From: Candidatus Zixiibacteriota bacterium | Lineage (GTDB): Bacteria; Electryoneota; B3-LCP | NCBI GenBank assembly: GCA_003599535.1 | Contig: QZKQ01000056.1 | Coordinates: 6,124 to 70,123, forward strand | Length of the DNA: 64,000 nt | Direction: 5' to 3' | Part shown: piece after piece, positions 1 through 64,000 of the stretch | Layout: the number at the start of each line of letters is the position of its first letter | Position numbering within the stretch: the first letter of the stretch is position 1 | The notes under the pieces: model-generated | Databases searched by the model: none | Told to the model about the DNA's origin: nothing | Seen by the model: the letters and a program-made list of their open reading frames with translations, nothing else | Program-made: the position numbers and the translations under genes

Positions 1-135
1 GGGGGCAAGCCGCATTTCCTGATCGAAGACCGGCTGGATGACCGGGAATGGCTGACAGGGCTTATTCGCCTCGCCTGGCAGGAGACGCCGATGCCGAAAC
101 CGAAGCCGGAGAAGAGCCGTAAAAGGGTAAAATAG
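1..135 (+). CDS. 3-prime end of a CDS truncated by the window edge; hypothetical protein
   Basis: Frame 1 is open from nt 1 to TAG at 133-135 (GGKPHFLIEDRLDDREWLTGLIRLAWQETPMPKPKPEKSRKRVK*). Codon usage matches the high-GC neighbours. Confidence 0.3.
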   Translation, partial: GGKPHFLIEDRLDDREWLTGLIRLAWQETPMPKPKPEKSRKRVK

Positions 136-196
136 TCCTTGCCGAACCGGTATCGAAGTGAATGTGTCGGATGGCATTTTTTTTTGGAGAGATGGT

Positions 197-877
197 ATGA
201 CAAGACCGACATCGCCGGCGGTGAAAACCTTCGGTTTCTGGTCCGCTGTGCTGGCCACCGTGTTCAGCCTCACGTACATCGTTGGTCAATTGGCAGAGTG
301 GTTGGGTTGGTTGGGATCCGCGGGAGGGCCGGAGAGCGCCAGCACGCCTTTGGGGCTTGTCGTGCTCCTGACCCCTTCGCTATTCCTGGGGCCGTCATTT
401 CTGGTGCTCGTGCTGAGCATCCACCAACTGTCGTCTCCTGATCGAAAGATCTGGAGCCATACAGCGGTGGCGTTTGCCACGGCTTACGCGGTCCTGATTT
501 GCCTCAACTATTACGTTCAGCTCACCTTGGTGGCGCCCCGGATCGCCGCGGGTCGGGTAGAAGGAATCGAGCCGTTCCTGTTCACTCCATTCGATTCATT
601 CCTTTACTCCGTGGATCTTCTTGGGTACAGCTTCATGAGCGTGGCTACACTGTTCGCCGCCGGGGTATTCACCGGCAGGGGCATCGAAAGAGTCGCGCGC
701 ATCTTCCTGATCGCCAATGGATTATTGCTCCCGTTTCTGGCGCTGCAGATCTACTTCCATTGGATGATCTGGATCGCGGCGCTGTGGGCCGTGACCTTCC
801 CCGGGTCAACATGGACCCTGGCTCTCATCTTCAAGCGCGCCACGGCGACAGGATCAGGTCGCGGCACGGCGGGATGA
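197..877 (+). CDS. polytopic membrane protein, function unknown
   Basis: ATG at 197 is preceded by GGAGAG; the ORF could extend to GTG at 158. It has multiple hydrophobic helices (AVLATVFSLTYIVGQ, LVVLLTPSLFLGPSFLVLVL, IWIAALWAVTF). Confidence 0.5.
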   Translation: MTRPTSPAVKTFGFWSAVLATVFSLTYIVGQLAEWLGWLGSAGGPESASTPLGLVVLLTPSLFLGPSFLVLVLSIHQLSSPDRKIWSHTAVAFATAYAVLICLNYYVQLTLVAPRIAAGRVEGIEPFLFTPFDSFLYSVDLLGYSFMSVATLFAAGVFTGRGIERVARIFLIANGLLLPFLALQIYFHWMIWIAALWAVTFPGSTWTLALIFKRATATGSGRGTAG

Positions 878-1092
878 CCGGACTGAGGACAAAACAGACC
901 ATTGTCGGAATTTCCATCCAAGCCCATGGAGCCATCCGGAGGCTTTTGGTTTGCCCTCTGCCGGGTTCCGCCGGTATATCGGCGGCCTTCCGGCTCACGG
1001 GAGGAATTGCGCTTCGTATCACATGCAGCCGCAGCTTCAGGAGAAATGCTGTCGGCTGCCGTAGCCAAATCCATTCTCGAAGGAGTCTGAAC

Positions 1093-1617
1093 ATGAAGAC
1101 ACCGTTGCTCTGGATTTCTCTTCTGGTCATCGCCGCCGGAATGATGGTCGTAAACGGGCAGGAAGGAACGCCGCCCGGAATGCCGCCCATGCAGACGCCG
1201 CAGATCCCGGGTATCACCACCGCGGACCAGTTCCCCCAGGCCTGCGTGGACTGCCACCTTAATTACACCGAGATGAACATGGACGTGCGCCTGAGCACGA
1301 TCATGAAGGGCATGTCCGAAAAGGTGGATCCGGAATTGCTGAAGAAATTGCAGCCGACCGCCCCGGAAGGCGTCACCTTGAAAGGCAAACACCCCGAACT
1401 CGGCCCAGAGGCTTTCAACAACATCCCCGCATCCTGCCGGACCTGCCACAGCCCGAACTCCAAGACGGCTCCACCCGCGAAGCAGATGACCCACGTCATC
1501 CACCTGACAGGGGAAGAGAATATTTTCCTGGGCATGTTCGGCGGGGAGTGCACCCACTGCCATAAGCTGGACAAGACCACCGGCCTGTGGTCCATCCCCA
1601 GCGCGGCGGAGAAGTAG
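1093..1617 (+). CDS. small secreted tri-heme c-type cytochrome
   Basis: Signal peptide MKTPLLWISLLVIAAGMMVVNG and three CxxCH heme-binding motifs (CVDCH, CRTCH, CTHCH). AGGAG lies upstream. The longer ORF from 499 overlaps the upstream gene and looks non-coding before 1093. Confidence 0.8.
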   Translation: MKTPLLWISLLVIAAGMMVVNGQEGTPPGMPPMQTPQIPGITTADQFPQACVDCHLNYTEMNMDVRLSTIMKGMSEKVDPELLKKLQPTAPEGVTLKGKHPELGPEAFNNIPASCRTCHSPNSKTAPPAKQMTHVIHLTGEENIFLGMFGGECTHCHKLDKTTGLWSIPSAAEK

Positions 1618-1648
1618 ACTGGCTATTGCGAAGATTACTGATATGAAA

Positions 1649-1676
1649 TCCCCCGGAATCCCCCGGGGGCTTTTCA
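1649..1676 (+). terminator. rho-independent terminator after the cytochrome c gene
   Basis: cccccgg-aatccc-ccggggg hairpin followed by cTTTTc. Confidence 0.6.
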
Positions 1677-1763
1677 TTTGCCAAATCCCCCCAAAACCGC
1701 TTGACTGGAGGCCATTCTCGGGATATATTGGTTGTCAGAAGTGGAAGATAACCGGAGCCCGAC

Positions 1764-2609
1764 ATGGAGCCTGAAATATATCGGAAGCGCGCGCTGCGCA
1801 CCACCAGGACATTCCTGACCAAGGGAACCTGTTCGCAGACGCTGCTGGCCGTCTTAAACCGTGCCTACGGGCACCCCCTGCCCGTCGAAGAGGCGGCTTC
1901 CGACCCGCTGGCGGGAGGCCTGGTCCAATACGGCTACCAGTGCGGCCAGGTCTGGGGGGCGGCGCTGGCGGCCGGAGCCCAGGCGCACCGCTTGTTCGGC
2001 GCCGGCCCGGAAGCTGAAACCCGGGCCCTCATCGCCGCGCAGGGGATCGCGGCCGCGTTCCAGGCGCAGACCGGGCACCTGAACTGCCTGGAAATCACGG
2101 ATATCAGCCGGTCGTCATCCGGGCTGCGGATGTTCGCCTACTTTTTCCTGAAGGGCGGGGTCGTCGGCTGCTTCCGCATGGCCTCGCGGTTCGCTCCGGC
2201 GGCCTATGGCGCGATCGAAGCCGCCTTCGCCGCCGATCCCGGAGAAACGCCGATCCTGCCGGTCAGTTGCGCCGCCCTGACGGCCCGCCGGTTGGGCGGC
2301 TCCGACCTGCATGCCGTCATGGCGGCGGGGTTGGCCGGAGGCATCGGCCTGAGCGGGGGCGCCTGCGGGGCCTTGGGGGGCGCCATGTGGATCGCAGGGA
2401 TGCGCCAGTTCCAGAAAGCCGGCAAGCTGGCCTACAAGGACCCCGCCGTGGTGCGGGTCATGGAAAGATTCCAGACCTGCTCCGGCTATGAATTTGAATG
2501 CGCCAAAATCGCCGGCCGGAAATTCGCCGGCCCCGCCGACCATGCCGCGTACCTATGCGAAGGGGGCTGCGCGAATATCATAAACGCGTTAAGCTCTGAA
2601 GGTAAATAA
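1764..2609 (+). CDS. C_GCAxxG_C_C-family putative redox-active protein
   Basis: Gly/Ala-rich protein with conserved Cys and a GGACGALGGAMW segment that resembles the C-GCAxxG-C-C signature. Family assignment is from memory and not verified. Confidence 0.5.
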   Translation: MEPEIYRKRALRTTRTFLTKGTCSQTLLAVLNRAYGHPLPVEEAASDPLAGGLVQYGYQCGQVWGAALAAGAQAHRLFGAGPEAETRALIAAQGIAAAFQAQTGHLNCLEITDISRSSSGLRMFAYFFLKGGVVGCFRMASRFAPAAYGAIEAAFAADPGETPILPVSCAALTARRLGGSDLHAVMAAGLAGGIGLSGGACGALGGAMWIAGMRQFQKAGKLAYKDPAVVRVMERFQTCSGYEFECAKIAGRKFAGPADHAAYLCEGGCANIINALSSEGK

Positions 2610-2611
2610 CC

Positions 2612-3001
2612 ATGCCCCTCCGCATCATCCGCCTCGGCACGCCGCGTATCAAAGATGAGGGCCTGCGCCTGGGCACGGTCCGCCGGCCGCCCCGGGGCGT
2701 GCCCAAAGCGCAGTTCGCGGCGCAGAACTGGTACGACGTCTGGTTCCCCACCCTGGCTCCCAGCGCCGAGACCGTGAAGCTCGGGCTGACGGCCCAAACC
2801 GAAGCCCAGTGGAGGGCCTACGCCCGCAAGTATAAGTCCGAGATGGCTCGGCCGGACGCCGCCCACGCCCTGGACCTGCTGGCCGCCCTGTCCCATACGG
2901 CCAACTTCTCCCTGGGCTGCTACTGCGAAGACGAGAGCCGTTGCCACCGCTCCATTCTGCGGGAACTGCTGATGGAACGGGGCGCCCGGATAGAGCGATA
3001 A
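2612..3001 (+). CDS. DUF488-family protein
   Basis: About 130 aa; IIRLGTPRIKDEGLRLGTVRRPPRGV...WFPTLAPS...F..GCYCEDESRCHRSIL matches the DUF488 pattern. Confidence 0.6.
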   Translation: MPLRIIRLGTPRIKDEGLRLGTVRRPPRGVPKAQFAAQNWYDVWFPTLAPSAETVKLGLTAQTEAQWRAYARKYKSEMARPDAAHALDLLAALSHTANFSLGCYCEDESRCHRSILRELLMERGARIER

Positions 3002-3022
3002 CGAGGTAAAGGCACGTGGGAA

Positions 3023-3592
3023 ATGGATATCGCCCTTAGTCTCATCGCCGGCATCTGCCTGGCGGCCGCGACCGGCTTCCGAGTGTTCGTTCCCCTGCTG
3101 GGGATGAGCATCGCGGTGCTGGCCGGCTGGATGACGCCCTCCCCCGGGTTCGAGTGGGTCGGTTCCGGACCGGCGCTGATCGCCTTCGCCACGGCCACTG
3201 CCGTCGAAATCGGGGCGTATTACATCCCCTGGCTGGATAATGCCCTGGACGCCGTGACCACGCCCCTGGCGGTCGCTGCCGGCGTGATGGCGGCCGCCGC
3301 GCTGATCGGCGATACTTCACCGCTGCTGAAATGGGTGTTGGCTATCATCGCGGGAGGCGGCGTATCCGGCATCGTCCAGGGCGGCACCGTGGCCTTGCGC
3401 GCCGCCTCCACCGGCGGCACGGGCGGGTTGACCAACCCGTTGATATCCACGCTGGAGCTGACCGGAGCCGTCATCATCACCATTCTCGCCATTGCATTAC
3501 CGGTCCTGGGTCTGGCCCTCGTCGTCTGGATCTGCTACAGGATGATCGCGTTCATGGGCAAAGCACCGCCGTTCAGGAAGCGGTCAACGTAA
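3023..3592 (+). CDS. DUF4126-family membrane protein
   Basis: Gly/Ala-rich TM segments (GFRVFVPLLGMSIAVLAGW, AGGGVSGIVQGG...) typical of DUF4126. Confidence 0.55.
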   Translation: MDIALSLIAGICLAAATGFRVFVPLLGMSIAVLAGWMTPSPGFEWVGSGPALIAFATATAVEIGAYYIPWLDNALDAVTTPLAVAAGVMAAAALIGDTSPLLKWVLAIIAGGGVSGIVQGGTVALRAASTGGTGGLTNPLISTLELTGAVIITILAIALPVLGLALVVWICYRMIAFMGKAPPFRKRST

Positions 3593-3655
3593 AAGCCAAA
3601 TCACGACCCATTCGCCGCCATGGAAGAGAAAGCGGGGTAACCGGGTCAGTTGTTT

Positions 3656-3690
3656 TAAAAGCTCCCTGAACTACTTTAGGGAGCTTTTTT
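3656..3690 (+). terminator. rho-independent terminator
   Basis: gctccctgaactactttagggagc hairpin followed by TTTTTT. Confidence 0.75.
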
Positions 3691-3728
3691 ATATTTATGA
3701 AAGTTATCGCATAATGAGTGAATATCAC

Positions 3729-3756
3729 TTGACAAACGCATGCGTCATTATGTAAT
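3729..3756 (+). promoter_or_regulatory. candidate sigma70-type promoter for the 3865 T9SS cargo gene
   Basis: TTGACA, a 16-nt spacer, then TGTAAT in an AT-rich intergenic stretch. Confidence 0.3.
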
Positions 3757-3864
3757 TTGATAATGCATGAGCGGGTCGCTGGGTAAGGGCGGCCCATCTC
3801 TGTTTGGGGGATTCACATTTCATCGAACGGCGCAAATAACGACTATACATACTTGGAGGTAGCG

Positions 3865-5700
3865 ATGAAAAATTGCTCCCCTTTATTAATCCTGGCCGCA
3901 TTGTGCCTGGACAGCCTTGCGGCCTTAGCCCAGCCGCCGGACACGCTTTGGACCCGATTCTACGGTCAACAGACTGAAAGCGAATTTTATTCCATAGCAA
4001 ATTGCGAACCGTATCGGACAGGTTATGTTTTGGGAGGCTACCTGCGTAGCGGCGCGTGGGATGGCTATATTTGGGTCGTCAAAATTGACTGCGACGGAGA
4101 TATCGAATGGGAGTTCGTCCGGACAATGCCCAGTTATTTTTCCGCATGCAGACAGGTGTTGCCCGTAGCGGATGGATATATTATTGTGGGCACAAGTGAC
4201 TATGGGGTCGGAAGTACCGATGGATACATAGGGAAGTTGAATCTAAGTGGTAATCTCCTTTGGGAGACGATATACACTACTACAATAGATAGTCTTGTTT
4301 TTAATTGCGTCACCGAAAGTCACACGGCAGGCTATACGGTTGGTGGTTATTATCGCGATTGGATAACTCCTGAATGGCACCTGGACGGTATCATGCATCA
4401 AGTCGCTGCCAATGGGGATAGCCTTTGGTCAACCATTTATGGTGCGCCCGGTTGGTATCACGAATTCCGGTCCATTCAAAAATCCACTGGCAACGGCTAT
4501 ATACTGGCAGGTGATATGGGATTTGGCGGACCGGCGAATATGCTGCTGGTGAAGATGGACATAAACGGCAATGTGTTATGGGATCAAGTTTACATCGTCA
4601 CCGACTACCAGTCGGCCAAGTCGGTCAAGCAAACGGCAGAAGGCGGGTACATTATGGCCGGTGATGCCAGGCCCGCTGGAAGTTCGTCGAATGCCTTCGT
4701 GGTGAAAACCGATTCTCTGGGTGAATTCGTATGGTGGCATGAATACAACAGCTACAGCGTGTGGAATGATATATGTGTGGAAATTACCCAGACGCCAGAG
4801 GGCGGCTATTTTCTGGCATGTAATGCCGATTCGGCGGACCTGGGCGGTTTCTATGCCGTGAAAATTGATGGCAATGGAGCGCAGCAATGGGACAGCCTGT
4901 ACACTTTTACTCCTTCGGATGTATGTAATGCCGGTATTCCCGCTAGTCCCTGGGGCAGCGGTTATATCATGGCCGGATCCGGTGAAAACAGCATTGGTTT
5001 AAAATCGGGTTACGTCGTGCGCCTGGGCAACGGATCCCAGATGGAGATGACCATCATCCCGGAGTACCCCCAGATCATCATCCCCCCCGGCGGCGGCAGC
5101 TTTAATTTCCAGATCTCCCTGACCAACCACGGCCAGACGGCCCAGTTGTTCGACGTCTGGACCGCCGGCATCAAGCCCAACGGGCAAACCACCGCGCCCA
5201 AGCTGGGCCCGATCTACAACTGCCAACTGGGGCCGGGCATGACCTGGACCAGCACCTTAAAGACGCAGAACGTTCCCGGGGCCGCCCCCCCGGGCACCTA
5301 TCAGTACGCCGGCTTTCTGGGGGATTACCCCGATACCGTGTACTCCAGCAACAGCTTCCCCGTGATCAAGATGGGCAGCGGATCGGATCAGTCTGGGGAT
5401 GATTGGGATCTTGCTGGGGCGGAGGCTGCGGTTCCCCCGGACAACTACAGCCTGGAAGTACACCCCAACCCCTTCAATGCTACAGCGCAGATCCGCTTCG
5501 CCCTGCCGCAGGAGGGCTGGACCCGGGTGGCGGTGTACGACGTCAACGGCCGGGAAGTGGCCCGCCTGTGGGACCGCTGGACGCCGCAGGGGTACTTCAC
5601 CGTCCCCTGGGAAGCATCAAATCTGCCCAGCGGCATCTACTTCGCCCGGCTGACCACCGGCGGACACAGCCAGTCGCTGAAACTGCTGCTGGTGAAGTAG
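3865..5700 (+). CDS. secreted beta-propeller-repeat protein with T9SS C-terminal sorting domain
   Basis: Signal peptide MKNCSPLLILAALCLDSLAALAQ with GGAGG RBS. Repeated GYILAGD/GYIMAGD-like blades. C-terminus VHPNPFNATAQIRFALPQEGWTRVAVYDVNGREVARLW...SGIYFARLTTGGHSQSLKLLLVK matches the Por_Secre_tail (T9SS CTD) pattern. The ORF-track start at 3853 is TTG; ATG at 3865 is preferred. Confidence 0.75.
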   Translation: MKNCSPLLILAALCLDSLAALAQPPDTLWTRFYGQQTESEFYSIANCEPYRTGYVLGGYLRSGAWDGYIWVVKIDCDGDIEWEFVRTMPSYFSACRQVLPVADGYIIVGTSDYGVGSTDGYIGKLNLSGNLLWETIYTTTIDSLVFNCVTESHTAGYTVGGYYRDWITPEWHLDGIMHQVAANGDSLWSTIYGAPGWYHEFRSIQKSTGNGYILAGDMGFGGPANMLLVKMDINGNVLWDQVYIVTDYQSAKSVKQTAEGGYIMAGDARPAGSSSNAFVVKTDSLGEFVWWHEYNSYSVWNDICVEITQTPEGGYFLACNADSADLGGFYAVKIDGNGAQQWDSLYTFTPSDVCNAGIPASPWGSGYIMAGSGENSIGLKSGYVVRLGNGSQMEMTIIPEYPQIIIPPGGGSFNFQISLTNHGQTAQLFDVWTAGIKPNGQTTAPKLGPIYNCQLGPGMTWTSTLKTQNVPGAAPPGTYQYAGFLGDYPDTVYSSNSFPVIKMGSGSDQSGDDWDLAGAEAAVPPDNYSLEVHPNPFNATAQIRFALPQEGWTRVAVYDVNGREVARLWDRWTPQGYFTVPWEASNLPSGIYFARLTTGGHSQSLKLLLVK

Positions 5701-5727
5701 CAGAGCAATCGCTCGGGTGTTTTCTTT

Positions 5728-5760
5728 GAAGCCCTCCTGGATGGAGGGCTTTTCTATTTG
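5728..5760 (+). terminator. rho-independent terminator
   Basis: gaagccctcc-tggat-ggagggcttt hairpin followed by TTTTC. Confidence 0.7.
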
Positions 5761-5779
5761 CAAAATGAAAGCAAATACC

Positions 5780-5808
5780 TTGACAATAATTGAACTTTTG
5801 AGTATATT
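5780..5808 (+). promoter_or_regulatory. sigma70-like promoter
   Basis: TTGACA (5780-5785), a 17-nt spacer, TATATT (5803-5808); it lies upstream of the strong RBS AAGGAGG of the 5877 ORF. Confidence 0.45.
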
Positions 5809-5876
5809 GACCAGCAGTGTGATCGGGGAAGCCGGATCCGTTCGGATCAATCCGTTCCGAAAGGAGGAGAAGAGCC

Positions 5877-6161
5877 ATGAGCCGTCCCTCCGTAGCGCAG
5901 GCGGCCTCGCGCCTCTGCTTTGGCCTGGCCGTCATCGGCCTGCTGTTCGCCCTGTGGGGGGGGTGCCAGTGGTACCAGGCCGGTACGCAGGCGGACGAGG
6001 CCCTCCCGGTTCTGGGGGCGCTGACAGAATATCACCGGGATATGCGGGTGGTGGGGGCGCAGATTACGTTGATAATCGGCGCCGGCGTCATGATCACGGC
6101 GGGGAGTGTGGCCTGGTTCGCCCGGGGAAAAGCAAAGAGAGCAGCGAATCATGAACCGTGA
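5877..6161 (+). CDS. small two-TM membrane protein, hypothetical
   Basis: Strong RBS (aaaggaggag) and two hydrophobic segments (LAVIGLLFALWGG; ITLIIGAGVMITAGSVAWF). It overlaps the next gene by 11 nt. Confidence 0.4.
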   Translation: MSRPSVAQAASRLCFGLAVIGLLFALWGGCQWYQAGTQADEALPVLGALTEYHRDMRVVGAQITLIIGAGVMITAGSVAWFARGKAKRAANHEP

Positions 6162-7098
6162 TGCGAGGTCCCGTAGCAACGGGAAACGTCCTGTTCGCGG
6201 CTCCACAACGAGGCGTCCCACCGCCCGGATAGTGGCCGCTGCCGCGCTGTCCGCGCTCCTGCTTATTGCTTTCTCTGCTGCGGCCGGGCCGCCGGCCGAA
6301 ACAACCGGCCCCGATTTCCTGCTCGAGCGGGGTCCCAAGGCGCAGATTCTGTACCTGGGAGTGTTTCATTTCGATTATCCCGGGCTGGACGTCCATCAAT
6401 CGGCCCACCAGGTGGACGTGATGGCTCCGCAGCGCCAGCGGGAGATCGCAGAGTTGGTGGAGCTGCTGGCTCGGTACCGGCCCACCCGGATCGCGGTGGA
6501 GGCCACCCCGGACCGCCAGCCGTTCCTCGATTCGCTCTACCGAGAATTCCACGCCGGCCGGTGGGATCCGGCGCGCAACGAAATTTACCAGCTCGGCTTC
6601 CGGCTGGCCCGGCGCCTGGGCCACGCCAAAGTGTACGCCGTGGATGCGGAACGGCATCCGTTCTTCGTGGACCTGGCCCGGGAGCAGCTGGAGCCGCGGG
6701 CGGAAGAACTGTTCGCTACGGACCGGGAATGGCGGGAGCGCTTCGACCGGTGGCGCAGCTACGAAGATTCGACCGCGGCCGAGCGCGGGGAAACCCTGCG
6801 CCGGATGTTCCTGCAGATGAATTCGCCCCTTCAGATCAACCGCGCCCATTTGAGTTACTCCGTGGGCTTCTTCAAATTCGATGGAGAAGAGGGCGGTTAC
6901 CTGGGCGCGGATTTCGTCTCAGGCTGGTACAACCGCAACCTGCGCATTTTTCGCAACCTGCAGCGCATCACGGAATCTCCCGGGGACCGGATTCTGTTCC
7001 TGGTGGGATCGGGGCATCTCCCTCTCCTGCACTTCATCACGCAGCATTCCCCCGAGTACGATCTGGTCGAAGTGGCCGATTACCTGGGGCAGGAGTGA
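6151..7098 (+). CDS. hypothetical secreted protein, possibly TraB/GumN-like fold
   Basis: N-terminal Arg-rich region followed by a hydrophobic signal/anchor (IVAAAALSALLLIAFSAAAG). ...ILFLVGSGHLPLL near the C-terminus resembles TraB/GumN-type proteins. The assignment is weak. Confidence 0.45.
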   Translation: MNRDARSRSNGKRPVRGSTTRRPTARIVAAAALSALLLIAFSAAAGPPAETTGPDFLLERGPKAQILYLGVFHFDYPGLDVHQSAHQVDVMAPQRQREIAELVELLARYRPTRIAVEATPDRQPFLDSLYREFHAGRWDPARNEIYQLGFRLARRLGHAKVYAVDAERHPFFVDLAREQLEPRAEELFATDREWRERFDRWRSYEDSTAAERGETLRRMFLQMNSPLQINRAHLSYSVGFFKFDGEEGGYLGADFVSGWYNRNLRIFRNLQRITESPGDRILFLVGSGHLPLLHFITQHSPEYDLVEVADYLGQE

Positions 7099-7246
7099 TT
7101 TTCGCACTCATCCCGGGACGATGGCCATGGACTTGGTGAGCGGATGGCCGCCCGTCCCGCCCGCCGCACTGGCGAACCCCGGTACAGGCCTCGAACGGCC
7201 GCTTGTTTCCATTGGAGCTGGAGTATTTTTATGGTGAGGAGGAATT

Positions 7247-8188
7247 ATGTTGACGCCCGAGCAAATGGTCAGCCTGCAGGCTGAAAGGCATTCCCTGGTA
7301 TTAGACGATCATATTCGCACGGAAGAAGAGTACGTGCTGCACCTGATTCATACCGCCGCCTATGCCCACGCCGCCCGCCTGGTCGAGGGGAAAAGGGTGC
7401 TGGACCTGGGGTGTAACACCGGCTACGGGTCGCAGATCCTGGCGCGGTCCGCCGCCCGGGTCACGGGAGTGGACGTGTCCGGCAAGGCTATCGCGCTGGC
7501 CCGGAAGCGTTACGCCGGACCCGGAATCGCTTTCCACGTGATTGACGGGATGCACTTGCCCTTCGAGGGCAGCGAGTTCGAGGTGGTGGTCAGCTTTCAG
7601 GTCATCGAGCACATCGCGGATCATGCCCGATACCTGGGCGAGCTGCGCCGGGTCCTGGCGCCCGAGGGCTTGGCAGTTTTTACCACGCCCAATGCCCGGC
7701 TGCGGCTGGCCCCCGGCATGAAGCCGTGGAACGAATTCCACGTCCGCGAATTCGATCATGCCGAGCTCGCGGAGCTGCTGGTCGGCTACTTCCCGCACGT
7801 GGAAGTCTACGGCTTGTTCGCTCCGGAGCCGGTCTACGCCCTGGAAGCCGGCCGCCTGCAACGGGCGCGGGAGACGGCCCAGAAGGCTCAGATGCGCGGC
7901 GCCGCCGGATCCCGTCTCCAGGCCTGGAAAGCCGGAATCAAACGCCTCCTGCCCGCCGCGGCCCTGGCCCAGATCCATCGGGCGCGACGGCGCTTCGTGG
8001 TCCGCTCCGCCGGCAGTCTGGAGGCTTTCCGCGCGGCCTACGGGGTGGAGGCGCTGTTCTACCGGGAGGACAGCCTGGAGGCGGCGCTGGACCTGATGGC
8101 CGTATGCGGCGACAGTGAAGCGGCGCTGCGTCAGGCCCGGGAACGGCTGGCGGTGGAAACGGAATTGGATGAACGATTGCAGGCATAA
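7247..8188 (+). CDS. class I SAM-dependent methyltransferase
   Basis: VLDLGCNTGYGSQILA (motif I) and downstream acidic motif; GGAGG RBS. Confidence 0.75.
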   Translation: MLTPEQMVSLQAERHSLVLDDHIRTEEEYVLHLIHTAAYAHAARLVEGKRVLDLGCNTGYGSQILARSAARVTGVDVSGKAIALARKRYAGPGIAFHVIDGMHLPFEGSEFEVVVSFQVIEHIADHARYLGELRRVLAPEGLAVFTTPNARLRLAPGMKPWNEFHVREFDHAELAELLVGYFPHVEVYGLFAPEPVYALEAGRLQRARETAQKAQMRGAAGSRLQAWKAGIKRLLPAAALAQIHRARRRFVVRSAGSLEAFRAAYGVEALFYREDSLEAALDLMAVCGDSEAALRQARERLAVETELDERLQA

Positions 8189-8203
8189 CCAGGAGAAAGA
8201 AAC

Positions 8204-8704
8204 ATGGCAGAGACATCCCCATCCCAGGTGCTGGCCACGGTGCTGGATAACACCCGCGCCTTGACCCTGTTTTACCTCCATCACGCGGAAGATGTGGATC
8301 GCGCCCGGAACTTCACCGTCGGCGGCTTTAAAACCAACAGCATCGAGTGGATTGTGGCTCACCTGGCCTGGGCCGAAGACTTTCTCATTCTCCGCGGCGT
8401 CGGCAACCAGGGGTTGGACGTTCCCTGGTTCGAACGTTTCGCGTTGGGAGCGGAGCAGGCCGACGCGTCCGCCTATCCGCCGTTCGCCGAGGCGGTCGAA
8501 ATTTTGCACCGGGTGCACCAGCGATCCCTCGAGCTGCTGAAGACCTTGCCCGAGGCCGTCCTGGACCATGCCAACCATGTCGGGCTGGAATTCGGCGCCG
8601 GCAACAGCAATCGCATTGTCATCCAGCACTGCATCCGGCATGAGGGCGCCCATGCCGGGCACCTGGGCTGGCTGCTGCGCATGCACGGGAAGAAGGTGAT
8701 CTGA
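8204..8704 (+). CDS. DinB-family (DinB_2) metal-dependent protein
   Basis: His triad pattern (HLAWAEDF...HRVHQR...HEGAHAGHLGWL) typical of the DinB/YfiT superfamily. Confidence 0.65.
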   Translation: MAETSPSQVLATVLDNTRALTLFYLHHAEDVDRARNFTVGGFKTNSIEWIVAHLAWAEDFLILRGVGNQGLDVPWFERFALGAEQADASAYPPFAEAVEILHRVHQRSLELLKTLPEAVLDHANHVGLEFGAGNSNRIVIQHCIRHEGAHAGHLGWLLRMHGKKVI

Positions 8705-8906
8705 AAATTGGGAAGATCGGACATTAGAGCCTATCCGAATAACTCTCACCCAGGTGTCATTCCCGCAAGCGAAATGCAGTGAAGCGCGTCGGGAATCGGA
8801 CGGGATGAGGCGATTGCGAACGCGGGTGAAAACCCTTGCCGGTATGACCGGTTATTCGGATAGGTTCTTAGCCATGAGAGCTATCCGTCAAAACCTGAGG
8901 AATGCC

Positions 8907-10412
8907 ATGATCAGACTGTCGTCGTTGCTGGCTGTCTTCGGTATTGGCCTGATGATCATCAGTCCGCTCTTGCTGCTTTGGCATCCTGACTGGATGTCGT
9001 TTCAATCCATCCTGGCCTCCGACGGTATGTTTGACGGCTTTATCCTATATGGCCTCAAAGGATTGCCGCTGGGATTACTCTTGGCCGGATCATTCCTGGT
9101 TCTGGCCAGTGTGGTAGTGTACATCATGGAGCGCAAAGCCGGGAAACTGCTGGAATACAGCACGAGGACATTTTTAACGGCGTTGATCATCATCAAGATG
9201 TGTCTGTGTCTGATAACCATCGGTGTCACTCCCTATAACATTGGCAAGTATGATGCCTACTCCAATTTCCATTACGCCAAGAACCTGGCGGAGGGTGAAC
9301 CGGTGGTGTCACCCGAAGGCCGGCCCACCGCCTGGTGGCCCATCGGATACCCGCTGCTGCTTAGCCTGTTTTTCCGTATCCTTGGGGTAAAAGTATGGGT
9401 GGCGCAGGTCATTAACGCCGGCATTCTGACGTTGACGATGGTGTTGACTTTCTACTGGGTTCGAGACTTGATGGGAATCCGAATCGCGCAAAAGGCCGCA
9501 CTGGTGTTGACCCTGCTTCCCTCCCAGACTTTCTATGCCGTCCCCTTAATGTCCGACATGTTCTTCGGATTGTTGCTGCTGGCTTTGCTCTGGGTAATCA
9601 CCAAAAAAGCCACCGGATACAATGCGTCACTGGCCGGGCTGCTTCTGGGCCTGGCGATGCTGACGCGTCCCACCCTATTATTTTTCCCCTTGGTACTACT
9701 CCTGTACCGCCTGGTAAGAGACAAGGATTGGAAGAGAGCCCTGGTCCATGCCGTCATCATCATCCTGGCCGCCGAAGCCGTGTTGTTGCCCTGGCAAATT
9801 CGGAATTACCGGCTGTTCCACCAGTTCGTACTCGTTTCAACCAATGGGGGGCATCATCTGTGGATGGGAAATAATCCGCAGGCCCGAGGCGGGTTCTTAC
9901 CCGTGGAATGGCACGCGACGAGACAACAGTTGAAATACATGAGCACGCTTTCGGAGGCTGAAGCGGATCGCTACGCTTTGCGACAAGGGTTGAATTATAT
10001 AGCGCAGCATCCCCTCCAAGCCATTCAGGTATGGCCCAAAAAATTGTTTTACCTGCTCTTCAAAGACAGCCGGTCTGTGGCGACGGCGATCGCGGATACT
10101 CACATTAAGATAGCCCCGGCCGTAATCATTGGAATGCTGGGGGCCACCGAAGGATTCTATACGGCGGTGCTGCTCTGTTTCTTCCTTTCCTGGGTGGCGC
10201 TGATACGCAGGGAGAGGGCCTCGCCGCGGAATGTCCTCCTTAGCGGCACCGTGCTTTACTTTCTGATGATCACGGTGGCCTTCATCGCCGAAGGGCGATA
10301 CCACCAGCCGTTGGTACCGATCTTCGTGCTGTTGGCGGTATGGAATCCATCCACCCCGAGCGAAGAGCAGGCCGCGGCCGCCGGCCTTGAATCCGTTCAC
10401 CCGGCAGCGTGA
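8907..10412 (+). CDS. GT39/ArnT-like membrane glycosyltransferase (PMT_2 family)
   Basis: About 500-aa polytopic membrane protein. GYPLLLSLFFRILG...LTLTMVLTFYWVRDLMG...FYAVPLMSDMFFGLLLLALLWV is consistent with phospholipid-carrier-dependent glycosyltransferases. Start at 8907 has RBS gaggaa; the ORF is open from 8754. Confidence 0.55.
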   Translation: MIRLSSLLAVFGIGLMIISPLLLLWHPDWMSFQSILASDGMFDGFILYGLKGLPLGLLLAGSFLVLASVVVYIMERKAGKLLEYSTRTFLTALIIIKMCLCLITIGVTPYNIGKYDAYSNFHYAKNLAEGEPVVSPEGRPTAWWPIGYPLLLSLFFRILGVKVWVAQVINAGILTLTMVLTFYWVRDLMGIRIAQKAALVLTLLPSQTFYAVPLMSDMFFGLLLLALLWVITKKATGYNASLAGLLLGLAMLTRPTLLFFPLVLLLYRLVRDKDWKRALVHAVIIILAAEAVLLPWQIRNYRLFHQFVLVSTNGGHHLWMGNNPQARGGFLPVEWHATRQQLKYMSTLSEAEADRYALRQGLNYIAQHPLQAIQVWPKKLFYLLFKDSRSVATAIADTHIKIAPAVIIGMLGATEGFYTAVLLCFFLSWVALIRRERASPRNVLLSGTVLYFLMITVAFIAEGRYHQPLVPIFVLLAVWNPSTPSEEQAAAAGLESVHPAA

Positions 10413-10572
10413 GCGCTGCCGCGCGTTCACCCGCGAAACCGTTGTTGAACCTAGCGTCATTCCCGGTCCGGCCTTGAACCCCCCGAATTCTCCCGGTGGA
10501 GGAGGAATCGGAAGACCGGCCGAGGGAGAATAATCCGCATCATTCCAACCCCTTCCTCAAAGGAGACCCGCA

Positions 10573-10881
10573 ATGTTTGAGCAGGATGAAGAATCCCGGT
10601 TGCCGTTCCCGACCCGGCAGATCGTCATGAACGGCGAGCTCGTCGAAGAGTACCTCATTCCGGATCACCACAAAGCCGCGGTGCTGCGCGATATTTACCT
10701 GGGCGAACCGGTGCCGAGGCTGGACGAGGAGCGCTTCGATCTGCATTCCGGCAAGAAATTCGTCGTCCGCGACTTCCGCGTCACCCGGGAAAACGGACGC
10801 AACTGGCTGGTCAGCCCCTACTACGAAGAGGGCGGGGGCACGGTCATTGACTGGATGCCGGCGGACTGGAGCAAGGCGTAG
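10573..10881 (+). CDS. hypothetical protein
   Basis: AGGAG RBS and clean codon usage; no recognisable motif. Confidence 0.45.
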   Translation: MFEQDEESRLPFPTRQIVMNGELVEEYLIPDHHKAAVLRDIYLGEPVPRLDEERFDLHSGKKFVVRDFRVTRENGRNWLVSPYYEEGGGTVIDWMPADWSKA

Positions 10882-10994
10882 ACCGCGCCTTCATATCTCT
10901 GGATATACCCTTCCCTGTCACGAGAACGTTCTAAACCAGGCGGCCGTCATCTTCGTGAAAAACCGGGTGGCGGCCGCCGGATATCCTGAGCCTC

Positions 10995-12062
10995 ATGAAC
11001 CTTTCAGATCTCGGCTTTGACGCGTGGTTCCGGGACAGGCTGTCTTCGGAAGTCCAAGCCGGCCATTCCCTGGCCCGCGTCACGGCCGTCAACCGCGACA
11101 ACTGCCTGATCCGGAACGAAACTTCCGAAGTTCCGGCCGAAATGACCGGCCGCCTGCTGTACTCGACCGAATCCACCCTGGACCTGCCCGTGGTGGGGGA
11201 CTGGGTCCTGGCGGACTACTTCGACGATGGAGGCGGTGCTGTCATTCACGCGGTGCTGCCGCGCAAATCCTTCCTGCGGCGCAAAACCGCCGGCAAGAAG
11301 GTGGATTACCAGATGATCGCCGCCAATCTCGACGCTGCCTTCATCACGCAGGCGTGCACCCAGGATTTCAACCTGCACCGGCTGGAGCGTTACCTGGTCA
11401 TGGTCCACGAAGGGCGGGTCGAACCGGTCGTGCTGCTGACCAAGGCCGATCTGGTCAGCCCCGAGGAGCTGGAGAGCCGCCTGGCCACGGTGTGCGCCCT
11501 GGATTCCTCCGGCCGCGTCCTGGCCGTCAGCAACGTCACGGGCTATGGCCTGGACCTGTTGCGGCAGATGCTCGAGCCGGGTAAAACCTACGGCCTGCTG
11601 GGCTCGTCCGGAGTGGGCAAGTCCACGCTCATCAACCGCCTGGCCGGCCGCGATCTCCTGGCCACCGGCGCCGTCCGGGATTTCGACGGGAAGGGCCGCC
11701 ACACCACTTCCCGCCGTGAACTGATCGTCCTGGACGGCGGCGCCATGCTGGTTGATACCCCCGGCATGAAGGTACTGGGCAACATGGACGCCGGGGAAGG
11801 CCTGGAGGCGACCTTCGCTGATCTCCACGCCCTGGCCGCGGACTGCCGCTTCGACGATTGCACCCACACCCGCGAGTCCGGCTGCGCGCTGCTGGCGGCG
11901 GTCCGGTCCGGGCAGGTGGACGAGGACCGCTACCAGGGCTACCTGAAGCTGCTGAAGGAAGGGGAATTCAACCAGTTGTCCTACGCCGGCAGGCGCAAGA
12001 AGGATCGCGACTTCGGCCGCTTCATCAAGATCGCCAAGAAAGATCTGAAGGCGAGGCGGTGA
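10995..12062 (+). CDS. rsgA: ribosome small-subunit-dependent GTPase A
   Basis: Circularly permuted GTPase motifs (GLLGSSGVGKSTLINRL; DTPGM) and C-terminal zinc finger CRFDDCTHTRESGCAL. Confidence 0.85.
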   Translation: MNLSDLGFDAWFRDRLSSEVQAGHSLARVTAVNRDNCLIRNETSEVPAEMTGRLLYSTESTLDLPVVGDWVLADYFDDGGGAVIHAVLPRKSFLRRKTAGKKVDYQMIAANLDAAFITQACTQDFNLHRLERYLVMVHEGRVEPVVLLTKADLVSPEELESRLATVCALDSSGRVLAVSNVTGYGLDLLRQMLEPGKTYGLLGSSGVGKSTLINRLAGRDLLATGAVRDFDGKGRHTTSRRELIVLDGGAMLVDTPGMKVLGNMDAGEGLEATFADLHALAADCRFDDCTHTRESGCALLAAVRSGQVDEDRYQGYLKLLKEGEFNQLSYAGRRKKDRDFGRFIKIAKKDLKARR

Positions 12063-12099
12063 GAGCCGCATAGGCAGAATGTCGGCCCAACGGAGGTGG

Positions 12100-12345
12100 C
12101 TGTGTCGGGGCGATGCATTTGCCGCGATGAGGCCTCGAATGCCGATGGGGCCGCCAATCCCTGCAGAGGCCGGCATCACAGGAATTGGAGGGCAAATGCT
12201 TCGCCCTGAAGGGAGGTGGCTCGGCTTGGATAAGGGCGAAGCATCTGCGCAACGGGTAAACGATGCAGCCATTGGCTGGAGATGATACTCTGGTAAGAGT
12301 CAGCGGCCTCTTCCGGGCAGATGCATCGCCCCTACGCGACGATCC
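12100..12345. repeat. interspersed structured repeat element, copy A (4 alternating ~17-bp units)
   Basis: Units ggggcgatgcatttgcc (12107), gggcaaatgcttcgccc (12190), gggcgaagcatctgcgca (12234) and ggcagatgcatcgcccc (12316). The same four-unit order recurs inverted at 42280-42520 and partly at 60427-60533. Confidence 0.7.
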
Positions 12346-12428
12346 CCCGGCCTCTTCCCAGGAATGCCACGCAGTGGTCCCTGCCACGCGGTGGCCACTT
12401 CGTGGCGGGAAATTCCTGGGCTACGATC

Positions 12429-13328
12429 ATGCTACCCACTGAAGTGGGTGCAATTAAAATATCCGCCATGCAAGGTAATTTCACCGCCGACCCCGGCCTG
12501 TACGAGGCCCTGTTTGACCTCCTGGACCTCGTCTTCCCCGGCCTCCGGCAGGGGGCGCAGGAGATCCGTCGCCTGGGAATCGCCTGGGAAGCCGTCTCCA
12601 CCCCCTTCGTGCATTTCGAGCACGGGAAAGTGGTGTCCCACGTGGGGGTCATTGAACTGCCCCTGGTGGCGATGGGCCGTCCCGTGACCGTCGGATCGGT
12701 GCACGCCGTGGCCACCCACCCGGATTACCGCCGCCGCGGCTATTACGACCGGCGGATGCGCGAACTGCTGGAGTACGCCTCCGGCCGCTGGGAGGCGCTG
12801 ATTCTCACCACCGAGCACCCCGAGTACTTCACCCCGTTCGGTTTCCGGCACGTCCCCGAGCAATGTTTTTTCCAGCCGGTCAACCTCGGCCGCAGCGACC
12901 GGTTGCGCCCCTTGAACCTCCGGGATTCCGCCGATGTTGTGCTCCTGCACCGCCTGCTGGACACCCGCGAACCGGTCTCCCAGGTGGTCGGGGTCGGCCC
13001 GGAGAAGGCGGTGTTCTGCTTCAACGAGGCCCGCCGCCCGCTGTACTATGCGGAAAGCCTGGATGCCCTTATCTGCCTGGAGCGGGAGGATTCGGCTTTG
13101 CACCTGTACGACATCGTAACCCCGCACCTGCCCGCCCTGCAGGACCTAGCGGCCGTGCTGCCGGGGGCAAACGAGCTCATCTTTCACTTCGCTCCGGACC
13201 GTTTCGCCCCTCAGGCCCGCGCCGTTCCCTACCTGCTGGATCACGACGGCCCCTCGTACCTGATGGTGCGCGGGCCGCTCGCGGCGGAAGGGGAGGCGTT
13301 CACGCTGCCGAGAGGGGCGAGGACGTGA
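12429..13328 (+). CDS. GNAT-family N-acetyltransferase (two-domain, Eis-like)
   Basis: HAVATHPDYRRRGYYDRRMRELLEYA resembles the acetyl-CoA-binding motif. The start is uncertain, since the ORF is open from 12321. Confidence 0.5.
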   Translation: MLPTEVGAIKISAMQGNFTADPGLYEALFDLLDLVFPGLRQGAQEIRRLGIAWEAVSTPFVHFEHGKVVSHVGVIELPLVAMGRPVTVGSVHAVATHPDYRRRGYYDRRMRELLEYASGRWEALILTTEHPEYFTPFGFRHVPEQCFFQPVNLGRSDRLRPLNLRDSADVVLLHRLLDTREPVSQVVGVGPEKAVFCFNEARRPLYYAESLDALICLEREDSALHLYDIVTPHLPALQDLAAVLPGANELIFHFAPDRFAPQARAVPYLLDHDGPSYLMVRGPLAAEGEAFTLPRGART

Positions 13329-13371
13329 GGAAGTGGGAAGGGGGTTTGGAAAGAAAAAGAAGAAATAACGC

Positions 13372-13400
13372 TTGATCTGCGTGAATATTTGCACTATTAT
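13372..13400 (+). promoter_or_regulatory. sigma70-like promoter of the TIR fusion gene
   Basis: TTGATC (13372-13377), a 17-nt spacer, TATTAT (13395-13400). RBS GGGAGGA lies just before the ATG at 13484. Confidence 0.45.
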
Positions 13401-13483
13401 AAAATTAAGTAGCCGGACTTATACTTACATCCGCTGGGATAAGTGGAGGCGCCGGCATCGCAATCAGCAGGGAGGATCCGATT

Positions 13484-16483
13484 ATGCATTTGCACTTGGA
13501 AAAATCCGTATGGATGGATGCGCGTGAGACACTATCTTTGGATGCGATTATGCATCAAGCCACCACTTCACTCATCATTTCTGGTCATACACTGTATAAA
13601 TTTGCTTCCGATTTATATGTTAAGAACGCTCTGGTTGATCTTTTGGCGCGCAATGTACGAGTTACTCTGGTTCTCTTGAATCCATATTCCAGCTACAGCT
13701 ATGCCCATAGACCCTTTCACGATCTGGAAAGCCAGGGCGTACCGTATAAGAGCCAGATGCATAAAACCATCGATTTTGTTCATGAAATCTCCACCAGTTT
13801 AGGTCATCCCCAGACTTTCAATGTGTACTTGACACAATACATGCCAAGATTCCGTACCATCCTCATTGATGACAGTATTTGCCATGTTCAATTGTACATG
13901 TACGGCAAGGACGTCAGCCTCACGCCGGAATTAGTCATCACCGAACAAAGTCAGACTCCCTGGTTTGGAGTTATTCGGGATTCTTTACAGGAAATGTTAA
14001 AATCCGTTGATGTCATTCCGTTAATAAAAGACGGAAGATACAATGAGAACTGGGATAACAGCCAAATTGCCGACGGGCTCAAAAAATGCCTGCATACCAA
14101 GTGTTGCCGGGATCAACGTAATTTTTGGAGCACCATTGAAACCATAATTCTTGGTTATCAGAATAATCCCCAGCGAAGAAATGAAAATGGTCTGTATGAT
14201 GAGGACTACACACCCGGGACATTCACCCTGGACTGTATCTCCCCCGCCACTCAATATATTAACCCTCGGATGAGCTTCGATAGGTGGCTCGACAGAGTCC
14301 TCGATGATGAGATAGCCCTGATAAAGGCACATCAAGCCGAACTGTTTTATAGATACTCTGAATCTGACCTGCGCGTGGACGTGCGACGGGTTCTGGATCT
14401 ATGCCGCATCGATGGCAATCCTTTAAAATGTAATATCTGGCTACAGGAGTACTCCGATATCATCAGGCGAATACTATTTACCTTGCTGGTAAACAATCCT
14501 GATCATGAACTGAATACCTGTCCGCAGTTGACGCATGAGCGACAAGAATTGATCATTGATGCCATTAATTGGTTGGAGAAAAATCGCCAGCCATCCATCA
14601 AACAATGGTTACACCTCTCCATTGCGGCAGGTTTGCTGGGGATCAATGAAAAATCCACCCATGCCGCTACCTCTTCCATCGAGCATCACGGAGCGATAGT
14701 CCTTGAACGACCTGGGGAATCACGGGCGGAGGCGATTTCCAGGGTGGGACAGGATCTGTGGGAAACGGCCAATAGTAATTGCCGAATCGACGCTTCCGAT
14801 TTTTTCTTGAACGTTTTAAGCTCAGCATACGGTAACTTTAAACTCGCGGTATTCTTGGATGATTTCCTGGAGTCGGTGGTCGCCTTGAAGTATTATCAGG
14901 AGCTGCTAAGAATGTATCCCAGCCTGGAAATTGATTGTATACCAAGATCCATTCGCTGTGGCAACGACGCGACATTTGATGACCTGCAGATACTACTGCC
15001 ACGGTTTCCCGACCTGGCAAGATCGAACCGCTTTCGCATCGTTGAAAAAGGCCCTAAAATCGGGGGCGTCAACCTGCTGAAGATCCACCCTGAGGTTACT
15101 CAGGTGATAGATCAGGCTTCGGCTTTGGACGTGCGGGGAGCCAGGAACTATGAAATGATGCAGGGAATTATGAAGGAAGCCTATTTTGGATTCATGGTGT
15201 GCCGTGAAATCAGCGAATCCGTTACCGGGCTTTTTGCGCCGGATCGTCCCCTGATCTATATCCATCATACACCCGGGGAACGATCTTTTGATGGGTTTAA
15301 ACTCCGGCATGAACGCAACCAAAACGGGCGTATGCTGGCCAAAACTACTGTGAACGATCAGAAGGAAAAATGGGGAGGAGGTTCGGGATGGCTATTGCAC
15401 CATCAATCGGATAACTACCGTAATCGATACCAGATTTTAAGCTCATTTTACAGCCAGCAAGCCCCGAATTTTCATGCCAAGTTCGGCGCACTGCTGGAAT
15501 CAGAGGTCGAAGGATTTCTGGATAAGCTAAATGGGCGGGTCCTGGTAATAGGTTGTGGTTCCGGCAAGGAGGTGGAATATCTGCGACAGAAAGGCCGTGA
15601 CGTTTGGGGATTCGATTTCAGTCCGGATGCCATCGCCTTGGCGCGGCAGAGAAATATTCATCTGAAGAATCGGTTCTTCGTCGAGGATTTGTACAATATT
15701 GACACAATTATGCAAGGAGAATTCGATGGGATCGTGGCCAACGCGGTATTATTGCATCTCCTGGACCGCGATCATTTGGTCATGATCCTGGAGAAGATAC
15801 GGGCGCGATTGAAACCCTCTGGCCTCTGTTTTGTGCGGAATCTAGACAAGGAGGGGGGTGTAAAAGAGGAATTTGATAGTCGTCTTTATTACCAAGACCG
15901 GTGGTTTGTTTACTACACTGAAGATGAGCTGACGCAAGCAGCGCGAAGGGCTGGATTCTCCATACTTGATCGCGTACGTCACCGCCACGCGGTGCATAAG
16001 GGGGTATACTGGCTATCATTATTGCTGAAAAACGGGACGATTACCCGGTTCAATTCTCTACCGATCGATACTGAAAATGAATGGGACATCTTTCTAGGTT
16101 ACGCCAGCGCTGATACCGCCGAGCTGGCCCAGGAAGTTTACATCCAATTAACGGAACAGACTTTTCACGTTTTCTTTGCCCCTTCGGCGGTCAAAACAGG
16201 AACAGAACTTCCAGTTAAGGTCTCGCAGGCCCTCAATCACTGCCGGTATTTCGTTGCCCTGATTTCTCCGGAATACGAAAGATCAGGCTGGTGTAAATTG
16301 GAACTGAACCAGAGGGTCACCCGAGATACAAATAGCGATACCCCCACAATTTTGCCATTTCTGATCGGGGGAGCGGAGATACCATCGGTGATATCGCACC
16401 TTGCTTATAAAGAATTCCCCAATAGTCAGACCAGCGCTTCGCGAATAGTCCAAGAAATTCTGGGAAAGATCAATAAAGAGTAA
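13484..16483 (+). CDS. 999-aa multidomain protein: unknown N-domain + DUF89/ARMT1-like + class I SAM methyltransferase + C-terminal TIR domain
   Basis: TIR hallmarks at the C-terminus (WDIFLGYASADTAEL...HCRYFVALISPEYERSGWCKLELN with conserved Glu). MTase motif I VLVIGCGSGKEVEYL. DUF89-like motifs LAVFLDDFLESVVALKYY and VRGARNYEMMQG. The coding region is markedly AT-rich compared with its neighbours. Confidence 0.85.
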   Translation: MHLHLEKSVWMDARETLSLDAIMHQATTSLIISGHTLYKFASDLYVKNALVDLLARNVRVTLVLLNPYSSYSYAHRPFHDLESQGVPYKSQMHKTIDFVHEISTSLGHPQTFNVYLTQYMPRFRTILIDDSICHVQLYMYGKDVSLTPELVITEQSQTPWFGVIRDSLQEMLKSVDVIPLIKDGRYNENWDNSQIADGLKKCLHTKCCRDQRNFWSTIETIILGYQNNPQRRNENGLYDEDYTPGTFTLDCISPATQYINPRMSFDRWLDRVLDDEIALIKAHQAELFYRYSESDLRVDVRRVLDLCRIDGNPLKCNIWLQEYSDIIRRILFTLLVNNPDHELNTCPQLTHERQELIIDAINWLEKNRQPSIKQWLHLSIAAGLLGINEKSTHAATSSIEHHGAIVLERPGESRAEAISRVGQDLWETANSNCRIDASDFFLNVLSSAYGNFKLAVFLDDFLESVVALKYYQELLRMYPSLEIDCIPRSIRCGNDATFDDLQILLPRFPDLARSNRFRIVEKGPKIGGVNLLKIHPEVTQVIDQASALDVRGARNYEMMQGIMKEAYFGFMVCREISESVTGLFAPDRPLIYIHHTPGERSFDGFKLRHERNQNGRMLAKTTVNDQKEKWGGGSGWLLHHQSDNYRNRYQILSSFYSQQAPNFHAKFGALLESEVEGFLDKLNGRVLVIGCGSGKEVEYLRQKGRDVWGFDFSPDAIALARQRNIHLKNRFFVEDLYNIDTIMQGEFDGIVANAVLLHLLDRDHLVMILEKIRARLKPSGLCFVRNLDKEGGVKEEFDSRLYYQDRWFVYYTEDELTQAARRAGFSILDRVRHRHAVHKGVYWLSLLLKNGTITRFNSLPIDTENEWDIFLGYASADTAELAQEVYIQLTEQTFHVFFAPSAVKTGTELPVKVSQALNHCRYFVALISPEYERSGWCKLELNQRVTRDTNSDTPTILPFLIGGAEIPSVISHLAYKEFPNSQTSASRIVQEILGKINKE

Positions 16484-16744
16484 TTTTATATACCTGAATG
16501 CGATAATGCTTGATTATTCGCCATATTCCGGTCGCTGGACCGCTGTATGTTTTGGTCAAAGTGAACGGATCCTGACTTGTTAATCACTGGCCACCCTATG
16601 GGATCATTACCTGATGAAACCCGCTATCCCCTGGATCGCCAACCAGCATCCGACACTTTCCCCCGGAGCCTCCCATGCCTTGCCTCCAGCTCCACACCCT
16701 CGCCGCCACCCGTCAACGCGTTGAATGAAACCACTGGAAATCCC

Positions 16745-17158
16745 ATGGATAATTCCGCTCTAAAAGCCCTTATCTGGCGCACCGTCCAGGCCCTGAACCG
16801 CACCTGGACCCGCGATCCCGAAGCCCGCGGTCTGGAACAGTACTTCCACCCCGGCATGGTAGCCATCACTCCCGCCGACCGCCTGCGCCTGGAGAGCGGC
16901 GAGGCCTGCCTGGCCGGATGGCGCAAGTTCGCCCGGGAATTTGAGGTGCTCCGCTGGGAGGAGAAAGACCCCGATGTGCGTTTCCACTGCGAGGGCCGCT
17001 GCGCCGTGGTGACCTACTACTACGGCTGCGAAATCCGCCTGCGCGGCGGCGGCCCCACCCTGGAAGTTCCCGGCCGGGATATGCTCGTTTTAGTCCTGGA
17101 GCAGGACCGCTGGCTGGTCGTGGCGGATCAGTTTTCGGGATTTCCCGGTCAGGGATAA
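16745..17158 (+). CDS. SnoaL-like / NTF2-fold (DUF4440-like) protein
   Basis: About 137 aa with the NTF2-like pattern (WTRDPEARGLEQYFHPGMVAITP...VTYYYGCEIRLRGGGPTLEVPGRDMLVLVLEQDRWLVV). The upstream in-frame region 16577-16744 looks non-coding. Confidence 0.5.
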   Translation: MDNSALKALIWRTVQALNRTWTRDPEARGLEQYFHPGMVAITPADRLRLESGEACLAGWRKFAREFEVLRWEEKDPDVRFHCEGRCAVVTYYYGCEIRLRGGGPTLEVPGRDMLVLVLEQDRWLVVADQFSGFPGQG

Positions 17159-17178
17159 CCTGCCCGTTCCAACCCGAG

Positions 17179-17625
17179 ATGATCATGTCGCTTTTCCACC
17201 GTTTGCTGCTGCTGGGCGGGATCTTCAGCCTGGCACTGGCGCTGTTTCAGGCGGTGATCTCGGTGTCGCCGGCCTGGAGCGTGTACTTCGGGGCGCCCGC
17301 CTCCATGGCCGCCCAGCCGCTCAAGCTGCTGGCCGCTGGCTGGATCGCCGCCCTGTTCTTCGCCCTGTTCGGCCTGTATGGCTTAAGCGCCGCGGGACGG
17401 TTCCGCCGCCTGCCGCTGCTGCGCTGGGGAATTCTGGCCATCGGGCTCCTCTACTTCCTGCGCGGAGTGATGGTGTTCCCGCAACTGGGCTCCGAAGGGA
17501 TGCCGGACCGGTTCATCGTCTATTCGGCGGTCTCCCTGGCCGCCGGGATCATCCACCTGGCCGGAGTGGCGGGCGCCTGGCGGACCATCCCCGGGAAGCA
17601 GAGCCGTGAGCCGCGCGCGGCGTAG
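17179..17625 (+). CDS. small polytopic membrane protein, hypothetical
   Basis: Four hydrophobic helices and a Gly/Ala/Leu-rich composition. Confidence 0.45.
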   Translation: MIMSLFHRLLLLGGIFSLALALFQAVISVSPAWSVYFGAPASMAAQPLKLLAAGWIAALFFALFGLYGLSAAGRFRRLPLLRWGILAIGLLYFLRGVMVFPQLGSEGMPDRFIVYSAVSLAAGIIHLAGVAGAWRTIPGKQSREPRAA

Positions 17626-17715
17626 CGCCGGGCCGAGTGCCTGGCCGAATCAATCCCCTCTGTGCCACTGCGTCCATCTGCGGTGAAAATGCCTCATTCT
17701 CCGGATTCGTCACCC

Positions 17716-18183
17716 ATGACCGACCCACTCGTCGAAACCTGGCTGATCAACCACCGCGTCAACCTGCGCCTGCTGGATAATTTGAGCGACGAAGCCCTGG
17801 CCGCCACCTTGTCCACCCGTGGCGGGCGCAGCGTGGGGATGCAACTGGCCCATGTGCACAATAACCGCCTCTACCACCTGGAAAACGCCGATAAGGAGCT
17901 CTACGGTACATTGGCCCTGATCCCCCGCGAGCAGGGGAACGACCGGGCCGCGCTGGCCGCCGGCCTGGTGGCTTCCGGCGAGGCCGTGGCCGAGCTGATC
18001 CGCCGCTGTCTGGCGGCGGGCGGGCAGATGAAGGGCTTCAAGCGCGGCCTCGTGGTTTTCACCGGCTACCTGATCGCCCACGAGGCCCACCACCGCGGCC
18101 ATGCCCTGCTGACGGTCAAGCAGTCCGGCCTGAAGATCCCCGAGGCGCTGAAATGGGGGTCATGGGAATGGAATAAAATTTGA
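17716..18183 (+). CDS. DinB-family (DinB_2) protein
   Basis: MQLAHVHNNRLYHL and HEAHHRGHALL His motifs. Alternative starts exist at 17662 and 17689. Confidence 0.6.
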   Translation: MTDPLVETWLINHRVNLRLLDNLSDEALAATLSTRGGRSVGMQLAHVHNNRLYHLENADKELYGTLALIPREQGNDRAALAAGLVASGEAVAELIRRCLAAGGQMKGFKRGLVVFTGYLIAHEAHHRGHALLTVKQSGLKIPEALKWGSWEWNKI

Positions 18184-18276
18184 TCCGGCAACATACCAGC
18201 GCCGGCACCCGCTGCCTCCCGGGTTGGTGCCTTCGCCTTCACCGGTAATTCAATCATGTTCTTAGGGGAGGTCCCC

Positions 18277-18594
18277 ATGGCACCACGTCCTTACGATTTC
18301 AGCGATGAAACCAAGAAGGCCGCCATCGAACGGCAAGGCGGCGTCTGTGCCTGGTGCGGCGAAGAGATTTCCACCGACTGGTCTGATGGCCCCTATGATG
18401 GCGTTGCTCATCATTTAAAGCCTGGAATTCACGGTGGTAGAAATGACTTGGATAATTGCGTCTATGTGTGTCGCGCCCATCATATGCATCCTTGTCACGG
18501 CATGGCCCCCTATGGCATCGATCCCCAAGGGGGCAGTTCCGACACGTGGGTGAGACTGTCCCGGAGCGATTTCCAGTACTGGAAGAAGTCCTGA
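18277..18594 (+). CDS. HNH endonuclease-domain protein
   Basis: CAWCG...HHLKPGIHGGRNDLDNCVYVCRAHH, a C-x2-C...H-H...N...C-x3-C HNH/His-Me finger pattern. RBS aggggagg. Confidence 0.6.
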   Translation: MAPRPYDFSDETKKAAIERQGGVCAWCGEEISTDWSDGPYDGVAHHLKPGIHGGRNDLDNCVYVCRAHHMHPCHGMAPYGIDPQGGSSDTWVRLSRSDFQYWKKS

Positions 18595-18670
18595 CCGGCC
18601 GAGAATCCCGCAAAGGCGCAGACAACGGCCGGCTTGCGGTCAGGAACCACTCCCTGGAGGCGGAGAAATC

Positions 18671-19675
18671 ATGACGTATCTCCCATTCATCCTGGCCCTG
18701 GGGTTGCTCCTCTGCGGCTGCGCCGAGACCTCCCACGAACCCGCCCCCGTGCCGCCGACGGATTACCCCGACTGCGCCAAGCTCCCCTCCGGCCGGGTGG
18801 ACGCCCACGCTCCAACCGTGCACGTGCCCGACTGGAGCGATCCGGTGCGGGTGGGATCGGGTATCAACACCTCCTGCCCGGAAGACGCCATCGAGATTTC
18901 CGCCGACGGGCAGACGCTGTACTTCTTCTTTTCCCAGGATCTGCTCGATTCCCTGAATCCGGCGCAGATGCTGGCCTTCCCCAACGGCACCTGGCGCGCC
19001 CGGCGCAATGGCGGCCCGGGGGATTTCGCTCTGCCCGAATGTTATGACCTGGGGCAGGGGACCGAGGCTTCGCTGGACGGCGAGCCCAGCTTTTCCCCCG
19101 ACGGCGGCCGGGTCTACTTCCATTCCCTGCGGGCGGAAAATACCGGTTACCAGCTCGACCCCCCGGAGGACGACATCCTGGACGTCTATGTGGCCGAGAT
19201 CGCCGGCGGAGTGCCGGGGCCGGGAGTCAACCTGGGGCCGCCGGTCAACAGCCCCTACAAGGACGGCGAGCAGGCCATTCATCCCGACGGCGTCAGCCTC
19301 TACTTCGCCTCCACCCGGCCCGGCGGGCTGGGCGGCGCGGACCTCTGGGTCTCCGTGCTCTCAGGGGAGGCCTGGAGCGAGCCGCTGAACCTGGGCGTGC
19401 CGGTCAATTCCCCCGCCGACGACCTCCAGCCCGCCTTCACCGCCGCCGGCGACACCGTGTACTTCGCTTCCAGCCGCGACCCCCAGGCGGGGGTTGCCAT
19501 CTACCGCTCGGCCCGCCTCGGCGCCTCCTGGAGCGACCCCGAGCTGGTGATCTCCGGCCTCGCGGGCGAACCTTCCCTCACCGCCGATGGGCAATACCTC
19601 TACTTCGTGCACGTGCTGTCCGACGCCGCGGGGCTGTTCGACGCGGATGTGTGGTATTGTGAGAGGGGGGAGTAA
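18671..19675 (+). CDS. lipoprotein with WD40-like (PD40/TolB-type) beta-propeller repeats
   Basis: Lipobox LLLCGCA and repeated PD40 blades (PSFSPDGGRVYFHS; HPDGVSLYFASTR; PAFTAAGDTVYFASSR; PSLTADGQYLYFV). Confidence 0.65.
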   Translation: MTYLPFILALGLLLCGCAETSHEPAPVPPTDYPDCAKLPSGRVDAHAPTVHVPDWSDPVRVGSGINTSCPEDAIEISADGQTLYFFFSQDLLDSLNPAQMLAFPNGTWRARRNGGPGDFALPECYDLGQGTEASLDGEPSFSPDGGRVYFHSLRAENTGYQLDPPEDDILDVYVAEIAGGVPGPGVNLGPPVNSPYKDGEQAIHPDGVSLYFASTRPGGLGGADLWVSVLSGEAWSEPLNLGVPVNSPADDLQPAFTAAGDTVYFASSRDPQAGVAIYRSARLGASWSDPELVISGLAGEPSLTADGQYLYFVHVLSDAAGLFDADVWYCERGE

Positions 19676-19742
19676 AGAGGGGGATACCCGGCCCGGCACA
19701 CGTACAAGCACACACATATTGCTACAATTGATGGAATTTTCT

Positions 19743-19758
19743 AAAAAAAAAAAAAAAA
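19743..19758. repeat. A16 homopolymer tract
   Basis: 16 consecutive A in a ~67% GC genome, in the intergenic region upstream of the 19928 T9SS cargo gene. Confidence 0.9.
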
Positions 19759-19927
19759 TCTCCCTTGTTTCCTGCCCCTTTTCTCCGTAACATTAATTGC
19801 GAGCTGCAACTCTGATGGTCTGCCTTAAGGGGAAGCCGCGGCTTCACCCGGGGATTGCACACGAGAACGGTATTCGGCTCGCCCGTAGCACCGTCCTGTA
19901 ACCAAATCCTAAGCAAGGAGGCCTCCC

Positions 19928-20647
19928 ATGAGAAAGATGTTCCTGGCGTACCTCGTCCTGATGTTGGTTGCAAGCACCGCATTGGCGCAGATTGACATCA
20001 ATTTGACGCCGGATGATCCCGTCACTCTGCCCCCCCAGGGCGGCATGGTGATGATCGGCGTGGAACTGACCAACACCTCGTCGGATCCGGTCACGTTCGA
20101 CGCCTGGGTGGAAGCCTTTACCCCGTTCGGCACACCCTACACCCTGGTATTCCCTGTACCCATCACCGTTCCGGGCAACTTTACCATTGAAGCAACGCTC
20201 CGCGTCCGGTTAGTGCCCCCCGCTCCCGCGGGCGAATACCAGGTGATCGCCAACGTCGGCGATTATCCGGGCACCATCATGGATGCGGATACCGTTACCG
20301 TCATCAAACAGGGGACAGATGGTCAGGCCGGTGAAGGCCAGCTGGTGTTCGGCGAGCTGGTGGGCAATTTCAGCCAGTCGCCTGCTGTCCACGCCATGGC
20401 CAAGGCGTACCCCAATCCCTTCAACCCCTCCACCGTCATCAGTTACACTCTGCCTGAGGCGGCTCAGGTGAATCTGGCGGTCTTCGATCTCGCCGGCCGC
20501 TTGGTGGCGACACTGGATGAAGGGCAGCGGGAAGCTGGTAGCTACCAGGCCGTGTTCGATGCGGCCAACCTGCCTTCCGGCACCTATCTGTACCGTCTGC
20601 AGGCGGGAAGCACCACCGTCAGCGGCAAGATGCTGCTGCTGAAGTAA
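19928..20647 (+). CDS. secreted protein with T9SS C-terminal sorting domain
   Basis: Signal peptide MRKMFLAYLVLMLVASTALAQ and AGGAGG RBS. N-domain is paralogous to the pre-CTD domains of the 3865, 46236 and 60637 proteins. C-terminus AYPNPFNPSTVISYTLPEAAQVNLAVFDLAGRLVATL...SGTYLYRLQAGSTTVSGKMLLLK. Confidence 0.75.
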   Translation: MRKMFLAYLVLMLVASTALAQIDINLTPDDPVTLPPQGGMVMIGVELTNTSSDPVTFDAWVEAFTPFGTPYTLVFPVPITVPGNFTIEATLRVRLVPPAPAGEYQVIANVGDYPGTIMDADTVTVIKQGTDGQAGEGQLVFGELVGNFSQSPAVHAMAKAYPNPFNPSTVISYTLPEAAQVNLAVFDLAGRLVATLDEGQREAGSYQAVFDAANLPSGTYLYRLQAGSTTVSGKMLLLK

Positions 20648-20671
20648 GTACTGCGACAGTATTGTAGTTTG

Positions 20672-20710
20672 CGGAGGCGGCCAGACAGCCGCCTCTTCTA
20701 TTTTTTTTGG
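20672..20710 (+). terminator. rho-independent terminator
   Basis: gaggcggc-cagaca-gccgcctc hairpin followed by TTCTATTTTTTTT. Confidence 0.8.
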
Positions 20711-20930
20711 AATAAATGCGCGTCCGGTAATCCCCCGAGCGGCTACTTCGTGGCGCACCAATCGGCTTTTATGACATCGCGCTTCTTCAGCCCACCGGAA
20801 TTACCTTCCATATACCCCTCCCAATGCCCTCCACCCCTTCCCGTATCAACTGATGTGAAATTGTTCGCGGGGCGGCCCCCTGCGCCCGCCCGCGCCTTTA
20901 CCCTGATATTGTTGCGAAAGGAAGGGATTC

Positions 20931-21734
20931 ATGGATACGGTTCTCCCGATTGAAGTCCGTACGGTACATCGCGATACCGAAGCGATCATCAACTATTTCC
21001 CCATTCCCGGATCCGGCGTGCTGCCAATGAACGCGTTTTTGATCCGCGCCCGGCAGCCGGTGCTGGTGGATACCATCTGGGCGGGCGTGCGGGACGGCTT
21101 TCTGGACCGCCTGCGCGATCTGATAGACCCCGCCGACCTGCGCTGGATCTGGCTGACCCACGCCGATCCCGACCACATCGGCAATCTGCAGCCCCTCCTG
21201 GATGAGGCTCCCGGGGCGCGGCTGGTCACCACTTTCGTGGGCATGGGCAAGATGGGCCTGATGCAGCGCCCCGTGGACCGCGTCTACCTGCTGAATCCCG
21301 GCCAGAGCCTGGACGTGGGCGACCGCCGCCTGCTGGCCCTGAAGCCTCCCACCTACGACGCCCCCGAAACCACCGGCCTGTTCGATACCCGGACCCAGAT
21401 CCTGTTCAGCGCGGACAGCTTCGGCGCCCTGCTGCCGGAACCCGCTGCCATGGCTTCCGAGATTCCCCCCGACACCCTGCGCGACGGGCTGGTGACCTGG
21501 ACCACGGTGGATTCCCCCTGGCTGAACCTGGTGGAACGGGAAAAGTTCGATCGCTCCCTGCAAGTGGTCCGCGACTTGAGTCCCCGCGCCATCCTGAGCA
21601 GCCATCTGCCGCCCGCGGTGGACATGATGGACCGCCTGCTGGAGTACCTGGGCGCCGCGCACTCCGCTCCCCCCTTCGTGGGACCCGACCAGGAGGCCCT
21701 GGAGGAGATGATGGCGGCCACGGATCAGGCCTGA
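20931..21734 (+). CDS. MBL-fold metallo-hydrolase
   Basis: WLTHADPDHIGNL, a variant of the HxHxDH metal-binding motif. About 267 aa. Confidence 0.6.
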   Translation: MDTVLPIEVRTVHRDTEAIINYFPIPGSGVLPMNAFLIRARQPVLVDTIWAGVRDGFLDRLRDLIDPADLRWIWLTHADPDHIGNLQPLLDEAPGARLVTTFVGMGKMGLMQRPVDRVYLLNPGQSLDVGDRRLLALKPPTYDAPETTGLFDTRTQILFSADSFGALLPEPAAMASEIPPDTLRDGLVTWTTVDSPWLNLVEREKFDRSLQVVRDLSPRAILSSHLPPAVDMMDRLLEYLGAAHSAPPFVGPDQEALEEMMAATDQA

Positions 21735-21879
21735 ACCGGCAGCCACCCGTTGTCATAATCGCTCAAATAGCTCTTGACTTTTTCGCCCAAGGGATTATAT
21801 TGTCTTGCCTGAATAGCTCCGCTCATCCCGTCTTGCATCCGCTACGAACTACCAATGATTCTACTTACAAGGAGGCGCA

Positions 21880-22440
21880 ATGCCATACCTGCACAGGAAT
21901 ACTCCGGTCCGGCTGGTTTCAATCCTGTTCGCGGTCCTGTTGCTGGCCGGTTCCGCCACGGCGCAGGAACCGGAGAGCCCCGACCTGAGCGGCATTCCGC
22001 AGCCGGTCATGGAAGGCCTGAAAGCCCGCTTCCCCCAGGCCGAAATCCGGCAATGGAGCCAGGAGGAGGAAGGCGGCATCGTCGTCTATGATTTCGAATT
22101 CATCCAGGACGGGCAGAAGCTCGAAGCCGACGTCAAGGAAGACGGCTCCATCTTCAATTGGGAGAAAGCCATCGCCGCAGAAGATCTCCCGGGGAAGGTG
22201 AAGGAAACGGTCACGTTGAAGTACCCCGAAGCGTCCCTGGTGGAGATCATGGAAATCACCGCGGTGAACGAAGGGAAGGAAGCCCTCGAAGGATATGAAA
22301 TCGTGCTGAAAACCGCCGCGGACAAGGAGGTCGAGGTCATGGTGGCGCCGGACGGGAAAATCCTGGAGGAAGATGCCGTCAACCCTGAAGCAGAGACCAA
22401 ACCTCAGCGCCTTGACCGGCGCACGGAGGGGAAGAACTGA
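21880..22440 (+). CDS. secreted PepSY-like (DUF2874-like) tandem-domain protein
   Basis: Signal peptide followed by two about 60-aa repeats rich in E/K (IVVYDFEFIQDGQKLEADVKEDGSI / EGYEIVLKTAADKEVEVMVAPDGKI). Confidence 0.5.
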   Translation: MPYLHRNTPVRLVSILFAVLLLAGSATAQEPESPDLSGIPQPVMEGLKARFPQAEIRQWSQEEEGGIVVYDFEFIQDGQKLEADVKEDGSIFNWEKAIAAEDLPGKVKETVTLKYPEASLVEIMEITAVNEGKEALEGYEIVLKTAADKEVEVMVAPDGKILEEDAVNPEAETKPQRLDRRTEGKN

Positions 22441-22625
22441 GTCTGTCCGACAGCCTCGAGAATCCATCCGCCAGACCCTGCCGGAATTGCGTGATAAGTT
22501 GCCTCCGGAATTGCAGGAAAGCACGGGTGATGATACGCTGGCATGAAGGCCCGCTTCAGCACCGCCCCGTCCGGCCGGTTATGCTGTACCGGCCGGGAGA
22601 CCGTTTTTCAGGGTCAGGGCCGCAG

Positions 22626-22654
22626 TTGACATAAAGCGAAAGTCTTTGTATATA
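22626..22654 (+). promoter_or_regulatory. strong sigma70-like promoter upstream of ridA
   Basis: TTGACA (22626-22631), a 17-nt spacer, TATATA (22649-22654). Confidence 0.5.
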
Positions 22655-22672
22655 TAAGCTCTGAGACCTCCC

Positions 22673-23080
22673 ATGGCGCCCACGCAATTTCTGAATCCCG
22701 ATACCCTCCACCGCAACCCCGCCTTCTCCCAGGTGGCTGTGGTCAGCGGCACGGTGCGGACCATCTACGTCGGCGGGCAGAACGCGGTGGACACTCAGGG
22801 GCAGATCGTCGGCCGGGGGGATATCACCGCCCAGACCGAGCAGGTGTTCCGCAACCTGGAAGCCGCCCTGGCCGCCGCCGGCGCCTCCCTGGAGCACGTG
22901 GTCAAATGGAACGTGTACGCCGTATCCGGGCAGCCCCTGCAGCCCGCCTTCGCCGTTTTCCAGCGGATTTGGGGACAGCGCGCCAATCCCCCGCTGATTT
23001 CCGTGCTGTTCGTCGCCGGGCTGGCGCATCCGGATTTCCTGGTGGAGATGGACGCCATGGCGGTGGCGCCGGAAGACTGA
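22673..23080 (+). CDS. ridA: RidA/YjgF-family reactive-intermediate deaminase
   Basis: 135 aa with a typical RidA pattern (PAFSQVAVVSG..IYVGGQ...GDI.AQTEQVFRNLEAAL...VVKWNVYA). Confidence 0.75.
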   Translation: MAPTQFLNPDTLHRNPAFSQVAVVSGTVRTIYVGGQNAVDTQGQIVGRGDITAQTEQVFRNLEAALAAAGASLEHVVKWNVYAVSGQPLQPAFAVFQRIWGQRANPPLISVLFVAGLAHPDFLVEMDAMAVAPED

Positions 23081-23090
23081 TGGATACCTC

Positions 23091-23990
23091 GTGGACGTGA
23101 TGACGGACACTCGCGAACGCCGCAGCCTGCTGGCCGTCAACCTGGGGCTGGCCGCCAACCTCGGACTGGCGGGCCTGAAGACGGTGGTGGGGGTGCTGGG
23201 CCACAGCCCGGCGCTTCTGGCCGACGGGATCAACTCCGTCTCCGACGTGGCCTACTACGTCGTGGTGAGCATCTTTGTGCGGCTGGCCCGCAAGCCGGCG
23301 GACGTGGAGCATCCCTACGGCCACCGGCAACTGGAGACCATCGCCGCCCTGGTGGTGGGCGCCTTCGTGGTGACTACCGCCATCGCCATCTTCTGGGACG
23401 CCGCCAACCGGGTGTACGACCTGCTGACCGGCCAGGGCGATTTCACCGGGGCGGCGGCGGTGGCGCTGCTGGTGGCCCTGTTCACGGTGGCGGTGAAGAT
23501 CGTTCTGACCGCGCTCACCCGGCGCCTCGGCCGGCAGACCGGCAATCCCGCCGTGTACGCCCTGGCGCACGACCACCGCAATGACATTTTCGCCGCCTCC
23601 GCCGCCGGCTTGGGCATTTTCCTGGGACGCATGGGCTATCCCTGGGTGGACCCCCTGGCCGGCGCCCTGGTGGCCCTGGTCATCCTGCGCACCGGCATCT
23701 ACATCCTGCGCGAATCTTCAGAAGACCTGATGGACACCGTGCCCGGGCAGGAGCTGGAACGGCGCATCCGCGAGATCCTGCGGGCCATCCCCGGCATCTG
23801 GGAAATCGAGGAACTCCAGGCCCACCGCTTCGGTCCCTACCTGGTGGTCAACATCACTATCGGGGTGGACGGCGCCATCAGCGTGGAGGAAGGGGACTGC
23901 ATCGCCACCGAAGTGGAACGAATGCTGCTGAAGGGCATAGACATGGTGCAGCGGGTCCACGTGCACTATCACCCGGCCCGGCGGCGGTAG
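23091..23990 (+). CDS. cation diffusion facilitator (CDF) family metal efflux transporter
   Basis: LLADGINSVSDVAYYVVVSIF...HPYGHRQLETIAALVVGAF and a C-terminal cytoplasmic domain. GTG start at 23091 or ATG at 23100. Confidence 0.85.
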   Translation: MDVMTDTRERRSLLAVNLGLAANLGLAGLKTVVGVLGHSPALLADGINSVSDVAYYVVVSIFVRLARKPADVEHPYGHRQLETIAALVVGAFVVTTAIAIFWDAANRVYDLLTGQGDFTGAAAVALLVALFTVAVKIVLTALTRRLGRQTGNPAVYALAHDHRNDIFAASAAGLGIFLGRMGYPWVDPLAGALVALVILRTGIYILRESSEDLMDTVPGQELERRIREILRAIPGIWEIEELQAHRFGPYLVVNITIGVDGAISVEEGDCIATEVERMLLKGIDMVQRVHVHYHPARRR

Positions 23991-24169
23991 CCGCTCTTTG
24001 CCGGCGGAAGTACCAGCCCGGACGCGCCGCCCCGGCGGCCGATCCGGGTTTTTCATGACCTTGATTCTACAATATTTAAAAGTCAACGTATTACTCAAAG
24101 TGGCCCATGATTTAACATCGGGTGACCCGACAGAAAGTCAGCGCCGCGAACAAGCCAAGGATGAATACC

Positions 24170-24463
24170 ATGTCCCGATACCTTATTGAAGTGCCGCACG
24201 AGGAAGATACGGTGGCCTGCGCCCGCGTGGTTCGGATATTTCTGACTTCCGGCTCCCATTTCCTGTCCAACGCCGACTGGGGCTGCGAAGACGGCGAACA
24301 TTACGCCTGGATCATCATGGAGGCGGACAGCCGGGAGGAAGCCCGGACCATTTTGCCGCCGGCCTTCCGCCAGCAGGCGCGCATCATCAACCTGAACAAA
24401 TTCACCGTTGAGGAGATAGATGATATCCTCCGCTACCATCGGCAGCCGGTAGCAGCGACTTGA
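24170..24463 (+). CDS. small hypothetical protein
   Basis: 97-aa ORF with good codon usage; no motif. Confidence 0.35.
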   Translation: MSRYLIEVPHEEDTVACARVVRIFLTSGSHFLSNADWGCEDGEHYAWIIMEADSREEARTILPPAFRQQARIINLNKFTVEEIDDILRYHRQPVAAT

Positions 24464-24740
24464 TGGCTTTCCTTCGTCCGGGAGGGGCTGTCCCAAGGGA
24501 ATGTCAATTTCATGGTGATCCGTCAGACGGCGGATCACCATGACACTACTGACCTGACCTTTTGGGACAGCCCCTTTCCTTTTAATAACGACAATCAAGG
24601 ATTTTTTACTTGCATATTTGCAAGAATTACGGTAAATTTCCTGTTGGGAAGCGTGGTAAAGCCTAAGTCAATATTTCCCGTAACAATCTGCCGCATGATA
24701 GCACCCCTGCGCGGTTTGCCGCCGGCGAAAGGAGGTCGTC

Positions 24741-25739
24741 ATGAGGATCTTCGTCACCGGAGCAACGGGATTTATCGGATCGCACCTGGTTCGGCGCCTG
24801 CAGGGATCACCCCACCAACTGCGCTGCCTGGTGCGTTCCACCAGCAACACCCGTCCCCTTCAAGAAGCCGGTCTGGAGTTGTTCGACGGCGATATAGCTG
24901 ATCGGGCATCCCTGGTGGAAGGGATGAAGGATTGCGATGCTGTCATTAACCTGGCTAACCTGTTTGAATTCTGGATTCCGGACAGACACCGGTTCACGTG
25001 CGTAAACGTGGAGGGTACCCGCGGCCTAATGGAGACCGCTTTGGACGCCGGAGTGCGCAAAGTTGTCCACGTCAGTACCGTGGCCATTTTCGGGAATGCG
25101 GAGTGGCCGGTCACCGAAGCCAGCCTTCCGGGCCAACGGTGCGCCAGCGAGTACGCCCGCACCAAGCGGGCCGGAGACGACCTCGCCTGGGACCTGTACC
25201 GTACCCGCCGGTTACCCTTGGTGGTGGTCTATCCCGCCTGCGTCCTGGGCTCCGGCAACACCAAGGCCGGAGGCCGCTACCTGTGTAACCTGGTGCGCGG
25301 CGCCTTGCCGGCGCAGGTATTCACTGGTCATCCCTTCCCTTTCGTGCACGTGCGGGACGTGGCTGAAGCCCTGGTCCGAGTCCTGGAAAAGGATAATAAC
25401 CTGGGAGAAAAGTACCTGGTTTCGGCGGAGAACCTGACGTTCGGAGAGATCAACCGGATGGTCTCAGAGATTGCCGGTGTACGGCTGCCCCGTTTCGTCA
25501 TGCCGGATGCCGCGGCTCTGGCCAATGCTTACATCTTGACCGGTCTTTCACGAATCACCCGCAAGCCCCCGCTGTGGGATCTCTCCCTGGATCAGGCCCT
25601 GATCATGAAGCAGGGCATGCAGGTGGACGGCGGCAAAGCCGCCCGCGAATTGGGCTTGGCCTACACCCCCATCCGCCAGGCCGTGGAAGAGGAGGTGGCT
25701 CTGGCAGTGGCGGCACAAGCCCGCCCCTCAGCCGCCTGA
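24741..25739 (+). CDS. NAD-dependent epimerase/dehydratase (extended SDR)
   Basis: MRIFVTGATGFIGSHLVRRL Rossmann motif and Y-x3-K region. RBS AAGGAGG. Confidence 0.8.
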   Translation: MRIFVTGATGFIGSHLVRRLQGSPHQLRCLVRSTSNTRPLQEAGLELFDGDIADRASLVEGMKDCDAVINLANLFEFWIPDRHRFTCVNVEGTRGLMETALDAGVRKVVHVSTVAIFGNAEWPVTEASLPGQRCASEYARTKRAGDDLAWDLYRTRRLPLVVVYPACVLGSGNTKAGGRYLCNLVRGALPAQVFTGHPFPFVHVRDVAEALVRVLEKDNNLGEKYLVSAENLTFGEINRMVSEIAGVRLPRFVMPDAAALANAYILTGLSRITRKPPLWDLSLDQALIMKQGMQVDGGKAARELGLAYTPIRQAVEEEVALAVAAQARPSAA

Positions 25740-25847
25740 TGATCGTGGCACTATCCGGCATCTTTAACATGCCCTCTCCCGCAGAGGGCATTTTTGCGTA
25801 TATCTGTCATAAGAGCGATACCGCAGTCATTTGGGAAGGGATTACCC

Positions 25848-26147
25848 ATGGCCTATCTTCGCACCACCGTCGCCCGGTGGGATATGGATCTTTTTTCCCC
25901 GGAAGCGGAAGAGATCTTCCGCCGCATCGGGACGGAGGGCGTGCAGGTCTTCCGCCGGCAGCCGGGATTCGTCCGTTACCGCCTGATGCGAGCCGACGCC
26001 TCCACCACCGTGGCGGTGGCGGAATGGGAATCCGAAGCGCTGGGCCTGGCCGGGGCGCAGAACTTCCGGGCCTGGCTGGGCGAGAGCGGGATCATGGATC
26101 ACCTGACCCTGGAAACCCGGGCCGGCGACCTCGTCGCCGCCTCCTGA
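25848..26147 (+). CDS. ABM-like (antibiotic biosynthesis monooxygenase fold) small protein
   Basis: About 100 aa with a ferredoxin-like pattern (VAVAEWESEALGLAGAQNFRAWL). Weak. Confidence 0.35.
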   Translation: MAYLRTTVARWDMDLFSPEAEEIFRRIGTEGVQVFRRQPGFVRYRLMRADASTTVAVAEWESEALGLAGAQNFRAWLGESGIMDHLTLETRAGDLVAAS

Positions 26148-26155
26148 GATTACCC

Positions 26156-26689
26156 ATGCGCCACATCATTCTCTATATTGCCTCCAGCCTGGACGGGTAC
26201 CTCGCCCGCCCCGACGGCGGCCTGGACTGGCTGCCCCAGCCGACGGAAGCGGAGGACTACGGATACCGGGATTTCTACGCCTCCATAGATACCATTATCA
26301 TGGGGCGCAAGACCTACGACCTGATCCTGACCCTGGGGCCGTACCCCTACGCCGGAAAAACCGTCTATGTCCTGTCCCGCACCCGCGCCGGGGAGCGGGA
26401 CGAGCGCGTGCAGTTCATCGGCGGCGATATTGCTCGCTGGGCTGCGGACCTGAAAGCCGCCCCCGGAAAGGACCTCTGGCTGGAAGGGGGTGGGGAGGTG
26501 GTGCGCGAATTCCTGGCCGCCCGGTTGATTGACCGCCTCATCCTGACCGTTGTCCCCGTGCTGATCGGCCGGGGCCTCCCGCTGTTTCCACCCGGAGAAT
26601 ACGGCGACCTCACACTGCGCCTGATACGGACCATTCCCTACCCCGATGGGCTGGTGCAGGTGACCTACGATGTGATTCGTCCGGTATAG
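26156..26689 (+). CDS. dihydrofolate reductase-family protein (RibD C-terminal domain)
   Basis: MRHIILYIASSLDGYLARPDGGLDWL...IIMGRKTY...LWLEGGGEVV. The long upstream ORF extension from 25574 is non-coding. Confidence 0.7.
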   Translation: MRHIILYIASSLDGYLARPDGGLDWLPQPTEAEDYGYRDFYASIDTIIMGRKTYDLILTLGPYPYAGKTVYVLSRTRAGERDERVQFIGGDIARWAADLKAAPGKDLWLEGGGEVVREFLAARLIDRLILTVVPVLIGRGLPLFPPGEYGDLTLRLIRTIPYPDGLVQVTYDVIRPV

Positions 26690-26804
26690 CCCACCCCAAC
26701 TTCCTGCCTCTTCCCTAAAAATCCCACGAAACGCTTGCAAAACAGGCCTTTCGTGCGTATTTTAGGGCGAACTCTATTTCGCTATTCAACTTGGGAGAAA
26801 TTCA

Positions 26805-27839
26805 ATGGATCTGCTGCAGCGGCTCACCTCCGCGACGGGCATTTCGGGCTGGGAGGACGAAGTCCGTTCCCTGATTCTGGCCGAAATGGAACCGCTGGTG
26901 GACGAGGTTTCCACCGACGTCATGGGCAACGTCATCGGCCGGCGCGCGGGCAAGGGCGGCCCCCGGCTGGTCATCGCCGCGCACATGGACGAGATCGGCT
27001 TCATGGTCAACCATATTGACGACAAGGGCTTCCTCCGCATCATCCCCATCGGCGGTTTCGATCCCCGGACCCTGATGGCGCAGAAGGTCATGGTCCACGG
27101 CCGCCGGGATCTGCCCGGCGTTATCGGGTCCAAGCCCATCCACGTTCTTTCCGAAGAGGAGAAGAAGAAGACGCTGAAGGTGGAAGATTACTTCGTGGAC
27201 GTGGGTCTGCCCGGCAACATGGTCAAGGAACTGGTCAGCCCGGGCGATCCCGTCACCTGGCTGCGCGACTACACCGAGTTTGGCGAGTGCGCCGCCAGCA
27301 AGGCCTTCGACGACCGCGTGGGCGTCTACGTCATGATCGAGGCGCTGCGCAAGGTCAAGGGCAAGCCGTTGAACGTGGAACTCTATGCCGTGGCTACAGT
27401 TCAGGAAGAAGTGGGGGTGCGCGGCGCCACCACTTCGGCCATTGGGATTGACCCGGACATCGGCATCGCCATTGACATCACCCTGGCCAACGACGTCCCC
27501 GGCGCGGCCGATCATGAGCGCATCACCACCCTGGGTGGCGGAGCGGCCATCAAGATCATGGACAGCTACTCCATCTCCAATCCCAAGCTGGTGGACCACC
27601 TGAAGAAGGTGGCCGAGAAGAAGAAGATCAAGTACCAGATGGAGATCCTGCCCCGCGGCGGCACCGACGCCGGCGCCATCCAGCGGGCGGGGAAGAAGGC
27701 CGCCGTGGTCACCATCTCCATCCCCACCCGCTACGCCCATTCCACGGTGGAGGTGATCCACCGCAAGGACGTGCAGGCCTGCATTGACCTGCTGGCCGCC
27801 TACCTGCAGGACACCGCGCCGCGGGATTACGTGCTGTAA
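26805..27839 (+). CDS. M42-family glutamyl aminopeptidase/cellulase-like metallopeptidase
   Basis: GISGWEDEVR...AAHMDEIGFMV...AFDDRVGV...VQEEVGVRGA, which are the M42 metal-ligand motifs. Confidence 0.8.
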   Translation: MDLLQRLTSATGISGWEDEVRSLILAEMEPLVDEVSTDVMGNVIGRRAGKGGPRLVIAAHMDEIGFMVNHIDDKGFLRIIPIGGFDPRTLMAQKVMVHGRRDLPGVIGSKPIHVLSEEEKKKTLKVEDYFVDVGLPGNMVKELVSPGDPVTWLRDYTEFGECAASKAFDDRVGVYVMIEALRKVKGKPLNVELYAVATVQEEVGVRGATTSAIGIDPDIGIAIDITLANDVPGAADHERITTLGGGAAIKIMDSYSISNPKLVDHLKKVAEKKKIKYQMEILPRGGTDAGAIQRAGKKAAVVTISIPTRYAHSTVEVIHRKDVQACIDLLAAYLQDTAPRDYVL

Positions 27840-27905
27840 CCGCTTCCAATTCGGCTGAAACCGCGCCGGGGCCGTCCTCGGTCCCGGCGCTTCCACAACC
27901 ATATC

Positions 27906-29267
27906 ATGCCCCCAAAAATCACCGCGCACCGGGCTCCCGGAACACGCGATTTCCTGCCCGACGAGATGGCCCTGAGGCGCAAGGTGCGCCGGGTCATCGA
28001 AGAGGCCTTCGAACGCTACGGGTTTCAGCCCCTGGAAACTCCGGCCGTGGAACGCCTGGACGTGCTGACCGGCAAGTACGGCGAAGAGGCCGACCGGCTG
28101 ATCTTCCGCATTCTGAAGCGCGGCGACGAGCTGGAGGCGGGCAAGGCCAGCGGCGAACTGGCCGACCTGGCCCTGCGCTACGATCTGACCGTCCCCCTGG
28201 CCCGGGTGGTGGCCATGCACCGGGGCGAGCTGACCTACCCCTTCAAGCGCTACCAGATCCAGCCGGTGTGGCGGGCCGAACGCCCTCAGAAAGGCCGCTA
28301 CCGCGAGTTCGTGCAGTGCGACGCCGACATCGTGGGGACGGCCTCGGTCACCGCCGACGCCGAAATCATCGCCTTGACTCACGACATCCTGCAACGCCTG
28401 GGTATTCCCGGGTTCCGCATCTTCATCAATCACCGCAAGCTGCTGCAGGCGGTGGCCCAGGCCGCCTACGTGGGCGACGACCGCTTCCTGGAGATGTGCC
28501 TCATCATTGACAAGGCGGACAAGATCGGGCTGGCCGGCGTGTGGCAGGAACTGGAAGCGAAAGGCTTCAGCGGCCGGCAGATTGACCTGCTGAAGGGGAT
28601 GCTTTCCGCCCGGGAAGAGCCGTCGGCGGCGTTAAAGCACATCGCGCCCTACATTGACGAAACCGACCCCGGCCGGGTGGCCTTGGAAGAGATGACCCGG
28701 CTGTTCAGCGACCTTGAGGCCCTGGGCGTGCCCGCCGAGCGGATTGCCTTGCGCCTCTACCTGGCCCGGGGGCTGGACTACTACACCGGCCCCATCTTCG
28801 AGACGCTGGTGGAAGAGCCGCGCATCGGCAGCGTTACCGGCGGTGGCCGTTACGATACCCTGATCGGCATGTTTTCCGGCGAATCCATCCCCGCCACCGG
28901 CACCACCATCGGCATCGAACGCCTGTTCGACGTGATGCGCGAGTTGCAGCTCTTCGGCGAATCCGCCGAAGCCTCCGCTCGGGTCCTGGTGACGGTCTTC
29001 TCGGAAGAGAGCCGCGGCGCATCGCTGCAGATCGCCACCGAGCTGCGCCGCGCGGGGATTTCCGCGGAAGTCTACCTCGAAGCGCCCAAAAAGCTGGGCA
29101 AGCAGTTCGCCTACGCCGACAAGAAGCGCATCCCCTTCGTGGTGGTGGCCGGCCCCGACGAGATCGCCCGGGGCGAAGTGACCCTGAAGACCCTGGCCAC
29201 CGGGTCCCAGGCCGCCGTCCCCCGCGACCGGCTGATTGATGAGGTCCGGCTGCTGGGGGGGAGGTGA
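27906..29267 (+). CDS. hisS: histidine--tRNA ligase
   Basis: Class II aaRS motifs (RGTRDFLP; FKRYQIQPVWRAERPQKGRYREFVQCD; GGGRYD) and an anticodon-binding domain. Confidence 0.9.
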   Translation: MPPKITAHRAPGTRDFLPDEMALRRKVRRVIEEAFERYGFQPLETPAVERLDVLTGKYGEEADRLIFRILKRGDELEAGKASGELADLALRYDLTVPLARVVAMHRGELTYPFKRYQIQPVWRAERPQKGRYREFVQCDADIVGTASVTADAEIIALTHDILQRLGIPGFRIFINHRKLLQAVAQAAYVGDDRFLEMCLIIDKADKIGLAGVWQELEAKGFSGRQIDLLKGMLSAREEPSAALKHIAPYIDETDPGRVALEEMTRLFSDLEALGVPAERIALRLYLARGLDYYTGPIFETLVEEPRIGSVTGGGRYDTLIGMFSGESIPATGTTIGIERLFDVMRELQLFGESAEASARVLVTVFSEESRGASLQIATELRRAGISAEVYLEAPKKLGKQFAYADKKRIPFVVVAGPDEIARGEVTLKTLATGSQAAVPRDRLIDEVRLLGGR

Positions 29268-29700
29268 AAATAGAATCCAGGAGCCAGAATTCAGAATCCA
29301 GAAGAGTAGGAGCCAAGATCCAGGAGTTGGAAGAACACCCTGGAAGGGTGGTCTATTAGTAGCCGGGGGATTTATCCCCCGGAGAGGGACGATCCCCTCC
29401 TCATGTACCACCCCGCCGGGGTCGAACCATCATCTGCGTAATCTGTTAAATCGGCGGAAATCTGCGATTCTGACAATAAACACGGCGGACTGCGCGGCTG
29501 ATCAGGCCCGGAGGCTTGATAAAACCATACTGCCCCGCCGCTTAGTCCGCCCTACACCGGCCTGCACTCCGGGCGGGGTCCCCAAAGGGGCAAGCTAAGC
29601 CACGCCCCTACGCGGCCAATAACCAGCAGCCAATAGCCAACGACCAACGACCTTATGACTCGCATCTCGCCTCACGTATCTCGCATCTGAAGAGGATCCC

Positions 29701-31923
29701 ATGGCGGTACAGGAAGAACTCCGCACCCCGGAAGAACGGGAAAAACACTGGCTGGAACACATCTACCAGGCGGATGCGCCCCAGCTCACCGCCCGCGCCG
29801 TTCTGACCGGCGCCCTGCTGGGCGGCATCATGTCCCTGTCCAACCTCTACGTCGGGCTGAAGTCCGGCTGGGGGCTGGGTGTGGACATCGCTGCCATCAT
29901 CCTGGCCTTCGCCATCTGGAAAGCCTTTGCCGGCATCTTGCCCATGATGGTGAAGCGCGAATTCAACATCCAGGAAAACACCATCATGATGACCACGGCG
30001 GTGGCGGCGTCCTGGATCTCATCGGCGGGGCTGGTATCCGCCGTGCCCGCTCTGACCATGGTCAGCGGCCGCACCTTCATCTGGTGGCAACTGGTCATCT
30101 GGATCGGCTCCATCCTGATTCTGGGCCTGTTCATGGCCATCCCCTTGAAGCGGCAGATGATCACCGTGGAAAAGCTGCGCTTCCCCTACAACATCTCGGT
30201 GGTAGAAACGCTGAAGGCCATGCACTCCAAGGGCGGCGAAGCCATGCGCAAGGCCAAAGCCCTGGGGATGGCCGGCGGCGTCGGCGTCATCATCGCCTCC
30301 GTCCGCGACGGCTTCGGTTTCATCCCCGGCCTGATGAACGCGCCCCTGTCCATTGGCCGCATCAGCCTATCCAACCTGACGCTCTCCTTCGAACCCGGCT
30401 TCATCATGATGGGCATCGGCGCCCTGTTCGGCATCAAGGTGGGCATCAGCATGCTGGTGGGCGCCCTGTTGAATTACGGCATACTGGCCCCCTACTTTAT
30501 CAACCAGGACGTCATCAAGCACCCCGCCCCCACCATTCGCGGCGTCGAAGCCCCCGCTTTTCCCCTGACCATCGAGGCGGGCCATTCGCTCACCGCTGTT
30601 CTGGAACGCGCCTCCACCACCCACGAATATTCCGGCGGGACGGCCACCGAAACTCTGACTTATACCTGGAGCCAGCCGGTCACCTACGCCGGCTTCCCCG
30701 CACTGCTGGCCGACCTGAACGCCCCCGCCCAGGCGGATGGCTCGGTCAACCCTTTCCACGGCCACGTCGCCTTCCGGGACACCGCCCGGGCGGAAGTCGG
30801 CCAGGTGCTGCTGGCGCGCGCCTTTTCCGACACGCTTCGGGAAGCCTCCCTGACCTTGCCTGAAGAGGCCAATCCCGCCTTGGCCGCGCTGGGCTTTTCC
30901 CCCGGCGCTACCCGGCATGAAGGCATCGGCGGCTTCCGCAACGTCGCCAACTGGTCCATGTGGCCGGGAGCGGGCATCCTGGTTTCGGCGGGGCTGATGG
31001 CGCTGTTCCTGCAGTGGAAGACTCTGGCGCGCACCTTCGGCAGCTTCGGAGCCAGCTTCCGCCGCAAGAAACCCGGCACCGCCAACCTGCTCGACAGCAT
31101 CGAAATCCCCGGCACCTGGTTCCTGCTGGGCTTCCTGGGAGCCGGGCTGATCTGCGTGATCATCCAGATCTGGCTCTTCAGCATCCACTGGTGGATGGGC
31201 ATTCTGGCCGTGCTGCTGACCTTCTTCCTGGCGGCGGTGGCGGCCCGGGCCGGCGCAGAAGTCGGCATCAATCCCATCGGCGCCATGGGCAAGGTGACGC
31301 AGCTTCTCTACGGCGTCATCTCCCCCGGCAACATGGCCACCAACCTGATGACCGCCAACGTCACCGCCGGAGCCGCTTCCAGTTGCAGCGACACGGTGGG
31401 CAACCTGTACGTGGGGCACCAGGTGGGCGCCAATCCCCGCAAGCAGTTCATCGCGCAGATGTTCGGGGTCGTGGCCGGAGCCTTCTTCGCGGTGCCCGCC
31501 TACTTCATCCTGGTGCCGGACGCATCCACTCTGGGTGGAGCCAAGTTCCCGGCGCCGGCGGCCATCATCTGGGCCGGCGTGGCCCGCATCCTGTCGCAGG
31601 GATTGCAGACTCTGCCGCCCAGCGCCATCGCCGCCCTGGTCATCGCGGTCGTGGCCGGCATTGCCACGGTCATCCTGGAACGGCTCTTCCCCAAGATCCG
31701 GCCCTATACCCTGTCGCCCACGGCCCTGGGGATCGCCATGACCATCCCCGCCTACAACAGCATCTCCATGTTCATGGGGTCGCTGATCGTCTGGGTGCTG
31801 GAGAAGCGGGCTCCCGCCACCAACGAGATGTACACCATCCCCGTGGCTTCGGGCTTGATCGCCGGGGAGAGCCTGACCGGGGTGGCCATCGCCGCGCTGA
31901 TGGCGTTCGGGTTTTTAAGCTGA
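29701..31923 (+). CDS. OPT-family oligopeptide transporter
   Basis: 740-aa polytopic protein with an N-terminus typical of OPT (REKHWLEHIYQADAPQLTARAVLTGALLGGIMSLSNLYVGLKSGW). Confidence 0.85.
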   Translation: MAVQEELRTPEEREKHWLEHIYQADAPQLTARAVLTGALLGGIMSLSNLYVGLKSGWGLGVDIAAIILAFAIWKAFAGILPMMVKREFNIQENTIMMTTAVAASWISSAGLVSAVPALTMVSGRTFIWWQLVIWIGSILILGLFMAIPLKRQMITVEKLRFPYNISVVETLKAMHSKGGEAMRKAKALGMAGGVGVIIASVRDGFGFIPGLMNAPLSIGRISLSNLTLSFEPGFIMMGIGALFGIKVGISMLVGALLNYGILAPYFINQDVIKHPAPTIRGVEAPAFPLTIEAGHSLTAVLERASTTHEYSGGTATETLTYTWSQPVTYAGFPALLADLNAPAQADGSVNPFHGHVAFRDTARAEVGQVLLARAFSDTLREASLTLPEEANPALAALGFSPGATRHEGIGGFRNVANWSMWPGAGILVSAGLMALFLQWKTLARTFGSFGASFRRKKPGTANLLDSIEIPGTWFLLGFLGAGLICVIIQIWLFSIHWWMGILAVLLTFFLAAVAARAGAEVGINPIGAMGKVTQLLYGVISPGNMATNLMTANVTAGAASSCSDTVGNLYVGHQVGANPRKQFIAQMFGVVAGAFFAVPAYFILVPDASTLGGAKFPAPAAIIWAGVARILSQGLQTLPPSAIAALVIAVVAGIATVILERLFPKIRPYTLSPTALGIAMTIPAYNSISMFMGSLIVWVLEKRAPATNEMYTIPVASGLIAGESLTGVAIAALMAFGFLS

Positions 31924-31949
31924 CGGCGGGCAGCGTACAGCAGACAGCA

Positions 31950-31978
31950 GGGGCGCGGCATGCCGCGCCCTTTTGCTT
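31950..31978 (+). terminator. rho-independent terminator
   Basis: gggcgcggc-at-gccgcgccc hairpin followed by TTTTG. Confidence 0.8.
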
Positions 31979-32160
31979 GATGGTAGGGCGGTGGGTGGCC
32001 CGGCTTGACCCGCCTGGCAGTAGATTCGAATTGTCCGCCATACCCAGGGTGGGGCAAACCGGGTTTATATTAAAGGCTGGGGACGGCAGGTAGTATAAAC
32101 CCGGCTTGATCTGCGTCGAGGGTTCTGCCGCAAGAATGTGAACAGGTGCAGATCAAGCCG

Positions 32161-32232
32161 GGCCACCCCGCCTTCGTCAGGCTCGCGGTGGGGGAGGGGA
32201 CGGCGGTGCAGAAAGTGGTGCTGCTGAAGTAA
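32161..32232 (+). pseudogene. orphan remnant of a T9SS C-terminal sorting domain (last ~20 codons only)
   Basis: Translates to GHPAFVRLAVGEGTAVQKVVLLK*, which matches the C-terminus of the 46236 SBBP protein (AYFVRLEAGDFTQVQKVVLLK*). No intact upstream ORF. Preceded by a 15-bp inverted-repeat hairpin (32096-32163) and followed by heptamer repeats and a terminator. Confidence 0.4.
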
Positions 32233-32257
32233 CTAATAACGAAGAACTAATAACTAA

Positions 32258-32282
32258 GGGCGGCCACTGGCCGCCCTTTTGA
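32258..32282 (+). terminator. rho-independent terminator
   Basis: gggcggcc-actg-gccgccc hairpin followed by TTTTG. Confidence 0.7.
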
Positions 32283-32579
32283 CTCGCATCTCGCAGCTTT
32301 TCTATCCGTAGCCCCGTCGTTGATGGTGGGGCGGAGCTTGAGATTGCTTCGTCTGGCGATCCCACCGCAAGCGGTGGGGCACCTGTCCGCTCCTCTTTCG
32401 CATTTCGGATCGGGTCTCCTCCCCCCTCCGGATCTTTTCCCCTGGCACCTCGTATCCTTACAGTAGTCCGCTTTCTCTCGCCTCTCGCATCTTGCCTCAC
32501 GCCTCTTTTTTTACATTTCTGTGACAATCAAGAGTAATCCTTTACGTATATTATGCGTCAACCTTCACATGCGAGCGTC

Positions 32580-33479
32580 ATGAACAGAATGATCATCGCC
32601 ACGCGGGGCAGCGAACTGGCCCGCATCCAGGCCCAAACCGTGGCCGCCGCCCTGCGGGAAAAGCTGGGCGTGGACGTGGACCTGGCCATCATCCACACCC
32701 AGGGCGACCGCGTCACCGACCGGCCCCTGCGCGAGCTGGAAGGCCGGGGCTACTTCACCAGGGAAATCGAGGAGGCGCTTTTAGACCGCCGCGCCGACGT
32801 GGCCGTGCACTCCTTCAAGGATATGCCATCGAAGGCCCCCGACGGGCTGGCCCTGGCCGCCGTGTCGGTCCGCGAAGACGCCGCCGACCTGCTGATCCTC
32901 CGTCCCGAAGCGCACGATCCCGGCATGGGTTTCATCCCCGTGCGCGCCGGAGCCGTGGTGGGCACCAGCGCCGTGCGCCGCGAAAGCCAGTTGAAGGGCC
33001 TGCGCCCCGACCTGAAGTCCAAAGACCTGCGGGGCAATGTCCCCACCCGCCTGGGCAAGCTGGCCAACGGGCAGTACGACGCCATCTTCCTGGCCGCCGC
33101 CGGAGTCAACCGGCTGGGGCTGAACCTGTCCGGCTTCGTCGCCGTGCGCCTGGACCCGGCGCGTTTCGTCCCCTCACCGGGACAGGGCGCCCTGGCCATC
33201 CAGATGCGCGCCGGAGATCCCGCGTTCGAGGCCGTCCGGGCCGCCCTGCACGATCCCGACACCGCTGCCGCTACTGCCCTCGAACGGGCGGTGCAGGCGC
33301 GTTTCGGCGGAGGCTGCGGGCTGCCCCTGGGCGCCCATGCCTTCCGTGACGGCGGCGAATGGCAGGGATACGGCCACTGGGGCGGGGAAGGATTCTTCAC
33401 CTGGTCGCAGGCGCGCCACACCGACCCCGAGACCGTGATCCGCCATCTGCACCGGGCTCTGGCCGAGGAGACAGCATGA
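32580..33479 (+). CDS. hemC: hydroxymethylbilane synthase (porphobilinogen deaminase)
   Basis: MNRMIIATRGSELARIQAQ N-terminus and a conserved dipyrromethane-cofactor region. In-frame ATG codons also occur at 32553 and 32589. Confidence 0.9.
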   Translation: MNRMIIATRGSELARIQAQTVAAALREKLGVDVDLAIIHTQGDRVTDRPLRELEGRGYFTREIEEALLDRRADVAVHSFKDMPSKAPDGLALAAVSVREDAADLLILRPEAHDPGMGFIPVRAGAVVGTSAVRRESQLKGLRPDLKSKDLRGNVPTRLGKLANGQYDAIFLAAAGVNRLGLNLSGFVAVRLDPARFVPSPGQGALAIQMRAGDPAFEAVRAALHDPDTAAATALERAVQARFGGGCGLPLGAHAFRDGGEWQGYGHWGGEGFFTWSQARHTDPETVIRHLHRALAEETA

Positions 33480-34231
33480 CCCGGGTGCTCCTGACCCGCG
33501 ACCGGGAGCGGTCTGCGGATCTGGCCCAAGCCCTGGAAAAAATCGGCCTGTCCGTGGCTATCGAACCGGTCACGCGCACCGTATATGAGGTTCAGGGCCT
33601 CCCCTGGCCCGGCCTGGCAGGATGGCGCTGGCTGGCCTTCACCAGCGTGCCGGCGGTCGTGGCTTTTTCCCAGGCGTTGCGGGAAACCGGGGCAACGCTG
33701 CCGCCCCGGCTGAAGATCGCCGCGGTGGGCCCGGCCACCGCCGCTGAGATTTCCCGCCGCCTGCGCACACCGGATTACGCCGCCCTCCAGGCGCACGGCG
33801 CGAGCCTGGCCCAGGAGCTGCTGGCCGCCGATCCCCGCCTGCCGGGATCGGCCCTGCTCTGGCCCTGCGCCGCCCAGCCCCGCGACGAATTTCCCCAGGC
33901 GCTGACCCGCGCCGGAGTCCGGGTCGTGCCCTGGCCCTGCTACCGCACCGAGGCGGTCCCTTCCCGCGAACTGGCCGACCGGCTGAAGGTCCACGCCCCC
34001 TGGCAGGCGGCGGTGTTCGCCGCGCCCAGCGCGGTGGAGGCCTTCGTCCAGGCCTGGCCGCCCCCCTGGGATTTCGCCGCCGCGGCCCTGGGCGCCACCA
34101 CCGCCGAAGCGCTGCGCGAAGCCGGCGCCGGCCGGGTGATCGTCAGCCCCGGCACCGGCACGGAAGACCTGGTCCGGGCCGTGGTGCAGGCCCTGAACGT
34201 TTCCTCGCCAGAAAGGACTCCACGCCCATGA
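33476..34231 (+). CDS. hemD: uroporphyrinogen-III synthase
   Basis: About 250 aa of the HemD family. Position between hemC and hemE with ATGA overlaps at both ends. Confidence 0.75.
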   Translation: MTRVLLTRDRERSADLAQALEKIGLSVAIEPVTRTVYEVQGLPWPGLAGWRWLAFTSVPAVVAFSQALRETGATLPPRLKIAAVGPATAAEISRRLRTPDYAALQAHGASLAQELLAADPRLPGSALLWPCAAQPRDEFPQALTRAGVRVVPWPCYRTEAVPSRELADRLKVHAPWQAAVFAAPSAVEAFVQAWPPPWDFAAAALGATTAEALREAGAGRVIVSPGTGTEDLVRAVVQALNVSSPERTPRP

Positions 34232-35268
34232 ACACCGATCCGGTCCAGTCGAAATATCTGCGCGCCGCCCGCGGCGAGCGCCTGACCGTTCCTCCCGTGT
34301 GGCTGATGCGCCAGGCGGGGCGCTACCTGCCGGAATACCTGGCGGTGCGCGAACGCTACAGCTTTCTGGACGCCTGCCGCACCCCGGAAGTGGCCTGCGA
34401 ACTGACCCTGCAGCCCATCCGCCGGTTCGGCTTCGACGCCGCCATCCTGTTCAGCGATATCCTGATCCCGCTGGCGCCCATGGGCGCGGAGATCGCCTTC
34501 GGCGAAGGGCAGGGCCCCGTCATCGCCGACCCGGTGCGATCCGCCGGGCAGATCGAGGCACTGCGCCCGGTCCAGCCGCGGGAGAGCCTGGCCTTCGTGC
34601 TGGAAGCCATCCGGCAAATTCGGGCCGAGCTGCCCGCCCACGTCGCCCTGATCGGTTTCACCGGCGCCCCCTTTACCCTGGCCGCGTATCTGGTCGAAGG
34701 CGGCAAACCCGACCCCTTCGCCCGCCTGAAAGGGCTGATGTACGGCGATCGCCCTGCTTTCCGCCGGCTGCTGGACAAACTGGGCGGCATGGCCGCCGAT
34801 TACCTGGAAGCCATGATCGAAGCCGGGGCCGATGCGGTGCAACTGTTCGACACCTGGGCGGGGATTCTCCCGGCCCGGGAATTTCGCGCCGTCAACCTGC
34901 CCGTGCTGCAGAAGATCTTCGCCCGCGTCAAGGCCTTGAATGTCCCCGCCACCTACTACGCCCTGGCCGGCATGCACCTGCTGGAGGAGATCCGCGAGAC
35001 CGGCTGCAGCGTGGCCGGGCTGGACTGGCGCATCCCCCTGTCCCGGGCGCGCACCGTCCTGGGGGACCGAACCGCCCTGCAGGGCAACCTGGACCCCACC
35101 GTGCTGCTGGGGCCCGAGGCGGTCATCCGCGCCGAGGCGAGGCGCATTGTGGACGAAGGCCGCGGCCCCGGAGGGCACATCTTCAATTTGGGGCACGGCA
35201 TCCTGCCGGTGACGCCGGTATCCGCCGTGGACCTCATGCTGGACGAAATCCGCCGGGAAGAGCCATGA
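34228..35268 (+). CDS. hemE: uroporphyrinogen decarboxylase
   Basis: PVWLMRQAGRYLPEY signature. Confidence 0.9.
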   Translation: MNTDPVQSKYLRAARGERLTVPPVWLMRQAGRYLPEYLAVRERYSFLDACRTPEVACELTLQPIRRFGFDAAILFSDILIPLAPMGAEIAFGEGQGPVIADPVRSAGQIEALRPVQPRESLAFVLEAIRQIRAELPAHVALIGFTGAPFTLAAYLVEGGKPDPFARLKGLMYGDRPAFRRLLDKLGGMAADYLEAMIEAGADAVQLFDTWAGILPAREFRAVNLPVLQKIFARVKALNVPATYYALAGMHLLEEIRETGCSVAGLDWRIPLSRARTVLGDRTALQGNLDPTVLLGPEAVIRAEARRIVDEGRGPGGHIFNLGHGILPVTPVSAVDLMLDEIRREEP

Positions 35269-36659
35269 GCTTTATCCCCTTGCGCGACCTGCCCGAAGAG
35301 CGCATCTTCGCCCTGGCCGAGCGCCTCGACGTGCGCGGCCCGCGCTACACCTCCTATCCCACCGTGCCGGTATGGCGCGACGGCTTCCCTCCGGAAGTGT
35401 TCGAACGCGCCGTGGAAGACCTGGGCCGCGAGGGGCAACCGTTCGCGGTCTACGTGCACCTGCCCTTTTGCCGCCAGCGCTGCCTCTACTGCGGCTGCAA
35501 CAGCTACATCACGCACCAGCAAGACCGCATGGCCGGCTACATGGAGGCCCTGAACCTGGAGCTGGAGCGGGTGGCGCAGAAGCTTCCCGCCGGCGCCCGC
35601 CACGCCCAGTTGCACCTGGGCGGCGGCACTCCCACCTACATCCCGGCGCCGCTACTGGCCGCCTTCCTGGACCGGTTGATCGCGCTCATTCCCGGGGCGC
35701 CGGCCGCCGAACGGTCCATTGAAGTGGATCCCCGCGTCACCACGGACGAGGTCCTGCACCTGCTGGCGCAGCGCGGCTTCCGGCGCATTTCGGCCGGCCT
35801 GCAGGATCTGAACCCGGAAGTGCAGAAGGCCGTCAACCGCGTCTTCACCTTCGAGCAGATGGAGAACTTTACCGCCCAAGCGCGGCGGGCGGGCTTCACC
35901 GGGGTCAATATAGATTTAATTTACGGACTTCCGAAGCAGACCCGCGCCACCTGGGCCGCTACCCTGGAAGCGGTAGCCCGCCTGCACCCCGACCGCCTGG
36001 CCTGCTTCGGATACGCTCACCTGCCCGCGAAAATTCGCCACCAGCAGGCTCTCCGCGAGGAGGATCTGCCCGCGCCCCGCGAGCGCCTGGGCATGCTCCT
36101 GGACGCCCACACCTTCTTCACCGGCGCCGGCTGGGAAGCGGTGGGCTTCGATCACTTCGCCCGGCCGGAGGACGACCTGGCCCGGGCCCGCCGCGAAGGC
36201 CGGCTGTGGCGCAACTTCATGGGTTACACCACCGGCCGCGGCCTGGACCTGCTGGGGTTGGGCTGCTCGGCCATCAGCGAGTTCGAGACTTCGTTCGTGC
36301 AGAATATCACCCCGCCGGAAGAGTACGCCCAAGCTCTCCGGGCGGGACGCTGGGCGGCGCACCGCGGCCATCTGATGGACGCCGAAGACCGCCTGCGCAA
36401 GCGGATCATCACCCAGCTCATGTGCAACCTGGAGATCGCCCTGCCGGACGAGGCCTCCGCGGTCCATTGCGGCCTGGCCGGGTCCCTGAAGCAGGCCATG
36501 GAATCTCTGCGCCCCTTCGAGGCCGACGGCCTGATCGTGGCCCGCAACGGCGGCTACGAGGTCACTCCGCTGGGCCAGCTCTTCCTGCGCAATCTGGCCA
36601 TGCCCTTCGACGGCTACCTGCCCCGGCAGGGGGGATCCACCTTTTCCAGGACGGTGTAG
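35265..36659 (+). CDS. hemN: oxygen-independent coproporphyrinogen III oxidase (radical SAM)
   Basis: VHLPFCRQRCLYCGCN radical-SAM cluster and HemN-length (464 aa) with a C-terminal HemN domain. Confidence 0.85.
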   Translation: MSFIPLRDLPEERIFALAERLDVRGPRYTSYPTVPVWRDGFPPEVFERAVEDLGREGQPFAVYVHLPFCRQRCLYCGCNSYITHQQDRMAGYMEALNLELERVAQKLPAGARHAQLHLGGGTPTYIPAPLLAAFLDRLIALIPGAPAAERSIEVDPRVTTDEVLHLLAQRGFRRISAGLQDLNPEVQKAVNRVFTFEQMENFTAQARRAGFTGVNIDLIYGLPKQTRATWAATLEAVARLHPDRLACFGYAHLPAKIRHQQALREEDLPAPRERLGMLLDAHTFFTGAGWEAVGFDHFARPEDDLARARREGRLWRNFMGYTTGRGLDLLGLGCSAISEFETSFVQNITPPEEYAQALRAGRWAAHRGHLMDAEDRLRKRIITQLMCNLEIALPDEASAVHCGLAGSLKQAMESLRPFEADGLIVARNGGYEVTPLGQLFLRNLAMPFDGYLPRQGGSTFSRTV

Positions 36660-36661
36660 CC

Positions 36662-37609
36662 ATGGACCGGGCGGTGCTGCTGGTCAATATGGGCGGGCCT
36701 TCGGCGGCCGGGGAGGTGAAGCCCTATCTGCGCGCCATCTTCCGCGACCCGGCCATCATCGGCGCGCCCACCTTCGTGCGCCATCCCCTGGCGGCGTGGA
36801 TCTCCTCCCGCCGGGCGCCCGTGGTGGCTCAGCGCTACGAGCAGATCGGCGGGGCTTCGCCCCTGCCGCACTGGACCGCCCGGCTGGCCGAAGAGGTGAC
36901 CCGGGCGCTGGCCGAAGCCGGGCAGGAGATGACCGCCGCCTACGCCTTCCGTTACTGCGAGCCGACCATCGAACAGGCCATGACCGGGCTGCGCGATGCC
37001 GGAGCCAAGGAAGTCCATCTGCTGCCCCTGTTCCCCCACTTCACCCGGGCCATGACCGGTTCCATCATCCAGGAGGCGCGGCGCGTGGCCCGCAAGCTGT
37101 TCCTGCCCGGCAACCTCACCCGCCTGTGGTGGAACCACCCCGCCATCCTGGAACTGGGACGGCAGTACCTGGTGGAGGCCCTGGAACAGGCCGGCCCCGG
37201 GACCCGCGTGCTGTTCGTGGCCCACGGCATTCCCCAGCGCAGCGTGAAGAAGGGGGAAGACTACCCCGACCAGGTGTTCAACCATGCCTGGAACCTGGGG
37301 GAATCGCTGCGCCGGCCGGTGACCTGGTCGCTGGCTTACCAGAGCCGCCTGGGTCCGGTGCAGTGGATCCGGCCCTACCTGGAGGAGGAGCTGGAGTACA
37401 TCGCCGGGAGCGCCCGGTCGCTGGTTCTGTACCCTTTGAGTTTCGTCGCGGATTGCCTGGAAACGCTCTACGACCTCGACCGGATCGCCTCCGAACAGGC
37501 CCGCGATCTGGGCTTTCGCACCGTGGTGCGCGCGCGGGTCTTCAATGACGACCCCCGTTTCGCCCGCGCCCTGGTGCGGATCGTGTTGGAGCACAAGCAT
37601 GCCAAATAG
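36662..37609 (+). CDS. hemH: ferrochelatase
   Basis: VLLVNMGGP start and conserved ferrochelatase core; 316 aa. Confidence 0.85.
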   Translation: MDRAVLLVNMGGPSAAGEVKPYLRAIFRDPAIIGAPTFVRHPLAAWISSRRAPVVAQRYEQIGGASPLPHWTARLAEEVTRALAEAGQEMTAAYAFRYCEPTIEQAMTGLRDAGAKEVHLLPLFPHFTRAMTGSIIQEARRVARKLFLPGNLTRLWWNHPAILELGRQYLVEALEQAGPGTRVLFVAHGIPQRSVKKGEDYPDQVFNHAWNLGESLRRPVTWSLAYQSRLGPVQWIRPYLEEELEYIAGSARSLVLYPLSFVADCLETLYDLDRIASEQARDLGFRTVVRARVFNDDPRFARALVRIVLEHKHAK

Positions 37610-39008
37610 CATTCCCAAAATCGCCGTGGTGGGCGGCGGCGTGGCCGGCCTGGCCACCGCCTGGCTGATGGCCGAGCTGGGCCGCGAAGCCGGCCGCCGC
37701 GCCGAAATCACCGTGTTCGAGGCGCTGCCCGAACCCGGCGGCGCCACCCGCACCGACATTATGGAGGGCTTCACCTGCGAATGGGGCCCCAACGGCTTCC
37801 TGGACAACGAGCCCGCCACCCTGGATCTGGTCGCCCGCCTGGGATTGACCGACCGCCTGGTGAAGGCCGATGAGAGCGCCGGGCGCCGCTTCATTTACTG
37901 GGGCGGCAAGATGCGCGAACTGCCCACCAAGCCGCCGGCCTTTCTGGTCTCCGACATCCTCCCCTGGCCCGCCAAGCTGCGGGTGGCGGGGGAGATCCTG
38001 GTGCCGGCCAAGCGCAACGGCGCCGAAGAGACGGTCTACTCCTTCGGGCGGCGGCGCCTGGGCCGGGGCTTCGCCGACCTGCTGCTCGACCCCATGGTTT
38101 CCGGCATCTTCGCGGGCGACACCCGCGAACTGTCGCTGGAGGCGGTCTTTCCCAAGATGGTGGCCATGGAGCGGGAGTACGGCGGGCTGTTCCGGGCCTT
38201 GATCGCCAAGTCGCGGGAAGCCAAACGCACCGGCCGGAAGATGGGCGGGCCTTCCGGGGCCAACGCCGTCCTGCACACCTTTCGCGAGGGTATGGGCGAG
38301 CTGACCGCGGCGCTGGCTTCCCGGCTGGCCGGCGCGCTGCGCCTCGCCTCCCCGGTGCAGGCCCTGGAAGTCCGCGACGGCGGCTTCCTCCTGCGCCTGG
38401 AAAACGAAACCGTGCCCGCCGACGCGGTGGTTCTGGCCTGCCCCTCGTGGGCCGCGGCGGAGATCATTGCCGGGCTGGACCCGGACGCGGCGCAGGCAGC
38501 GGGAAGGATCTGGCACGCCCCGGTGGACGTGGTCTGCCACGGCCATCCCGCGCCGAACCTGGGGCACGACCTGCACGGCTTCGGAGTGCTGGTGCCCCGC
38601 TCGGAGGGTCTCCGCGCCCTGGGCAGCCTGTGGAGCGATTCCATCTTCCCGGGGCAGGCGCCCGCGGGAATGAAGCTGCTGCGCACCATCCTGGGCGGCG
38701 CCCACGACCCCGCCATCGCCGAACTGTCGGACGCCGAGCTGGAACGCACCGCGCACCGCAACCACGAGCAGATGTTCGGGGTGCGCGCGGAACCGGCCTT
38801 CCGGCGGGTGTTCCGCCACCCCCGGGGCATCGCCCAATACACCCTGGGTCACCTGGGCCGGGTGGCCCAAACCGAGCGCCTGGAGCGCGAGCTTCCGGGC
38901 CTGTACTTCACCGGCGCCTCCTACCGCGGGGTGTCGGTCAACGGCTGCGCCAAGGACGCCTTCCGCGTGGCGCGCGCCTTCTGGGATCAATGGGGAGCCC
39001 GTTCATGA
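37599..39008 (+). CDS. hemY: FAD-dependent protoporphyrinogen oxidase (HemY/PgoX family)
   Basis: N-terminal dinucleotide fold KIAVVGGGVAGLATAW; about 470 aa amine-oxidase-like protein. It overlaps the hemH stop. Confidence 0.8.
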   Translation: MPNSIPKIAVVGGGVAGLATAWLMAELGREAGRRAEITVFEALPEPGGATRTDIMEGFTCEWGPNGFLDNEPATLDLVARLGLTDRLVKADESAGRRFIYWGGKMRELPTKPPAFLVSDILPWPAKLRVAGEILVPAKRNGAEETVYSFGRRRLGRGFADLLLDPMVSGIFAGDTRELSLEAVFPKMVAMEREYGGLFRALIAKSREAKRTGRKMGGPSGANAVLHTFREGMGELTAALASRLAGALRLASPVQALEVRDGGFLLRLENETVPADAVVLACPSWAAAEIIAGLDPDAAQAAGRIWHAPVDVVCHGHPAPNLGHDLHGFGVLVPRSEGLRALGSLWSDSIFPGQAPAGMKLLRTILGGAHDPAIAELSDAELERTAHRNHEQMFGVRAEPAFRRVFRHPRGIAQYTLGHLGRVAQTERLERELPGLYFTGASYRGVSVNGCAKDAFRVARAFWDQWGARS

Positions 39009-39829
39009 CCCTGATCGCCTTTTCCCTCCTGCCGGCCCTCCTGCTGCTGATTTACGGAGGGTTGCTGACCACCTGGATCCACCTGGCGCATCGCCCTGAC
39101 GGGCGCGTCGAGGCCCTGGCCGGCCGCGCCGGCTGGGTCGCCTTCGCGCTGTACCACGTCTGGATCCTGGCCCTGGCCGCCGCCCAGCAGCAGCCGCCCA
39201 TCGCCACCCTGGGCCAACTGGCGGCCTTCCTGGGCTTCCTGGTCATGGCCAGCCAGATCCTGGTGGAATCGAGGATGAAGCAGCGCCTGCTGGTCATCCT
39301 GCCCCTGGGCACCGTGACCCTGCTGCTGCTCCTGGCCGTGGCCGCCGGAGTGCGCCCGCAAGAGACGCCTGAAGCGGTCCGGGGGGCCGGCGCCACCCTG
39401 CACATCGCGCTGTCCCTGGGCGGCATCGCCATGCTCCTGGGCAGCGGAGTCTTCGGCGCGGGAGAACTGATCCTGCAGCGGGAGATCGCCCAGCGCACCT
39501 TCGGCCCGTTCTTCGCTTCGCTGCCCTCCCTGGAGGACCTGCGCAAGCTGCGCGTTCTGACCCTGGGCCTGGGTTGGCTGCTGATCACCGTCAGCCTGGG
39601 GTCAGCCATGATCTGGATGCGGCTGTTCCGGACTGATTCCGAGCTGGTGGCCTCCCACCTGCACCCCATGGTGACCCTGTGGGTGGTGGTCACCGCGCTG
39701 GCGGCGGCGGGACGCTTCGGCTGGCTGCGGCGTTCGCGGCTGGCGGCGCTGTCAGTGGGGCTGGCCGCGCTGGTCATGGCGCTGGCGGTCGTTTCCGTGG
39801 TGGAATTCTTCGTGGGGGAATGGCTATGA
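39005..39829 (+). CDS. CcsA-like membrane protein (HemX-type, cytochrome c assembly family)
   Basis: 274-aa, about 8-TM protein embedded in the hem operon as in hemAXCDBL-type operons. No WWD motif, so a HemX-like regulatory role is inferred from context only. Confidence 0.45.
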   Translation: MTLIAFSLLPALLLLIYGGLLTTWIHLAHRPDGRVEALAGRAGWVAFALYHVWILALAAAQQQPPIATLGQLAAFLGFLVMASQILVESRMKQRLLVILPLGTVTLLLLLAVAAGVRPQETPEAVRGAGATLHIALSLGGIAMLLGSGVFGAGELILQREIAQRTFGPFFASLPSLEDLRKLRVLTLGLGWLLITVSLGSAMIWMRLFRTDSELVASHLHPMVTLWVVVTALAAAGRFGWLRRSRLAALSVGLAALVMALAVVSVVEFFVGEWL

Positions 39830-41124
39830 TGCTGGAAATGGTGGGCCTGAACCACACCACCTCGGTTCTGGCTACGCGGGACAAGGCAGCCATCAGCCGG
39901 GACCGGATTCGCGAAGTGTCCGAATTCCTGCTGCAGGTGAAGCACGTGGAAGGGGTGGTCATCCTCTCCACCTGCAACCGCGTGGAGCTATACCTTTCGC
40001 CCAGTTATCACCTGACCGAACCGGTGCTGCGGGAACTTTTCGCCCGGGTTTGCCATCTAACCGCTGAAGAGGCCCGCGCCGCCTACGTATACCACGACGC
40101 CGCCGCGGTTTCCCATCTGTTCCGTGTGGCCGCCGGCCTGGACAGCCAACTGCTGGGCGAAGTGCAGATTCTGGCCCAGGTGAAGGACGCCTACCAGGCC
40201 GCCCTGGAGAACGCCACCACCAATGCCTTCCTGAACCGCGTCTTCCTGCGGGCCATCGAAACCGGCAAGCTGGTGCGGCACCGCACCGGCATCTCGCAGG
40301 GGGCCGTGTCGGTGGCCTACGCCGCCGTGGACCTGGCCCTGCGCGTCCTGGGCACCCTATCCGGCCGCAAGGTGCTGCTGGTCGGCGCCGGACAGACCGT
40401 GCGCCTGGCGTCCAAATACATGGCCGACTTCGGAGCCGCCTCCTGGCGCGTCAGCAATCGTACCGCGGAGAGAGCCGAGGCCCTGGCTGCCGGCTTGGGC
40501 GGCGAGGTCGCCGCCTTCCCGCCGCGGCCGGAGGACCTGGCTTGGGCCGACGTGGTGGTATCGGCCACCAGCGCCCCGGACCTGCTGATCCGCGCCGACA
40601 CGGCCCGCCCGGCGCTGGAAGGCCGCCGCCATCCGCTGGTCCTCCTCGACTTGGCCGTCCCCCGCGACGTGGATCCCGCCCTGGCTGGAACCGAAGACCT
40701 GTACCTCTATACCGTGGATGACTTCCAGGAACTGGTCCAGGCCAACCTGCGGGCCCGGCAGCGGGAAGCCGCCCGCGCCGAGAAGCTGGTGGATAAGATG
40801 GTGGAGGAGTTCCAGGCCTGGTACCAGGAGAACCGCATCTCGCCCACCATCCAGCAGTTGCAGGAAGTGCTGGAAGGCATCCGGCTTTCCGAAGTGGAAA
40901 ACAACGCCCGCCGCTTCTGCCCGGAAGACCGGGAGCAGATTGACAGGTTTTCCCGGGCGTTGATCAAGAAGGTCACCAGCCTGATCATCGCCAACATGAA
41001 GCGGGCCTGCGCCGACCGCAACGACCTGTCCCTGGCCCGGGCCGTATCTCTGGCCTTCGCCCCCGCCGATGAAGCCGTTGTCAAGGAAGTACTGGAGAAG
41101 CTGAACCGTGAGCTATCCCACTGA
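39826..41124 (+). CDS. hemA: glutamyl-tRNA reductase
   Basis: [10 protein letters not shown]...[11 protein letters not shown] catalytic Cys region and an NADPH-binding domain. Confidence 0.9.
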
Positions 41125-42085
41125 CCGTCCCCGCCGCCTGCGCCGCGGCGAAACCCTGCGCCGCCTGGTGCGCGAAACCGTCCTGACCGCCGACGACCTG
41201 GTCCAGCCGCTGTTCGTGGTCCCCGGCCGCGGCGTGCGCCGGGAAATTTCCAGCCTGCCGGGCCAGTACCACCTGTCGGTGGACGAAGCCGCCGCCGAAG
41301 CCGCCCGGCTGGCCGGGCTGGGCGTGCCGGGCCTGATTCTCTTCGGCATCCCCGCGCGCAAGGACGAGACCGGGTCTTCCGCCTGGGACGACGACGGTGA
41401 AGTCCAGCGGGCCGTCCGGGCCATCCGGGAAGCCGCGCCGGGGCTGGTGGTCATGACCGACGTCTGTCTGTGCGAATACACCAGCCACGGCCACTGCGGC
41501 GTTATTTCCGGCGGGGAGGTGGACAACGACCCCACCCTGGAACTGCTGGCCCGGACCGCCGTCAGCCACGCCCGCGCCGGCGCCGATGTGGTCGCCCCGT
41601 CCGACATGATGGACGGCCGGGTGCATGCCATCCGCCAGGAGCTGGACCGGGAAGGCTTCGGCCAGACCGCCATCCTCTCCTATGCGGTAAAGTACGCCTC
41701 GGCCTACTACGGCCCCTTCCGCGAAGCCGCCGGGTCGGCCCCTCAGTTCGGCGACCGCCGCGGCTACCAGATGGACCCGGCCAACGCCCGCGAAGCGCTG
41801 CGCGAGGCGGAACTGGACCTGGCCGAGGGAGCCGACATGATCATGGTCAAGCCGGGCTTGGCCTACCTGGACGTGCTGGCCCTGGTCAAGCGCACCTTCA
41901 ACCGGGTGACCGCCGCCTACCAGGTGTCGGGCGAGTACGCCATGATCGAAGCCGCCGCGCAGCAGGGCTGGATTGACCGCCGGCGCTTGATCCTGGAGAC
42001 CCTGACCAGCTTCAAGCGCGCCGGCGCGGACTTCATCCTGACCTACTACGCCGGCGAAGTGGCAGGGTGGCTGAAGGAAGGGTAG
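41108..42085 (+). CDS. hemB: porphobilinogen synthase (ALA dehydratase)
   Basis: RPRRLR...[15 protein letters not shown] metal-binding Cys triad. GTG start overlaps the hemA end. Confidence 0.9.
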
Positions 42086-42279
42086 AGCTCTCACCTCCAC
42101 CCGCTTGCCCCGCCCTGTTTTGATCCCCCCCTGCCCCCCCTTGTTAAGGGGGGATAAAGGGGGGATAGAAAAGGAGGGGATGATCACCTTGGATTAGCGC
42201 TTTTAATTGTCTAAGACCATTAGCGGGATAGCATGATAGTAGCCCAGGAATTCATTCCTGGGACGAAGGCCGGACGGGG

Positions 42280-42520
42280 CAGATCGTAGGGGCGATGCAT
42301 CTGCCCGGAAGAGGCCTCTGACCATGACCGCACCACGATTCTTTCCGAGGGCAACATGGTTCAACTCATTGTGCAGAGGCTTCGCCCTGGAACGATATGG
42401 CAGCCCATCCCCACGCAGGGCGAAGCATTTGCGCACCTTGTCCCGTGATGCAGGTCTTCCCAGAAATCGGTGACCCGGTCCAGCCATAAAGGGCGCATCC
42501 CGGCAAATGCATCGCCCCCA
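42280..42520. repeat. interspersed structured repeat element, copy B (inverted relative to copy A)
   Basis: gtaggggcgatgcatctgcccggaagaggcc (42286-42316) is the exact reverse complement of 12308-12338. Units cagaggcttcgccctg, gggcgaagcatttgcgca and ggcaaatgcatcgcccc follow in the same order as in A. Confidence 0.7.
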
Positions 42521-42731
42521 CACCACCGTTCATTCGTAATTCTAACAGCGAGGGAATCGCCGCCAGGAATCGCTACTCTAACGGGGTGATCTGTAGCAAT
42601 CAGGCTGAGACACTGCCTTTTCCAAACCGACCGGGCCTCATGGCCCCGCTTCAATCCTGGCGGCAACGCCGTAATCCCTTCAATCCATGATTCTGACAAT
42701 ACGCCTCGGCGAATAAATCACCACGACGACC

Positions 42732-44009
42732 ATGTCCCAATCCCAACAGCTCTTCGACCGCGCCCGGCGGCTGCTGCCCGGCGGAGTCAATTCTCCGGTG
42801 CGGGCCTTCAAGGCCGTGGGCGGCACGCCCCCCTTCATCGCCTCGGCTTCCGGCTGCACCCTGACCGATGTGGACGGCCGGGAATACCTGGACTATATCG
42901 GCTCCTGGGGACCCATGATCGCGGGGCACGCCCACCCGGAGGTCACTTCCGCCATTGAGGCGGCGGCGCGGCGCGGCACCAGCTTCGGCGCGCCCGGCCC
43001 GCTGGAGGTCGAGCTGGCCGAGGAGATCGTCCACCGTGTGCCGTCGGTAGACATGGTACGCATGGTCAATTCCGGCACCGAAGCCACCATGAGCGCCGTA
43101 CGCCTGGCCCGGGCCGCCACCCGGCGTGAGGTCGTCATCAAATTTGCCGGCTGTTACCACGGCCACGCCGACAGCTTCCTGATCCAGGCCGGATCCGGCG
43201 TCGCCACGCTGGGGCTGCCCGACAGCCCCGGAGTCACCGCCGGAGCCGCCCGCGATACCCGCGTGGCCCGCTACAACGACCTGGATTCCGTGGCCGCCAT
43301 TTTTGACCGGGAGGGTTCCCAGGTGGCCGCGGTGATCGTCGAGCCGGTGGCGGGCAACATGGGCGTGGTCCCGCCCCGGACCGGTTTCCTGGAAGGCCTG
43401 CGGGCCCTGTGCGACCGCCACGGCGCCCTGCTGATCTTCGACGAGGTGATGACCGGGTTCCGGGTGCACCCCGCCGGCGCTCAAGGGTTGTACAGCCTCC
43501 GCCCGGACCTGTCCACCTTCGGCAAGGTCATCGGCGGGGGCCTGCCCGTGGGAGCCTACGGCGGCCGCACCGACCTGATGACCCTGATCGCTCCCTCCGG
43601 GCCGGTCTACCAGGCAGGGACGCTGTCCGGCAATCCCCTGGCCATGGCCGCGGGCCTGGCCACCCTGAAGCTCCTGGACGAGGCCGCCTACGCCCGACTG
43701 GAGACCGTGTCCGCCGCGCTGGAAGCCGGGCTGCTGGACGCCTGCCGCCAAGCCGGCGTTCCCGCCGTGGTACAGCGGGTCGGGTCCATGCTGACGCTCT
43801 TCTTCCACGCCGGCCCGGTGCACAATATGGACGACGCCTCCCAGGCCGATCATCCCCGCTTTGCCCGCTTCTTCGCCGCCCTGCTGGAACAGGGCGTGCA
43901 CCTGCCGCCCAGCGGTTACGAGGCCTGGTTCGTCTCCCTGGCCCACGACGAGACCGTCGTCGAACATACCCTGGCCGCCGCCCGGAAGGCGTTGGAAGCC
44001 GGCCGGTGA
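42732..44009 (+). CDS. hemL: glutamate-1-semialdehyde 2,1-aminomutase
   Basis: [13 protein letters not shown]... PLP-dependent class III aminotransferase with the HemL signature. Confidence 0.9.
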
Positions 44010-44024
44010 TAACGGGCTCCCAAT

Positions 44025-45131
44025 ATGCCTACCAATCGCCCCTCCCGCCGCCATTTCCTGCTTTTCCTGCTGTTGACGCTGTTCGCCTTCGCCCAGCTCG
44101 GCTGGTGGATCATCTTCCAGATGGAAGAGGGAGCCCGGGTGTCGCGTCTCCAGGAGGACCTGTGGGCCGGCCAGATCGCCACCGCCCGCCAATGGCTGGA
44201 AGTCCACGAAGCCACCTATGCGGAGACCTGGTCCTGGCTGGCGCAGACCTTCCCCGACCTGGAACTGCAGCCGGGCGGCGACTTCGCCGTCAGCGAGGAG
44301 GCGCGGCAGCGGCTGGATCACCTGGCCCGGGGCCGGGTGCGTATGTTCGTGTGGGAAGGTGGATTCTTTACCCTGGTGCTGCTGGCGGGAGTCGGATTCA
44401 TGCTCCGCACCCTGCGCCGCGAGATCCTGACCGAGCGCCGCCAGTCCGTGTTCCTGTCGGCCACTTCGCACGAACTGAAGACCCCCATCACCTCCCTGCG
44501 GCTCTACCTGGACACCCTGATGGAGCGCGACCTCCCCCCTGAGCAGAAGCGCGAGTTGATGACGGTCATGCAGCAGGACCTGCAGCGGCTGACCGACCTG
44601 ATTGACCGCCTGCTGCAAGCTCAGAACCTGTCCGCGGGGCGGCGGTCCGCGTCCCTGCAACTTACCAACCTGACCGAAGAGACCCGCGCCGCCCTGGATC
44701 AGTACGCCGGCGTCTTCGGCCTGAAGGGCTGCCGGCTGGATTCCCGCCTGGAGGAAAACCTCTTCGCCCTGGCCGATCCCGACCGCTGGCAGGTGGTAGT
44801 CAAGAACCTGCTGGACAACGCCTGCAAGTATTCCCCTTCCGGCAGCCCCCTGGAACTGCGCCTGGTTCGCGCCGGGAAGCAGGCCCGCCTGGAAGTCACC
44901 GACCACGGCGCCGGCCTGGAAAAGGGCGACACCGAGCGCATTTTCGAACGCTTCTACCGCGCCGATAACGATGCCACCCGCCGCGCCCGGGGCACCGGCC
45001 TGGGGCTTTACCTGGCCCGCGTCATGGTCGAATCCTTCGGAGGGAAGATTTCCGCGCGCAGCCCGGGACCGGGGCAGGGGAGCACCTTTATCGTAGAACT
45101 GCCGCTGGCGCGGGGAGGGAGCGATGCCTGA
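44025..45131 (+). CDS. two-component sensor histidine kinase
   Basis: N-terminal TM segment, HisKA motif SATSHELKTPITSL and an HATPase_c domain (GTGLGLYLAR). Confidence 0.8.
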   Translation: MPTNRPSRRHFLLFLLLTLFAFAQLGWWIIFQMEEGARVSRLQEDLWAGQIATARQWLEVHEATYAETWSWLAQTFPDLELQPGGDFAVSEEARQRLDHLARGRVRMFVWEGGFFTLVLLAGVGFMLRTLRREILTERRQSVFLSATSHELKTPITSLRLYLDTLMERDLPPEQKRELMTVMQQDLQRLTDLIDRLLQAQNLSAGRRSASLQLTNLTEETRAALDQYAGVFGLKGCRLDSRLEENLFALADPDRWQVVVKNLLDNACKYSPSGSPLELRLVRAGKQARLEVTDHGAGLEKGDTERIFERFYRADNDATRRARGTGLGLYLARVMVESFGGKISARSPGPGQGSTFIVELPLARGGSDA

Positions 45132-45831
45132 ACGCATCCTGATCGTGGAAGACGAGGAGCACATCGCCCGAGGGGTGAAACTCAACCTGGAAGCGGAAGG
45201 ATACCGGGTGGAGGTGGTGGACGACGGGCGGGAGGCCATCGCGCATATCCGCCGCGCCGAACCCGACCTGGTCATCCTGGACGTCAACCTGCCCGGCGTG
45301 GACGGTTTTACCGTATGCGAGACGGTGCGGGGGGAAGGGCGGCGCGTCCCCATCTTGTTCCTGACCGTGCGGGACAGCGAGGACGACCGGGTGCGCGGCC
45401 TGGAACTGGGCGGGGACGACTACCTGGCCAAGCCCTTCAGCATCCGCGAACTGTTGCAGCGGGTCAAGGCCATCCTGCGGCGGGAAGAGTGGTACCGGCA
45501 GGATCCGGCGACCGGCAGCGTCCTGCAGTTCGGCCCCAACCGGGTGGACTTCTCCGCCTACCGGGCCTGGACGCCGCAGGGGGAAATCGCCCTGACCCAG
45601 AAGGAGTGCATGCTGCTGAAGCTGCTGGCGGAAAACGAGGGCCGGGTAGTGGACCGCAATACCATCCTGGACCAGGTGTGGGGCTACGACCGCTACCCGT
45701 CCACCCGCACCATTGACAACCTCATCCTGCGCCTGCGCAAGACCTTCGAAGCCGACCCCAAACGCCCCCGGCATATTCACTCGCTCTACGGGGCGGGGTA
45801 CAAGTTCACCCGGGAGGAGACGGAAGGATGA
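45124..45831 (+). CDS. OmpR/PhoB-family response regulator
   Basis: Receiver domain (ILIVEDEE...VILDVNLPG) with a winged-helix C-terminus (HIHSLYGAGYKF). It overlaps the kinase gene. Confidence 0.85.
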   Translation: MPERILIVEDEEHIARGVKLNLEAEGYRVEVVDDGREAIAHIRRAEPDLVILDVNLPGVDGFTVCETVRGEGRRVPILFLTVRDSEDDRVRGLELGGDDYLAKPFSIRELLQRVKAILRREEWYRQDPATGSVLQFGPNRVDFSAYRAWTPQGEIALTQKECMLLKLLAENEGRVVDRNTILDQVWGYDRYPSTRTIDNLILRLRKTFEADPKRPRHIHSLYGAGYKFTREETEG

Positions 45832-46039
45832 AGGTGAAAAAAGAAAGTCTAAAGGATAAAGTATAAAGTATAAAGAAAACAGGAGGGTAGGACAGACATT
45901 CTTGTCTGCCGGTGGGACGGGCGCCTGTCACATGGTGCTTGGTGCTTGATACTTGGAGGGGCACGCTTTGTCGTGGCCATTTTTTGTTCATTGCGAGGCT
46001 CCACAAAAGCCGAAGCCATCTCAAACCCAGAACCGTGTC

Positions 46040-46082
46040 ATTGCTTCGTCATCCCGACCGCTGGTCGGGATGACGAAGCAAT
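46040..46082. repeat. perfect 20-bp inverted repeat (attgcttcgtcatcccgacc-gct-ggtcgggatgacgaagcaat)
   Basis: Exact reverse-complement arms with a 3-nt loop in the 400-bp intergenic region. Confidence 0.9.
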
Positions 46083-46129
46083 CTCAACTCTCCGTCCGCC
46101 TCCGCCCACCCCTCAAGGAGTGGGCTACG

Positions 46130-46162
46130 GCTAAAATGAGAAAGCCCCGTAAACGGGGCTCC
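46130..46162 (-). terminator. minus-strand rho-independent terminator (second of a tandem pair) for the SBBP gene
   Basis: agccccgtaaacggggct hairpin with a T-rich tract on the minus strand (TTCTCATTTT). Confidence 0.5.
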
Positions 46163-46196
46163 TGTAGCTGCGAGCTGCGAGATGCGAGCTACGAGA

Positions 46197-46231
46197 AAGG
46201 GGCGGTCCCACCGGGCCGCCCCTACTTTTTA
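46197..46231. terminator. possible bidirectional hairpin terminator
   Basis: ggggcggtccc-acc-gggccgcccc hairpin with TACTTTTTACTTTTT on the plus side, placed 10 nt below the stop of the minus-strand SBBP gene. Confidence 0.55.
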
Positions 46232-46235
46232 CTTT

Positions 46236-48212
46236 TTACTTGAGTAAAACCACCTTCTGCACCTGCGTAAAGTCGCCCGCCTCCAGCCTCACGAAATACG
46301 CCCCCGCCGCCAGCCCCGAGGCGTCAAACGTCAGCTCGTGATTTCCCGCCTCCCGCCAGCCGTCCACCAGCGTTCTGACTTCGCGGCCGGCGGTGTCGTA
46401 GACTTTCAGTCGGATGTGGCCGGCAGCCGGGAGCGTGAAGCCCAGAGCCGTCAGCGGATTAAAAGGGTTGGGCGAGGGCGGCAGCAGGCGGCACTCCTGC
46501 GGCAGCGGCGCGCCGAAGGCCGTGGCGGTGGGGGATTGCCAGTTGAGGAGGGTGCCTGAGGAATACTTGATGGTAACGTAGTCTTCATTTGTCCCCATCC
46601 CGTTACTGCTTCCTGTCACATAAATATTACCGGCTATATCGACATGAAGTCCACCCAATCCGTGATCGACAGCGTTGGCAGGTCCATTGTAACCCGCCAC
46701 CCACATCTGGACTCCGTTAAGGTTGTACTTGATTGTGGTAATATCGCCGTAACTGGATCCCATGACTATTACGTTGCCGCCATCGTCCAAAGCGAGCTTA
46801 TAGCCATAGTCATCAATTGCTCCTGGCCCACTGTAGTATGCCACCCACTGCTCCACGCCATAAGGATCGTACTTAATGGTGGCACAATCGTCGTTATAAA
46901 CAAAAATCTGAGTAAACCCGGTAATATATACATTACCAGCCCCGTCCACAGCCAAATCAAAAGCTTGATCAACCGCATCACCAAGACCATTAAATATCGC
47001 AATCCACTGTTGAATGCCGGCAGAGTCATATTTAATCGTAACATAATCCCAACTTGTCAAGCTTCCATAGCTGGTTCCAGTCACATAAATATTGTCCTCA
47101 GCATCCAATACTAAACTGCGAGCGCAATCTTCATAATTCCCTGATCCGTTATGCCGTGCCACCCATATCTGGTCACCTGACGAATTGTATTTAATGGTAG
47201 CGCAATCATCCGATGTTCCGACTCCATTGCTTTCCCCTGTGACATAAATATCGCCGTCACTGCCTGAGGCTAAACTGTAGGCACGATCGTTGTTAGATGC
47301 AGGGCCATCGTATCTTGCGGCCCATTGCTGGTTTCCCGTAGAATCATACTTGACAGTAGTATAATCTTCGTCACCGCCGATTCCACAACTATACCCAGTC
47401 ACGTATACATTGCCGTCATCATCAATGATAATAGCCACGGCAATATCATGTGAATTTCCAGGCCCATTGTAACGCGCAAGCCACTGACGGACCCCAGAAG
47501 AGTCGTATTTTATTGTGGCATAATCATAGTTTGATCCATTCCCGTAACTTCCACCTGTCACATAGACATTCCCCTGTTCGTCACATGCTAAATCATAGGC
47601 TTCGTCGTCATCATTGCCTGGCCCATTATATTGCGCAATCCACTGCTGGATTCCTGAAGAACTATATTTGATGGTCATATAATCATAGGATGATCCGTTT
47701 CCAGTACAGTAGCCTGTCACGAAGAGATTATCTGAATCATCCGCAACAATATTAGTGGACCAATCTTCGTAGTTTCCCATTCCGTTAAACCGCGCCGTCC
47801 ATTCCTGAATGACTCCTCCCGTCAGCATCTGCTTCTGGAACTGCAGCGTGTCCCCCGCCCAGACGGCGCCGGGGTGCAGCCCCACGTAGGCGCGCAGGGT
47901 GTAGTAGCCCACCGGCGACCCCTGCGTCAGCGGCACACTGCGTTCCCAAGTCATGGTTTCCCCCGCCTGGAAGGTCTGCGTCACCGGCCCAGGCGAGGGC
48001 CCGGCGCTGCCGCTGGGCCGGGAGCTCGTGCCCCAGATATCGGCGCTGATGGTCGGCCCCAGGTTGGTGACGGACAGGCGGTAGGAAAACGTGCCGCCGC
48101 TGTCGGGCAGGACTAGCGGCGTGAGTGGGGTCAGCTCGACGGTGAAGGGTTGGTTCCAACCCGCTGACGGCAGGAGCAGGAGAACCAGGGCGATAAGGGC
48201 GAGGCTTCGCAT
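46236..48212 (-). CDS. secreted SBBP beta-propeller-repeat protein with T9SS C-terminal sorting domain
   Basis: Signal peptide and more than 8 SBBP-like repeats (YNGPGN..D.A.....D..GNVYVTG.S.G.G...DY.TIKYDS.G...W). C-terminus ...AGAYFVRLEAGDFTQVQKVVLLK. Confidence 0.8.
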   Translation of the reverse strand: MRSLALIALVLLLLPSAGWNQPFTVELTPLTPLVLPDSGGTFSYRLSVTNLGPTISADIWGTSSRPSGSAGPSPGPVTQTFQAGETMTWERSVPLTQGSPVGYYTLRAYVGLHPGAVWAGDTLQFQKQMLTGGVIQEWTARFNGMGNYEDWSTNIVADDSDNLFVTGYCTGNGSSYDYMTIKYSSSGIQQWIAQYNGPGNDDDEAYDLACDEQGNVYVTGGSYGNGSNYDYATIKYDSSGVRQWLARYNGPGNSHDIAVAIIIDDDGNVYVTGYSCGIGGDEDYTTVKYDSTGNQQWAARYDGPASNNDRAYSLASGSDGDIYVTGESNGVGTSDDCATIKYNSSGDQIWVARHNGSGNYEDCARSLVLDAEDNIYVTGTSYGSLTSWDYVTIKYDSAGIQQWIAIFNGLGDAVDQAFDLAVDGAGNVYITGFTQIFVYNDDCATIKYDPYGVEQWVAYYSGPGAIDDYGYKLALDDGGNVIVMGSSYGDITTIKYNLNGVQMWVAGYNGPANAVDHGLGGLHVDIAGNIYVTGSSNGMGTNEDYVTIKYSSGTLLNWQSPTATAFGAPLPQECRLLPPSPNPFNPLTALGFTLPAAGHIRLKVYDTAGREVRTLVDGWREAGNHELTFDASGLAAGAYFVRLEAGDFTQVQKVVLLK

Positions 48213-48231
48213 GGCAAGCTCCGGGGGAAGG

Positions 48232-48296
48232 GAACTAAGAACTAAGAACTAAGAACTAAGAACGAAGAACGAACTAAGAACTAAGAATTGTAGTTG
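48232..48296. repeat. tandem heptanucleotide repeat (GAACTAA)n, about 9 units
   Basis: gaactaa x4, gaacgaa x2, ctaa, gaactaa, gaattg immediately upstream (5-prime UTR/promoter side) of the minus-strand SBBP/T9SS gene start at 48212. Confidence 0.9.
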
Positions 48297-48517
48297 CGTG
48301 ACGGAATGCGTACAGCCTAAGAACAGCGTGAACAGTCATAATATACTAATAGTTTCCGGCCAAGTCATGTGCAATTTTTTGCGTTTTTCGCCACCTTCGC
48401 CCCGCTAAAAGAACGCATCTTCAAATAAGGTTGGTTGCCGTCCGGATTGGAATCCGTCGGCAGACGGATGGTTCCGGACGGCATGCCTGCCGGGAATCGC
48501 TTCGCTTTAATCCCGGC

Positions 48518-48572
48518 AGGAACAACAAAGCCCCATATACGGGGCTCCCTCCAGCCCGCCGCCGGCGGGCTG
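48518..48572 (-). terminator. minus-strand terminator(s) at the end of the radical-SAM operon
   Basis: Minus-strand reading gives hairpin gcccgccggcggcgggc, then hairpin agccccgtatatggggct followed by TTGTTGTT. Confidence 0.5.
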
Positions 48573-48602
48573 CATTTTGATATTTAATATTTGATATTTG
48601 AT

Positions 48603-49157
48603 CTACCCGAGTACCACCCTCAGGTCTTCCTCCGTATTCAGGTTGAACAGCCCCTCCCCGCCTTTCCTCGCCCCCACCGCCTCCCACGCCACTCCCTCCC
48701 AGACCGGGGCGAAGGAATAGTGGATTCCCGCCAGGCGCTCTTCCCACAGGGGCAGGGTGTCGCGGCGGTAGAGCGCCGCCAGCGGTTCGGGGCGGCCGTC
48801 GCGGGTCAGGCAGGCGAGAGGCCGGTGCGATCCGGCGGCCCGCAGCAGCGCCTCCAGGTCGCGCCCGGAGAGTCGCGGCAGGTCCACCGCCAGCACCAGC
48901 GCCCAGTCCGTGGGGCAGACGCGCAGCGCCGCCACCAGCCCGCCCAAGGGGCCGCAGCCGAGGCGCGCGTCGGGCAGCCCACCGGGCAGGTCGTCCCCCA
49001 CCAGCGCCGGGGCCCGGCCCAGCGCCGCTTCGATTCTCCTGGCTGTGGCAGCCAGCAGGGTCCGCCCGTCCAGCCGCAGGAAACGCTTGTCCCGGCCCAG
49101 GCGGGTGGACCGGCCGCCGGCCAGCACGTACCCGGTGACGTGGTGCCGGGGGTTCAC
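48603..49157 (-). CDS. mobA: MobA-like nucleotidyltransferase (molybdenum cofactor guanylyltransferase)
   Basis: GYVLAGGRSTRLGRDKRFLRLDGRTLL, the MobA LAGG.S.RMG.DK motif. GTG start overlaps the upstream stop (GTGA). The longer ORF 5-prime extension overlaps the neighbouring gene. Confidence 0.6.
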   Translation of the reverse strand: MNPRHHVTGYVLAGGRSTRLGRDKRFLRLDGRTLLAATARRIEAALGRAPALVGDDLPGGLPDARLGCGPLGGLVAALRVCPTDWALVLAVDLPRLSGRDLEALLRAAGSHRPLACLTRDGRPEPLAALYRRDTLPLWEERLAGIHYSFAPVWEGVAWEAVGARKGGEGLFNLNTEEDLRVVLG

Positions 49158-49984
49158 GGCTGCTCCCGGGGCGGATCCAGGTGGGCGAAATCCAGCGCCC
49201 GGACGTGGTGGACGGCCTTGCGGGCGAAGTTGGCCGCCGACACCGCGGTGTAGCCCAGCAGCAGTATCAGCCGCAGGGGGAGGTCGTGGCCGGTCATGGT
49301 GAGGCGGGGCAGCAGAATTTCGGCGGCGAAGAACAGGGTCAGCAGGTTCATGGCCGGGTGCACCAGCAGGGTCAGGACGAAGTCCGCCCGGCCGCGCTGT
49401 TGGGTGGTGACGAAGGCCGCGCCCAGGGCGGTGCGGAATTCCGGCCGGCGCAGCACGCCGGGGGCTTTGTCCAGCCGTTCCAGCAGGGTTTCCACCAGGC
49501 AGAAGCGGGGGTAAATGGTCCAGGCCGCCAGGAAGGCGCCGCACAGCAGCGGCACGGCGCTGCCGGTCAGGCGGAAGGCGCCCCAGCCCCAGAAGAAGTA
49601 CATGGCCGTCTTGGGCAGGTGGTCGAAGAGCTTGTCCAGGTATTCCCCGGCCAGGTTGCCGCCCTGGCCGCGGCGGCGGGCCACGTCGCCGTCGGCGGCG
49701 TCCAGGATGAAGTGGACCTGCAGCAGCAGCATGCCCAGCAGCCCCACCCGGGGGTCGGTCGAGACCAGCAGCAGCGCCCCGGGCAACCCCACAAGCAGCT
49801 TCAGCAGGGAGACGCCGTTGCCGGAAAAGCCCAGCGCGGCCAGCAGCGGCGCGACTTTCCGGGCCAGCGGCCGGGCCACCTTGCGGCGGTAAAGCGAGGT
49901 GTCGCAGTAGGGCGGAGCCGGATCCCAGGGCAGATCGGAAGGGCGGGGACGCTCTTCAGCCGCGTTTGCGGATGACGGTGACAC
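49154..49984 (-). CDS. CDP-alcohol phosphatidyltransferase family protein
   Basis: DAADGDVARRRGQGGNLAGEYLDKLFD, the D-G-x2-A-R-x8-G-x3-D-x3-D signature, and multiple TM segments. Confidence 0.75.
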   Translation of the reverse strand: MSPSSANAAEERPRPSDLPWDPAPPYCDTSLYRRKVARPLARKVAPLLAALGFSGNGVSLLKLLVGLPGALLLVSTDPRVGLLGMLLLQVHFILDAADGDVARRRGQGGNLAGEYLDKLFDHLPKTAMYFFWGWGAFRLTGSAVPLLCGAFLAAWTIYPRFCLVETLLERLDKAPGVLRRPEFRTALGAAFVTTQQRGRADFVLTLLVHPAMNLLTLFFAAEILLPRLTMTGHDLPLRLILLLGYTAVSAANFARKAVHHVRALDFAHLDPPREQP

Positions 49985-50786
49985 GGAATTGTCCGGGGAT
50001 GAAGTTCAGCGCGTTCAGCGCGCAGGAGGCCAGGTAATAGACGGTCAGGAATACTTTTCGGGCGCGGCTTTCGGGGGCGAAGTAATAGTGCAGGTATTCG
50101 AACTGGCCGGCGAAGCCGCGGGAATATTCGCGCACCGCACCGTCCCGGCGCAGTTGCGGGGGCAGGCAGTCTCGCAGCGAAGCCACGCCGTCCTTGGGGC
50201 CGAAAGGCCAGCGTCCGGCGCGCTGGGCGCGGCGCATGGCCAAGGGATGAATGCCGGAGCGGGTGTCGTTGTTGACGCTGATCACGCGGCCGGATTCCCG
50301 GGTCACCCGCAGCATTTCGGCCAGGGCGCGGGCGCGCATTTCCGGGCCGAAGTGATCCAGCACCCCCACGTTGAAGGCGGCGTCGAAGATTCCCGGCTTG
50401 AAGGGCAGGTGCAGGATGGAGGCCTGCACCGCGGCCGCAGGCAGCCCCAGGTCCCGGGCCCGCCGCTGGTCGAATTCCAGGGCGGCGCGGGAGACATCCA
50501 GCAGGACGACGCGGTTGCCGGCGCGAGCCAGCCGCAGGGAATGTTCCGCCGTGCCGCAGCCCGCCTCCAGGAGGCGTTGTCCCCGGGGGTCGCCGGTTTC
50601 GCGCCGCACCAGGCGCCAGGCCAGTTCCACGCCGCCGCCGCGCCGCAGGAAGCGCTTCAGCCGCGCTTTCAGGCTGAACAGGTCCGGTGCGGGTCCGGCG
50701 GCGACACGTTCCCAGTGCCGCGACCAGTTGGTCCGGGCTTGCCGGATGCGGGCGTCTTCATCCGCTGGGGGAGTGGGGTGATTCAC
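49956..50786 (-). CDS. class I SAM-dependent methyltransferase
   Basis: LLEAGCGTAEHSLRLARAGNRVVLLDVS...FDAAFNVGVLDHF. GTG start; 29-nt overlap with the upstream gene. Confidence 0.7.
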   Translation of the reverse strand: MNHPTPPADEDARIRQARTNWSRHWERVAAGPAPDLFSLKARLKRFLRRGGGVELAWRLVRRETGDPRGQRLLEAGCGTAEHSLRLARAGNRVVLLDVSRAALEFDQRRARDLGLPAAAVQASILHLPFKPGIFDAAFNVGVLDHFGPEMRARALAEMLRVTRESGRVISVNNDTRSGIHPLAMRRAQRAGRWPFGPKDGVASLRDCLPPQLRRDGAVREYSRGFAGQFEYLHYYFAPESRARKVFLTVYYLASCALNALNFIPGQFRVTVIRKRG

Positions 50787-51483
50787 CGGGGATTCCGAAC
50801 ATTTTCCGGGCCCGCCGCAGATCCGCGGGCGTGTCTATTTCCATCCAGGGGTAGCCGGTGACGTCCAGGGCGGTGACCGGGCAGTCCCCCCGGCGGATGA
50901 CCTCCACCACCGCCTCTTCGAAGTAGCGGCTGGGGCGCCCGGAAGCCAGGATGCCGGCGGCCGCCCCTCGCAGGGCGGCCAGCCCCGCGGGAGAAAACTT
51001 CATCAGGGGGAGGGATTCCCCCGCTGCCTCGGACACGGGCAGGGTTTTGCTCAGGTCCGTGACCCGGCCGCCCGCCTGGGCCATCTTCATCGCTTCGGCG
51101 TCCAGGGAAGAGCAGTCCAGGGGGAGGATGACGTCGCCGGAGGCTTCCATCAGGCGGTCGAACAGACCCTCGCTCACGACCAGGTCGGCGTGGGCCAGGA
51201 TCAAGGGGCCGGCCAGGAGCCCGGCGCCGGCGTGGAAGGATACCAGGTTGTCGGAAGCGGCGTAGCCAGGGTTGAACACCGGGTGCGCCCCCAGGGCCTG
51301 TGCCGCCGGAGCCACCCGGTCGCGTTGGTGCCCCGTGACCACCACGATCTCCCCGGCGCCGCGCCGGCGGAGTTGTTCCACCAGGCGAGCCAGCAGGGTC
51401 CGCCCGCCGACCTCCAGCAGCGGTTTGGGAGTATTCCCGCCCAGGCGTAATCCTTGACCGGCAGCCAGGATCAGGGCCTGCAT
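50758..51483 (-). CDS. sugar/alcohol-phosphate nucleotidyltransferase (NTP_transferase domain)
   Basis: MQALILAAGQGLRLGGNTPKPLLEVGGRTLL Gly-rich NTP-binding loop. ATG overlaps the upstream stop (ATGA). Confidence 0.65.
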   Translation of the reverse strand: MQALILAAGQGLRLGGNTPKPLLEVGGRTLLARLVEQLRRRGAGEIVVVTGHQRDRVAPAAQALGAHPVFNPGYAASDNLVSFHAGAGLLAGPLILAHADLVVSEGLFDRLMEASGDVILPLDCSSLDAEAMKMAQAGGRVTDLSKTLPVSEAAGESLPLMKFSPAGLAALRGAAAGILASGRPSRYFEEAVVEVIRRGDCPVTALDVTGYPWMEIDTPADLRRARKMFGIPGESPHSPSG

Positions 51484-52226
51484 CACACCTTCCGGCAGAT
51501 AAACAGGGACATGGTGGTGGTGGGCAGATCGTCGCCCCAGATGCCCTTCAGCCGGCGCAGCTCGGCGCGGGCGGCCATATGAGGCAGGCTCGCGAACAGC
51601 GCCAGGTCCAGCGGCCGCCAGGGGTGCTCGATGCTCTCCACGTGCAGCCCCGCGGCGGTGAACATGACGGTCCACTCCGGCTCGGAGGGATGGTATTCCC
51701 ACCCTTCCGCGACCGAATGCCGCTTCGCTTGCAGGGAATACGCCAGCCGGGCGCGTTCGTCGTCGGGGATGGTGGCCCAGTCTTCCACGCTGATCAGCCG
51801 ACCGCCGGGTTTGATGATGCGGGATATTTCCGCCACTGTGCGGGGGATAAGCTGCCGGGGCAGGTGATGGATGGTATCCATCTCCAGCACCCCGTCGAAG
51901 CTGGCGGTCTTAAGCGGCAGCCATTCGGCCGCCGCCTGGATCAGGGGCAGATCCCGTCCCAGGCGCGCCCGGGACAGGTGCAGGAAATTACGGGCCAGAT
52001 CCAGGCCGTAGTAGCGCATCGCCGGCCACCGGCGTTTGGCTGCGGCTCCCACGATGCCGGGCCCAATGCCCACTTCCAGCCAGCGTTCATGCTGGTGCTG
52101 CCCCAACAATTCCACCACGCGCGCATCCGCCGCGCTCCAGCCCCGCTTGGTATAATAACTATCCGCCTGGGCTTCCCAATGTTCGCGCATCCAGGCTGTG
52201 GCCTCACGTTCAGTCACCCGTCTCAT
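51483..52226 (-). CDS. class I SAM-dependent methyltransferase (Methyltransf_11-like)
   Basis: WLEVGIGPGIVGAA...YYGLDLARNF...FDGVLEMDTIHHL...IKPGGRLI. Start at 52226 (17-nt overlap) or 52190. Confidence 0.6.
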   Translation of the reverse strand: MRRVTEREATAWMREHWEAQADSYYTKRGWSAADARVVELLGQHQHERWLEVGIGPGIVGAAAKRRWPAMRYYGLDLARNFLHLSRARLGRDLPLIQAAAEWLPLKTASFDGVLEMDTIHHLPRQLIPRTVAEISRIIKPGGRLISVEDWATIPDDERARLAYSLQAKRHSVAEGWEYHPSEPEWTVMFTAAGLHVESIEHPWRPLDLALFASLPHMAARAELRRLKGIWGDDLPTTTMSLFICRKV

Positions 52227-53442
52227 GTCCCACCGAAAAATACGTTCTGGAACCTCGCATGAGCAGGCTTCCGCAATATAATTGTAGGTGCTCGGGATCC
52301 GTAGCGTTTTCGCCCAGAGAATCCCATAGTTCCCAGATAATATATTCGAGCAGCCGCGTTGAGAAATAGCAGTTGCGCCGGTCGAAGGCCCCGACTCCAT
52401 AGATAGACTGTCCGTCGAAAATGCACCCGCCGCCGCAGATGCCAATGGCGGCGCAATCTCGGCATTCCACGTTCAGGAGGGGGATATAGCGGCTCCAATC
52501 CCCTCCTCCGGCCTTCAGTCCGGCTTCGTTGACGCAGGTTGTACGTATGTTTCCGGGAAATACAACAATTTTTTCTCCTTGCGCGGCGCAGTCCCGCAGG
52601 CGGAATTTCCGGTGGACCAGGGGCGCCAGCCGGCGGTTGATCTGGTCCACGAACAGTCCGTGCTCCCGGGCAAAGGGGAAGATGCGGATCAGTGCTTCGG
52701 TGTACTCGGGGAGACGATCCCAGACCTGGCCGTGGTGGTGGTGCGGCAGGTTCAGGCCCAGGCTGGCGGGGCGGAATTCCCGCACGATGGCTTCGACCAG
52801 TTCGGGCAGGGTGGCGATGTTGTGATCACCCACCACGGCGGAGATGCCGTAGTCCAGGCCCAGGTCGCACGCCTCCTTCAGGGCCCGGGCGACCTTGGTG
52901 TAGGATCCCCCCGCCCCGATCCGCGCGGTGTTGTGGGCGAACAGGTCGCCATCCAGGGAAAACAGCACCCCCACCCCGTGATCCCGATAAAAGCGCAGTC
53001 GCGACCGTTCCGTGCGCGTCCCGTTGGTGAAGATGATGATCTTGCCGCGGACCGTCTCCACCAGGTGGTCCACCGCCTCGCGGTAGAGCTCCGGCTCGCC
53101 GCCGGTGATCAGCAGCAGGCCGCCCGGGCCGAGGTCCCGGTTGAATTCCCGGGCCAGCGCGGCGATCTCCTCCCGGCTCATGGCCGGACGGGTCAGCGGC
53201 GGGGCGTTGGCGTCGAAGGAGCAGTAGCTGCAGCGCAGGTTGCACTGCGAGGTGATGACCGCCTGCATGGTGCGGACCCGGGGCGGCGTCAGGGGGATCT
53301 CGATGACGCGCTCCGGTTCCGGCGGGATGGCGCTTCCCGCGGGGAAGTATTCCCGGGTCAGGCCGTAGGCACCCCAGCGGCAGACGTCCTGGCCGCGGCG
53401 GAACAGGTGGTATTTTTCCGGCAGGCGGAGGATTTCGTTCAC
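52210..53442 (-). CDS. radical SAM enzyme with SPASM/twitch auxiliary cluster domain
   Basis: CNLRCSYCSF (CxxxCxxC) and C-terminal CRDCAAIGICGGGC. Confidence 0.8.
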   Translation of the reverse strand: MNEILRLPEKYHLFRRGQDVCRWGAYGLTREYFPAGSAIPPEPERVIEIPLTPPRVRTMQAVITSQCNLRCSYCSFDANAPPLTRPAMSREEIAALAREFNRDLGPGGLLLITGGEPELYREAVDHLVETVRGKIIIFTNGTRTERSRLRFYRDHGVGVLFSLDGDLFAHNTARIGAGGSYTKVARALKEACDLGLDYGISAVVGDHNIATLPELVEAIVREFRPASLGLNLPHHHHGQVWDRLPEYTEALIRIFPFAREHGLFVDQINRRLAPLVHRKFRLRDCAAQGEKIVVFPGNIRTTCVNEAGLKAGGGDWSRYIPLLNVECRDCAAIGICGGGCIFDGQSIYGVGAFDRRNCYFSTRLLEYIIWELWDSLGENATDPEHLQLYCGSLLMRGSRTYFSVGHETGD

Positions 53443-54920
53443 GGCAGTTTTCCTTGCCAGTAGCTGCCCGCGGTAAAGGGCTGGTTGCGGGACGACAGCG
53501 ACACGTTGTCAATCAGGGCCTGGCGGTCGCCCTCGCCGGGGGCAAACCAGGGGCGGGATTCCCCGTCCCGCTGGTCGAACAGGCGCCAGATCATCCAGTT
53601 CAGAAACTCGCGTTCAAAGCGGCAGCGGTCGGGGTCTACCCCGTCCAGGCGCCCGGAGGCCTTGTAGGCGTCGTAGCGGCAGGCGCCCCCGCACACGGTC
53701 ATCGCGGGGCACAAACGGCAGTGGGGCATCTCCGGGGAGGAGAGCCCGGCCCACAGGCGGTGGTCGGGATGGTCCGGCGCCGGGAACGCCTCCCGCGGGT
53801 AAAACCAGCGCCGATCCGGGTAGCAGGAATCGCAGAATCCCATGACTCCGCCGGGAGCCAGCACCAGCCGCTCGCCGGGCGAAGAGCAGTCCTTCAGCAG
53901 GGGATTGCGGAACACGAAGGGACGCAACCGGCGGAAGGGCTGCTCGGCGTAGACGCCGTAGCGGCGGGTCACCTCCCAGCCTTCGATCAGGGCGGGGAAA
54001 GCCTGTTCGGTGGAGAGCTGGTAGGGATTGGGCTGGTCTCCGCGGCGGTGCAGGAAGGCGTTCAGACCGATGTCGTGGGGGTGGAAGCGGTCCACCAGGC
54101 ATTCCACCTGGCGGGCGAAGTCGTCCACGTTGTGCCGCCCCATGGTCACCGACAGCCCCACGCGGCAGCCGCGGGCGGTCAGCAGGTTCCAGGCCCGCTC
54201 GGAGGCGGCGAAAGCCCCTTCGCCCGGCGCGCGGCGCACCGCGTCGTTGACCGGGGGCAGGCCGTCCAGGGAGAGGATGACGAAGACGTCGTGGCGGGCC
54301 AGAACCTCCGCCTGGTACTCCGTCATCCCCAGCCCGGAGGTGGTGAAGCAGAACCGCACCTCGTCCTGGCGGAAGAAGGTCCGGGGGCGGGCCCGGCGCA
54401 GGACCTCCTCCACCAGGGGGAAGGCCAGCAGCGGCTCGCCGCCGTAGACCAGGAGGTCCAGCGGCTTGGTGGTATCGGTGCAGAGCCGGGCGCAGGTTTC
54501 CAGCCCCGCGACGATCTCCTCCCGGGTCATGGTGCGCGCTTCGCCCCGCCCGGTGCGCTGATGGCAGTAGCGGCAACTCAAGGCGCAGTCGGTGGTGGGC
54601 AGCAGGCAAATGAAGCGGAAGGTCCCCCGGCGGGCGGCGGCGGCCAGGGCCTGGTGGTCGGCCTGGTCGGTCCCGGCGCCCCGTGGCAGCAGGATTTTCT
54701 CTTCCCGCAGTCGGGCTGCCAGGTCCGGCGGCAGGCTTTCCCGCACGCCGCCCCGGCGCAGGTAGACCGCGGCCAGGTTCAGGGGGCGGTACAGGGCGAT
54801 CCAGTCGCCGCGCCGGGAAGCCCACAGGTCGCCGGACCACTCCCATTCCGGCGGCGCCGGGGGCAGGAGAGGGGATTCCGGCTGATCCGGGCCGGTTACG
54901 CGGAAAAAATCATCGTGCAT
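53439..54920 (-). CDS. radical SAM enzyme with SPASM domain and about 100-aa N-terminal extension
   Basis: CALSCRYCHQ and C-terminal CDSCYPD...HCRLCPAMTVCGGAC. The N-terminal extension precedes the rSAM core. 25-nt overlap with the upstream gene. Confidence 0.8.
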   Translation of the reverse strand: MHDDFFRVTGPDQPESPLLPPAPPEWEWSGDLWASRRGDWIALYRPLNLAAVYLRRGGVRESLPPDLAARLREEKILLPRGAGTDQADHQALAAAARRGTFRFICLLPTTDCALSCRYCHQRTGRGEARTMTREEIVAGLETCARLCTDTTKPLDLLVYGGEPLLAFPLVEEVLRRARPRTFFRQDEVRFCFTTSGLGMTEYQAEVLARHDVFVILSLDGLPPVNDAVRRAPGEGAFAASERAWNLLTARGCRVGLSVTMGRHNVDDFARQVECLVDRFHPHDIGLNAFLHRRGDQPNPYQLSTEQAFPALIEGWEVTRRYGVYAEQPFRRLRPFVFRNPLLKDCSSPGERLVLAPGGVMGFCDSCYPDRRWFYPREAFPAPDHPDHRLWAGLSSPEMPHCRLCPAMTVCGGACRYDAYKASGRLDGVDPDRCRFEREFLNWMIWRLFDQRDGESRPWFAPGEGDRQALIDNVSLSSRNQPFTAGSYWQGKLP

Positions 54921-55921
54921 AGGTAATTCTCATGCACCAGCCCCTTGCTTTCCTTCCAGCGGGCGGGAATGACCGGGTGGTCGCCGCGGACTTTGAAGCA
55001 GTATTCGTCCGGTTCGGCCGGATGGCCCAGCAGCCGCCGCGAGGCGCAGCCGCCGGCGCACACTTCAAGGGCGGAACAATCCCGGCAGACCGCGGGAACG
55101 GGCAATTCCATACTCTGCACCATTTTCCGGCGCTGGGTTTCGAAGCTGGAGAGCAGGTCGTCCAGCGTGGTGGTGCTGTGGTTCAGGTAAACGCAGGGTA
55201 CCACCTTGCCGTCGGCGTGCACCCGGAAGCTGTGCCTGCCGCAGGGGTTGCCGTGGTTGGCGCGCGGGTTGCCGATAGCGGCGTTGACCACCGGTTCGCT
55301 GCACGCGCTGAAGGCCGCCGCGCCAGCCATATCCGCGATGGCCTGCCAGAACTGCTCGTAGGTCGGCCGGTGATCGCGGCTGTGCACCGGCTTGTACACG
55401 TTGACCCGAAGGTTCAGGTCCAGTTTGCACGCCAATTCGGCCAGCTTCCCCATGGTGGCGGCGTTCTCCCGCATCAGGCAGCCCACCAGGCTGGCCTCGA
55501 CTCCCAGGTCGCGGCAGCGGGCCACCCCTTCCATGACGTAGTCGAACGACCCCTGCCCCCGCCACCGATCGTTGGTCTCGGCGTCGGGGTAGTCCAGGGA
55601 GAAGTCAATGTCGTGGAAGCGGCGCAGGTCCGCGTCGGGCAACTGGTGGACCGTCAATCCGTTGGTGGTCACCGCCAGGTCAATGCTCCGGTCCGACAGC
55701 TCTCGCACCAGCTCGGTGAACCGGGGATAGAGGATGCTTTCGCCGGTGCCGAAATTGATGCTTTCGACCGGCAGGCGGTTGACCAGGGACAGGACCTGCG
55801 CGTAATCCAGGTCATGGTACCCGTTGTGGGATCGGGAATAGCAGTGCGGGCAGGCGGCATTGCAGCGGTCGGTCAGCCCAATGCCGAAGGTGAAGCCGGG
55901 GGAGGTCCGATTTTCCCTCAT
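54896..55921 (-). CDS. radical SAM enzyme with SPASM/twitch domain
   Basis: CNAACPHCYS and C-terminal CRDCSALEVCAGGC. Confidence 0.8.
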   Translation of the reverse strand: MRENRTSPGFTFGIGLTDRCNAACPHCYSRSHNGYHDLDYAQVLSLVNRLPVESINFGTGESILYPRFTELVRELSDRSIDLAVTTNGLTVHQLPDADLRRFHDIDFSLDYPDAETNDRWRGQGSFDYVMEGVARCRDLGVEASLVGCLMRENAATMGKLAELACKLDLNLRVNVYKPVHSRDHRPTYEQFWQAIADMAGAAAFSACSEPVVNAAIGNPRANHGNPCGRHSFRVHADGKVVPCVYLNHSTTTLDDLLSSFETQRRKMVQSMELPVPAVCRDCSALEVCAGGCASRRLLGHPAEPDEYCFKVRGDHPVIPARWKESKGLVHENYLCTMIFSA

Positions 55922-56712
55922 CGTTCGATTCGTCCTATCAGAGCTTCTCGGGCAATGCGGGCGTAATATTCGGGTTGGTCCTCAATGTCGAACAGATCCA
56001 GGGTGAAGAAACCGGAATAGTGGATGGCCTGGAAGGCGGCGAGCAGCGCGGCGAAGTCCAGGTCCCCTTCGCCGGGAATCCGGTGGCGGTGTTCCCGGCC
56101 GCGGATGTCCTCGATATGGGTGTGAACGATCCGTTCGCCCCAGCGGACGATGTCCCGGCCGAGGTCGGGTTCGGTGATATGGGCGTGCCCTACGTCGAGG
56201 TTGACTTTCAGCCGGGGTGATCCCACCACCTGGATCAGCATTTCCATTTCCCGGGTGCCGGCGATCACCGTGCCCGGCTCCGGTTCCACGGCGAAGTCCA
56301 CCCCGAATTCCTCGGCGTAGCGGCACATCCGGGTGGTGAAGCGGCACATAGCCGCGAAGGCCTCTTCCCCCTCGCCTGCCAGCGATCCGGAGATGAAGGT
56401 TCGCACGCCCAGGTCGCGGGCCAGCTCCAGGCCGGCCAGGCCCTTGCGCTGCTTCTCCTGCCAGCCGGCGCGCTTGCCGTGGAAACTGACCGCGGCGGCC
56501 TGCAGGCCGCTCTCCTCCAGGATCCGGCGCAGGGTGGGAAAATCGCAGCGTCCGGGTGCATCGGGATCCAGGTCGCTGTGCTCCAGGCACAGTTCGACCC
56601 CGTCGTAGCCCAGCTCCCGCAGAGTCTGGAGCGCTTCGGGCAGACTCCGCCGCCGGAAACCGGACAGACGAAAACCGATTTTTCCCGCCAGAAACCAGTA
56701 GAGATCCTGCAT
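55918..56712 (-). CDS. xylose isomerase-like TIM-barrel sugar phosphate isomerase/epimerase
   Basis: About 264 aa with the AP-endo2/xylose isomerase-like pattern (GYDGVEL...HGK...VEPEPGT...DVGHAHI...HIEDIRG). Confidence 0.7.
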   Translation of the reverse strand: MQDLYWFLAGKIGFRLSGFRRRSLPEALQTLRELGYDGVELCLEHSDLDPDAPGRCDFPTLRRILEESGLQAAAVSFHGKRAGWQEKQRKGLAGLELARDLGVRTFISGSLAGEGEEAFAAMCRFTTRMCRYAEEFGVDFAVEPEPGTVIAGTREMEMLIQVVGSPRLKVNLDVGHAHITEPDLGRDIVRWGERIVHTHIEDIRGREHRHRIPGEGDLDFAALLAAFQAIHYSGFFTLDLFDIEDQPEYYARIAREALIGRIER

Positions 56713-56735
56713 GCCGTCCGCCGGTTACATCAGGT

Positions 56736-58934
56736 TCATTCCGGGGCCGCCGCCTCGAGGTTGCACACGAAGCAGCGGAAGGGGTAGCCGAACCCTCCCG
56801 GCCCCTGCAATCCCGAGGGCAGCAGCTCGTTGACGTTGCTGCGCCGCACCCCGAAGAGTTCCGGCGCGGCGGCCTCGCGTTCCGGGAACCACCAGCCGCT
56901 GTCGCAGTGCACGATCCCCGGCGCGAACCGGTCGCTGACGCGAGCCCGCATCAGGCAACTGCCGAAGGGGCTGTACACCCGCACGGGGTCCCCGTCGCCC
57001 ACGCCGGCTTGCGCGGCCGTGTCGGGGTGGAGATCGGCCAGGGGTTCCGGCTGCCGGCGGCGCAGCGCGGGGAGGTTGCGGTGCTCCGAGCCGAAGTAGT
57101 AGGGCCGCCGCGAACCGCTAGTCAATATATATGGGTAATTTTGGACGCCGTATTGGTGACGGTAATCACCCATGTAATCATGGTAATGCGGGGTGGAAGC
57201 CAGCCCCATGGCCCGCAGCGCCGGCGAGTCCAGCTCGACCTTGGCCGACGGGGTGGCGAACCCCGGAGCGCCGTCGCCGCGCAGCCGGCCGCTCTCGTGT
57301 TTTCCGTATTCCAGCGGCGGCACCTGCGATCCCCGCTCGCGCAGTTCGGCGAAGGTGAGCCCCGAAGGCTTCAGCCGCTCTTCGATCCACTCCCCGGCAT
57401 CTTTCCAGGGGAAGCGGTGCGGCGCGACCCGGCGGCCCACGGCCAGGACGATCTCGGCGTCGCTGCGGCACTCCCCCGGCGGGTCCACCGCCCGGTTGAT
57501 GGTCCCCAACTGGGCGAAGTGAACGTACAGACTGTCCTTTTCCGGGTACATGGCCGCGGGCAGGATCACGTCCGCCAGGGCCACCGCTGCGGGGTTCAGG
57601 AACACGTCCACCATGACCATGAAATCCAGCGTGCCGAACAGTCGCAGCACCCGCCCGGGGTCGGCGAAGGAGGAGGGCACGATCCCCGTCCCCTGCAGCC
57701 AGGCCGCCTTGATAGGGTAGGGCTGCCCCGTCTCCATCTGGTCCAGCAGCACGTCGGGCTGGGCGTAGGGGTTGCCGGTCTCCAGCAGGGGGTAGCGTCC
57801 CGCCCCGAGCCGCGGGGATTGGACCTCGGGGAAGGCGGCCGCCTCGTCCCCGCGGCGCAGCACCCCGAAGGGCGATCCCTGCAGCACGTTGCCGCCGGGC
57901 GTTTCCAGGCTGCCGGTCAGGGCGACCAGGGCCAGCAGCCCGTGGATGGTCCCCAGGCAGCCCGGGTTCATGTCCACGGACACTCCCCACACCAGGGGGA
58001 AAGGCCGCGCCCACCCCAGGAAGCGCGCCGCTTCGGTCAGGGCGGCGGCGTCCACCCCGGTCAGTTCGGCGGTGCGCTCCGGGGTGTAGGGTTCGGCCGC
58101 CGTCCGCAGCGCTTCCAGGCCCAGGATCCAGTCGCGGCAGAAGGCCTCGTCCACCAGCCCGGCGTGGAACAGCTCGCGGATCATTCCCAAAGCCAGGGCG
58201 CCGTCGGAACCGGGACGCAACCGCAGCCAGTGCCGCGCCCGGGCCGCCGCGCCGGTCTTCTGCGGATCCACCACCACCAGCTCGGCGCCGTCCCGCAGGC
58301 GGTCGGTCACCCAGCCTCCGAACAGGCCGTCGGGGTTGGATACCACCGGGTTGGAACCCCACACCAGGAGGGTGCGCGGCGTCCGGTACACGCCTGGCGG
58401 GGTGGCGAATTCGCCCAGGTCGGGCAGCGGCAGGCCGCCCAGAACGGCCGTGGACAGGGCCACCCGGGGGCGATAGCAGGCGTTGCCGTTGCCGGGCCCC
58501 AGGCCGAAATAGTTGGGGCTGCCGAAACTCCAGGCCAGGCGGGGCAGCCAGGCGCCCACGTCGCGGGCCGTGCCCTTGCAGAAGATGACGGATTCCGGCC
58601 CAAAGCGCTGCCGGATCTCCAGGAGGCGCCGGGCCACCAGGTCCGCGGCTTCGTCGAAGCCGGCCCGCCGCCAGCGATTCTCACCCCGCGCCCCCACCCG
58701 GATCAGCGGATGGGTCAGCCGCTGGGGGTGGTACATGGCCTGGGCGACGTTGCGCCCCCGGGGGCACATCCGCCCGTCATTGTGACGGTTGTCCCGGTCG
58801 CCCTCCACGTCCACCAGCCGGCCTCCCCGGACCCGCAGCAGGACGCCGCAGCCGCCGTGGCATCCCGGCGGCGACCAGCAGACCGAGCGGATGATCTCGG
58901 CGTCGCCTTCCCGGCGGCGGTACCCGGAGCTCAT
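56736..58934 (-). CDS. molybdopterin (bis-MGD) oxidoreductase of the DMSO-reductase superfamily, cytoplasmic
   Basis: N-terminal 4Fe-4S motif CWSPPGCHGGCGV...C and a molybdopterin dinucleotide-binding C-terminal domain. The real start MSSGYRRREG at 58934 overlaps the upstream stop (ATGA). The 1029-aa ORF-track version has a non-coding extension. Confidence 0.75.
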   Translation of the reverse strand: MSSGYRRREGDAEIIRSVCWSPPGCHGGCGVLLRVRGGRLVDVEGDRDNRHNDGRMCPRGRNVAQAMYHPQRLTHPLIRVGARGENRWRRAGFDEAADLVARRLLEIRQRFGPESVIFCKGTARDVGAWLPRLAWSFGSPNYFGLGPGNGNACYRPRVALSTAVLGGLPLPDLGEFATPPGVYRTPRTLLVWGSNPVVSNPDGLFGGWVTDRLRDGAELVVVDPQKTGAAARARHWLRLRPGSDGALALGMIRELFHAGLVDEAFCRDWILGLEALRTAAEPYTPERTAELTGVDAAALTEAARFLGWARPFPLVWGVSVDMNPGCLGTIHGLLALVALTGSLETPGGNVLQGSPFGVLRRGDEAAAFPEVQSPRLGAGRYPLLETGNPYAQPDVLLDQMETGQPYPIKAAWLQGTGIVPSSFADPGRVLRLFGTLDFMVMVDVFLNPAAVALADVILPAAMYPEKDSLYVHFAQLGTINRAVDPPGECRSDAEIVLAVGRRVAPHRFPWKDAGEWIEERLKPSGLTFAELRERGSQVPPLEYGKHESGRLRGDGAPGFATPSAKVELDSPALRAMGLASTPHYHDYMGDYRHQYGVQNYPYILTSGSRRPYYFGSEHRNLPALRRRQPEPLADLHPDTAAQAGVGDGDPVRVYSPFGSCLMRARVSDRFAPGIVHCDSGWWFPEREAAAPELFGVRRSNVNELLPSGLQGPGGFGYPFRCFVCNLEAAAPE

Positions 58935-60268
58935 GGTTCGCTCCCGGCCAGCACGTTTTTCCGGCCGAAGCGGAGGCCGTAGTGAAAGTGCAGCGCCAGG
59001 ACCGTGTTCAGCAGGGGCGAACGGCTCCGGCGGCAGAACAGGTCCTTCAGCCCGGCGGCCGAGCGGGGCAGCAGCGCCTCGTCGCTGACGGCCTCGCCGA
59101 AACGCAGCCGGGCCAGTGGCGTGCCCGGCTCCGGGCGGATGTAGCTGAACTTGTAGCGGATCAGGCGCCGGCCCAGGCGCCTGCGAGCCCGCAGCAGGAA
59201 CCGCGCCGCGGCCAGGAAGTCCTTCCAGCCCGATCCCGGCACCGCGGCGAAGAAGTTGTAGGAGACCCGCGCCTGCCCGTCCTGCGCCAGCAGGCCCAGG
59301 GAACGGTGCAGCGATTCCACCGTGGTCGCCTTGCCCAGGGTTTTCAGGGCCGAGGCCGTGGCAGCGTCGGGGGACAGGTAGAACTCGTCGCAGCCGGACT
59401 GCCGGGCCAGGGCGATGTATTCGGCGGTCAGGTAGCGATCCTGCTGGTAGGCCCCCCAGCGCACCTTCACGCCGCGATCCAGCAGGGCGCGGCAGACGGC
59501 TTGGGCGTGCCCGGCGGGGTGGTTGAACACCGGGTCGCAGAAGAACACCCGCTGCACACCGTAACGTTGCGCCAGGGTTTCCACTTCCGCCGCCACCCGT
59601 GCGGGGTCCTTCAGGCGCAGTCCGGACCCGCTGAGCTGGGGATAGGTGCAGTAGGCGCAGGCCAGGGCGCAGCCGCGCTTGGTTTCCACCCCCACGGCGG
59701 CGCGGTCGGCGTAGCGGGCGTAGGGCGCCAGGTCCACCAGCTCCCAGGCGGGGGGCGGAATGCGGTCGAAGTCCAGCCTCTCTCCGGGGCCGGAAAAGGT
59801 CACCGTCCCCCGGTCGCGGTACCACAGGCCCGGAATCGCGGCGGGGCCGCCGCCCCGGCAGAGGAATTCCGGGAAGGAGACGTCCGCCTCCAGGAAGAAC
59901 CCGGCGGCCAGTTCCGGAACCCGCTCCAGCACCAGCCGGGGAAAGAGCGAGAAGCCGCTGCCGCCCACGACCAGGACGGCGCGCGGCGCCAGCTTGCGCA
60001 GTTCCTGGACGAAGCGCTGAAAGTGTTCGAAGTAAAAGAAGGGATCGCTGTACTTGGTGGTGTCAATATTGCGCAGGGACAGGCCGATGAGGTCCGGCTG
60101 AAAGTCCTGAATGACGGAGCGAGTATCCTCCAGCGGGCGGCGTGCCACGTTGGGGTCGAACAGGCGGAGGGTGTGGTCGGAAAGGTGCGCCGCCAGGCTG
60201 GCCAGCCCCAGGGGCGCCACCGGAGGTTCCCGGCGGCCCAGGTACGACTGCAAGAGCAGGAGGCGCAT
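58931..60268 (-). CDS. B12-binding-domain radical SAM enzyme (class B rSAM)
   Basis: N-terminal cobalamin-binding Rossmann-like domain and CALACAYCTY radical-SAM cluster. First gene of the operon. Confidence 0.8.
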   Translation of the reverse strand: MRLLLLQSYLGRREPPVAPLGLASLAAHLSDHTLRLFDPNVARRPLEDTRSVIQDFQPDLIGLSLRNIDTTKYSDPFFYFEHFQRFVQELRKLAPRAVLVVGGSGFSLFPRLVLERVPELAAGFFLEADVSFPEFLCRGGGPAAIPGLWYRDRGTVTFSGPGERLDFDRIPPPAWELVDLAPYARYADRAAVGVETKRGCALACAYCTYPQLSGSGLRLKDPARVAAEVETLAQRYGVQRVFFCDPVFNHPAGHAQAVCRALLDRGVKVRWGAYQQDRYLTAEYIALARQSGCDEFYLSPDAATASALKTLGKATTVESLHRSLGLLAQDGQARVSYNFFAAVPGSGWKDFLAAARFLLRARRRLGRRLIRYKFSYIRPEPGTPLARLRFGEAVSDEALLPRSAAGLKDLFCRRSRSPLLNTVLALHFHYGLRFGRKNVLAGSEP

Positions 60269-60426
60269 AATGGCGTTTTTCCGGGATGACTGCGGCCGAA
60301 GATCTCAGCGGTGCTAATAGTAATATAGCATGGATGAAACGGAAAGTCAAGTAAATAGTTGAGCAATGGGAAGGTTTTTTAACCCCGAAAGGATCGAATG
60401 AAAAGCCGTCCGCGAAATCCGGAATG

Positions 60427-60533
60427 GTAGGGGCGATGCCTTTGCCCTCCCGGGGCCACTTCCGTCAGGAGGCGGATCTGCATCCCCGAAAGGCGGCATT
60501 CCCCGGCATGTGGGACAGATGCTTCGCCCCTGC
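60427..60533. repeat. interspersed structured repeat element, short copy C (2 inverted units)
   Basis: aggggcgatgcctttgccc (60429) and gggacagatgcttcgcccct (60512), related to the units of copies A and B. It lies in the promoter region of the rSAM operon. Confidence 0.6.
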
Positions 60534-60542
60534 ACCTCCCTT

Positions 60543-60597
60543 AAAAAGAAGCCGGGCGCCGGGTCCCGCCGCTACGGAGATAGCGGCGGGACCAGGG
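60543..60597 (-). terminator. minus-strand terminator of the PQQ-repeat/T9SS gene
   Basis: ggtcccgccgct-acggagat-agcggcgggacc hairpin. A T-rich tract (CTTCTTTTTAA) follows on the minus strand after a short GC spacer. Confidence 0.4.
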
Positions 60598-60636
60598 GCC
60601 CGGATTAGAGCGCTCTATGGGTTAAAGCGCGATCCG

Positions 60637-62430
60637 TTATTTAAGCAGCATCCCCCGCTGCACCAGTACACGCCCCCCGGCTTCCAGGCGGAAGAAGTAG
60701 ATCCCGGAGGCCACCCCGGACGCATCCCAGACCGCCTCGTGGACCCCCGCCGGGCGGACGCCGTCCAGCAGGGTGGCCGTCCGGCGGCCCAAGGCGTCGT
60801 ACACCGCCAGGCGCACCAGCCCGGATTGCGGCAGCGAGAATGGCACCGTGGTCGCGGGATTGAAGGGGTTGGGGTGGGGTGGGGCCAGGGCGAATTCCGC
60901 AGGTTGCTGGGGAACGCCCGCCGGAGCCGGTTCTCCTGCATTCTCGCCCCAGGACAGGTCCCAGGCGGCCGCCTCGTCGCCACCCGGGTCTTGGCCGGTG
61001 ATGGTAAAGGCGAAGCTGGCGGCATCCCAGATCTCGCCCGGATTGGGGCCCGCGTTGACCGCGAGGAGGTACCCTCCAGGCGGTGCGGCTGCGGGAATGC
61101 CCAGGCGGACGGGCAGGGTGAGCTGCTGTCCGGGAGCCAGCGACAGCGGCGCGGGCGCGCCGAAGTTGATTTGCTGCCCCGTGGGCCGGGTGATCCGGAT
61201 CCAGGCCTGGAAGCCCTGCGCCTGGCCTGCCGTTTCGTCAAATCCCGCGCTGAATTCCAGCGTCCCGCCCGGAGGCACAGTGGTTGAGCCCGGAGTCAGC
61301 GTGACGGAGACCGGGGAGTTCAGGTCGAAGGCGCGCAGCCGGCCGTCGGCCGAGCCGACCACCAGCCGGCCGCCGGCCACCGCGGGGGAACTTTCCACGA
61401 AGCCTCCGGCCGGAGCCCAGTCCAGCACCGCCCCGGTGAAGGCGTCCAGGACGTATACCTTGCCTTCGTTGCTGCCCAGGTAGAGCGCTCCGTTGGCCAG
61501 GGCCGGGCTGGAAAGCAGCGCCCAATCGCCGAGAGAGCGGGTCCACAGGGGGGCGCCGTCGTCCAGGTCGTAGGCTGATACCGAGCCCTGGAAGCCGGCC
61601 GTGTACACCGCGCCGTAACCCACCGCCGGGGCCGCGTAGCGGAAGTCCATGGGGCCGAAATCCCGCTGCCAGACGACTGCACCCGTAGTAGAGGAAACCG
61701 CGGTCAGGCGGTTGAAGGACAGTCCGCCGCCGTTGGCGATGGAGCCGAACACCACCTTGCCCTCGGCGGCCACCGGCGCGCTGTACACCGCGCCCGGTGC
61801 GGTCACGGTCCACAGTGGGGCGCCCGCGGGGGTGAGGGCGTGGATCATCTCGTCATCGCCGGAGAAAAAGACGTTCTGCCCGTCGGTGGAGGGGGCGGTG
61901 CGCACGTCGCCGTCGGTGACCAGGGAGAAGACGGGGTTGCCGGTGGCGGCCTGGTAGGCGCGGAAGCGGTGATCCATGCCTCCGACGTATACCTGATCCT
62001 GGAACACCAGCGGGGAGGACTCCACCCAGGACCCGGTGACGGCCTGCCACAGCGGCGCACCGGTCACGGCGTCGAAGCAGTACACCTTGTGGTCGCTGGC
62101 GCCCAGGTAGATCCGCCCGCCGGCCACGGCCGGGGCGCCTTCCGACCAACTGCCCAGCATTTGCTGCCAGAGTGTTGCTCCGGTGGCGGCGTCCAGGCAG
62201 ACCAGCCTGGCATCCGCGGTGCCGACGTAAACGCGCCCGGCGGCCATAACCGGGGAGGCGTACACTGGTGATTCCAGGTCCGCCTCCCACAGGTGTACCA
62301 GGCCGGCAGTGGTTATTTCCGGGTTATGGCCGGTGCGCGCCGGGTTGCCGTGAAGCAGTGGCCAGTCGGCGCGCGCCGCCGGGAGCGGTAATCCGAGCAG
62401 CAGGGAGAGGAGTATCAAGCGTTTCATCAC
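60637..62430 (-). CDS. secreted PQQ-like (BamB-type) beta-propeller repeat protein with T9SS C-terminal sorting domain
   Basis: Signal peptide and repeated ...GRVYVGTADARLVCLDAATGATLWQ... blades. Pre-CTD domain is paralogous to the other three cargo proteins. C-terminus HPNPFNPATTVPFSLPQSGLVRLAVYDALGRR...GIYFFRLEAGGRVLVQRGMLLK. Confidence 0.8.
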   Translation of the reverse strand: MMKRLILLSLLLGLPLPAARADWPLLHGNPARTGHNPEITTAGLVHLWEADLESPVYASPVMAAGRVYVGTADARLVCLDAATGATLWQQMLGSWSEGAPAVAGGRIYLGASDHKVYCFDAVTGAPLWQAVTGSWVESSPLVFQDQVYVGGMDHRFRAYQAATGNPVFSLVTDGDVRTAPSTDGQNVFFSGDDEMIHALTPAGAPLWTVTAPGAVYSAPVAAEGKVVFGSIANGGGLSFNRLTAVSSTTGAVVWQRDFGPMDFRYAAPAVGYGAVYTAGFQGSVSAYDLDDGAPLWTRSLGDWALLSSPALANGALYLGSNEGKVYVLDAFTGAVLDWAPAGGFVESSPAVAGGRLVVGSADGRLRAFDLNSPVSVTLTPGSTTVPPGGTLEFSAGFDETAGQAQGFQAWIRITRPTGQQINFGAPAPLSLAPGQQLTLPVRLGIPAAAPPGGYLLAVNAGPNPGEIWDAASFAFTITGQDPGGDEAAAWDLSWGENAGEPAPAGVPQQPAEFALAPPHPNPFNPATTVPFSLPQSGLVRLAVYDALGRRTATLLDGVRPAGVHEAVWDASGVASGIYFFRLEAGGRVLVQRGMLLK

Positions 62431-62574
62431 AGACCTGTCAGGTGAAGTGGATGAATCGCCTCAGGCCGGCGCAGAGATCGCACCCGCCTGTTCCCAACGT
62501 ATCCGGAAAATGAAAGTCCGAATGAATGAGTCAGCCTACCAGCATACGGATTGGGCTCGACGCTTTCCGGCGGA

Positions 62575-62865
62575 TTAAAACCGGCGGCCTCCGCCCGACC
62601 GTCCGCCGCCGCGGCGGTCGTCGGTGCGGGGACGGGCCTCGTTCACCGTCAGCTTCTGGCCCTTCAGGTCGTGGCCGTTCAGGCCGTCAATGGCCGCCTG
62701 GGCTTCCGCCTTGCTGGGCATCTCCACGAAGCCGAAGCCGCGCGGTTCGCCGCTGAAGCGATCCTTGATGATGTTGACGGATTGCACGAATCCATGGGTT
62801 GCGAAGGCATCCCGCAGATCGTCCTCGGTAACGTCACGTGAGAGATTACCGACGTAGATGTTCAT
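62575..62865 (-). CDS. RRM-type RNA-binding protein with Gly/Arg-rich tail
   Basis: RNP1/RNP2 motifs (NIYVGNL; RGFGFVEM) and a C-terminal RRGGGRSGGGRRF. Confidence 0.8.
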   Translation of the reverse strand: MNIYVGNLSRDVTEDDLRDAFATHGFVQSVNIIKDRFSGEPRGFGFVEMPSKAEAQAAIDGLNGHDLKGQKLTVNEARPRTDDRRGGGRSGGGRRF

Positions 62866-62923
62866 GACTGTTTCCTTTCGATGGTGGTCTTTCTGTTTGG
62901 CAATATGCAGGTAATGGGTTATT

Positions 62924-63877
62924 TTAATGGTTTTCGAACCAGTTCAACGCCCGGCTCATGATGGTCATGGAGTACAGCGCGATGGTGACATGGTCGGCCA
63001 GGTACCAGTGGATCTCCTTGGGCGGGCCGGCGGCGTCGAAGAGTTGCTGGCCGGTGGGGACGATGTTGTCCAGCGTCCCGTTGTGCATCTGCAGCGCCAC
63101 CTCCGGGGAAGCGAAGGGGATCAGGTTGACGGGGTCCACCATGTCCATCAGGCGGGGGATCGTCTCGTAGTGGCCGTTCAATGCCTCGCGCATGGGGATG
63201 GCGGGAGGCAACTGGGAGATGGAAATCAGGTCCGTCCAGTTGCCGCCGGCCACGATCAGCGAGGCCGCGTCCAGCCGAGGTTCCACGCTCATGGTCAGCG
63301 CCCCCAGGATGCCCCCCATGCTGATGCCGATCAGGTGCAGCTCGTTGTCCATCACGTCGGGACGGGTCTGCAGGTAATCCAGCCCGCGGCGTGCATCCAT
63401 GACCGTGGTGGCCAGCGCCGCCCGGTCCTGAATGAAATTCAGGGAGAAAACGTCGCGCCCCGGTTCCGCCCGCTGCCCGTGGTACTGCGCGTCAATGGCC
63501 AGAATGACGTACGGCTCGCCGTAAATCGCTTCCACCAAGTAGATGACGTCGGCCAGGAAGCCGTCAATGGTGGAGGACATGCCGTACCCGTGCAGGTAGA
63601 GGATGGCGGGGTAGGGTCCGGGGCCGGCCCAGAAGGTCTTGGGCTTGATCAGGCTGCCGGTCACGGTTTCCCCGTGAACGCTCTGGTAGGTGACGGAGTA
63701 GCGGTAATGGAAGAAGGTGGTCTCTTCCAACTGTTCCGTGGCATTCAGCGGCTGACCGGCGTCGTAGGCGTAGTAGGGGAACAGATCGCCGGGATTGTAT
63801 TCCGTGGCGACGGACGGGAGAGCGAGGAGGCAGGCGGCCAGGAGTACCAGTCCGAAATATGCGTACGTACAGGTCAT
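62924..63877 (-). CDS. secreted alpha/beta hydrolase
   Basis: Signal peptide MTCTYAYFGLVLLAACLLALPSVA and nucleophile elbow GISMGG. An alternative start lies 24 codons upstream. Confidence 0.7.
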   Translation of the reverse strand: MTCTYAYFGLVLLAACLLALPSVATEYNPGDLFPYYAYDAGQPLNATEQLEETTFFHYRYSVTYQSVHGETVTGSLIKPKTFWAGPGPYPAILYLHGYGMSSTIDGFLADVIYLVEAIYGEPYVILAIDAQYHGQRAEPGRDVFSLNFIQDRAALATTVMDARRGLDYLQTRPDVMDNELHLIGISMGGILGALTMSVEPRLDAASLIVAGGNWTDLISISQLPPAIPMREALNGHYETIPRLMDMVDPVNLIPFASPEVALQMHNGTLDNIVPTGQQLFDAAGPPKEIHWYLADHVTIALYSMTIMSRALNWFENH

Positions 63878-64000
63878 GGGGGCATTCCCCAAGGGAAAAG
63901 GTCGAAATGGAAAGTGAGCGCGTTCAATATAACGAATATTATACGGCAAATCAAGAACGATTTAAGCTTTAGCTTTTGCGAAAATTCGTCCCGGCGGTGG

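Follow-up and report, generated by a model that had tools for sequence, protein, structure and literature searches.

A low-GC single-gene island in a Candidatus Zixiibacteriota genome encodes a PLD-like–DUF89–methyltransferase–TIR protein, a candidate immune factor of a previously undescribed family

The bacterial conflict systems described by Kaur et al. in 2020 and 2021 employ swappable effectors, including TIR, PNPase, calcineurin-like phosphoesterase and trypsin (with or without Trypco1) domains, EADs and membrane segments (PMC7159879, PMC8195603). DUF89/ARMT1 domains are not mentioned a single time in these two papers, and the DUF89 enzymes characterised so far, whose metal-binding/nucleophile residues are an Asp-Asn pair and a second Asp, are housekeeping damage-control phosphatases (PMC9062747). 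In a survey of TIR signalling systems published in 2025, neither a methyltransferase nor a phosphatase, DUF89 or PLD is mentioned as a partner. We report here on a gene whose product combines all these elements with a TIR domain. The literature searched contains no paper pairing DUF89/ARMT1 with TIR or with defence, in agreement with a preliminary description of the locus, whose author was aware of no defence protein of this architecture. With no prior description found, we regard the family as previously undescribed.

The gene was found in a 64-kb stretch of DNA (hereafter the window) as an open reading frame on the forward strand (13484..16483, stop included), which begins with ATG, ends with TAA and encodes 999 amino acids arranged as PLD-like, DUF89, methyltransferase and TIR domains. 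The NCBI annotation of a Candidatus Zixiibacteriota metagenome-assembled genome lists the very same protein (P0001). The peptide motifs quoted in the preliminary description are all present in the translation, and its four domain assignments have proved sound. The C-terminal TIR domain (residues 864-990; 16073..16453, +) is matched by Pfam TIR_2 over residues 869-981 with an E-value of 2.1e-16 (61 bits against a cut-off of 28) and by TIR NADases from the PDB with E-values of 6e-10 to 1e-6. It is closest to effector-type TIRs, namely the retron type XII TIR and PDC-S66, the best curated matches being NCBIfam retron-TIR (E 8e-14) and PADLOC PDC-S66/RT-TIR_XII; ThsB models match it with E-values of only 5e-4 to 0.016. 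The glutamate anticipated for NAD+ hydrolysis is E940 (codon GAA, 16301..16303, +) in the motif SGWCKLEL, which aligns with the Glu of SKWCLMEL in L6, DWTNYEL in AbTIR and NWTEYEL in 7uxr, and so occupies the catalytic position of L6 and AbTIR. The TIRs of the homologues have the equivalent S-x-W-V-x-x-E, the catalytic-type Glu thus being kept across the family, and the domain is a putative NADase on this ground. When the protein was scanned with PADLOC, PDC-S66 (to the TIR) and mad2 (to the methyltransferase) were returned as domain-level matches, which we did not take as membership in the respective systems.

Upstream of the TIR lies a class I SAM-dependent methyltransferase (residues 666-849; 15479..16030, +), recognised by Pfam Methyltransf_23 above the Pfam cut-off (E 2.4e-18). 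Its SAM-binding motifs are intact, with G690-x-G692-x-G694 conserved in 30-31 of 31 sequences and D711 in all 30, and its best PDB matches are small-molecule methyltransferases, the closest being phosphoethanolamine methyltransferase, TehB and TPMT. It is preceded by a complete DUF89/ARMT1-like domain (residues 237-661; 14192..15466, +), identified by motifs and fold although its own Pfam score is below the cut-off (PF01937, 16.3 bits against 25, E 0.006; NF040824 likewise gives 21 bits against 440). Its motifs are D459-D460, N494-D495-A-T and R551-G-A-R-N-Y-E557; the metal/nucleophile residues D459-D460 and N494-D495, kept by 36-39 of 39 sequences, align with the DN and ND of 2g8l. As many as 25 of 39 close homologues reach E<1e-3 with PF01937, and among more remote proteins with this core the match improves to 4.7e-20. 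Because a full-length profile run against PDB sequences was swamped by methyltransferase and TIR matches and a DUF89-only profile matched 2g8l only marginally (E 0.069), the assignment relied on comparison of the fold, which is that of DUF89. In distant relatives, this core occurs in fusions with HIT/DcpS_C and guanylate kinase, hinting at nucleotide substrates.

The N-terminal region (residues 16-185; 13529..14038, +), suspected from the outset to be PLD-like without an HKD motif, does have a PLD-superfamily fold. The catalytic signature HxK(x)4D...GSxN is missing, there being no HxK, and PLDc_2 matches with an E-value of only 0.19, so the domain is PLD-like in fold and is not predicted to be a PLD enzyme. 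A PLD-only profile searched against PDB sequences gave only chance matches and did not reach the solved PLD enzymes. What is invariant in the family is the block Y119-x-P-R122-F-R124-x4-D129-x11-G141-x-D143, and its RxR may correspond to HxK, as judged from motif spacing and strand order only. The domain is joined to DUF89 by a Cys-rich helical linker (residues 186-236; 14039..14191, +) with lower pLDDT (58-66) and conserved C202, C207 and W215, which is also found in relatives devoid of the PLD-like domain.

The family is rare, its members coming almost exclusively from metagenomes, and its hosts are patchily distributed among Zixibacteria, Aminicenantes, Acidobacteria and Omnitrophota. Among the 187 relatives retrieved, an effector segment accompanies the PLD-like domain in every one of the 47 proteins that have it (34 times a TIR) and in none of the 140 that lack it (Fisher p 6e-27). 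The variable position is occupied by TIR, a two-helix membrane segment (2-TM), trypsin (Trypsin_2, in some cases with Trypco1), PNP (PNP_UDP_1), metallophosphatase (Metallophos) or EAD7, and the interchange takes place on orthologous cores of 42-59% identity, just as in the systems of Kaur et al. Some proteins combine TIR and PLD-like domains without DUF89 (P0040-43) or without the methyltransferase (P0025, P0031, P0035-37). The 140 effector-less relatives, none of which bears a TIR, possess the DUF89(-methyltransferase) core, which points to an effector-independent enzymatic job of the core; the majority of proteins related to the DUF89 core are simple enzymes of 450-500 amino acids. The window protein is the sole member among the 187 with a C-terminal TIR, and this domain shares only 21-26% identity with the N-terminal TIRs of the homologues, suggesting that it was acquired independently. 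No relatives were found on the viral contigs searched.

The gene and its short flanks form a low-GC island (13335..16590), bordered by a GNAT gene ending at 13328 and a DUF4440 ORF beginning at 16577. Its GC content is 47.0% compared with 64.5% in the rest of the window; the contrast first reported, about 45% within about 67%, is thus real, its figures being slightly overstated. The sliding-window analysis (mean 0.638, sd 0.05) shows the island to be the lowest-GC 3-kb stretch of the window (0.472), and an AT-rich run quoted earlier is located at 13596-13624. The gene itself has 47.3% GC and a GC3 of 52%, the GC3 of neighbouring genes being 72-89%. The composition is atypical relative to the host, as is usual for genomic islands; of their mobility signatures, an integrase near the island, a tRNA target anywhere in the window and meaningful direct or inverted repeats at the edges are all absent, as had been noted for integrase, tRNA and direct repeats, and no Rfam family matches positions 12000-18000. 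The ORF has a putative ribosome-binding site of its own, a Shine-Dalgarno-like GGGAGG run 9-10 nt ahead of the ATG (13468..13473, +; CAGGGAGGATCCGATTATG). The sigma-70-like hexamers TTGATC-17-TATTAT (13372..13400, +), described as a near-consensus promoter, are present but match in only 9 of 12 positions, and five such sites were found against 5.0 expected from shuffled sequence, so the promoter is not established. A weak terminator-like hairpin (5-bp stem, T-rich tail) lies 46 nt downstream of the stop codon (16529..16552, +); with one found in comparison with 3.5 in shuffles, such hairpins are not significant. The preliminary description spoke of recent horizontal acquisition: the foreign composition supports the acquisition, and no empty site by which to date it was found in a close relative. 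A scan of 185,579 species genomes anchored on the upstream RsgA gene found relatives only 50-61% identical and from other phyla, and hence no locus comparable enough for such a test.

The window neighbours, RsgA, GNAT, DUF4440, a membrane protein and DinB, are not defence genes, and whether the homologues reside in defence islands has a mixed answer: several do, and others are lone insertions among housekeeping genes, one of them between galT and galK. In four of five contigs, GC content is lower in the homologue than in the flanking DNA. One locus includes a type IIG RM-like methyltransferase, GmrSD, AbiEii and PIN, another Trypco1, BrxC/D-like and Cas4-like proteins and an N6/N4 methyltransferase, and elsewhere the neighbours are NACHT or MalT-type STAND proteins, AbiH, GT4-conflict, PRTase-CE and ORC-CDC6-like proteins and transposases; PADLOC matches are present among the flanking ORFs. 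Effector-less homologues, meant as a negative control, had more PADLOC defence matches, not fewer, which invalidates the control and leaves the neighbourhood counts to stand without a background rate. Separate TIR genes adjoin effector-less DUF89-methyltransferase homologues at L033 and L040/L041. A resemblance of the PLD-like domain to the C-terminal half of the TIR protein at L033, suspected by eye, was dropped (hhalign E 0.34 over 24 columns). Orthologous pairs of GT4-conflict and AIRS/PurM-like genes flank the core in L054, where the reading frames overlap, and in L035, and a second glycosyltransferase is shared by L005 and L035 (55% identity); of about 25 loci, only two to three have the trio of core, GT4 and AIRS, and the window lacks it.

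What is the biological role of this protein? Judging from its sequence and relatives, the balance tips slightly towards its being a self-contained, horizontally acquired immune gene of the abortive-infection type, the defence role receiving circumstantial support from effector swapping and from the neighbours of homologues in defence islands. The PLD-like/DUF89/methyltransferase core would be the sensing and regulating part, in which the pseudo-PLD may be an adaptor that binds an anion or ligand without catalysis and is coupled to the effector. DUF89 and the methyltransferase would have as ligand or substrate a small phosphorylated molecule, probably akin to a nucleotide, whose level shifts on infection. 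Once triggered, the protein would self-associate and gather its TIR domains into an active NADase (E940), and the resulting depletion of NAD+ would stop the infected cell before phage release. The TIR could also be a generator of a signal rather than a depleter of NAD+. Speculatively, we can imagine an undescribed immune logic in which a portable effector plus pseudo-PLD cassette is wired to a DUF89 phosphatase and a SAM methyltransferase, accompanied at some loci by a GT4 glycosyltransferase and an ATP-dependent PurM-like enzyme; these enzymes would make, destroy or monitor a small phosphorylated, methylatable molecule, either the cue of infection or an antiviral product. On the same tentative view, the pathway would survey metabolites or resemble second-messenger signalling, might be unrelated to cyclic oligonucleotides and cADPR isomers and might include the first immune DUF89.

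The preliminary description suggested, as one of two options beside an abortive-infection protein, a self-contained effector that produces and processes an NAD-derived signal. In such a device the TIR would make the signal, DUF89 and the methyltransferase would modify it chemically, and its reader would be the PLD-like domain or a different protein. The complete active-site and cofactor motifs of both enzyme domains fit this idea, as do the nucleotide-processing nature of the TIR, PNP and metallophosphatase alternatives, the distant fusions to HIT/DcpS_C and guanylate kinase, and the Thoeris-like two-gene layout at L033 and L040/L041. Yet the place of the TIR on orthologous cores may be taken by membrane segments, a trypsin-like protease or the adaptor EAD7, and the methyltransferase or DUF89 may be missing from TIR-PLD proteins, all of which is more readily explained by a toxic effector that can be exchanged than by a signal generator that the system requires; with the TIR nearer to the effector type than to ThsB and no receptor or effector gene adjoining in the window, such signalling appears unlikely. 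The catalytic motifs could instead mean that the core itself is the main antiviral or toxic activity, a pair of enzymes modifying small molecules or nucleotides that would destroy or alter a metabolite on which the invader depends or build an inhibitory one, supplemented at some loci by the GT4 and PurM-like enzymes, with the TIR or other domain as an added second effector. The small-molecule affinities of the methyltransferase, the occurrence of effector-less homologues amid defence genes, and the GT4/AIRS pairs and shared glycosyltransferase described above are all compatible with this. We nevertheless doubt it, as the trio is restricted to so few loci, members without the methyltransferase or DUF89 still keep the PLD-like domain and an effector, and the characterised DUF89 enzymes serve housekeeping (PMC9062747).

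The observation that intact catalytic motifs in DUF89 and the methyltransferase would be unusual in a pure sensor counts against the immune reading, as do the ordinary window neighbours, the lack of relatives on viral contigs and the lack of mobility genes at the borders. The gene might be no immune gene at all, the protein being a laterally transferred metabolic enzyme, a fusion of damage-control phosphatase and methyltransferase, that carries the TIR as a protein-interaction or NAD-linked regulatory module, in line with the lone insertions among housekeeping genes and with the many plain enzymes among relatives of the DUF89 core. We consider this improbable for a family whose variable position hosts the canonical set of conflict effectors, Trypco1 plus trypsin and EAD7 included (PMC7159879, PMC8195603), whose TIRs keep the catalytic-type Glu, and which exhibits defence islands around several homologues and a strongly foreign composition in several hosts.

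Should the immune-gene reading be correct, TIR defences, common to bacteria, plants and animals, would gain a new sensing or enzymatic core, and the widespread, poorly understood DUF89 "damage-control" phosphatases would gain an immune role. The family defines a pseudo-PLD domain that may serve toxic effectors as a universal adaptor. A single 3-kb gene is easy to test and possibly of use as a ligand-triggered NADase switch, and the conserved enzyme sites suggest a small-molecule trigger or product that could be identified biochemically.

The candidate resembles several known systems, each in part. With bacterial STAND/Avs/bNACHT proteins and the systems of Kaur et al. it shares the combination of a conserved core and the same effector repertoire in one protein, and a patchy lateral spread, often in defence islands; it differs in the core, which has no NTPase/STAND, vWA-MoxR or GTPase module and consists of a pseudo-PLD, DUF89 and a SAM methyltransferase. 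Retron type XII RT-TIR, TIR-SAVED and TIR-STING of CBASS, and AbTIR have in common with it the TIR_2-type domain with the conserved Glu, and by analogy oligomerisation-dependent NAD+ cleavage would be the expected mode of action. The likeness is confined to the TIR (only positions 334-459 of the 464 in the retron type XII model match); the window protein has neither a reverse transcriptase with an msr/msd ncRNA, nor a SAVED/STING sensor, nor an adjacent cyclase or partner. Thoeris likewise places a TIR in a probable anti-phage context, and the L033 and L040/L041 layout is reminiscent of ThsB plus effector, but the window has one gene only, next to GNAT and DUF4440 genes instead of a ThsA-type SLOG/Macro/SIR2 receptor-effector, and its TIR matches ThsB poorly. 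From the known DUF89/ARMT1 proteins (PH1575 2g8l, AF1104 2ffj, At2g17340, yeast YMR027W, S. pombe Duf89/Duf8901) the domain is set apart by 13% identity, its low Pfam score, about 100 extra residues, DD in place of DN and RGARNYE in place of KGxxN[YF]E, as well as by fusion to PLD-like, methyltransferase and effector domains and by a context of the conflict type, not the housekeeping one. Finally, the PLD-like domain joins other non-catalytic PLD folds (the TrmB sugar-binding domain, FAM83 DUF1669 and Pfam DUF5919), from which it differs in having no significant sequence kinship to the solved members, an invariant RxR...D...G-x-D block of its own and a constant attachment to an immune-type effector.

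The low-GC interval holds a single long ORF (13484..16483, + strand) encoding a protein of 999 aa, and its composition is foreign to the surroundings: the gene has 47.3% GC and a GC3 of 52%, against 64.5% GC in the remainder of the window and a GC3 of 72-89% in the five nearest genes, and its region is the minimum-GC 3-kb stretch of the 64-kb window (0.472; mean 0.638, s.d. 0.05). The stretch begins a few bases past the stop codon of the upstream GNAT gene (13328) and ends at the start of the downstream DUF4440 ORF (about 16577-16600). All peptide strings cited in the preliminary description were found in the translation, the AT-rich run that it cited lies at 13596-13624, and its failure to find mobility features at the borders holds, with no tRNA, border repeats, ncRNA family or integrase found at the island. 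The near-consensus promoter that it proposed fared less well: the hexamers exist (13372-13400), but 9 of the 12 positions match, which is equally frequent in shuffled sequence. A GGGAGG run lies upstream of the ATG. An identical protein is recorded from a MAG named Candidatus Zixiibacteriota by NCBI, and the same order of genes recurs on an independent JGI contig.

The genes around the TIR-fusion gene encode RsgA, GNAT, DUF4440, membrane and DinB proteins and a small protein with an HNH motif (112 aa, 18256-18594, + strand, 1.8 kb downstream; Pfam HNH, E = 2.6e-4); none of the defence or partner genes of the homologues is among these neighbours. A second, milder low-GC stretch (0.51-0.55) includes a 552-aa PMT_2-type glycosyltransferase ORF (8754-10412, + strand), upstream of which lie a class I methyltransferase (MTase) gene (7247-8188) and a DinB_2-like ORF. 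A third (3-kb GC about 0.54) carries a gene (46236-48212, - strand) whose 657-aa product combines SBBP beta-propeller repeats with a Por_Secre_tail domain for T9SS sorting.

The TIR and MTase assignments of the preliminary description are both borne out above the curated Pfam thresholds: TIR_2 covers residues 869-981 with E = 2e-16, and residues 676-828 match a class I SAM methyltransferase with E = 2e-18. By sequence, the DUF89/ARMT1 region falls short of these thresholds (E = 0.006 with Pfam, 2e-4 with NCBIfam), and the DUF89-only family profile gives only E = 0.069 against the DUF89 structure 2g8l; the three DUF89 motifs are nevertheless in register (DD/DN, NDAT/NDAT and RGARNYE/KGQGNFE in the window protein and 2g8l, respectively). 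Residues of catalytic type are conserved across the family: in DUF89, D459 in 36 of 39 members, D460 in 39/39, and N494 and D495 each in 38/39, with R551-E557 nearly invariant; in the MTase, GxGxG in 30-31 of 31 and D711 in 30/30. The conserved DUF89 residues are the metal/nucleophile positions of the fission-yeast protein Duf8901 (Asp248, Asn249 and Asp286; PMC9062747), and in alignments E940 of the TIR domain falls on the position of the catalytic Glu in L6, AbTIR and the 7uxr TIR. No HxK occurs in the PLD-like domain, which has an invariant block Y119-x-P-R122-F-R124-x4-D129-x11-G141-x-D143. Its spacing and the order of its structural elements (strand, turn, strand, loop) lead us to infer that this block is the counterpart of HxKx4D...GSxN, which would put the two invariant arginines at the place of the catalytic His and Lys of PLD enzymes. 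Sequence profiles of the domain did not reach solved PLD enzymes, and the PLD folds nearest to it in structure are either inert or sense ligands.

The family is patchily distributed. A search of 5.8 billion proteins yielded 43 clusters, nearly all metagenomic singletons. An exhaustive profile search for relatives of the DUF89 core gave 323 representatives with E <= 1e-3, of which 133 reach E <= 1e-30. Domain scans and custom HMMs applied to all 187 retrieved proteins reveal a conserved core, [PLD-like][DUF89][MTase], with 42-59% identity between close members, and an extra domain that adjoins the PLD-like domain, mostly at its N-terminal side. This extra domain is a TIR in 34 of the 187 proteins, and about eight have a hydrophobic two-helix segment at this position; P0005 has Trypsin_2, P0019 PNP_UDP_1, P0020 a calcineurin-like metallophosphatase and P0052 a ThsB-like TIR, and P0015 combines an N-terminal TIR with a C-terminal metallophosphatase. 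The coupling is strict: all 47 proteins with a PLD-like domain bear an extra module, and a TIR is absent from all 140 that lack this domain (Fisher p = 6e-27). The recurrent counter-invader effector repertoire is made up of TIR, PNPase, calcineurin-like phosphoesterase, trypsin (with Trypco1) and EAD domains (PMC7159879, PMC8195603). Parts of the core can be missing, with no MTase in P0025, P0031 and P0035-39 and no DUF89 in P0040-43 (TIR-PLD-MTase). Only two proteins have an N-terminal PLD-like domain and a C-terminal extra module: the window protein, with a TIR, and P0002, which is its nearest relative (59% identity) and has EAD7. Identity between the window TIR and the N-terminal TIRs of homologues is only 21-26%, compared with 27-60% among the latter; the window TIR is an independent acquisition, not a circular permutation.

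Two further retrieved proteins from the cluster of P0077, P0183 (338-aa TIR-PLD) and P0184 (576-aa DUF89-MTase), lie on one 57.7-kb ENA contig; together they seem to represent the 980-aa fusion P0077/P0185, either split naturally or broken by a frameshift. The same DUF89-like core also occurs at residues 2185-2500 of P0126, a protein of 6,726 aa.

Homologous genes have lower GC than their own flanks in four of five contigs (48.9 versus 54.6%, 38.4 versus 50.5%, 49.3 versus 60.7% and 58.6 versus 63.5%), and lone insertions occur between an NTP-transferase gene and pgk, between galT and galK, and next to an ABC transporter. Other homologues lie in defence islands: P0015 has type IIG RM-like MTase, GmrSD, AbiEii and PIN genes beside it, the trypsin variant P0005 is accompanied by an overlapping Trypco1 gene and BrxC/D-like, Cas4-like and N6/N4-MTase genes, P0020 by HNH, GT4-conflict and MalT-type STAND genes, P0025 by a NACHT-HEAT gene, and AbiH is close to P0033. 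A PADLOC scan matched 47 models among 111 ORFs flanking effector-bearing homologues and 201 models among 94 ORFs flanking effector-less DUF89-MTase homologues, a set intended as the control. Effector-less enzymes, too, thus have defence genes around them, and this set gives no valid background rate for the counts. A search of 2.9 million viral contigs found no relative. Downstream of the MTase-less P0025 (locus L006, 13434-17223) are the NACHT-HEAT gene, a gene for a Metallophos_2 protein and an ARMT1-like (DUF89) gene that stands alone.

Separate TIR genes adjoin effector-less DUF89-MTase genes at the homologue loci L033 and L040/L041. The L033 gene (2962-4380, 128 nt upstream of the DUF89-MTase gene) encodes a 473-aa protein matching the PADLOC TIR-TM model (E = 2e-90), with no membrane helix predicted; visual inspection suggested a PLD-like domain in its C-terminal half, a candidate that was rejected because hhalign gave only E = 0.34. 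The 285-aa TIR protein of L040 (12947-13801, equal to L041 2285-3139), two ORFs downstream of the DUF89-MTase gene, matches the window family's own TIR profile with E = 8e-31. The L040 DUF89-MTase homologue (10001-12018 on the 3.5-Mb contig JAEPEX010000115.1; 49% identity by tblastn) is possibly a pseudogene or an assembly problem, because stop codons occur in all three frames; its region has 43.8% GC versus 52.8% for the locus. At L054 (5732-15493), a divergent TIR-PLD-DUF89-MTase gene lies inside a string of overlapping genes, preceded by genes for a 939-aa HEAT-like protein and an extra MTase and followed by genes for a GT4-conflict glycosyltransferase and an AIRS/PurM-like protein; DNA methylase, PRTase-CE, ORC-CDC6-like, group II intron RT and transposase genes border the string. 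Orthologues of its GT4-conflict (33% identity) and AIRS (30%) proteins are encoded by genes that flank the effector-less DUF89-MTase gene of L035 (4125-9589), and this arrangement may represent a form of the system with several genes. Between the L054 HEAT-like protein and the L006 NACHT-HEAT protein there is weak similarity (E = 2e-13).

What the window protein does we infer in its entirety from such comparisons, and a role in conflict or defence is likely. It would be a one-gene immune device in which the TIR provides the toxic output, as the membrane, protease, PNP and phosphoesterase modules replacing it in orthologues presumably do. The TIR is most probably an NADase dependent on self-association, and we lean slightly towards an effector that depletes NAD+ over one that generates a signal. 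The pseudo-PLD domain is likely a non-catalytic anion- or ligand-binding adaptor controlling the effector. That the core is primarily a sensor is slightly less likely than not. DUF89 and the MTase, with their active sites intact, probably act on or bind a small phosphorylated molecule, which may be a nucleotide, as hinted by distant DUF89-core relatives fused to HIT/DcpS_C and guanylate kinase. The activity of DUF89 and the MTase would either determine the threshold for triggering or have a function of its own. That the core enzymes perform the main antiviral chemistry, joined by GT4 and PurM-like partners in some loci, is a plausible alternative. The preliminary description had imagined self-contained production and processing of an NAD-derived signal, an idea weakened because relatives carry non-nucleotide effectors at the TIR position and some members dispense with DUF89 or the MTase. 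The effector repertoire and the genomic contexts speak against a reading as an ordinary metabolic enzyme to which a TIR has been appended.

In probably working as a single-protein sensor-effector defence, the window protein resembles Avs/bNACHT, retron-TIR and CBASS TIR effectors. However, it is a member of none of these groups, because it has no NTPase (unlike Avs/bNACHT), no RT/ncRNA (unlike retron-TIR), no SAVED/STING (unlike CBASS TIR effectors) and no ThsA-type partner. The preliminary description knew of no precedent for its architecture, and our full-text literature search likewise yielded no link of DUF89/ARMT1 to TIR or phage defence; among the TIR signalling systems surveyed systematically in 2025, no partner of the methyltransferase, phosphatase, DUF89 or PLD type is mentioned, nor is DUF5919 mentioned in the literature searched. 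Since its PADLOC and NCBIfam matches are domain-level only and no precedent was found, we regard the window protein as a predicted TIR-effector immune protein with an undescribed core.

Follow-up and report, generated by a model that had tools for sequence, protein, structure and literature searches.

A conserved, radical-SAM-rich gene cluster of uncultured sediment bacteria and its possible role in building a tailored phospho-polyol head group

Eleven consecutive genes, g1 to g11, are located at positions 48603-60268 on the minus strand of the 64,000-nucleotide stretch of DNA that was analysed (the window), and the order of the first ten is found in at least 11 independent contigs that belong to several candidate phyla. 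The reading that we favour, tentatively and short of calling it probable, is that these genes encode an anaerobic pathway for tailoring a polyol or cyclitol phosphate, which is activated with CTP and passed to a membrane-anchored acceptor. No description of this cluster was found in the literature, and no described pathway matched it.

Gene organization and flanking signals

The six-frame ORF listing and the inspection of start codons demonstrated that the 11 genes are tightly packed and overlapping, as the first-pass annotation had described, and the same genes are present in the independent public gene calls for the window's contig. The overlapping junctions span 1-29 nt: ATGA between g1 and g2 (4 nt) and between g3 and g4, GTGA at g5/g6 and g10/g11, TGATG at g7/g8 (1 nt), 25 nt at g4/g5, and 29 nt at both g8/g9 and g9/g10. 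A 23-nt gap separates g2 from g3, while g6 and g7 overlap by 17 nt with the g7 start ATG at 52226 or lie 19 nt apart with the JGI start at 52190.

The flanks were also as first described. A promoter-like site (60322..60350, minus strand; TTGACT-17 nt-TATATT with a TG extension, 10/12 consensus matches) precedes the g1 ATG by ~54 nt, and one copy of a 33-nt dispersed repeat is located at 60427-60459. Downstream of the operon, a hairpin/T-run belongs to a pair of back-to-back terminator-like hairpins (48527..48572; 48527-48548 on the minus strand and 48552-48572 on the plus strand) at which the operon and the converging gene space end. From the gene overlaps and the absence of internal terminators, we infer that the 11 genes are co-transcribed.

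The family assignments of all 11 genes held up in Pfam and NCBIfam profile searches, in which no protein of g1-g11 attained a curated family cut-off. The cut-offs of housekeeping and known-cassette families were reached by none of the genes (MoaA, 56 vs 284 bits; MftC, 76 vs 265; PqqE, 39 vs 381; BzaD, 257 vs 450), which agrees with the earlier statement that the gene content matches no nameable pathway.

Conservation of the cluster and its variants

Synteny of g1-g10 is strongly conserved across contigs. The set with this gene order consists of the window, L001/L009, L002, L005, L006, L007, L008, L010, L015, L016, L024 and L026, and the carriers are uncultured sediment bacteria of the Zixibacteria, LCP-89, Calditrichaeota and other FCB-type groups. 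Because the identical order recurs in many unrelated contigs, the operon is beyond chance, and the collinearity of ten genes across phyla rules out that they are neighbours by accident. Within this set, g3 is missing from L006, L024 and L026, and g7 is missing from L010. In a correction to the first-pass annotation, MobA (g11) is an accessory gene outside the conserved core. Apart from the window, only the diverged locus L043 carries it; it is not downstream of g10 in the gene calls of L001/L009 and L016, and tblastn did not detect it in the remaining main-type loci with sequence beyond g10.

A diverged version of the cluster (L037/L040, L043) has 32-46% identity and a relocated B12 gene g1, and the more distant variants retain two or three SPASM radical-SAM enzymes. 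Homologues of g4 and g6 are found in all variant clusters, g5 is missing from the L017 variant, and L013 and L014 carry the radical-SAM pair or trio without any Mo enzyme. The conserved functional kernel is this SPASM radical-SAM pair or trio. In L017, a g3-type TIM barrel and a g8-type nucleotidyltransferase form one fused protein, and in L014 their counterparts are adjacent genes. L017 also contains a PatA/LpxL-type acyltransferase, a diverged CDP-OH transferase, a MatE-like membrane protein in which at least 9 segments are hydrophobic, and a small ferredoxin directly after the g2 homologue. A PlsC-type acyltransferase is located near the L020 cluster, and a Wzy_C protein adjoins that of L037. 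Lipid-type neighbours such as these occur in distant variants only, with no consistent lipid gene near the main-type clusters; the acyltransferases and the MatE-like and Wzy_C proteins further support the lipid head group that had been suggested for the product.

The CDP-alcohol pair and the TIM barrel

The product of g8 (50758..51483, minus strand; 241 aa, NTP_transf_3) is a nucleotidyltransferase of the IPCT/LicC/PntC type and probably a cytidylyltransferase. Its best NCBIfam match is the IPCT/DIPPS family (70 bits), and its PDB relatives are PntC (6pd1, the best), IPCT (2xme) and LicC (1jyk). The g10 gene (49154..49984, minus strand; 276 aa, CDP-OH_P_transf) encodes an integral-membrane CDP-alcohol phosphotransferase that is polytopic, with several hydrophobic helices. 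Its catalytic motif LDAADGEVARLRGEAGKLSGEYLDKLFDH is conserved, with D-x2-DG-x2-AR...G-x3-D-x3-D intact, its only NCBIfam matches are archaetidylinositol-P synthase, PIP synthase and DIPPS, and AF2299 (4o6m) is a PDB relative. The g3 protein (55918..56712, minus strand; 264 aa) is a xylose-isomerase-like TIM barrel (AP_endonuc_2, 120 bits), the predicted fold of which is of the sugar/cyclitol isomerase, epimerase, dehydratase or phosphodiesterase type. Fructoselysine 3-epimerase is its single best NCBIfam match among weak ones that include IolE, IolO, IolI and CbiR, and MJ1311 and ketose 3-epimerases are the solved structures closest to it, with IolE and IolI also matched in the PDB.

The best matches of g8 and g10, and with less specificity those of g3, indicate Kennedy-type chemistry of inositol phosphates and CDP-alcohols, which supports the CDP-activated polyol/cyclitol or lipid head group that had been put forward earlier. 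In Bacteroidetes, an NTP-transferase and a CDP-alcohol transferase paired in this way have been proposed to provide a CDP-inositol Kennedy-like route (PMC9246714). No myo-inositol-phosphate synthase (MIPS), kinase or phosphatase was found in the cluster, among the 20 scanned window ORFs upstream of 36 kb, or in the public gene calls for 36-64 kb.

The radical-SAM and Mo/W enzymes

A cobalamin-binding (class B) radical-SAM enzyme of 445 aa is encoded by g1 (58931..60268, minus strand; Pfam B12-binding and Radical_SAM), and it is a probable C-methylase of an unactivated carbon. BzaD (TIGR04385), at the score given above, is its top NCBIfam match, followed by the lipid-type B12 radical-SAM family TIGR04072 (179 bits vs a cut-off of 360); TsrM, AprD4 and TokK are its PDB relatives. 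There are ~35 orthologues of g1 at 47-60% identity, and paralogues (~40% identity) occur in pairs beside Lip_A_acyltrans genes.

The g2 protein (56736..58934, minus strand; 732 aa, Molybdop_Fe4S4, Molybdopterin and Molydop_binding) is a Mo/W-bis-pyranopterin oxidoreductase of the acetylene-hydratase/Psr-Phs clade, with PDB matches to acetylene hydratase (2e7z, 5.9e-64) and PsrA (2vpw, 4.9e-56). In the HMMER alignment GNAC153YRPR lines up with SLCTAPR of PsrA, and Cys153 is likely to be the metal ligand; the N-terminal motif is C-x5-C-x3-C-x27-C. The protein has no signal peptide and no hydrophobic N-terminal region, and because of the latter it is considered cytoplasmic. Neither a membrane anchor nor electron-transfer subunits accompany it in the main clusters.

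The three remaining radical-SAM enzymes, g4, g5 and g6, each contain a CxxxCxxC motif and C-terminal Cys clusters. Their C-termini are Cys-rich and of the SPASM type, with a borderline Pfam SPASM match obtained for g4 only. The g4 protein (54896..55921, minus strand; 341 aa, Radical_SAM and SPASM) has no N-terminal extension and carries a CNAACPHC motif; its top matches, MftC (76 bits) and GeoRSP (75 bits), are far under cut-off, and BlsE is its nearest solved relative. The g5 protein (53439..54920, minus strand; 493 aa) begins with a ~100-aa RRE-like domain. Its AF2 model (pLDDT 90) superposes on CteB and anSME, and the top Foldseek matches are TigE and CteB, with ~450-470 aligned columns at 16-18% identity. 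There are ~34 orthologues of g5, followed by a steep fall to 28% identity. The g6 protein (52210..53442, minus strand; 410 aa) has a conserved C-terminal SVGHET motif and belongs to a rare family: a collection of 5.8 billion proteins contained 52 matches at E<=1e-8, and of 1.84 billion representative clusters 97 matched at E<=1e-30.

The methyltransferases and MobA

Two class-I SAM methyltransferases are encoded by g7 (51483..52226, minus strand; Methyltransf_11/25, 247 aa, or 235 aa from the start at 52190), homologues of which are found in L013, L017, L022, L037 and L043, and by g9 (49956..50786, minus strand; 276 aa). The C-terminal segment of g9 is aromatic, hydrophobic and conserved, with a hydropathy maximum of 1.6 at residues 245-263 that is kept in most orthologues. 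The last gene, g11 (48603..49157, minus strand; 184 aa), encodes a MobA-like Moco guanylyltransferase whose best matches are all MobA families (68-74 bits vs cut-offs of 152-164), and it probably serves g2.

A possible head-group pathway

In the pathway that we tentatively propose, the TIM barrel g3 would isomerise, epimerise or dehydrate a sugar or polyol phosphate, and the IPCT/LicC-like g8 would use CTP to form a CDP-alcohol, the CDP moiety of which may double as a nucleotide handle for the radical enzymes, as in fosfomycin biosynthesis. Hydrogen-abstraction chemistry by g4, g6 and usually g5 would result in dehydrogenation, epimerisation, decarboxylation, or C-C bond or ring formation, and g1 would add a C-methyl group. 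The Cys-ligated Mo/W enzyme g2, probably matured in this genome by MobA, would perform an oxygen-free redox, hydroxylation or hydration step, and g7 and g9 would supply O- or N-methyl groups. The phospho-head group would finally be moved by g10, with release of CMP, to a diacylglycerol-type lipid or a lipid-linked glycan, forming a phosphodiester bond. Substrate identity, step order, CTP specificity and acceptor are our proposals, set upon the observed gene structure, family-level folds and motifs, conserved synteny, TIM-nucleotidyltransferase fusion and lipid-type neighbours of the variants.

The conserved g1-g10 order, the g8/g10 Kennedy-type pair, the g3-g8 linkage, the lipid- and envelope-type genes of the variants, the polytopic g10 and the hydrophobic tail of g9 all count in favour of a head group. 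Against it stand the family scores, all of which are below curated cut-offs, the lack of a MIPS, kinase or phosphatase in the cluster and the ORFs covered, the restriction of lipid-type neighbours to distant variants, and the peptide-maturase architecture of g5 in the AF2 model and Foldseek search; to our knowledge there is also no precedent for a Mo/W enzyme in a head-group pathway. Since the oxidative enzymes are all radical-SAM or Mo/W enzymes and the cluster contains no oxygenase, the chemistry would be independent of oxygen, which fits anaerobic hosts.

Alternative explanations

Although DIPPS resides in the membrane, its substrates and its product are soluble, and g10 is therefore no proof of a lipid acceptor. 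The product could instead be a soluble, DIP-like phosphodiester, with g8 forming a CDP-polyol that g10 couples to a second soluble polyol phosphate, and with the radical-SAM, Mo and methyltransferase enzymes tailoring the polyol of a cytoplasmic compatible solute or signalling molecule. Bifunctional IPCT/DIPPS is the best NCBIfam match of g8 and is also matched by g10, IPCT (2xme), IPCT/DIPPS (4mnd) and AF2299 (4o6m) are PDB relatives, and the main-type clusters have no lipid gene. However, g8 and g10 score 70 and 23 bits in the IPCT/DIPPS family, far from its cut-off of 580, MIPS and phosphatase genes are lacking in and around the clusters, and the hosts, judged by sample sources only, are sediment mesophiles and not hyperthermophiles. 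Given also the hydrophobic tail of g9 and the acyltransferases, many-helix MatE-like membrane protein and Wzy_C protein gained by the variants, we consider a soluble product unlikely.

The near full-length superposition of the g5 model (RRE-like, radical-SAM and SPASM) on the maturases TigE and CteB raises the possibility of a peptide- or protein-derived product, either a RiPP or a mycofactocin/PQQ-like cofactor. The SPASM trio would cross-link or decarboxylate a ribosomal peptide that is encoded elsewhere or is the tail of a protein, and the remaining enzymes would decorate it. The top NCBIfam matches of g4-g6 are all peptide maturases (MftC, GeoRSP, FibroRumin, PapB, SCIFF), and g9 weakly matches the mycofactocin methyltransferase MftM. 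Most curated SPASM families are peptide maturases, however, and the top matches are biased accordingly, with all scores 4-5 times under cut-off. No small ORF or precursor-peptide gene is conserved within, or up to 1.5 kb from, 18 clusters, and peptidase, RRE chaperone and exporter are all absent. The loss of g5 in L017, and a TIM-nucleotidyltransferase fusion and CDP-alcohol transferase that have no role in known RiPP logic, also make a peptide origin rather improbable.

The release of NMP from an NDP-activated alcohol and a second alcohol is chemistry common to CobS and CofD, and a g10-type reaction could thus close the nucleotide loop of a cobamide-like cofactor. A base of the lower-ligand type would be modified by the BzaD-like g1 together with a methyltransferase, the TIM barrel would play the part of a CbiR-like phosphodiesterase and g8 that of CobY, and g10, as a functional counterpart of CobS, would form the loop phosphodiester. 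BzaD scores best for g1, weak matches link g3 to CbiR (32 bits), g8 to CobY (25 bits) and g9 to the corrinoid-protein-associated methyltransferase CpaM (44 bits), and the TIM-nucleotidyltransferase fusion would suit consecutive CbiR and CobY steps. None of these matches reaches its cut-off, however, and the same proteins match inositol- or sugar-type families more strongly; ThiC-like BzaA/B/F, CobT and corrin genes are present in 0/18 loci, and no cobalamin riboswitch or other Rfam family was found in the window. With three SPASM enzymes and a Mo enzyme that have no place in the known pathway, a cobamide-like product is very doubtful.

It is least credible that g2 is the working catalyst of an energy-metabolism or catabolic operon (reducing or hydrating some compound from the environment, for example), with the other genes as maturation or accessory factors or as housekeeping genes adjacent by chance: the clade of g2, the ferredoxin of L017, the co-located MobA here and in L043, and a weak g4 match to a tungsten-enzyme radical-SAM maturase family (52 bits) would agree with it, but L013 and L014 lack the Mo enzyme, main-cluster g2 lacks an anchor and electron-transfer subunits, the methyltransferases, cytidylyltransferase and CDP-alcohol transferase are biosynthetic, and the collinearity rules out chance.

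Comparison with known systems

Like IPCT/DIPPS and the Bacteroidetes CDP-inositol route (PMC9246714), the cluster places a soluble LicC/IPCT-type enzyme beside a small polytopic CDP-alcohol phosphotransferase with the DG-x2-AR...G-x3-D-x3-D motif, and these families are the best or only matches of g8 and g10. Unlike them, it scores far below the cut-offs, has no MIPS or HAD phosphatase, and contains four radical-SAM enzymes, a Mo/W enzyme, a TIM barrel and two methyltransferases, none of which occur in the known systems.

The fosfomycin pathway similarly combines a cytidylyltransferase-type enzyme (Fom1) with the B12 radical-SAM C-methylase Fom3, which methylates a cytidylylated substrate, cytidylylation being the handle (PMC8158854), and the best solved relative of g8, PntC, is a phosphonate cytidylyltransferase. 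In contrast, no PEP mutase or other phosphonate gene is present in any locus listing, PhpK/Fom3-type enzymes are more distant from g1 than BzaD and TIGR04072 are, and the CDP-alcohol here is probably transferred and not hydrolysed.

A conceptual precedent is provided by calditol synthase (Cds) and HpnJ, in which radical-SAM enzymes remodel sugar-derived polar lipid head groups into carbocycles by oxygen-free logic (PMC13459092). The present enzymes show no significant specific similarity to them (the HpnJ score is 40 bits, against a cut-off of 578). The known systems rely on a single radical-SAM enzyme, with neither a Mo enzyme nor a CDP-alcohol route, and nothing in that review of radical-SAM lipid enzymes resembles this cluster.

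The RiPP-type maturases CteB, TigE, PapB and MftC share the fold and domain order of g5 and the CxxxCxxC and C-terminal Cys clusters of g4-g6, but identity is 16-18%, precursor peptide, peptidase and transporter are absent, and the partners here are small-molecule enzymes. With acetylene hydratase (2e7z) and PsrA (2vpw), g2 shares the bis-pyranopterin fold, the N-terminal [4Fe-4S] motif and the Cys metal ligand, and like acetylene hydratase it is cytoplasmic with a single subunit. It differs in its Cys spacing (C-x5-C-x3-C vs C-x2-C-x3-C), in having no PsrB/PsrC partner and no Tat signal, and in being encoded inside a biosynthetic operon. By motif register, we take a His to occupy the position of the catalytic Asp13 of acetylene hydratase, the HMMER alignment beginning downstream of the motif. 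Finally, BzaD and TIGR04072 (ladderane-type clusters) are the two top families for g1, paralogue pairs of which lie beside lipid-A-type acyltransferases, whereas g1 scores under both cut-offs and the bza and fatty-acid-synthesis neighbours are absent. In summary, the cluster is a new combination of known kinds of enzymes.

Organization of the operon

Inspection of ORFs and start codons resolved eleven consecutive overlapping minus-strand genes at 48603-60268 of the window, numbered g1 to g11 from the 5′ end, and the public gene calls on the contig contain the same genes. These encode a B12-binding radical-SAM enzyme (g1, 58931-60268), a Mo/W-pyranopterin oxidoreductase (g2, 56736-58934), a TIM barrel (g3, 55918-56712), three radical-SAM/SPASM enzymes (g4, 54896-55921; g5, 53439-54920; g6, 52210-53442), a SAM methyltransferase (g7, 51483-52226), a nucleotidyltransferase (g8, 50758-51483), a second SAM methyltransferase (g9, 49956-50786), a CDP-alcohol phosphotransferase (g10, 49154-49984), and a MobA-like protein (g11, 48603-49157). 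The start of g7 is the sole disagreement with the public calls, in which an alternative start is placed at 52190. The junctions are as tight as the first-pass annotation had described, consisting of ATGA/GTGA overlaps, one 1-nt TGATG overlap, or overlaps of 17-29 nt, and the only gap in the operon is the 23 nt between g2 and g3. Signals that had been noted at the flanks were located as a promoter-like -35/-10 site (TTGACT-17-TATATT, 60350-60322) upstream of g1 and back-to-back hairpins (48527-48572) beyond g11. Every enzyme family named in the first-pass annotation was upheld by Pfam and NCBIfam. Because the ORFs, the public gene calls, the flanking signals and the family searches agree, the operon observation is confirmed, and from the gene packing we infer that g1-g11 are co-transcribed.

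The 25-nt g4/g5 overlap (54896-54920) is conserved at the same junction in L002, L005-L009, L037 and L043, which are contigs that carry other copies of the cluster. The overlapping bases are dual-coding, as they specify both the g4 C-terminus YLCTMIFSG and the invariant g5 N-terminus MHDDF, and this constraint is probably tied to translational coupling.

The copy of a structured repeat that had been reported in the upstream region of the operon corresponds to a 33-nt dispersed repeat at 60427-60459. This intergenic repeat of approximately 33 nt (GTAGGGGCGATGCATCTGCC...GAGGCCTC) is found in direct orientation at 12104-12136, 42286-42318 and 60427-60459 and inverted at 12305-12340 and 42491-42526, with inverted pairs approximately 200 nt apart at two sites of the window, and could be a REP/MITE-like element. 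An Rfam scan of the whole 64-kb window returned neither a riboswitch nor any other RNA family, and therefore gave no clue to a ligand.

Neighboring features of the window

A heme biosynthesis set lies on the plus strand at approximately 32553-45400, with HemC and HemE recognized by the Pfam scan, and HemN-like, ferrochelatase, HemY-like amine oxidase, HemA, HemB and HemL genes in the public calls. These genes were judged to be unrelated to the operon because they are on the opposite strand, with a two-component system and a T9SS protein in between, and do not accompany other copies of the cluster. The minus strand at 46236-48212, in DNA of lower GC (0.53), encodes a secreted SBBP beta-propeller protein with a T9SS sorting tail; six copies of a 159-nt DNA repeat, with 60-70% identity, recur periodically in this gene and mirror the blades of the beta-propeller. 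The plus-strand ORF at 13484-16483 encodes 999 amino acids with a SAM-methyltransferase domain and a C-terminal TIR domain; it is located in a low-GC island (GC 0.48 versus approximately 0.63 in the flanks) and looks like a horizontally acquired defense-type gene.

Conservation and variants of the cluster

In candidate division LCP-89, as in an ENA contig, the same series of genes begins with a g1 ortholog (47-60% identity). In the six loci retrieved by a pattern search, with one genome per species, tblastn mapping gave the same g1-g10 order in 6/6, and additional copies of this main type were found in L015, L016, L024 and L026. Synteny across relatives was therefore borne out, the g1-g10 block being collinear in multiple independent contigs. 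MAGs that carry the cluster include GCA_005223185.1, GCA_026394195.1 and the source of the window, a Candidatus Zixiibacteriota MAG. Hosts of the main-type copies include Zixibacteria, LCP-89, Calditrichaeota and unclassified bacteria, and the presence of proteins with T9SS tails beside several copies indicates the FCB group for the hosts. Main-type copies without g3 (L006, L024 and L026) or without g7 (L010) were also observed, and g11 is confined to the window and L043 among the loci compared. In the diverged form, which is represented by L037/L040 and L043, all ten functions are kept at 32-46% identity in the order Mo enzyme, TIM barrel, g4, g5, g6, methyltransferase, B12 radical-SAM enzyme, nucleotidyltransferase, methyltransferase and CDP-alcohol transferase. 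There is little doubt that this is a dedicated, conserved biosynthetic operon for a specialized product.

The g5 and g6 families are rare. Approximately 34-45 ortholog clusters were found for g5 and g6 among 5.8 billion proteins, and g6 matched 97 clusters at E<=1e-30 among 1.84 billion representatives. The pattern used for metagenomes was non-specific, and many of the 80 loci that it returned were generic SPASM enzymes with 24-30% identity; the metagenome set analyzed consisted of 14 loci, mostly those with at least 34% identity.

Intergenic insertions of 350-530 nt break otherwise overlapping junctions in two of the contigs, L002 (16985-17426) and L008 (gaps at 5114-5549, 7708-8239 and 11509-11863). 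The translation of the L002 insert has the strings RCAQNDK and SAAKNP, which we regard as characteristic of a common repeat element. The operon evidently accommodates insertions between g5 and g6.

Variant clusters retain only part of this gene set. L013, a Clostridiales MAG, has a g6-like gene, a carbamoyltransferase, a g5-like gene, a g7-like methyltransferase and a g4-like gene, followed by GlyQ-like and DegT aminotransferase genes. Directly upstream of this cluster (L013 7869-10011) are an amidohydrolase and a nucleoside-phosphorylase-like gene, the predicted products of which may salvage 5′-deoxyadenosine/MTA for the radical-SAM enzymes. L014 has a g6-like gene, a TIM barrel and a nucleotidyltransferase, with g5-like and g4-like genes on the opposite strand. 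In L017, one strand encodes a PatA/LpxL-family acyltransferase, a B12 radical-SAM enzyme, a diverged CDP-alcohol transferase and a MatE-like protein with at least 9 hydrophobic segments, while the other encodes a g4-like protein, a methyltransferase, a g2-like Mo enzyme (48% identity), a 124-aa ferredoxin, a g6-like protein and a TIM-nucleotidyltransferase fusion. The fusion (L017 10911-12656) is one 581-aa protein in which an AP_endonuc_2 TIM barrel and an NTP_transf_3 domain are joined by a Gly/Pro-rich linker, which argues that the two enzymes share an intermediate or act in successive steps. L020 and L022 are of the L017 type, a PlsC-type acyltransferase is present near the L020 cluster, and a 987-aa Wzy_C protein is encoded immediately upstream in L037. 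In summary, the kernel of the cluster is the g4 and g6 SPASM pair, to which g5 is usually added; its recurrent partners are the Mo enzyme, the B12 radical-SAM enzyme, a methyltransferase and a CDP-alcohol transferase, and genes of lipid or envelope type occasionally join it.

CDP-alcohol module and proposed pathway

The best NCBIfam match of g8 was the IPCT/DIPPS family, and its best solved relatives were PntC (phosphonate cytidylyltransferase), IPCT and LicC, with an E value of 3.6e-10 against IPCT 2xme in the PDB search. The polytopic g10 carries the CDP-alcohol phosphotransferase motif D-x2-DG-x2-AR-x(8-9)-G-x3-D-x3-D, with LDAADGEVARLRGEAGKLSGEYLDKLFDH conserved in 8 orthologs; its solved relative is AF2299, and the only NCBIfam matches of g10 were archaetidylinositol-phosphate synthase, PIP synthase and DIPPS. 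The 580-bit cut-off of the IPCT/DIPPS family NF041135 was reached by neither g8 (70 bits) nor g10 (23 bits). The proteins nearest to g3 were fructoselysine and ketose 3-epimerases, IolE, IolO, IolI and MJ1311, and the C-terminus of g9 has a conserved hydrophobic, aromatic segment.

A role for g8 as a Moco-modifying MobA/MocA-type enzyme serving g2 was rejected because its homologs adjoin the TIM barrel or are fused with it, and are also found in L014, which is free of the Mo enzyme. The matches of g8 and g7 to the DVU_1551 and DVU_1556 families were set aside as uninformative, since they are N-terminal only and under the cut-off. A putative redox protein of the C_GCAxxG_C_C family is encoded at 1764-2609 on the plus strand; this family presumably belongs to the Desulfovibrio DVU_1551-1557 gene set, the nucleotidyltransferase and methyltransferase families of which weakly match g8 and g7, and its presence in the window is probably coincidental.

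The reading that we favor, at somewhat short of even chances, is a Kennedy-type route in which a phospho-polyol or sugar is tailored without oxygen, CDP-activated, and moved to a membrane acceptor. A phosphorylated polyol or sugar would be converted to the CDP-alcohol by g8, and g10 would place the phospho-alcohol on a membrane acceptor, either a lipid or a lipid-linked glycan. The alcohol would be isomerized, epimerized or dehydrated by the TIM barrel g3, modified through H-abstraction chemistry by the SPASM radical-SAM enzymes, and C-methylated by g1, while g2 would perform a redox, hydroxylation or hydration step, g7 and g9 would add O- or N-methyl groups, and g11, where present, would serve the maturation of g2. 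A membrane acceptor is suggested by the acyltransferase, MatE-like and Wzy_C partners of the variant clusters, by the neighborhoods of g1 paralogs (approximately 40% identity), which are paired beside lipid-A-type acyltransferases, and by the tail of g9. The same chemistry could instead yield a soluble DIP-like phosphodiester, and DIPPS too is a membrane enzyme. However, such a product would leave the lipid-type partners unexplained, and no MIPS for it was found where it was sought: Inos-1-P_synth was present neither in the public gene listings of the clusters nor in the 20 larger window ORFs scanned upstream of 36 kb. A soluble product is judged unlikely.

The first-pass annotation had cautiously suggested a CDP-activated polyol, cyclitol or lipid head group, and both the annotation and that cautious interpretation are supported. 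A more specific form of the membrane-linked model remains doubtful as a whole. It would be a new head-group class of membrane lipid or glycolipid in anaerobic FCB-group bacteria, in which a C-/O-methylated, radical-SAM-remodeled and possibly carbocyclic phospho-polyol is attached via a CDP-alcohol, with the Mo/W enzyme as a tailoring catalyst and the SPASM pair or trio as a new small-molecule radical-SAM subfamily.

Radical-SAM enzymes

The CxxxCxxC radical-SAM motif and the SPASM auxiliary-cluster motifs are present in g4, g5 and g6, and the top NCBIfam families of all three are peptide maturases, with 74-86 bits versus cut-offs of 265-400. The AF2 model of g5 (pLDDT 90) has an N-terminal strand-and-helix domain of 4 strands and 2 helices, a candidate RRE-type peptide-binding unit, followed by the radical-SAM and SPASM domains. 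On superposition it matches TigE and CteB, both RiPP maturases, over almost its full length, with the whole model aligned over approximately 450-470 columns, and it also superposes on anSME. Short strands at residues 6-7 and 486-487 of the model may pair. An RRE-type N-terminal domain is absent from g4. Among solved structures, g4 and g6 are closest to BlsE, a radical-SAM precedent on sugars and cyclitols.

The architecture of g5 and these family matches would also fit a peptide-derived product. When the intergenic small ORFs of 18 loci were clustered, no candidate precursor peptide was common to three or more loci, and when all small ORFs of 11 loci were clustered, the conserved ones were only shadow frames of the enzymes. 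This lack of a conserved small ORF in or near the 18 clusters, the dispensability of g5 in L017, and the presence of neither a peptidase nor an exporter make a peptide-derived product improbable. The invariant MHDDF N-terminus and NQPFTAGSY tail of g5 were considered as a fused substrate, and this idea was dropped because the bases of the overlap that specify this N-terminus also encode the conserved C-terminus of g4. The 26%-identical radical-SAM pair beside a Frankia_peptide precursor in L018 is an ordinary RiPP cluster of a different family.

Three known systems that would have given the enzymes separate assignments were also compared. The scores were 76 versus 265 bits for MftC of mycofactocin, 39 versus 381 bits for PqqE of PQQ, and 56 (g4) and 49 (g6) versus 284 bits for MoaA, and the partner genes MftA/B and PqqA/D were present in no locus listing. 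No family-level match was obtained to the lipid-modifying radical-SAM families (Tes, Gms, Grs, Cds, HpnJ and the ladderane B12 rSAM). HpnJ scored 40 bits versus a cut-off of 578, and Tes (7TOL) was absent from the PDB sequence matches of g4, g5 and g6 and from the top 50 Foldseek matches of g5.

The best families of g1 were BzaD TIGR04385 (257 bits, cut-off 450) and the "lipid biosynthesis" B12 radical-SAM family TIGR04072 (179 bits, cut-off 360). Together with other weak matches (CbiR, CobY and CpaM) and a CobS-like chemistry, the BzaD match is suggestive of a cobamide-like or nucleotide-loop cofactor. However, every such match is weaker than the alternatives on the same protein, bzaA/B/F (ThiC-like) and CobT are absent from the cluster gene listings, and the window has no cobalamin riboswitch, so that a cofactor of this kind is very unlikely.

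Molybdenum enzyme and MobA-like protein

The proteins nearest to g2 were acetylene hydratase and PsrA/PhsA. Cys153 of g2 is aligned to the Mo ligand of PsrA and this Cys ligand is conserved, while the cysteines of the [4Fe-4S] motif are unusually spaced, as C-x5-C-x3-C (C-x5-C-H-G-G-C). The HMMER alignment with acetylene hydratase begins at g2 residue 55. We take the catalytic Asp of acetylene hydratase to follow the second cluster Cys (C-x2-C-D), where g2 has a His by motif register; the C-x2-C-D Asp is thus lacking in g2. With neither a signal peptide nor a hydrophobic N-terminus, g2 is cytoplasmic, as first annotated. All top matches of g11 were MobA families, with 68-74 bits (E 1e-19 to 1e-21) versus cut-offs of 152-164, and it is best described as MobA-like, under the equivalog cut-off. 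The readings that the genes adjoin by chance, or that they form a respiratory or catabolic operon of the Mo enzyme and its maturases, deserve hardly any weight, as they are contradicted by the variants without the Mo enzyme and by the collinearity.

Significance and comparison with known systems

If the membrane-linked model is true, sediment bacteria that are widespread but uncultured (Zixibacteria, Calditrichaeota, LCP-89 and relatives) would have a new membrane or envelope constituent with a phosphate linkage, and this product could serve as a new biomarker lipid. A rare radical-SAM/SPASM subfamily would then act on small molecules rather than peptides, and the Mo/W bis-pyranopterin enzyme would gain a biosynthetic tailoring role that, to our knowledge, has no precedent for this enzyme family in the pathways of lipids or head groups. 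The operon would also show how anaerobes substitute for oxygenase chemistry in head-group tailoring. Even if the product were peptide-derived or a nucleotide-loop cofactor, the pathway would still be new. At 11.7 kb, the collinear operon is compact enough for a direct test by heterologous expression.

Uncharacterized radical-SAM clusters are not rare, and the operon is classified as being assembled from known enzyme kinds. Since the curated cut-offs were never reached, none of its proteins belongs to a named equivalog family; those compared included IPCT/DIPPS, MoaA, mycofactocin, PQQ, BzaD, Tes/Grs and acetylene hydratase. Full-text literature searches with the enzyme-class combinations or the host phyla returned no description of the cluster, and nothing resembling it is found in a 2026 review of lipid-modifying radical-SAM enzymes (PMC13459092). 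The literature searched contains no conserved, collinear operon that unites a CDP-alcohol pair and two methyltransferases with four radical-SAM enzymes, a Mo/W enzyme and a TIM barrel, in agreement with the initial statement that the pathway could not be named.

In terms of its parts, the g8-g10 module would work like the IPCT/DIPPS or LicC/CPT Kennedy route, and a CDP-inositol route with the same two-gene logic has been proposed in Bacteroidetes (PMC9246714). Radical-SAM action on lipid head groups has precedents in Cds and HpnJ (PMC13459092), although the radical-SAM enzymes of the operon showed no family-level match to them. The pairing of a cytidylyl handle with a B12 methylase has its precedent in fosfomycin biosynthesis, and the B12 radical-SAM enzyme Fom3 methylates a cytidylylated substrate (PMC8158854).

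Follow-up and report, generated by a model that had tools for sequence, protein, structure and literature searches.

What do three adjacent radical SAM (rSAM) enzymes, encoded side by side in a Candidatus Zixiibacteriota genome, act upon? The window, that is, the whole 64,000-nucleotide stretch of contig QZKQ01000056.1 analyzed here, contains the three reading frames (A, B, and C) on its minus strand, where the initial annotation had placed them and with the cysteine strings it had quoted. That annotation regarded three consecutive SPASM enzymes as characteristic of peptide or cofactor maturation. The surrounding genes, as well as the enzymes themselves, bear on this reading, and we tentatively favor a different one.

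The trio and its operon

A, B, and C form the center of a tightly packed operon that extends from about position 60350 to 48527. Its 11 genes lie on the same strand, with start and stop codons that overlap by 1–29 nt or nearly abut, apart from one 23-nt gap. In the order of reading, the features are:

60322..60350, minus strand: putative sigma-70-like promoter, TTGACT-17-TATATT plus an extended -10 TG; the first gene starts ~55 nt downstream
58931..60268, minus strand: B12-binding (class B) radical SAM enzyme, 445 aa; Pfam B12-binding and Radical_SAM
56736..58934, minus strand: cytoplasmic single-subunit Mo/W-bis-pyranopterin (Mo/W-bisPGD) enzyme, 732 aa; N-terminal 4Fe-4S site
55918..56712, minus strand: xylose-isomerase-like TIM barrel (AP_endonuc_2), 264 aa; Pfam E 1.6e-34
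54896..55921, minus strand: enzyme C, rSAM/SPASM, 341 aa, without an N-terminal extension
53439..54920, minus strand: enzyme B, rSAM/SPASM, 493 aa, with a family-specific N-terminal domain of ~100 aa
52210..53442, minus strand: enzyme A, rSAM/SPASM, 410 aa, a paralog of B
51483..52226, minus strand: class I SAM-dependent methyltransferase MT1, 247 aa; Pfam Methyltransf_11 and Methyltransf_25
50758..51483, minus strand: NTP_transf_3 nucleotidyltransferase, cytidylyltransferase-like, 241 aa; Pfam NTP_transf_3 and IspD
49956..50786, minus strand: class I SAM-dependent methyltransferase MT2, 276 aa
49154..49984, minus strand: CDP-alcohol phosphotransferase, 276 aa; Pfam CDP-OH_P_transf
48603..49157, minus strand: MobA-like molybdenum-cofactor guanylyltransferase, 184 aa; 4-nt overlap with the preceding gene
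48527..48548, minus strand: terminator-like hairpin directly after the last gene, a pattern match only

The shared strand and overlapping or nearly abutting genes, with a promoter-like site in front and a hairpin behind, suggest a single transcription unit. The putative promoter fits the sigma-70-like consensus at 10 of 12 positions, as a consensus match only. Terminator-like sites were not enriched across the region as a whole.

All three proteins are rSAM/SPASM enzymes, as previously claimed. Each has the CxxxCxxC motif of the SAM cluster and a full seven-cysteine SPASM motif, defined here as Cx9-17GxxxxC, a gap, CxxCx5Cx3C, a further gap, and a last cysteine, positioned C-terminally. The rSAM motif of A is C67-x3-C71-x2-C74, and its SPASM cysteines (285, 303, 327, 330, 336, 340, and 358) are all invariant among 26 homologs. 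B has C112/116/119 and SPASM cysteines 345, 363, 401, 404, 410, and 414, invariant among 23 orthologs, plus C433, which is found in at least 90% of them. C has C20/24/27 and SPASM cysteines 227, 243, 279, 282, 288, 292, and 308, invariant among 30 homologs, as are two extra cysteines (207 and 335). Pfam Radical_SAM was significant in all three proteins, while Pfam SPASM exceeded its threshold in C only.

The earlier description of the trio as paralog-like suits A and B (29% identity over 344 aa, E 2e-32), whereas C is a remote relative, its likeness to A and B being at the superfamily level only (E 3e-5 and 8e-3). A has a conserved N-terminus of ~55 aa and the C-terminal tail FSVGHE; B ends in the conserved tail NQPFTAGSY. 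The family of C is wide (431 homologs found), and C scores highest on the models MftC (76 bits, cut-off 265) and GeoRSP (75 bits, cut-off 400). The best sequence match of B is CteB (E 9.5e-16), and the nearest folds to its AF2 model (pLDDT 89.7) are TigE (E 1e-16), CteB (E 2e-15), anSME, and ChlB.

B does carry the ~100-aa N-terminal extension: its rSAM core begins near residue 105, and the extension is conserved in 23 orthologs. The proposal that this extension is a precursor-recognition (RRE/PqqD-like) domain was not supported, as five tests detected no such similarity. Pfam PqqD matched none of 21 B N-domains, though 2 of 10 CteB-like N-termini used as controls did match it. A profile of the domain found no match in the PDB and, searched against 1.84 billion proteins, recovered only its own family; hhalign against CteB-like N-termini gave a probability of 0.2%. 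The top Foldseek match, the RRE of TbiB1, was not significant (E 0.23, TM about 0.3), nor were the other top matches, which include the RRE proteins PbtF and ThcOx.

The remaining genes encode a varied set of enzymes. The B12-rSAM protein is probably a C-methyltransferase; its best PDB matches are TsrM, AprD4, and TokK, and it scores 257 bits on BzaD (cut-off 450) and 179 bits on the "lipid biosynthesis B12-binding/radical SAM" model (cut-off 360). Pfam Molybdop_Fe4S4, Molybdopterin, and Molydop_binding place the Mo/W-bisPGD enzyme, whose start codon was set in this analysis, in the DMSO reductase superfamily. In the PDB it is closest to acetylene hydratase (2e7z, E 5.9e-64), PsrA, and FdhF, and its Cys153 aligns with a cysteine in PsrA and acetylene hydratase that we take to be the metal ligand in those structures. 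The protein has no Tat motif, and the operon encodes no partner subunit for it. The TIM barrel, which weakly matches ketose 3-epimerases, IolE, IolO, and hydroxypyruvate isomerase, may belong to the isomerases, epimerases, or dehydratases that act on sugars or keto acids.

MT1 reached no equivalog HMM, and its PDB neighbors are generic, one being a bacterial PE N-methyltransferase (36 bits). The best NCBIfam match of the nucleotidyltransferase is the inositol-1-phosphate cytidylyltransferase half of IPCT/DIPPS, at 68.5 bits (cut-off 580). The CDP-alcohol phosphotransferase, alone among the operon's products, is an integral membrane protein. It has at least four hydrophobic segments and scores 29 bits on Pfam CDP-OH_P_transf (cut-off 22); the top-scoring HMM for it is archaetidylinositol-phosphate synthase, at 45.7 bits (cut-off 180). 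The motif DxxDGxxAR-x9-GxxxDxxxD is intact in the window copy and in 10 CDP-alcohol phosphotransferases from related cassettes of the two types described below. MobA scores 68–74 bits against cut-offs of 152–164.

Conservation and genomic contexts

A ten-gene order, here called type I, is shared collinearly by 8 GTDB species and by additional loci from metagenomes. Together these make up at least 15 distinct loci (46–71% protein identity) from Zixibacteria, LCP-89, Calditrichaeota, and relatives, set in otherwise unrelated surroundings. About 12 type II loci carry the same gene set at 33–44% identity, reshuffled to TIM-C-B-A-MT-B12-NTP-MT-CDPOH with the B12 gene relocated. Type II retains the set despite the moved B12 gene, which shows selection on the gene set and not on mere synteny. 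Likewise, the order C-B-A is unchanged in every related locus examined, so the adjacency of the trio is not a matter of chance. In type II cassettes, B is ~65 aa shorter overall than in type I, and its N-terminus is ~45 aa shorter.

Three type I loci lack the TIM-barrel gene, and the Mo gene is missing from three loci of type II, so neither of these two steps is obligatory. MobA is missing from other type I loci, while a MobA-like gene follows the CDP-alcohol phosphotransferase gene in type II loci L043 and L100. SAM-cycle genes (a SahR-like regulator and AhcY) adjoin several type II copies, consistent with a SAM-hungry pathway. All cassette members come from uncultured organisms, and no description of the cassette was found in the literature; we regard it as a conserved, so far undescribed 10–11-gene operon of uncultured anaerobic bacteria.

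More distant relatives of A, B, and C mostly occur beside sugar-phosphate, nucleotide, and phospho-transfer enzymes. Their neighbors include a TIM barrel and an NTP transferase (L016); a class II aldolase, aldehyde dehydrogenase, APS kinase, sulfotransferase, and nucleoside phosphorylase (L017); and a carbamoyltransferase, DegT aminotransferase, and amidohydrolase (L015). In 7 loci, as in an Aminicenantes locus (L013), a D-2-hydroxyacid dehydrogenase gene lies between the rSAM genes. Loci L056 and L057 combine an NTP transferase, a methyltransferase, a LicD-type phosphotransferase, a PhnA-like hydrolase (334 bits in L056, cut-off 408), and an aminotransferase; their logic of nucleotidyl activation followed by transfer is that of the cassette, achieved through a non-homologous transferase. 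Some distant relatives have RiPP-like (L014, L018) or defense-like (L030, L058) contexts.

Candidate substrates and products

The combination of a cytidylyltransferase, CDP-alcohol phosphotransferase, TIM barrel, Mo enzyme, B12-rSAM enzyme, and two methyltransferases, which the initial annotation did not weigh, suggests small-molecule or head-group synthesis. Our preferred, though tentative, reading (probability roughly 0.45) is that the operon encodes an oxygen-independent route by which a methylated phospho-alcohol is built, CDP-activated, and transferred to a membrane acceptor. In support of this, the two halves of IPCT/DIPPS, together with AIP/PIP synthases, are the top-scoring families for the nucleotidyltransferase and the CDP-alcohol transferase. 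The substrate classes named below are guesses, because all functional HMM matches fall far below family cut-offs.

From the operon structure, domain identities, and catalytic motifs, which were observed directly, we infer every step of the pathway as follows. The TIM-barrel enzyme may rearrange a sugar-like or keto-acid-like precursor, which we assume to be already phosphorylated because the operon encodes no kinase. The three SPASM enzymes would then remodel it, possibly by dehydrogenation, C-C or C-X bond formation, or ring formation or contraction, and the B12-rSAM enzyme would C-methylate the intermediate. The acetylene-hydratase/Psr-like Mo/W enzyme could hydroxylate, hydrate, or reduce it without O2, and the two SAM methyltransferases could methylate it on O or N. 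Finally, the nucleotidyltransferase would yield a CDP-alcohol, whose phospho-alcohol part the membrane phosphotransferase would pass on, with a lipid or a further alcohol as the acceptor. If this is correct, the pathway would end in a new polar head group or a phosphodiester solute. Against this pathway count the loci that lack a Mo or TIM-barrel gene and the RiPP-like or defense-like contexts of some distant relatives. Moreover, the nearest characterized relatives of B, by sequence and by fold, all act on peptides or proteins, and three SPASM enzymes working on one small molecule would be unusual.

Those relatives of B are one reason to consider a RiPP or peptide-derived cofactor pathway (mycofactocin, PQQ, or ranthipeptide-like), in which the precursor is encoded elsewhere in the genome, the B N-domain is a divergent leader binder, and the other genes tailor an excised fragment. 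The closest relatives of B are indeed RiPP maturases: CteB and TigE are the best solved ones, B aligns with them over more columns than the rSAM-SPASM core alone would account for, the B N-domain occupies the position of their RRE, and the non-significant fold matches noted above include RREs. The best HMMs of B (SCIFF, PapB, nif11, and FibroRumin) are also RiPP maturases, that of C is MftC, and some distant relatives adjoin Frankia_peptide or ScmC-like genes. However, scores for A, B, and C on RiPP-maturase HMMs reach at most 86 bits against cut-offs of 265–519, being 4–6-fold too low (best scores for SCIFF, PapB, nif11, FibroRumin, and QhpD: 86.3, 82, 80, 75, and 57.9 bits; cut-offs: 400, 519, 340, 425, and 453). 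The B N-extension is shortened in type II, and all five RRE tests were negative even though control N-termini matched PqqD. The earlier remark that the operon has no precursor-peptide ORF was borne out: across 10 type I loci, neither the cassette nor the 1.5 kb on either side of it contains a conserved small ORF (15–150 aa), the overlapping or abutting genes leave no room for one, and type II loci are packed as tightly. To our knowledge, known peptide-derived cofactor systems have their precursor gene in cis. With no leader peptidase, dedicated exporter, or stand-alone RRE in either cassette type, the assignment of the trio to peptide maturation is not supported, and we consider this pathway unlikely.

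A lipid substrate seems slightly more doubtful. Here the rSAM enzymes would act on hydrocarbon chains, by cross-linking, cyclization, or methyl branching in the manner of Tes, Mss, Grs, and lipid methylase-like enzymes, with the CDP module adding the head group of the same lipid. Radical SAM enzymes are the known tools for modifying inert lipid chains (PMC13459092), the hosts are all anaerobic sediment lineages, and the operon includes a membrane CDP-alcohol transferase. Yet the 179 bits of the B12-rSAM enzyme on the lipid biosynthesis model are half of its cut-off, and neither cassette type has an acyl, prenyl, or glycerol-lipid gene (Fab, ACP, PlsX/Y/C, GGGPS, or UbiA type). No enzyme described as lipid-modifying, in the manner of Tes, Mss, Grs, and Gms, occurs among the PDB sequence matches of A, B, and C or the top 50 fold matches of B; the PDB copy searched presumably holds a tetraether synthase structure. 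Furthermore, both the TIM barrel, a soluble protein, and the NTP transferase point to water-soluble phosphorylated substrates, as do the genomic contexts of the distant relatives. It is very improbable that A, B, and C are protein maturases, modifying the Mo/W enzyme or another operon protein in the manner of anSME/sulfatase or QhpD/QhpC. Although anSME is among the best fold matches of B (TM 0.73–0.76 relative to target), C weakly matches "tungsten cofactor oxidoreductase radical SAM maturase" (52 bits, cut-off 380), and the Mo/W gene adjoins in all type I loci, the trio is kept without it in three type II loci and all more distant cassettes. The anSME and QhpD HMMs score 36–58 bits against cut-offs of 349–453, and this idea offers no explanation for the module of cytidylyltransferase, CDP-alcohol transferase, and methyltransferases that constantly accompanies the trio. 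The scenario that the initial annotation named as its own refutation, anSMEs associated with sulfatases, was not borne out either: TIGR03942 gave 50.5 bits for A and 36.3 for B (cut-off 349), and no sulfatase family was found among the cassette genes or ~40 window ORFs scanned. Least probable of all is viperin-like conversion of a nucleotide to a signaling or antiviral molecule, which is suggested by distant relatives adjoining TIR, caspase, NACHT, or metallo-beta-lactamase genes, by others adjoining NUDIX, adenosine deaminase, or nucleoside phosphorylase genes, and by weak pVip matches of A, B, and C in PADLOC (25–47 bits), whose defense-system models gave no specific match. But the pVip matches are confined to the generic rSAM core, the defense-like contexts belong to relatives at only 25–36% identity, and the window cassette is conserved in a housekeeping-like way with no defense effector conserved alongside.

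Comparison with known systems

Among radical SAM systems, the closest architectural parallels to B are CteB, the SCIFF thioether synthase (PDB 5wgg), and TigE, which share with it an N-terminal domain, rSAM barrel, and seven-cysteine SPASM domain for two auxiliary clusters. TigE is a cyclopropylglycine synthase (PDB 8vpo; PMC10878394). B differs from both in its low identity (15–20%), its lack of a detectable RRE/PqqD signature, and its setting among small-molecule enzymes without precursor, peptidase, or exporter genes. Mycofactocin and PQQ enzymes are similarly remote: C reaches PqqE at 39 bits (cut-off 381) and MftC at the score given above, and the cassette has no MftA/MftB or PqqA/PqqD gene or other small partner genes. 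For the B12-rSAM enzyme, the top-scoring models are BzaD, the C-methylase of the B12 lower ligand, and the lipid biosynthesis family, both below cut-offs; no other bza or cob genes accompany it.

The Mo/W enzyme resembles acetylene hydratase and PsrA (PDB 2vpw) in its size of ~730 aa, N-terminal FeS motif, and aligned cysteine, and acetylene hydratase also lacks a signal peptide and partner subunits. However, its similarity to acetylene hydratase is only E 6e-64, over two segments, and its FeS motif is Cx5Cx3C. At what is presumably the position of the catalytic Asp in acetylene hydratase, it has a His.

The transfer module of our preferred pathway has its nearest counterparts in IPCT/DIPPS, archaetidylinositol-phosphate and PIP synthases, and Kennedy-type systems, which likewise pair a cytidylyltransferase-like enzyme with a membrane CDP-alcohol phosphotransferase bearing an intact motif. 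The cassette scores only 23–68 bits on these families against cut-offs of 170–580 (68.5 and 23 bits on NF041135, cut-off 580), encodes the two activities in separate genes interleaved with methyltransferases, and has no MIPS-like or inositol-phosphate synthase. IPCT/DIPPS itself unites an inositol-1-phosphate cytidylyltransferase and a CDP-inositol phosphotransferase in di-myo-inositol-phosphate synthesis. The canonical motif has an 8-residue spacer, compared with 9 residues in the cassette copies.

In clusters that join LicC or PntC to a LicD or CDP-alcohol transferase, a phospho- or phosphono-alcohol is made, CMP-activated, and passed to a lipid or glycan. The cassette follows a similar logic to these phosphonate and phosphocholine clusters, and its distant cousin L056 even has a LicD-type transferase and a PhnA-like hydrolase. 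A PEP mutase is absent from the cassette, however, which has four radical SAM enzymes and a Mo/W enzyme instead.

Gene organization of the radical-SAM operon

The three adjacent radical-SAM (rSAM)/SPASM genes of the initial annotation, here A, B and C, were confirmed on the minus strand at the positions listed below, with the quoted Cys strings in them, and form the middle of an eleven-gene minus-strand run in which neighboring genes overlap by 1-29 nt, apart from one pair separated by 23 nt. Pattern matching places a sigma-70-like promoter with a good match ~55 nt upstream of gene 1 and a hairpin directly past the last gene.

Genes of the operon in the window (coordinates, strand, gene and putative product)
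58931-60268, minus, gene 1: B12-binding radical SAM enzyme
56736-58934, minus, gene 2: Mo/W-bis-pyranopterin oxidoreductase
55918-56712, minus, gene 3: Xylose-isomerase-like TIM barrel
54896-55921, minus, gene 4: rSAM/SPASM C
53439-54920, minus, gene 5: rSAM/SPASM B
52210-53442, minus, gene 6: rSAM/SPASM A
51483-52226, minus, gene 7: methyltransferase MT1
50758-51483, minus, gene 8: NTP_transf_3 nucleotidyltransferase
49956-50786, minus, gene 9: methyltransferase MT2
49154-49984, minus, gene 10: CDP-alcohol phosphotransferase
48603-49157, minus, gene 11: MobA

The proposed combination of a CxxxCxxC cluster with a Cys-rich SPASM region also held: A (410 aa), B (493 aa) and C (341 aa) each contain the rSAM motif and a complete seven-Cys SPASM, whose cysteines are invariant or nearly so among homologs of A (n = 26), B (n = 23) and C (n = 30); Pfam Radical_SAM matched all three proteins, and SPASM reached threshold in C only. 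Their description as paralog-like fits A and B (29% identity over 344 residues, E = 2e-32) but not C, which is related to them at the superfamily level only. The N-terminal extension of ~100 aa predicted for B is genuine, since its rSAM core starts near residue 105 and the preceding stretch is kept in orthologs (W..ALYRPLNLGL.YL...EH..L...AR.G.FRF); the conserved N-terminus of A is shorter (~55 aa).

Both ends of B are also nearly invariant among orthologs, with MHDDF at the N-terminal end and NQPFTAGSY close to the C-terminal one (window 53439-53480 and 54900-54920), and A and its distant homologs end in a matching FSVGHE tail (A: window 52210-52240). The pattern common to the A and B tails, F[ST][VA]G[HS][EY], appears to mark this rSAM subfamily. 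Because A and distant homologs carry this homologous tail, we rejected the idea that NQPFTAGSY is a fused substrate peptide; in the AF2 model the B tail packs against the protein with fair confidence, and it seems to serve the family as a structural element. In C, Cys207 (ACSEP) and Cys335 (YLCTMI) are invariant in 30 homologs, beyond the ten cluster cysteines (window 54896-55921), and could be extra-site ligands or occupy the free coordination site of an auxiliary cluster.

The CDP-alcohol transferase, with its catalytic motif intact, is the sole membrane protein of the operon. The Mo/W enzyme has neither a Tat signal nor partner subunits, and among solved structures it is closest to acetylene hydratase (E = 5.9e-64), PsrA and FdhF; its Cys153 aligns with a cysteine of acetylene hydratase and PsrA that we take to be the metal ligand. 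Profile and PDB matches of the methyltransferases did not single out O-, N- or C-specificity. The nucleotidyltransferase and methyltransferases weakly match the NCBIfam models "DVU_1551" and "DVU_1556", which by name derive from one Desulfovibrio neighborhood. That neighborhood presumably also holds a C_GCAxxG_C_C protein, and a member of this family (Pfam "putative redox-active protein") is encoded at 1764-2609 (+) in the window, 47 kb from the cassette. A search for literature on the Desulfovibrio neighborhood found none.

Conservation, hosts and surroundings of the cassette

The B family is small and sharply bounded: ~34 ortholog clusters were recovered from 5.8 billion proteins, after which identity falls sharply to 28%, and only 8 of 185,579 GTDB species representatives carry the family, including LCP-89, Calditrichaeota and Ca. 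Tariuqbacter. The ten genes from the B12-rSAM gene to the CDP-alcohol transferase are collinear, at 37-71% identity, in at least 15 distinct loci (type I), comprising the GTDB species with the family and further metagenome contigs. Flanking genes differ between these loci, the TIM gene is absent from three and MT1 from one, and in the Black Sea MAG copy BS750m-G18 three intergenic insertions of 350-530 nt (L009 5115-5548, 7709-8238 and 11510-11862) occur where genes in other loci overlap. We rejected MobA as a core part, since among type I loci it is appended only in the window and it otherwise occurs in some type II loci.

Type II cassettes, seen in about a dozen loci, are divergent (32-36% identity for A, 39-44% for B and ~40% for C) and reshuffled, in the order (Mo)-TIM-C-B-A-MT-B12-NTP-MT-CDPOH, so that the B12 gene lies between MT1 and the NTP transferase; three lack the Mo gene, and downstream of the cassette comes a MobA-like gene, an FG-GAP protein or both. 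The gene set outlives both divergence and reshuffling and is therefore a functional unit. The window itself belongs to a Candidatus Zixiibacteriota MAG, and the hosts overall come from several sediment phyla (Zixibacteria, LCP-89, Calditrichaeota, Tariuqbacter and a second clade), with no cultured host among them.

Possible regulators were seen at several loci. Upstream of type II cassettes there is often an ArsR-HTH/methyltransferase-fold regulator, which we take to resemble SahR, together with an S-adenosylhomocysteine hydrolase (L099 6894-9223, L087 4518-5468, L044 736-3095 and L069 2411-4291), a pairing that suggests coupling of SAM-cycle capacity to a SAM-hungry operon. Upstream of two type I cassettes (L001 4261-4509 and L003 3969-4268), a PAS-domain gene encodes a protein ending in a conserved Cys-rich tail (LIPICAxCKKIRDDxGxW...FSHGICPxC), which could be a local regulator.

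In the window, a tetrapyrrole biosynthesis cluster (32553-44009, +) lies directly upstream of the operon's neighborhood; next to it comes a two-gene pair of HisKA kinase and OmpR-type regulator (44025-45831).

Tetrapyrrole genes in the window
32553-33479, plus, HemC-like
34228-35268, plus, HemE
37545-39008, plus, amine-oxidase/HemY-like
39679-41124, plus, HemA
41108-42085, plus, HemB
42732-44009, plus, HemL

Neither the tetrapyrrole genes nor the two-component system is kept beside the cassette in other loci, and a functional tie to them was rejected for this reason. T9SS C-terminal sorting-domain proteins (SBBP or PQQ-like beta-propellers, beta-helix) flank the window cassette at 46236-48212 (-) and 60637-62430 (-), with others at 3853-5700 (+) and 19928-20647 (+), and different T9SS-domain proteins lie directly upstream of several other cassettes (L001 1422-3551, L002 1859-3898 and L005 3925-4329); the recurrence may reflect a loose association or mere chance in genomes rich in T9SS proteins. 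GC content is low in a single stretch of the window (48% at 14001-16000 versus ~63% elsewhere), and a 999-aa ORF there (13484-16483, +) combines a SAM-methyltransferase domain with a TIR domain at its C-terminus; it may be a horizontally acquired defense-type gene. Positions 1-64000 contain no tRNA or tmRNA genes and no Rfam family at gathering threshold.

Substrate class of the trio

The initial annotation linked the triple SPASM array to peptide or cofactor maturation of the sactipeptide, ranthipeptide or quinohemoprotein amine dehydrogenase type, adding that such arrays also occur in lipid cross-linking; the peptide-maturation reading fared poorly. Its own remark that the operon contains no precursor ORF extends to ten loci: when small ORFs (15-150 aa) of the cassettes and their 1.5-kb flanks were compared all-against-all by BLAST, none proved to be shared, the only conserved small ORFs being shadow ORFs inside large genes, and inspection of upstream and downstream ORFs by eye revealed no precursor. 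Most loci leave no physical space for one inside the cassette, and neither type I nor type II cassettes contain a peptidase, exporter or stand-alone RRE. Against curated maturase models (SCIFF, PapB, nif11, FibroRumin, QhpD, MftC, PqqE, anSME and others), A, B and C score 4-10 fold below cut-off.

The suggestion that the N-terminal extension of B is an RRE/PqqD-like domain likewise found no significant match in profile or structure searches. Pfam PqqD, at E up to 10, matched 0 of 21 B N-domains, while the positive control succeeded in 2 of 10 N-termini of CteB-like relatives. The B N-domain profile retrieved nothing from the PDB and only its own family (4 representatives) from 1.84 billion proteins, and hhalign against the CteB-like N-termini gave a probability of 0.2%. 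The AlphaFold model of the domain (pLDDT 87; beta-beta-beta-beta-alpha-beta-alpha) had no significant Foldseek match, with the RRE proteins TbiB1, PbtF and ThcOx heading the list at E = 0.23 or worse and TM ~0.3. Furthermore, type II B proteins (422-427 aa) begin their core at residue 61, so the extra N-terminal piece is a type I elaboration and not a requirement of the pathway. What still favors a peptide substrate is that the nearest characterized relatives of B, by sequence and fold, are CteB, TigE (PMC10878394), anSME and ChlB; a product derived from a trans-encoded precursor peptide is nonetheless unlikely.

Contexts of more distant relatives point to small molecules more often than to peptides. 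The C family is broad (431 homologs in many contexts), and a D-2-hydroxyacid dehydrogenase lies between the rSAM genes in seven metagenome loci, including human-gut contigs, and in an Aminicenantes locus (L013). Distant trios also accompany a TIM barrel and NTP transferase (L016); aldolase II, aldehyde dehydrogenase, APS kinase, sulfotransferase and nucleoside phosphorylase (L017); or carbamoyltransferase, DegT aminotransferase and amidohydrolase (L015). In L056 and L057, a PhnA-like hydrolase, aminotransferase, NTP transferase, methyltransferase and LicD-type phosphotransferase stand beside the trio. The L056 PhnA-like protein is near full length (phosphonoacetate-hydrolase model, 334 bits versus a cut-off of 408) and its LicD protein is closest to diacylglycerol cholinephosphotransferase (4474-5739 and 8515-9255), a pair that hints at phosphonate-like or phosphocholine-like head-group chemistry without PEP mutase. 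By repeating nucleotidyl activation and subsequent transfer with a transferase unrelated to the CDP-alcohol family, these two loci provide the strongest contextual argument that the rSAM enzymes help to make a small phosphorylated group destined for a lipid or glycan.

A minority of distant relatives occur in RiPP-like (L014, L018) or defense-like (L030, L058) contexts. Human-gut C-A-(2-hydroxyacid dehydrogenase)-B trios adjoin a CAP12/Pycsar-type TIR protein and a metallo-beta-lactamase-fold protein (L058 882-10379, L065, L089), and the L030 trio (5494-16327) is flanked by a caspase-like gene and a trypsin-NACHT-HEAT gene, making a defense-related use of the distant trio possible. The cassette itself was rejected as a known defense system, as PADLOC returned only generic viperin-core matches for window proteins.

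Proposed pathway and relation to known systems

The combination of one conserved operon, intact motifs in the rSAM enzymes, Mo/W enzyme and CDP-alcohol transferase, a soluble-to-membrane layout and the absence of peptide-pathway parts suggests synthesis of a tailored phospho-alcohol that is CDP-activated and handed to a membrane acceptor, a reading to which we assign a probability of roughly 45%. A phosphorylated sugar-like or keto-acid-like precursor would be isomerized by the TIM barrel, remodeled by A, B and C, and C-methylated by the B12 enzyme; the Mo/W enzyme might then hydrate, hydroxylate or reduce the intermediate without O2, and two further methylations would precede formation of a CDP-alcohol by the nucleotidyltransferase, from which the CDP-alcohol transferase would pass the group on to an acceptor at the membrane. 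The four radical-SAM enzymes, joined in most versions by the tungsten/molybdenum enzyme, would on a more tentative view take the part that oxygenases play elsewhere, in a strictly anaerobic pathway whose product, a new polar head group or phosphodiester metabolite, is CDP-activated and put on membrane lipid. A cyclitol-like alcohol, C-methylated or ring-contracted, is one candidate product; one with an unusual C-P or C-As bond is less likely, the PhnA-like, ArsM-like and PhpK-like echoes among relatives being faint hints only.

Besides a peptide encoded in trans, we considered remodeling of lipid chains, which seems slightly more doubtful still. Protein maturation is highly improbable: the idea that the trio matures the Mo enzyme is weakened because the trio occurs without any Mo gene. 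Nucleotide modification ranks last among the named readings, and the remaining probability falls to something else.

If the phospho-alcohol pathway is correct, the cassette would be a compact, expressible operon for a membrane head group or metabolite of abundant uncultured anaerobic sediment bacteria, and possibly the source of a new lipid biomarker. It would also assign a role to an orphan acetylene-hydratase/Psr-like Mo/W enzyme and bring new small-molecule chemistry to SPASM radical-SAM enzymes, which are now near-reflexively annotated as peptide maturases. For genome mining, neighboring SPASM genes alone are no sign of a RiPP cluster.

Our full-text literature search found no description of this gene set, and a 2026 review of lipid-modifying radical-SAM enzymes (PMC13459092) has no section on such a cassette in its outline. 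Every operon part belongs to a known superfamily and none reaches a curated family threshold, which, with the lack of a published description, places the cassette outside named systems and within known superfamilies. We therefore class it as a small-molecule pathway rich in radical-SAM enzymes and ending in a CDP-alcohol module, one that corresponds to no named system and is not categorically new.
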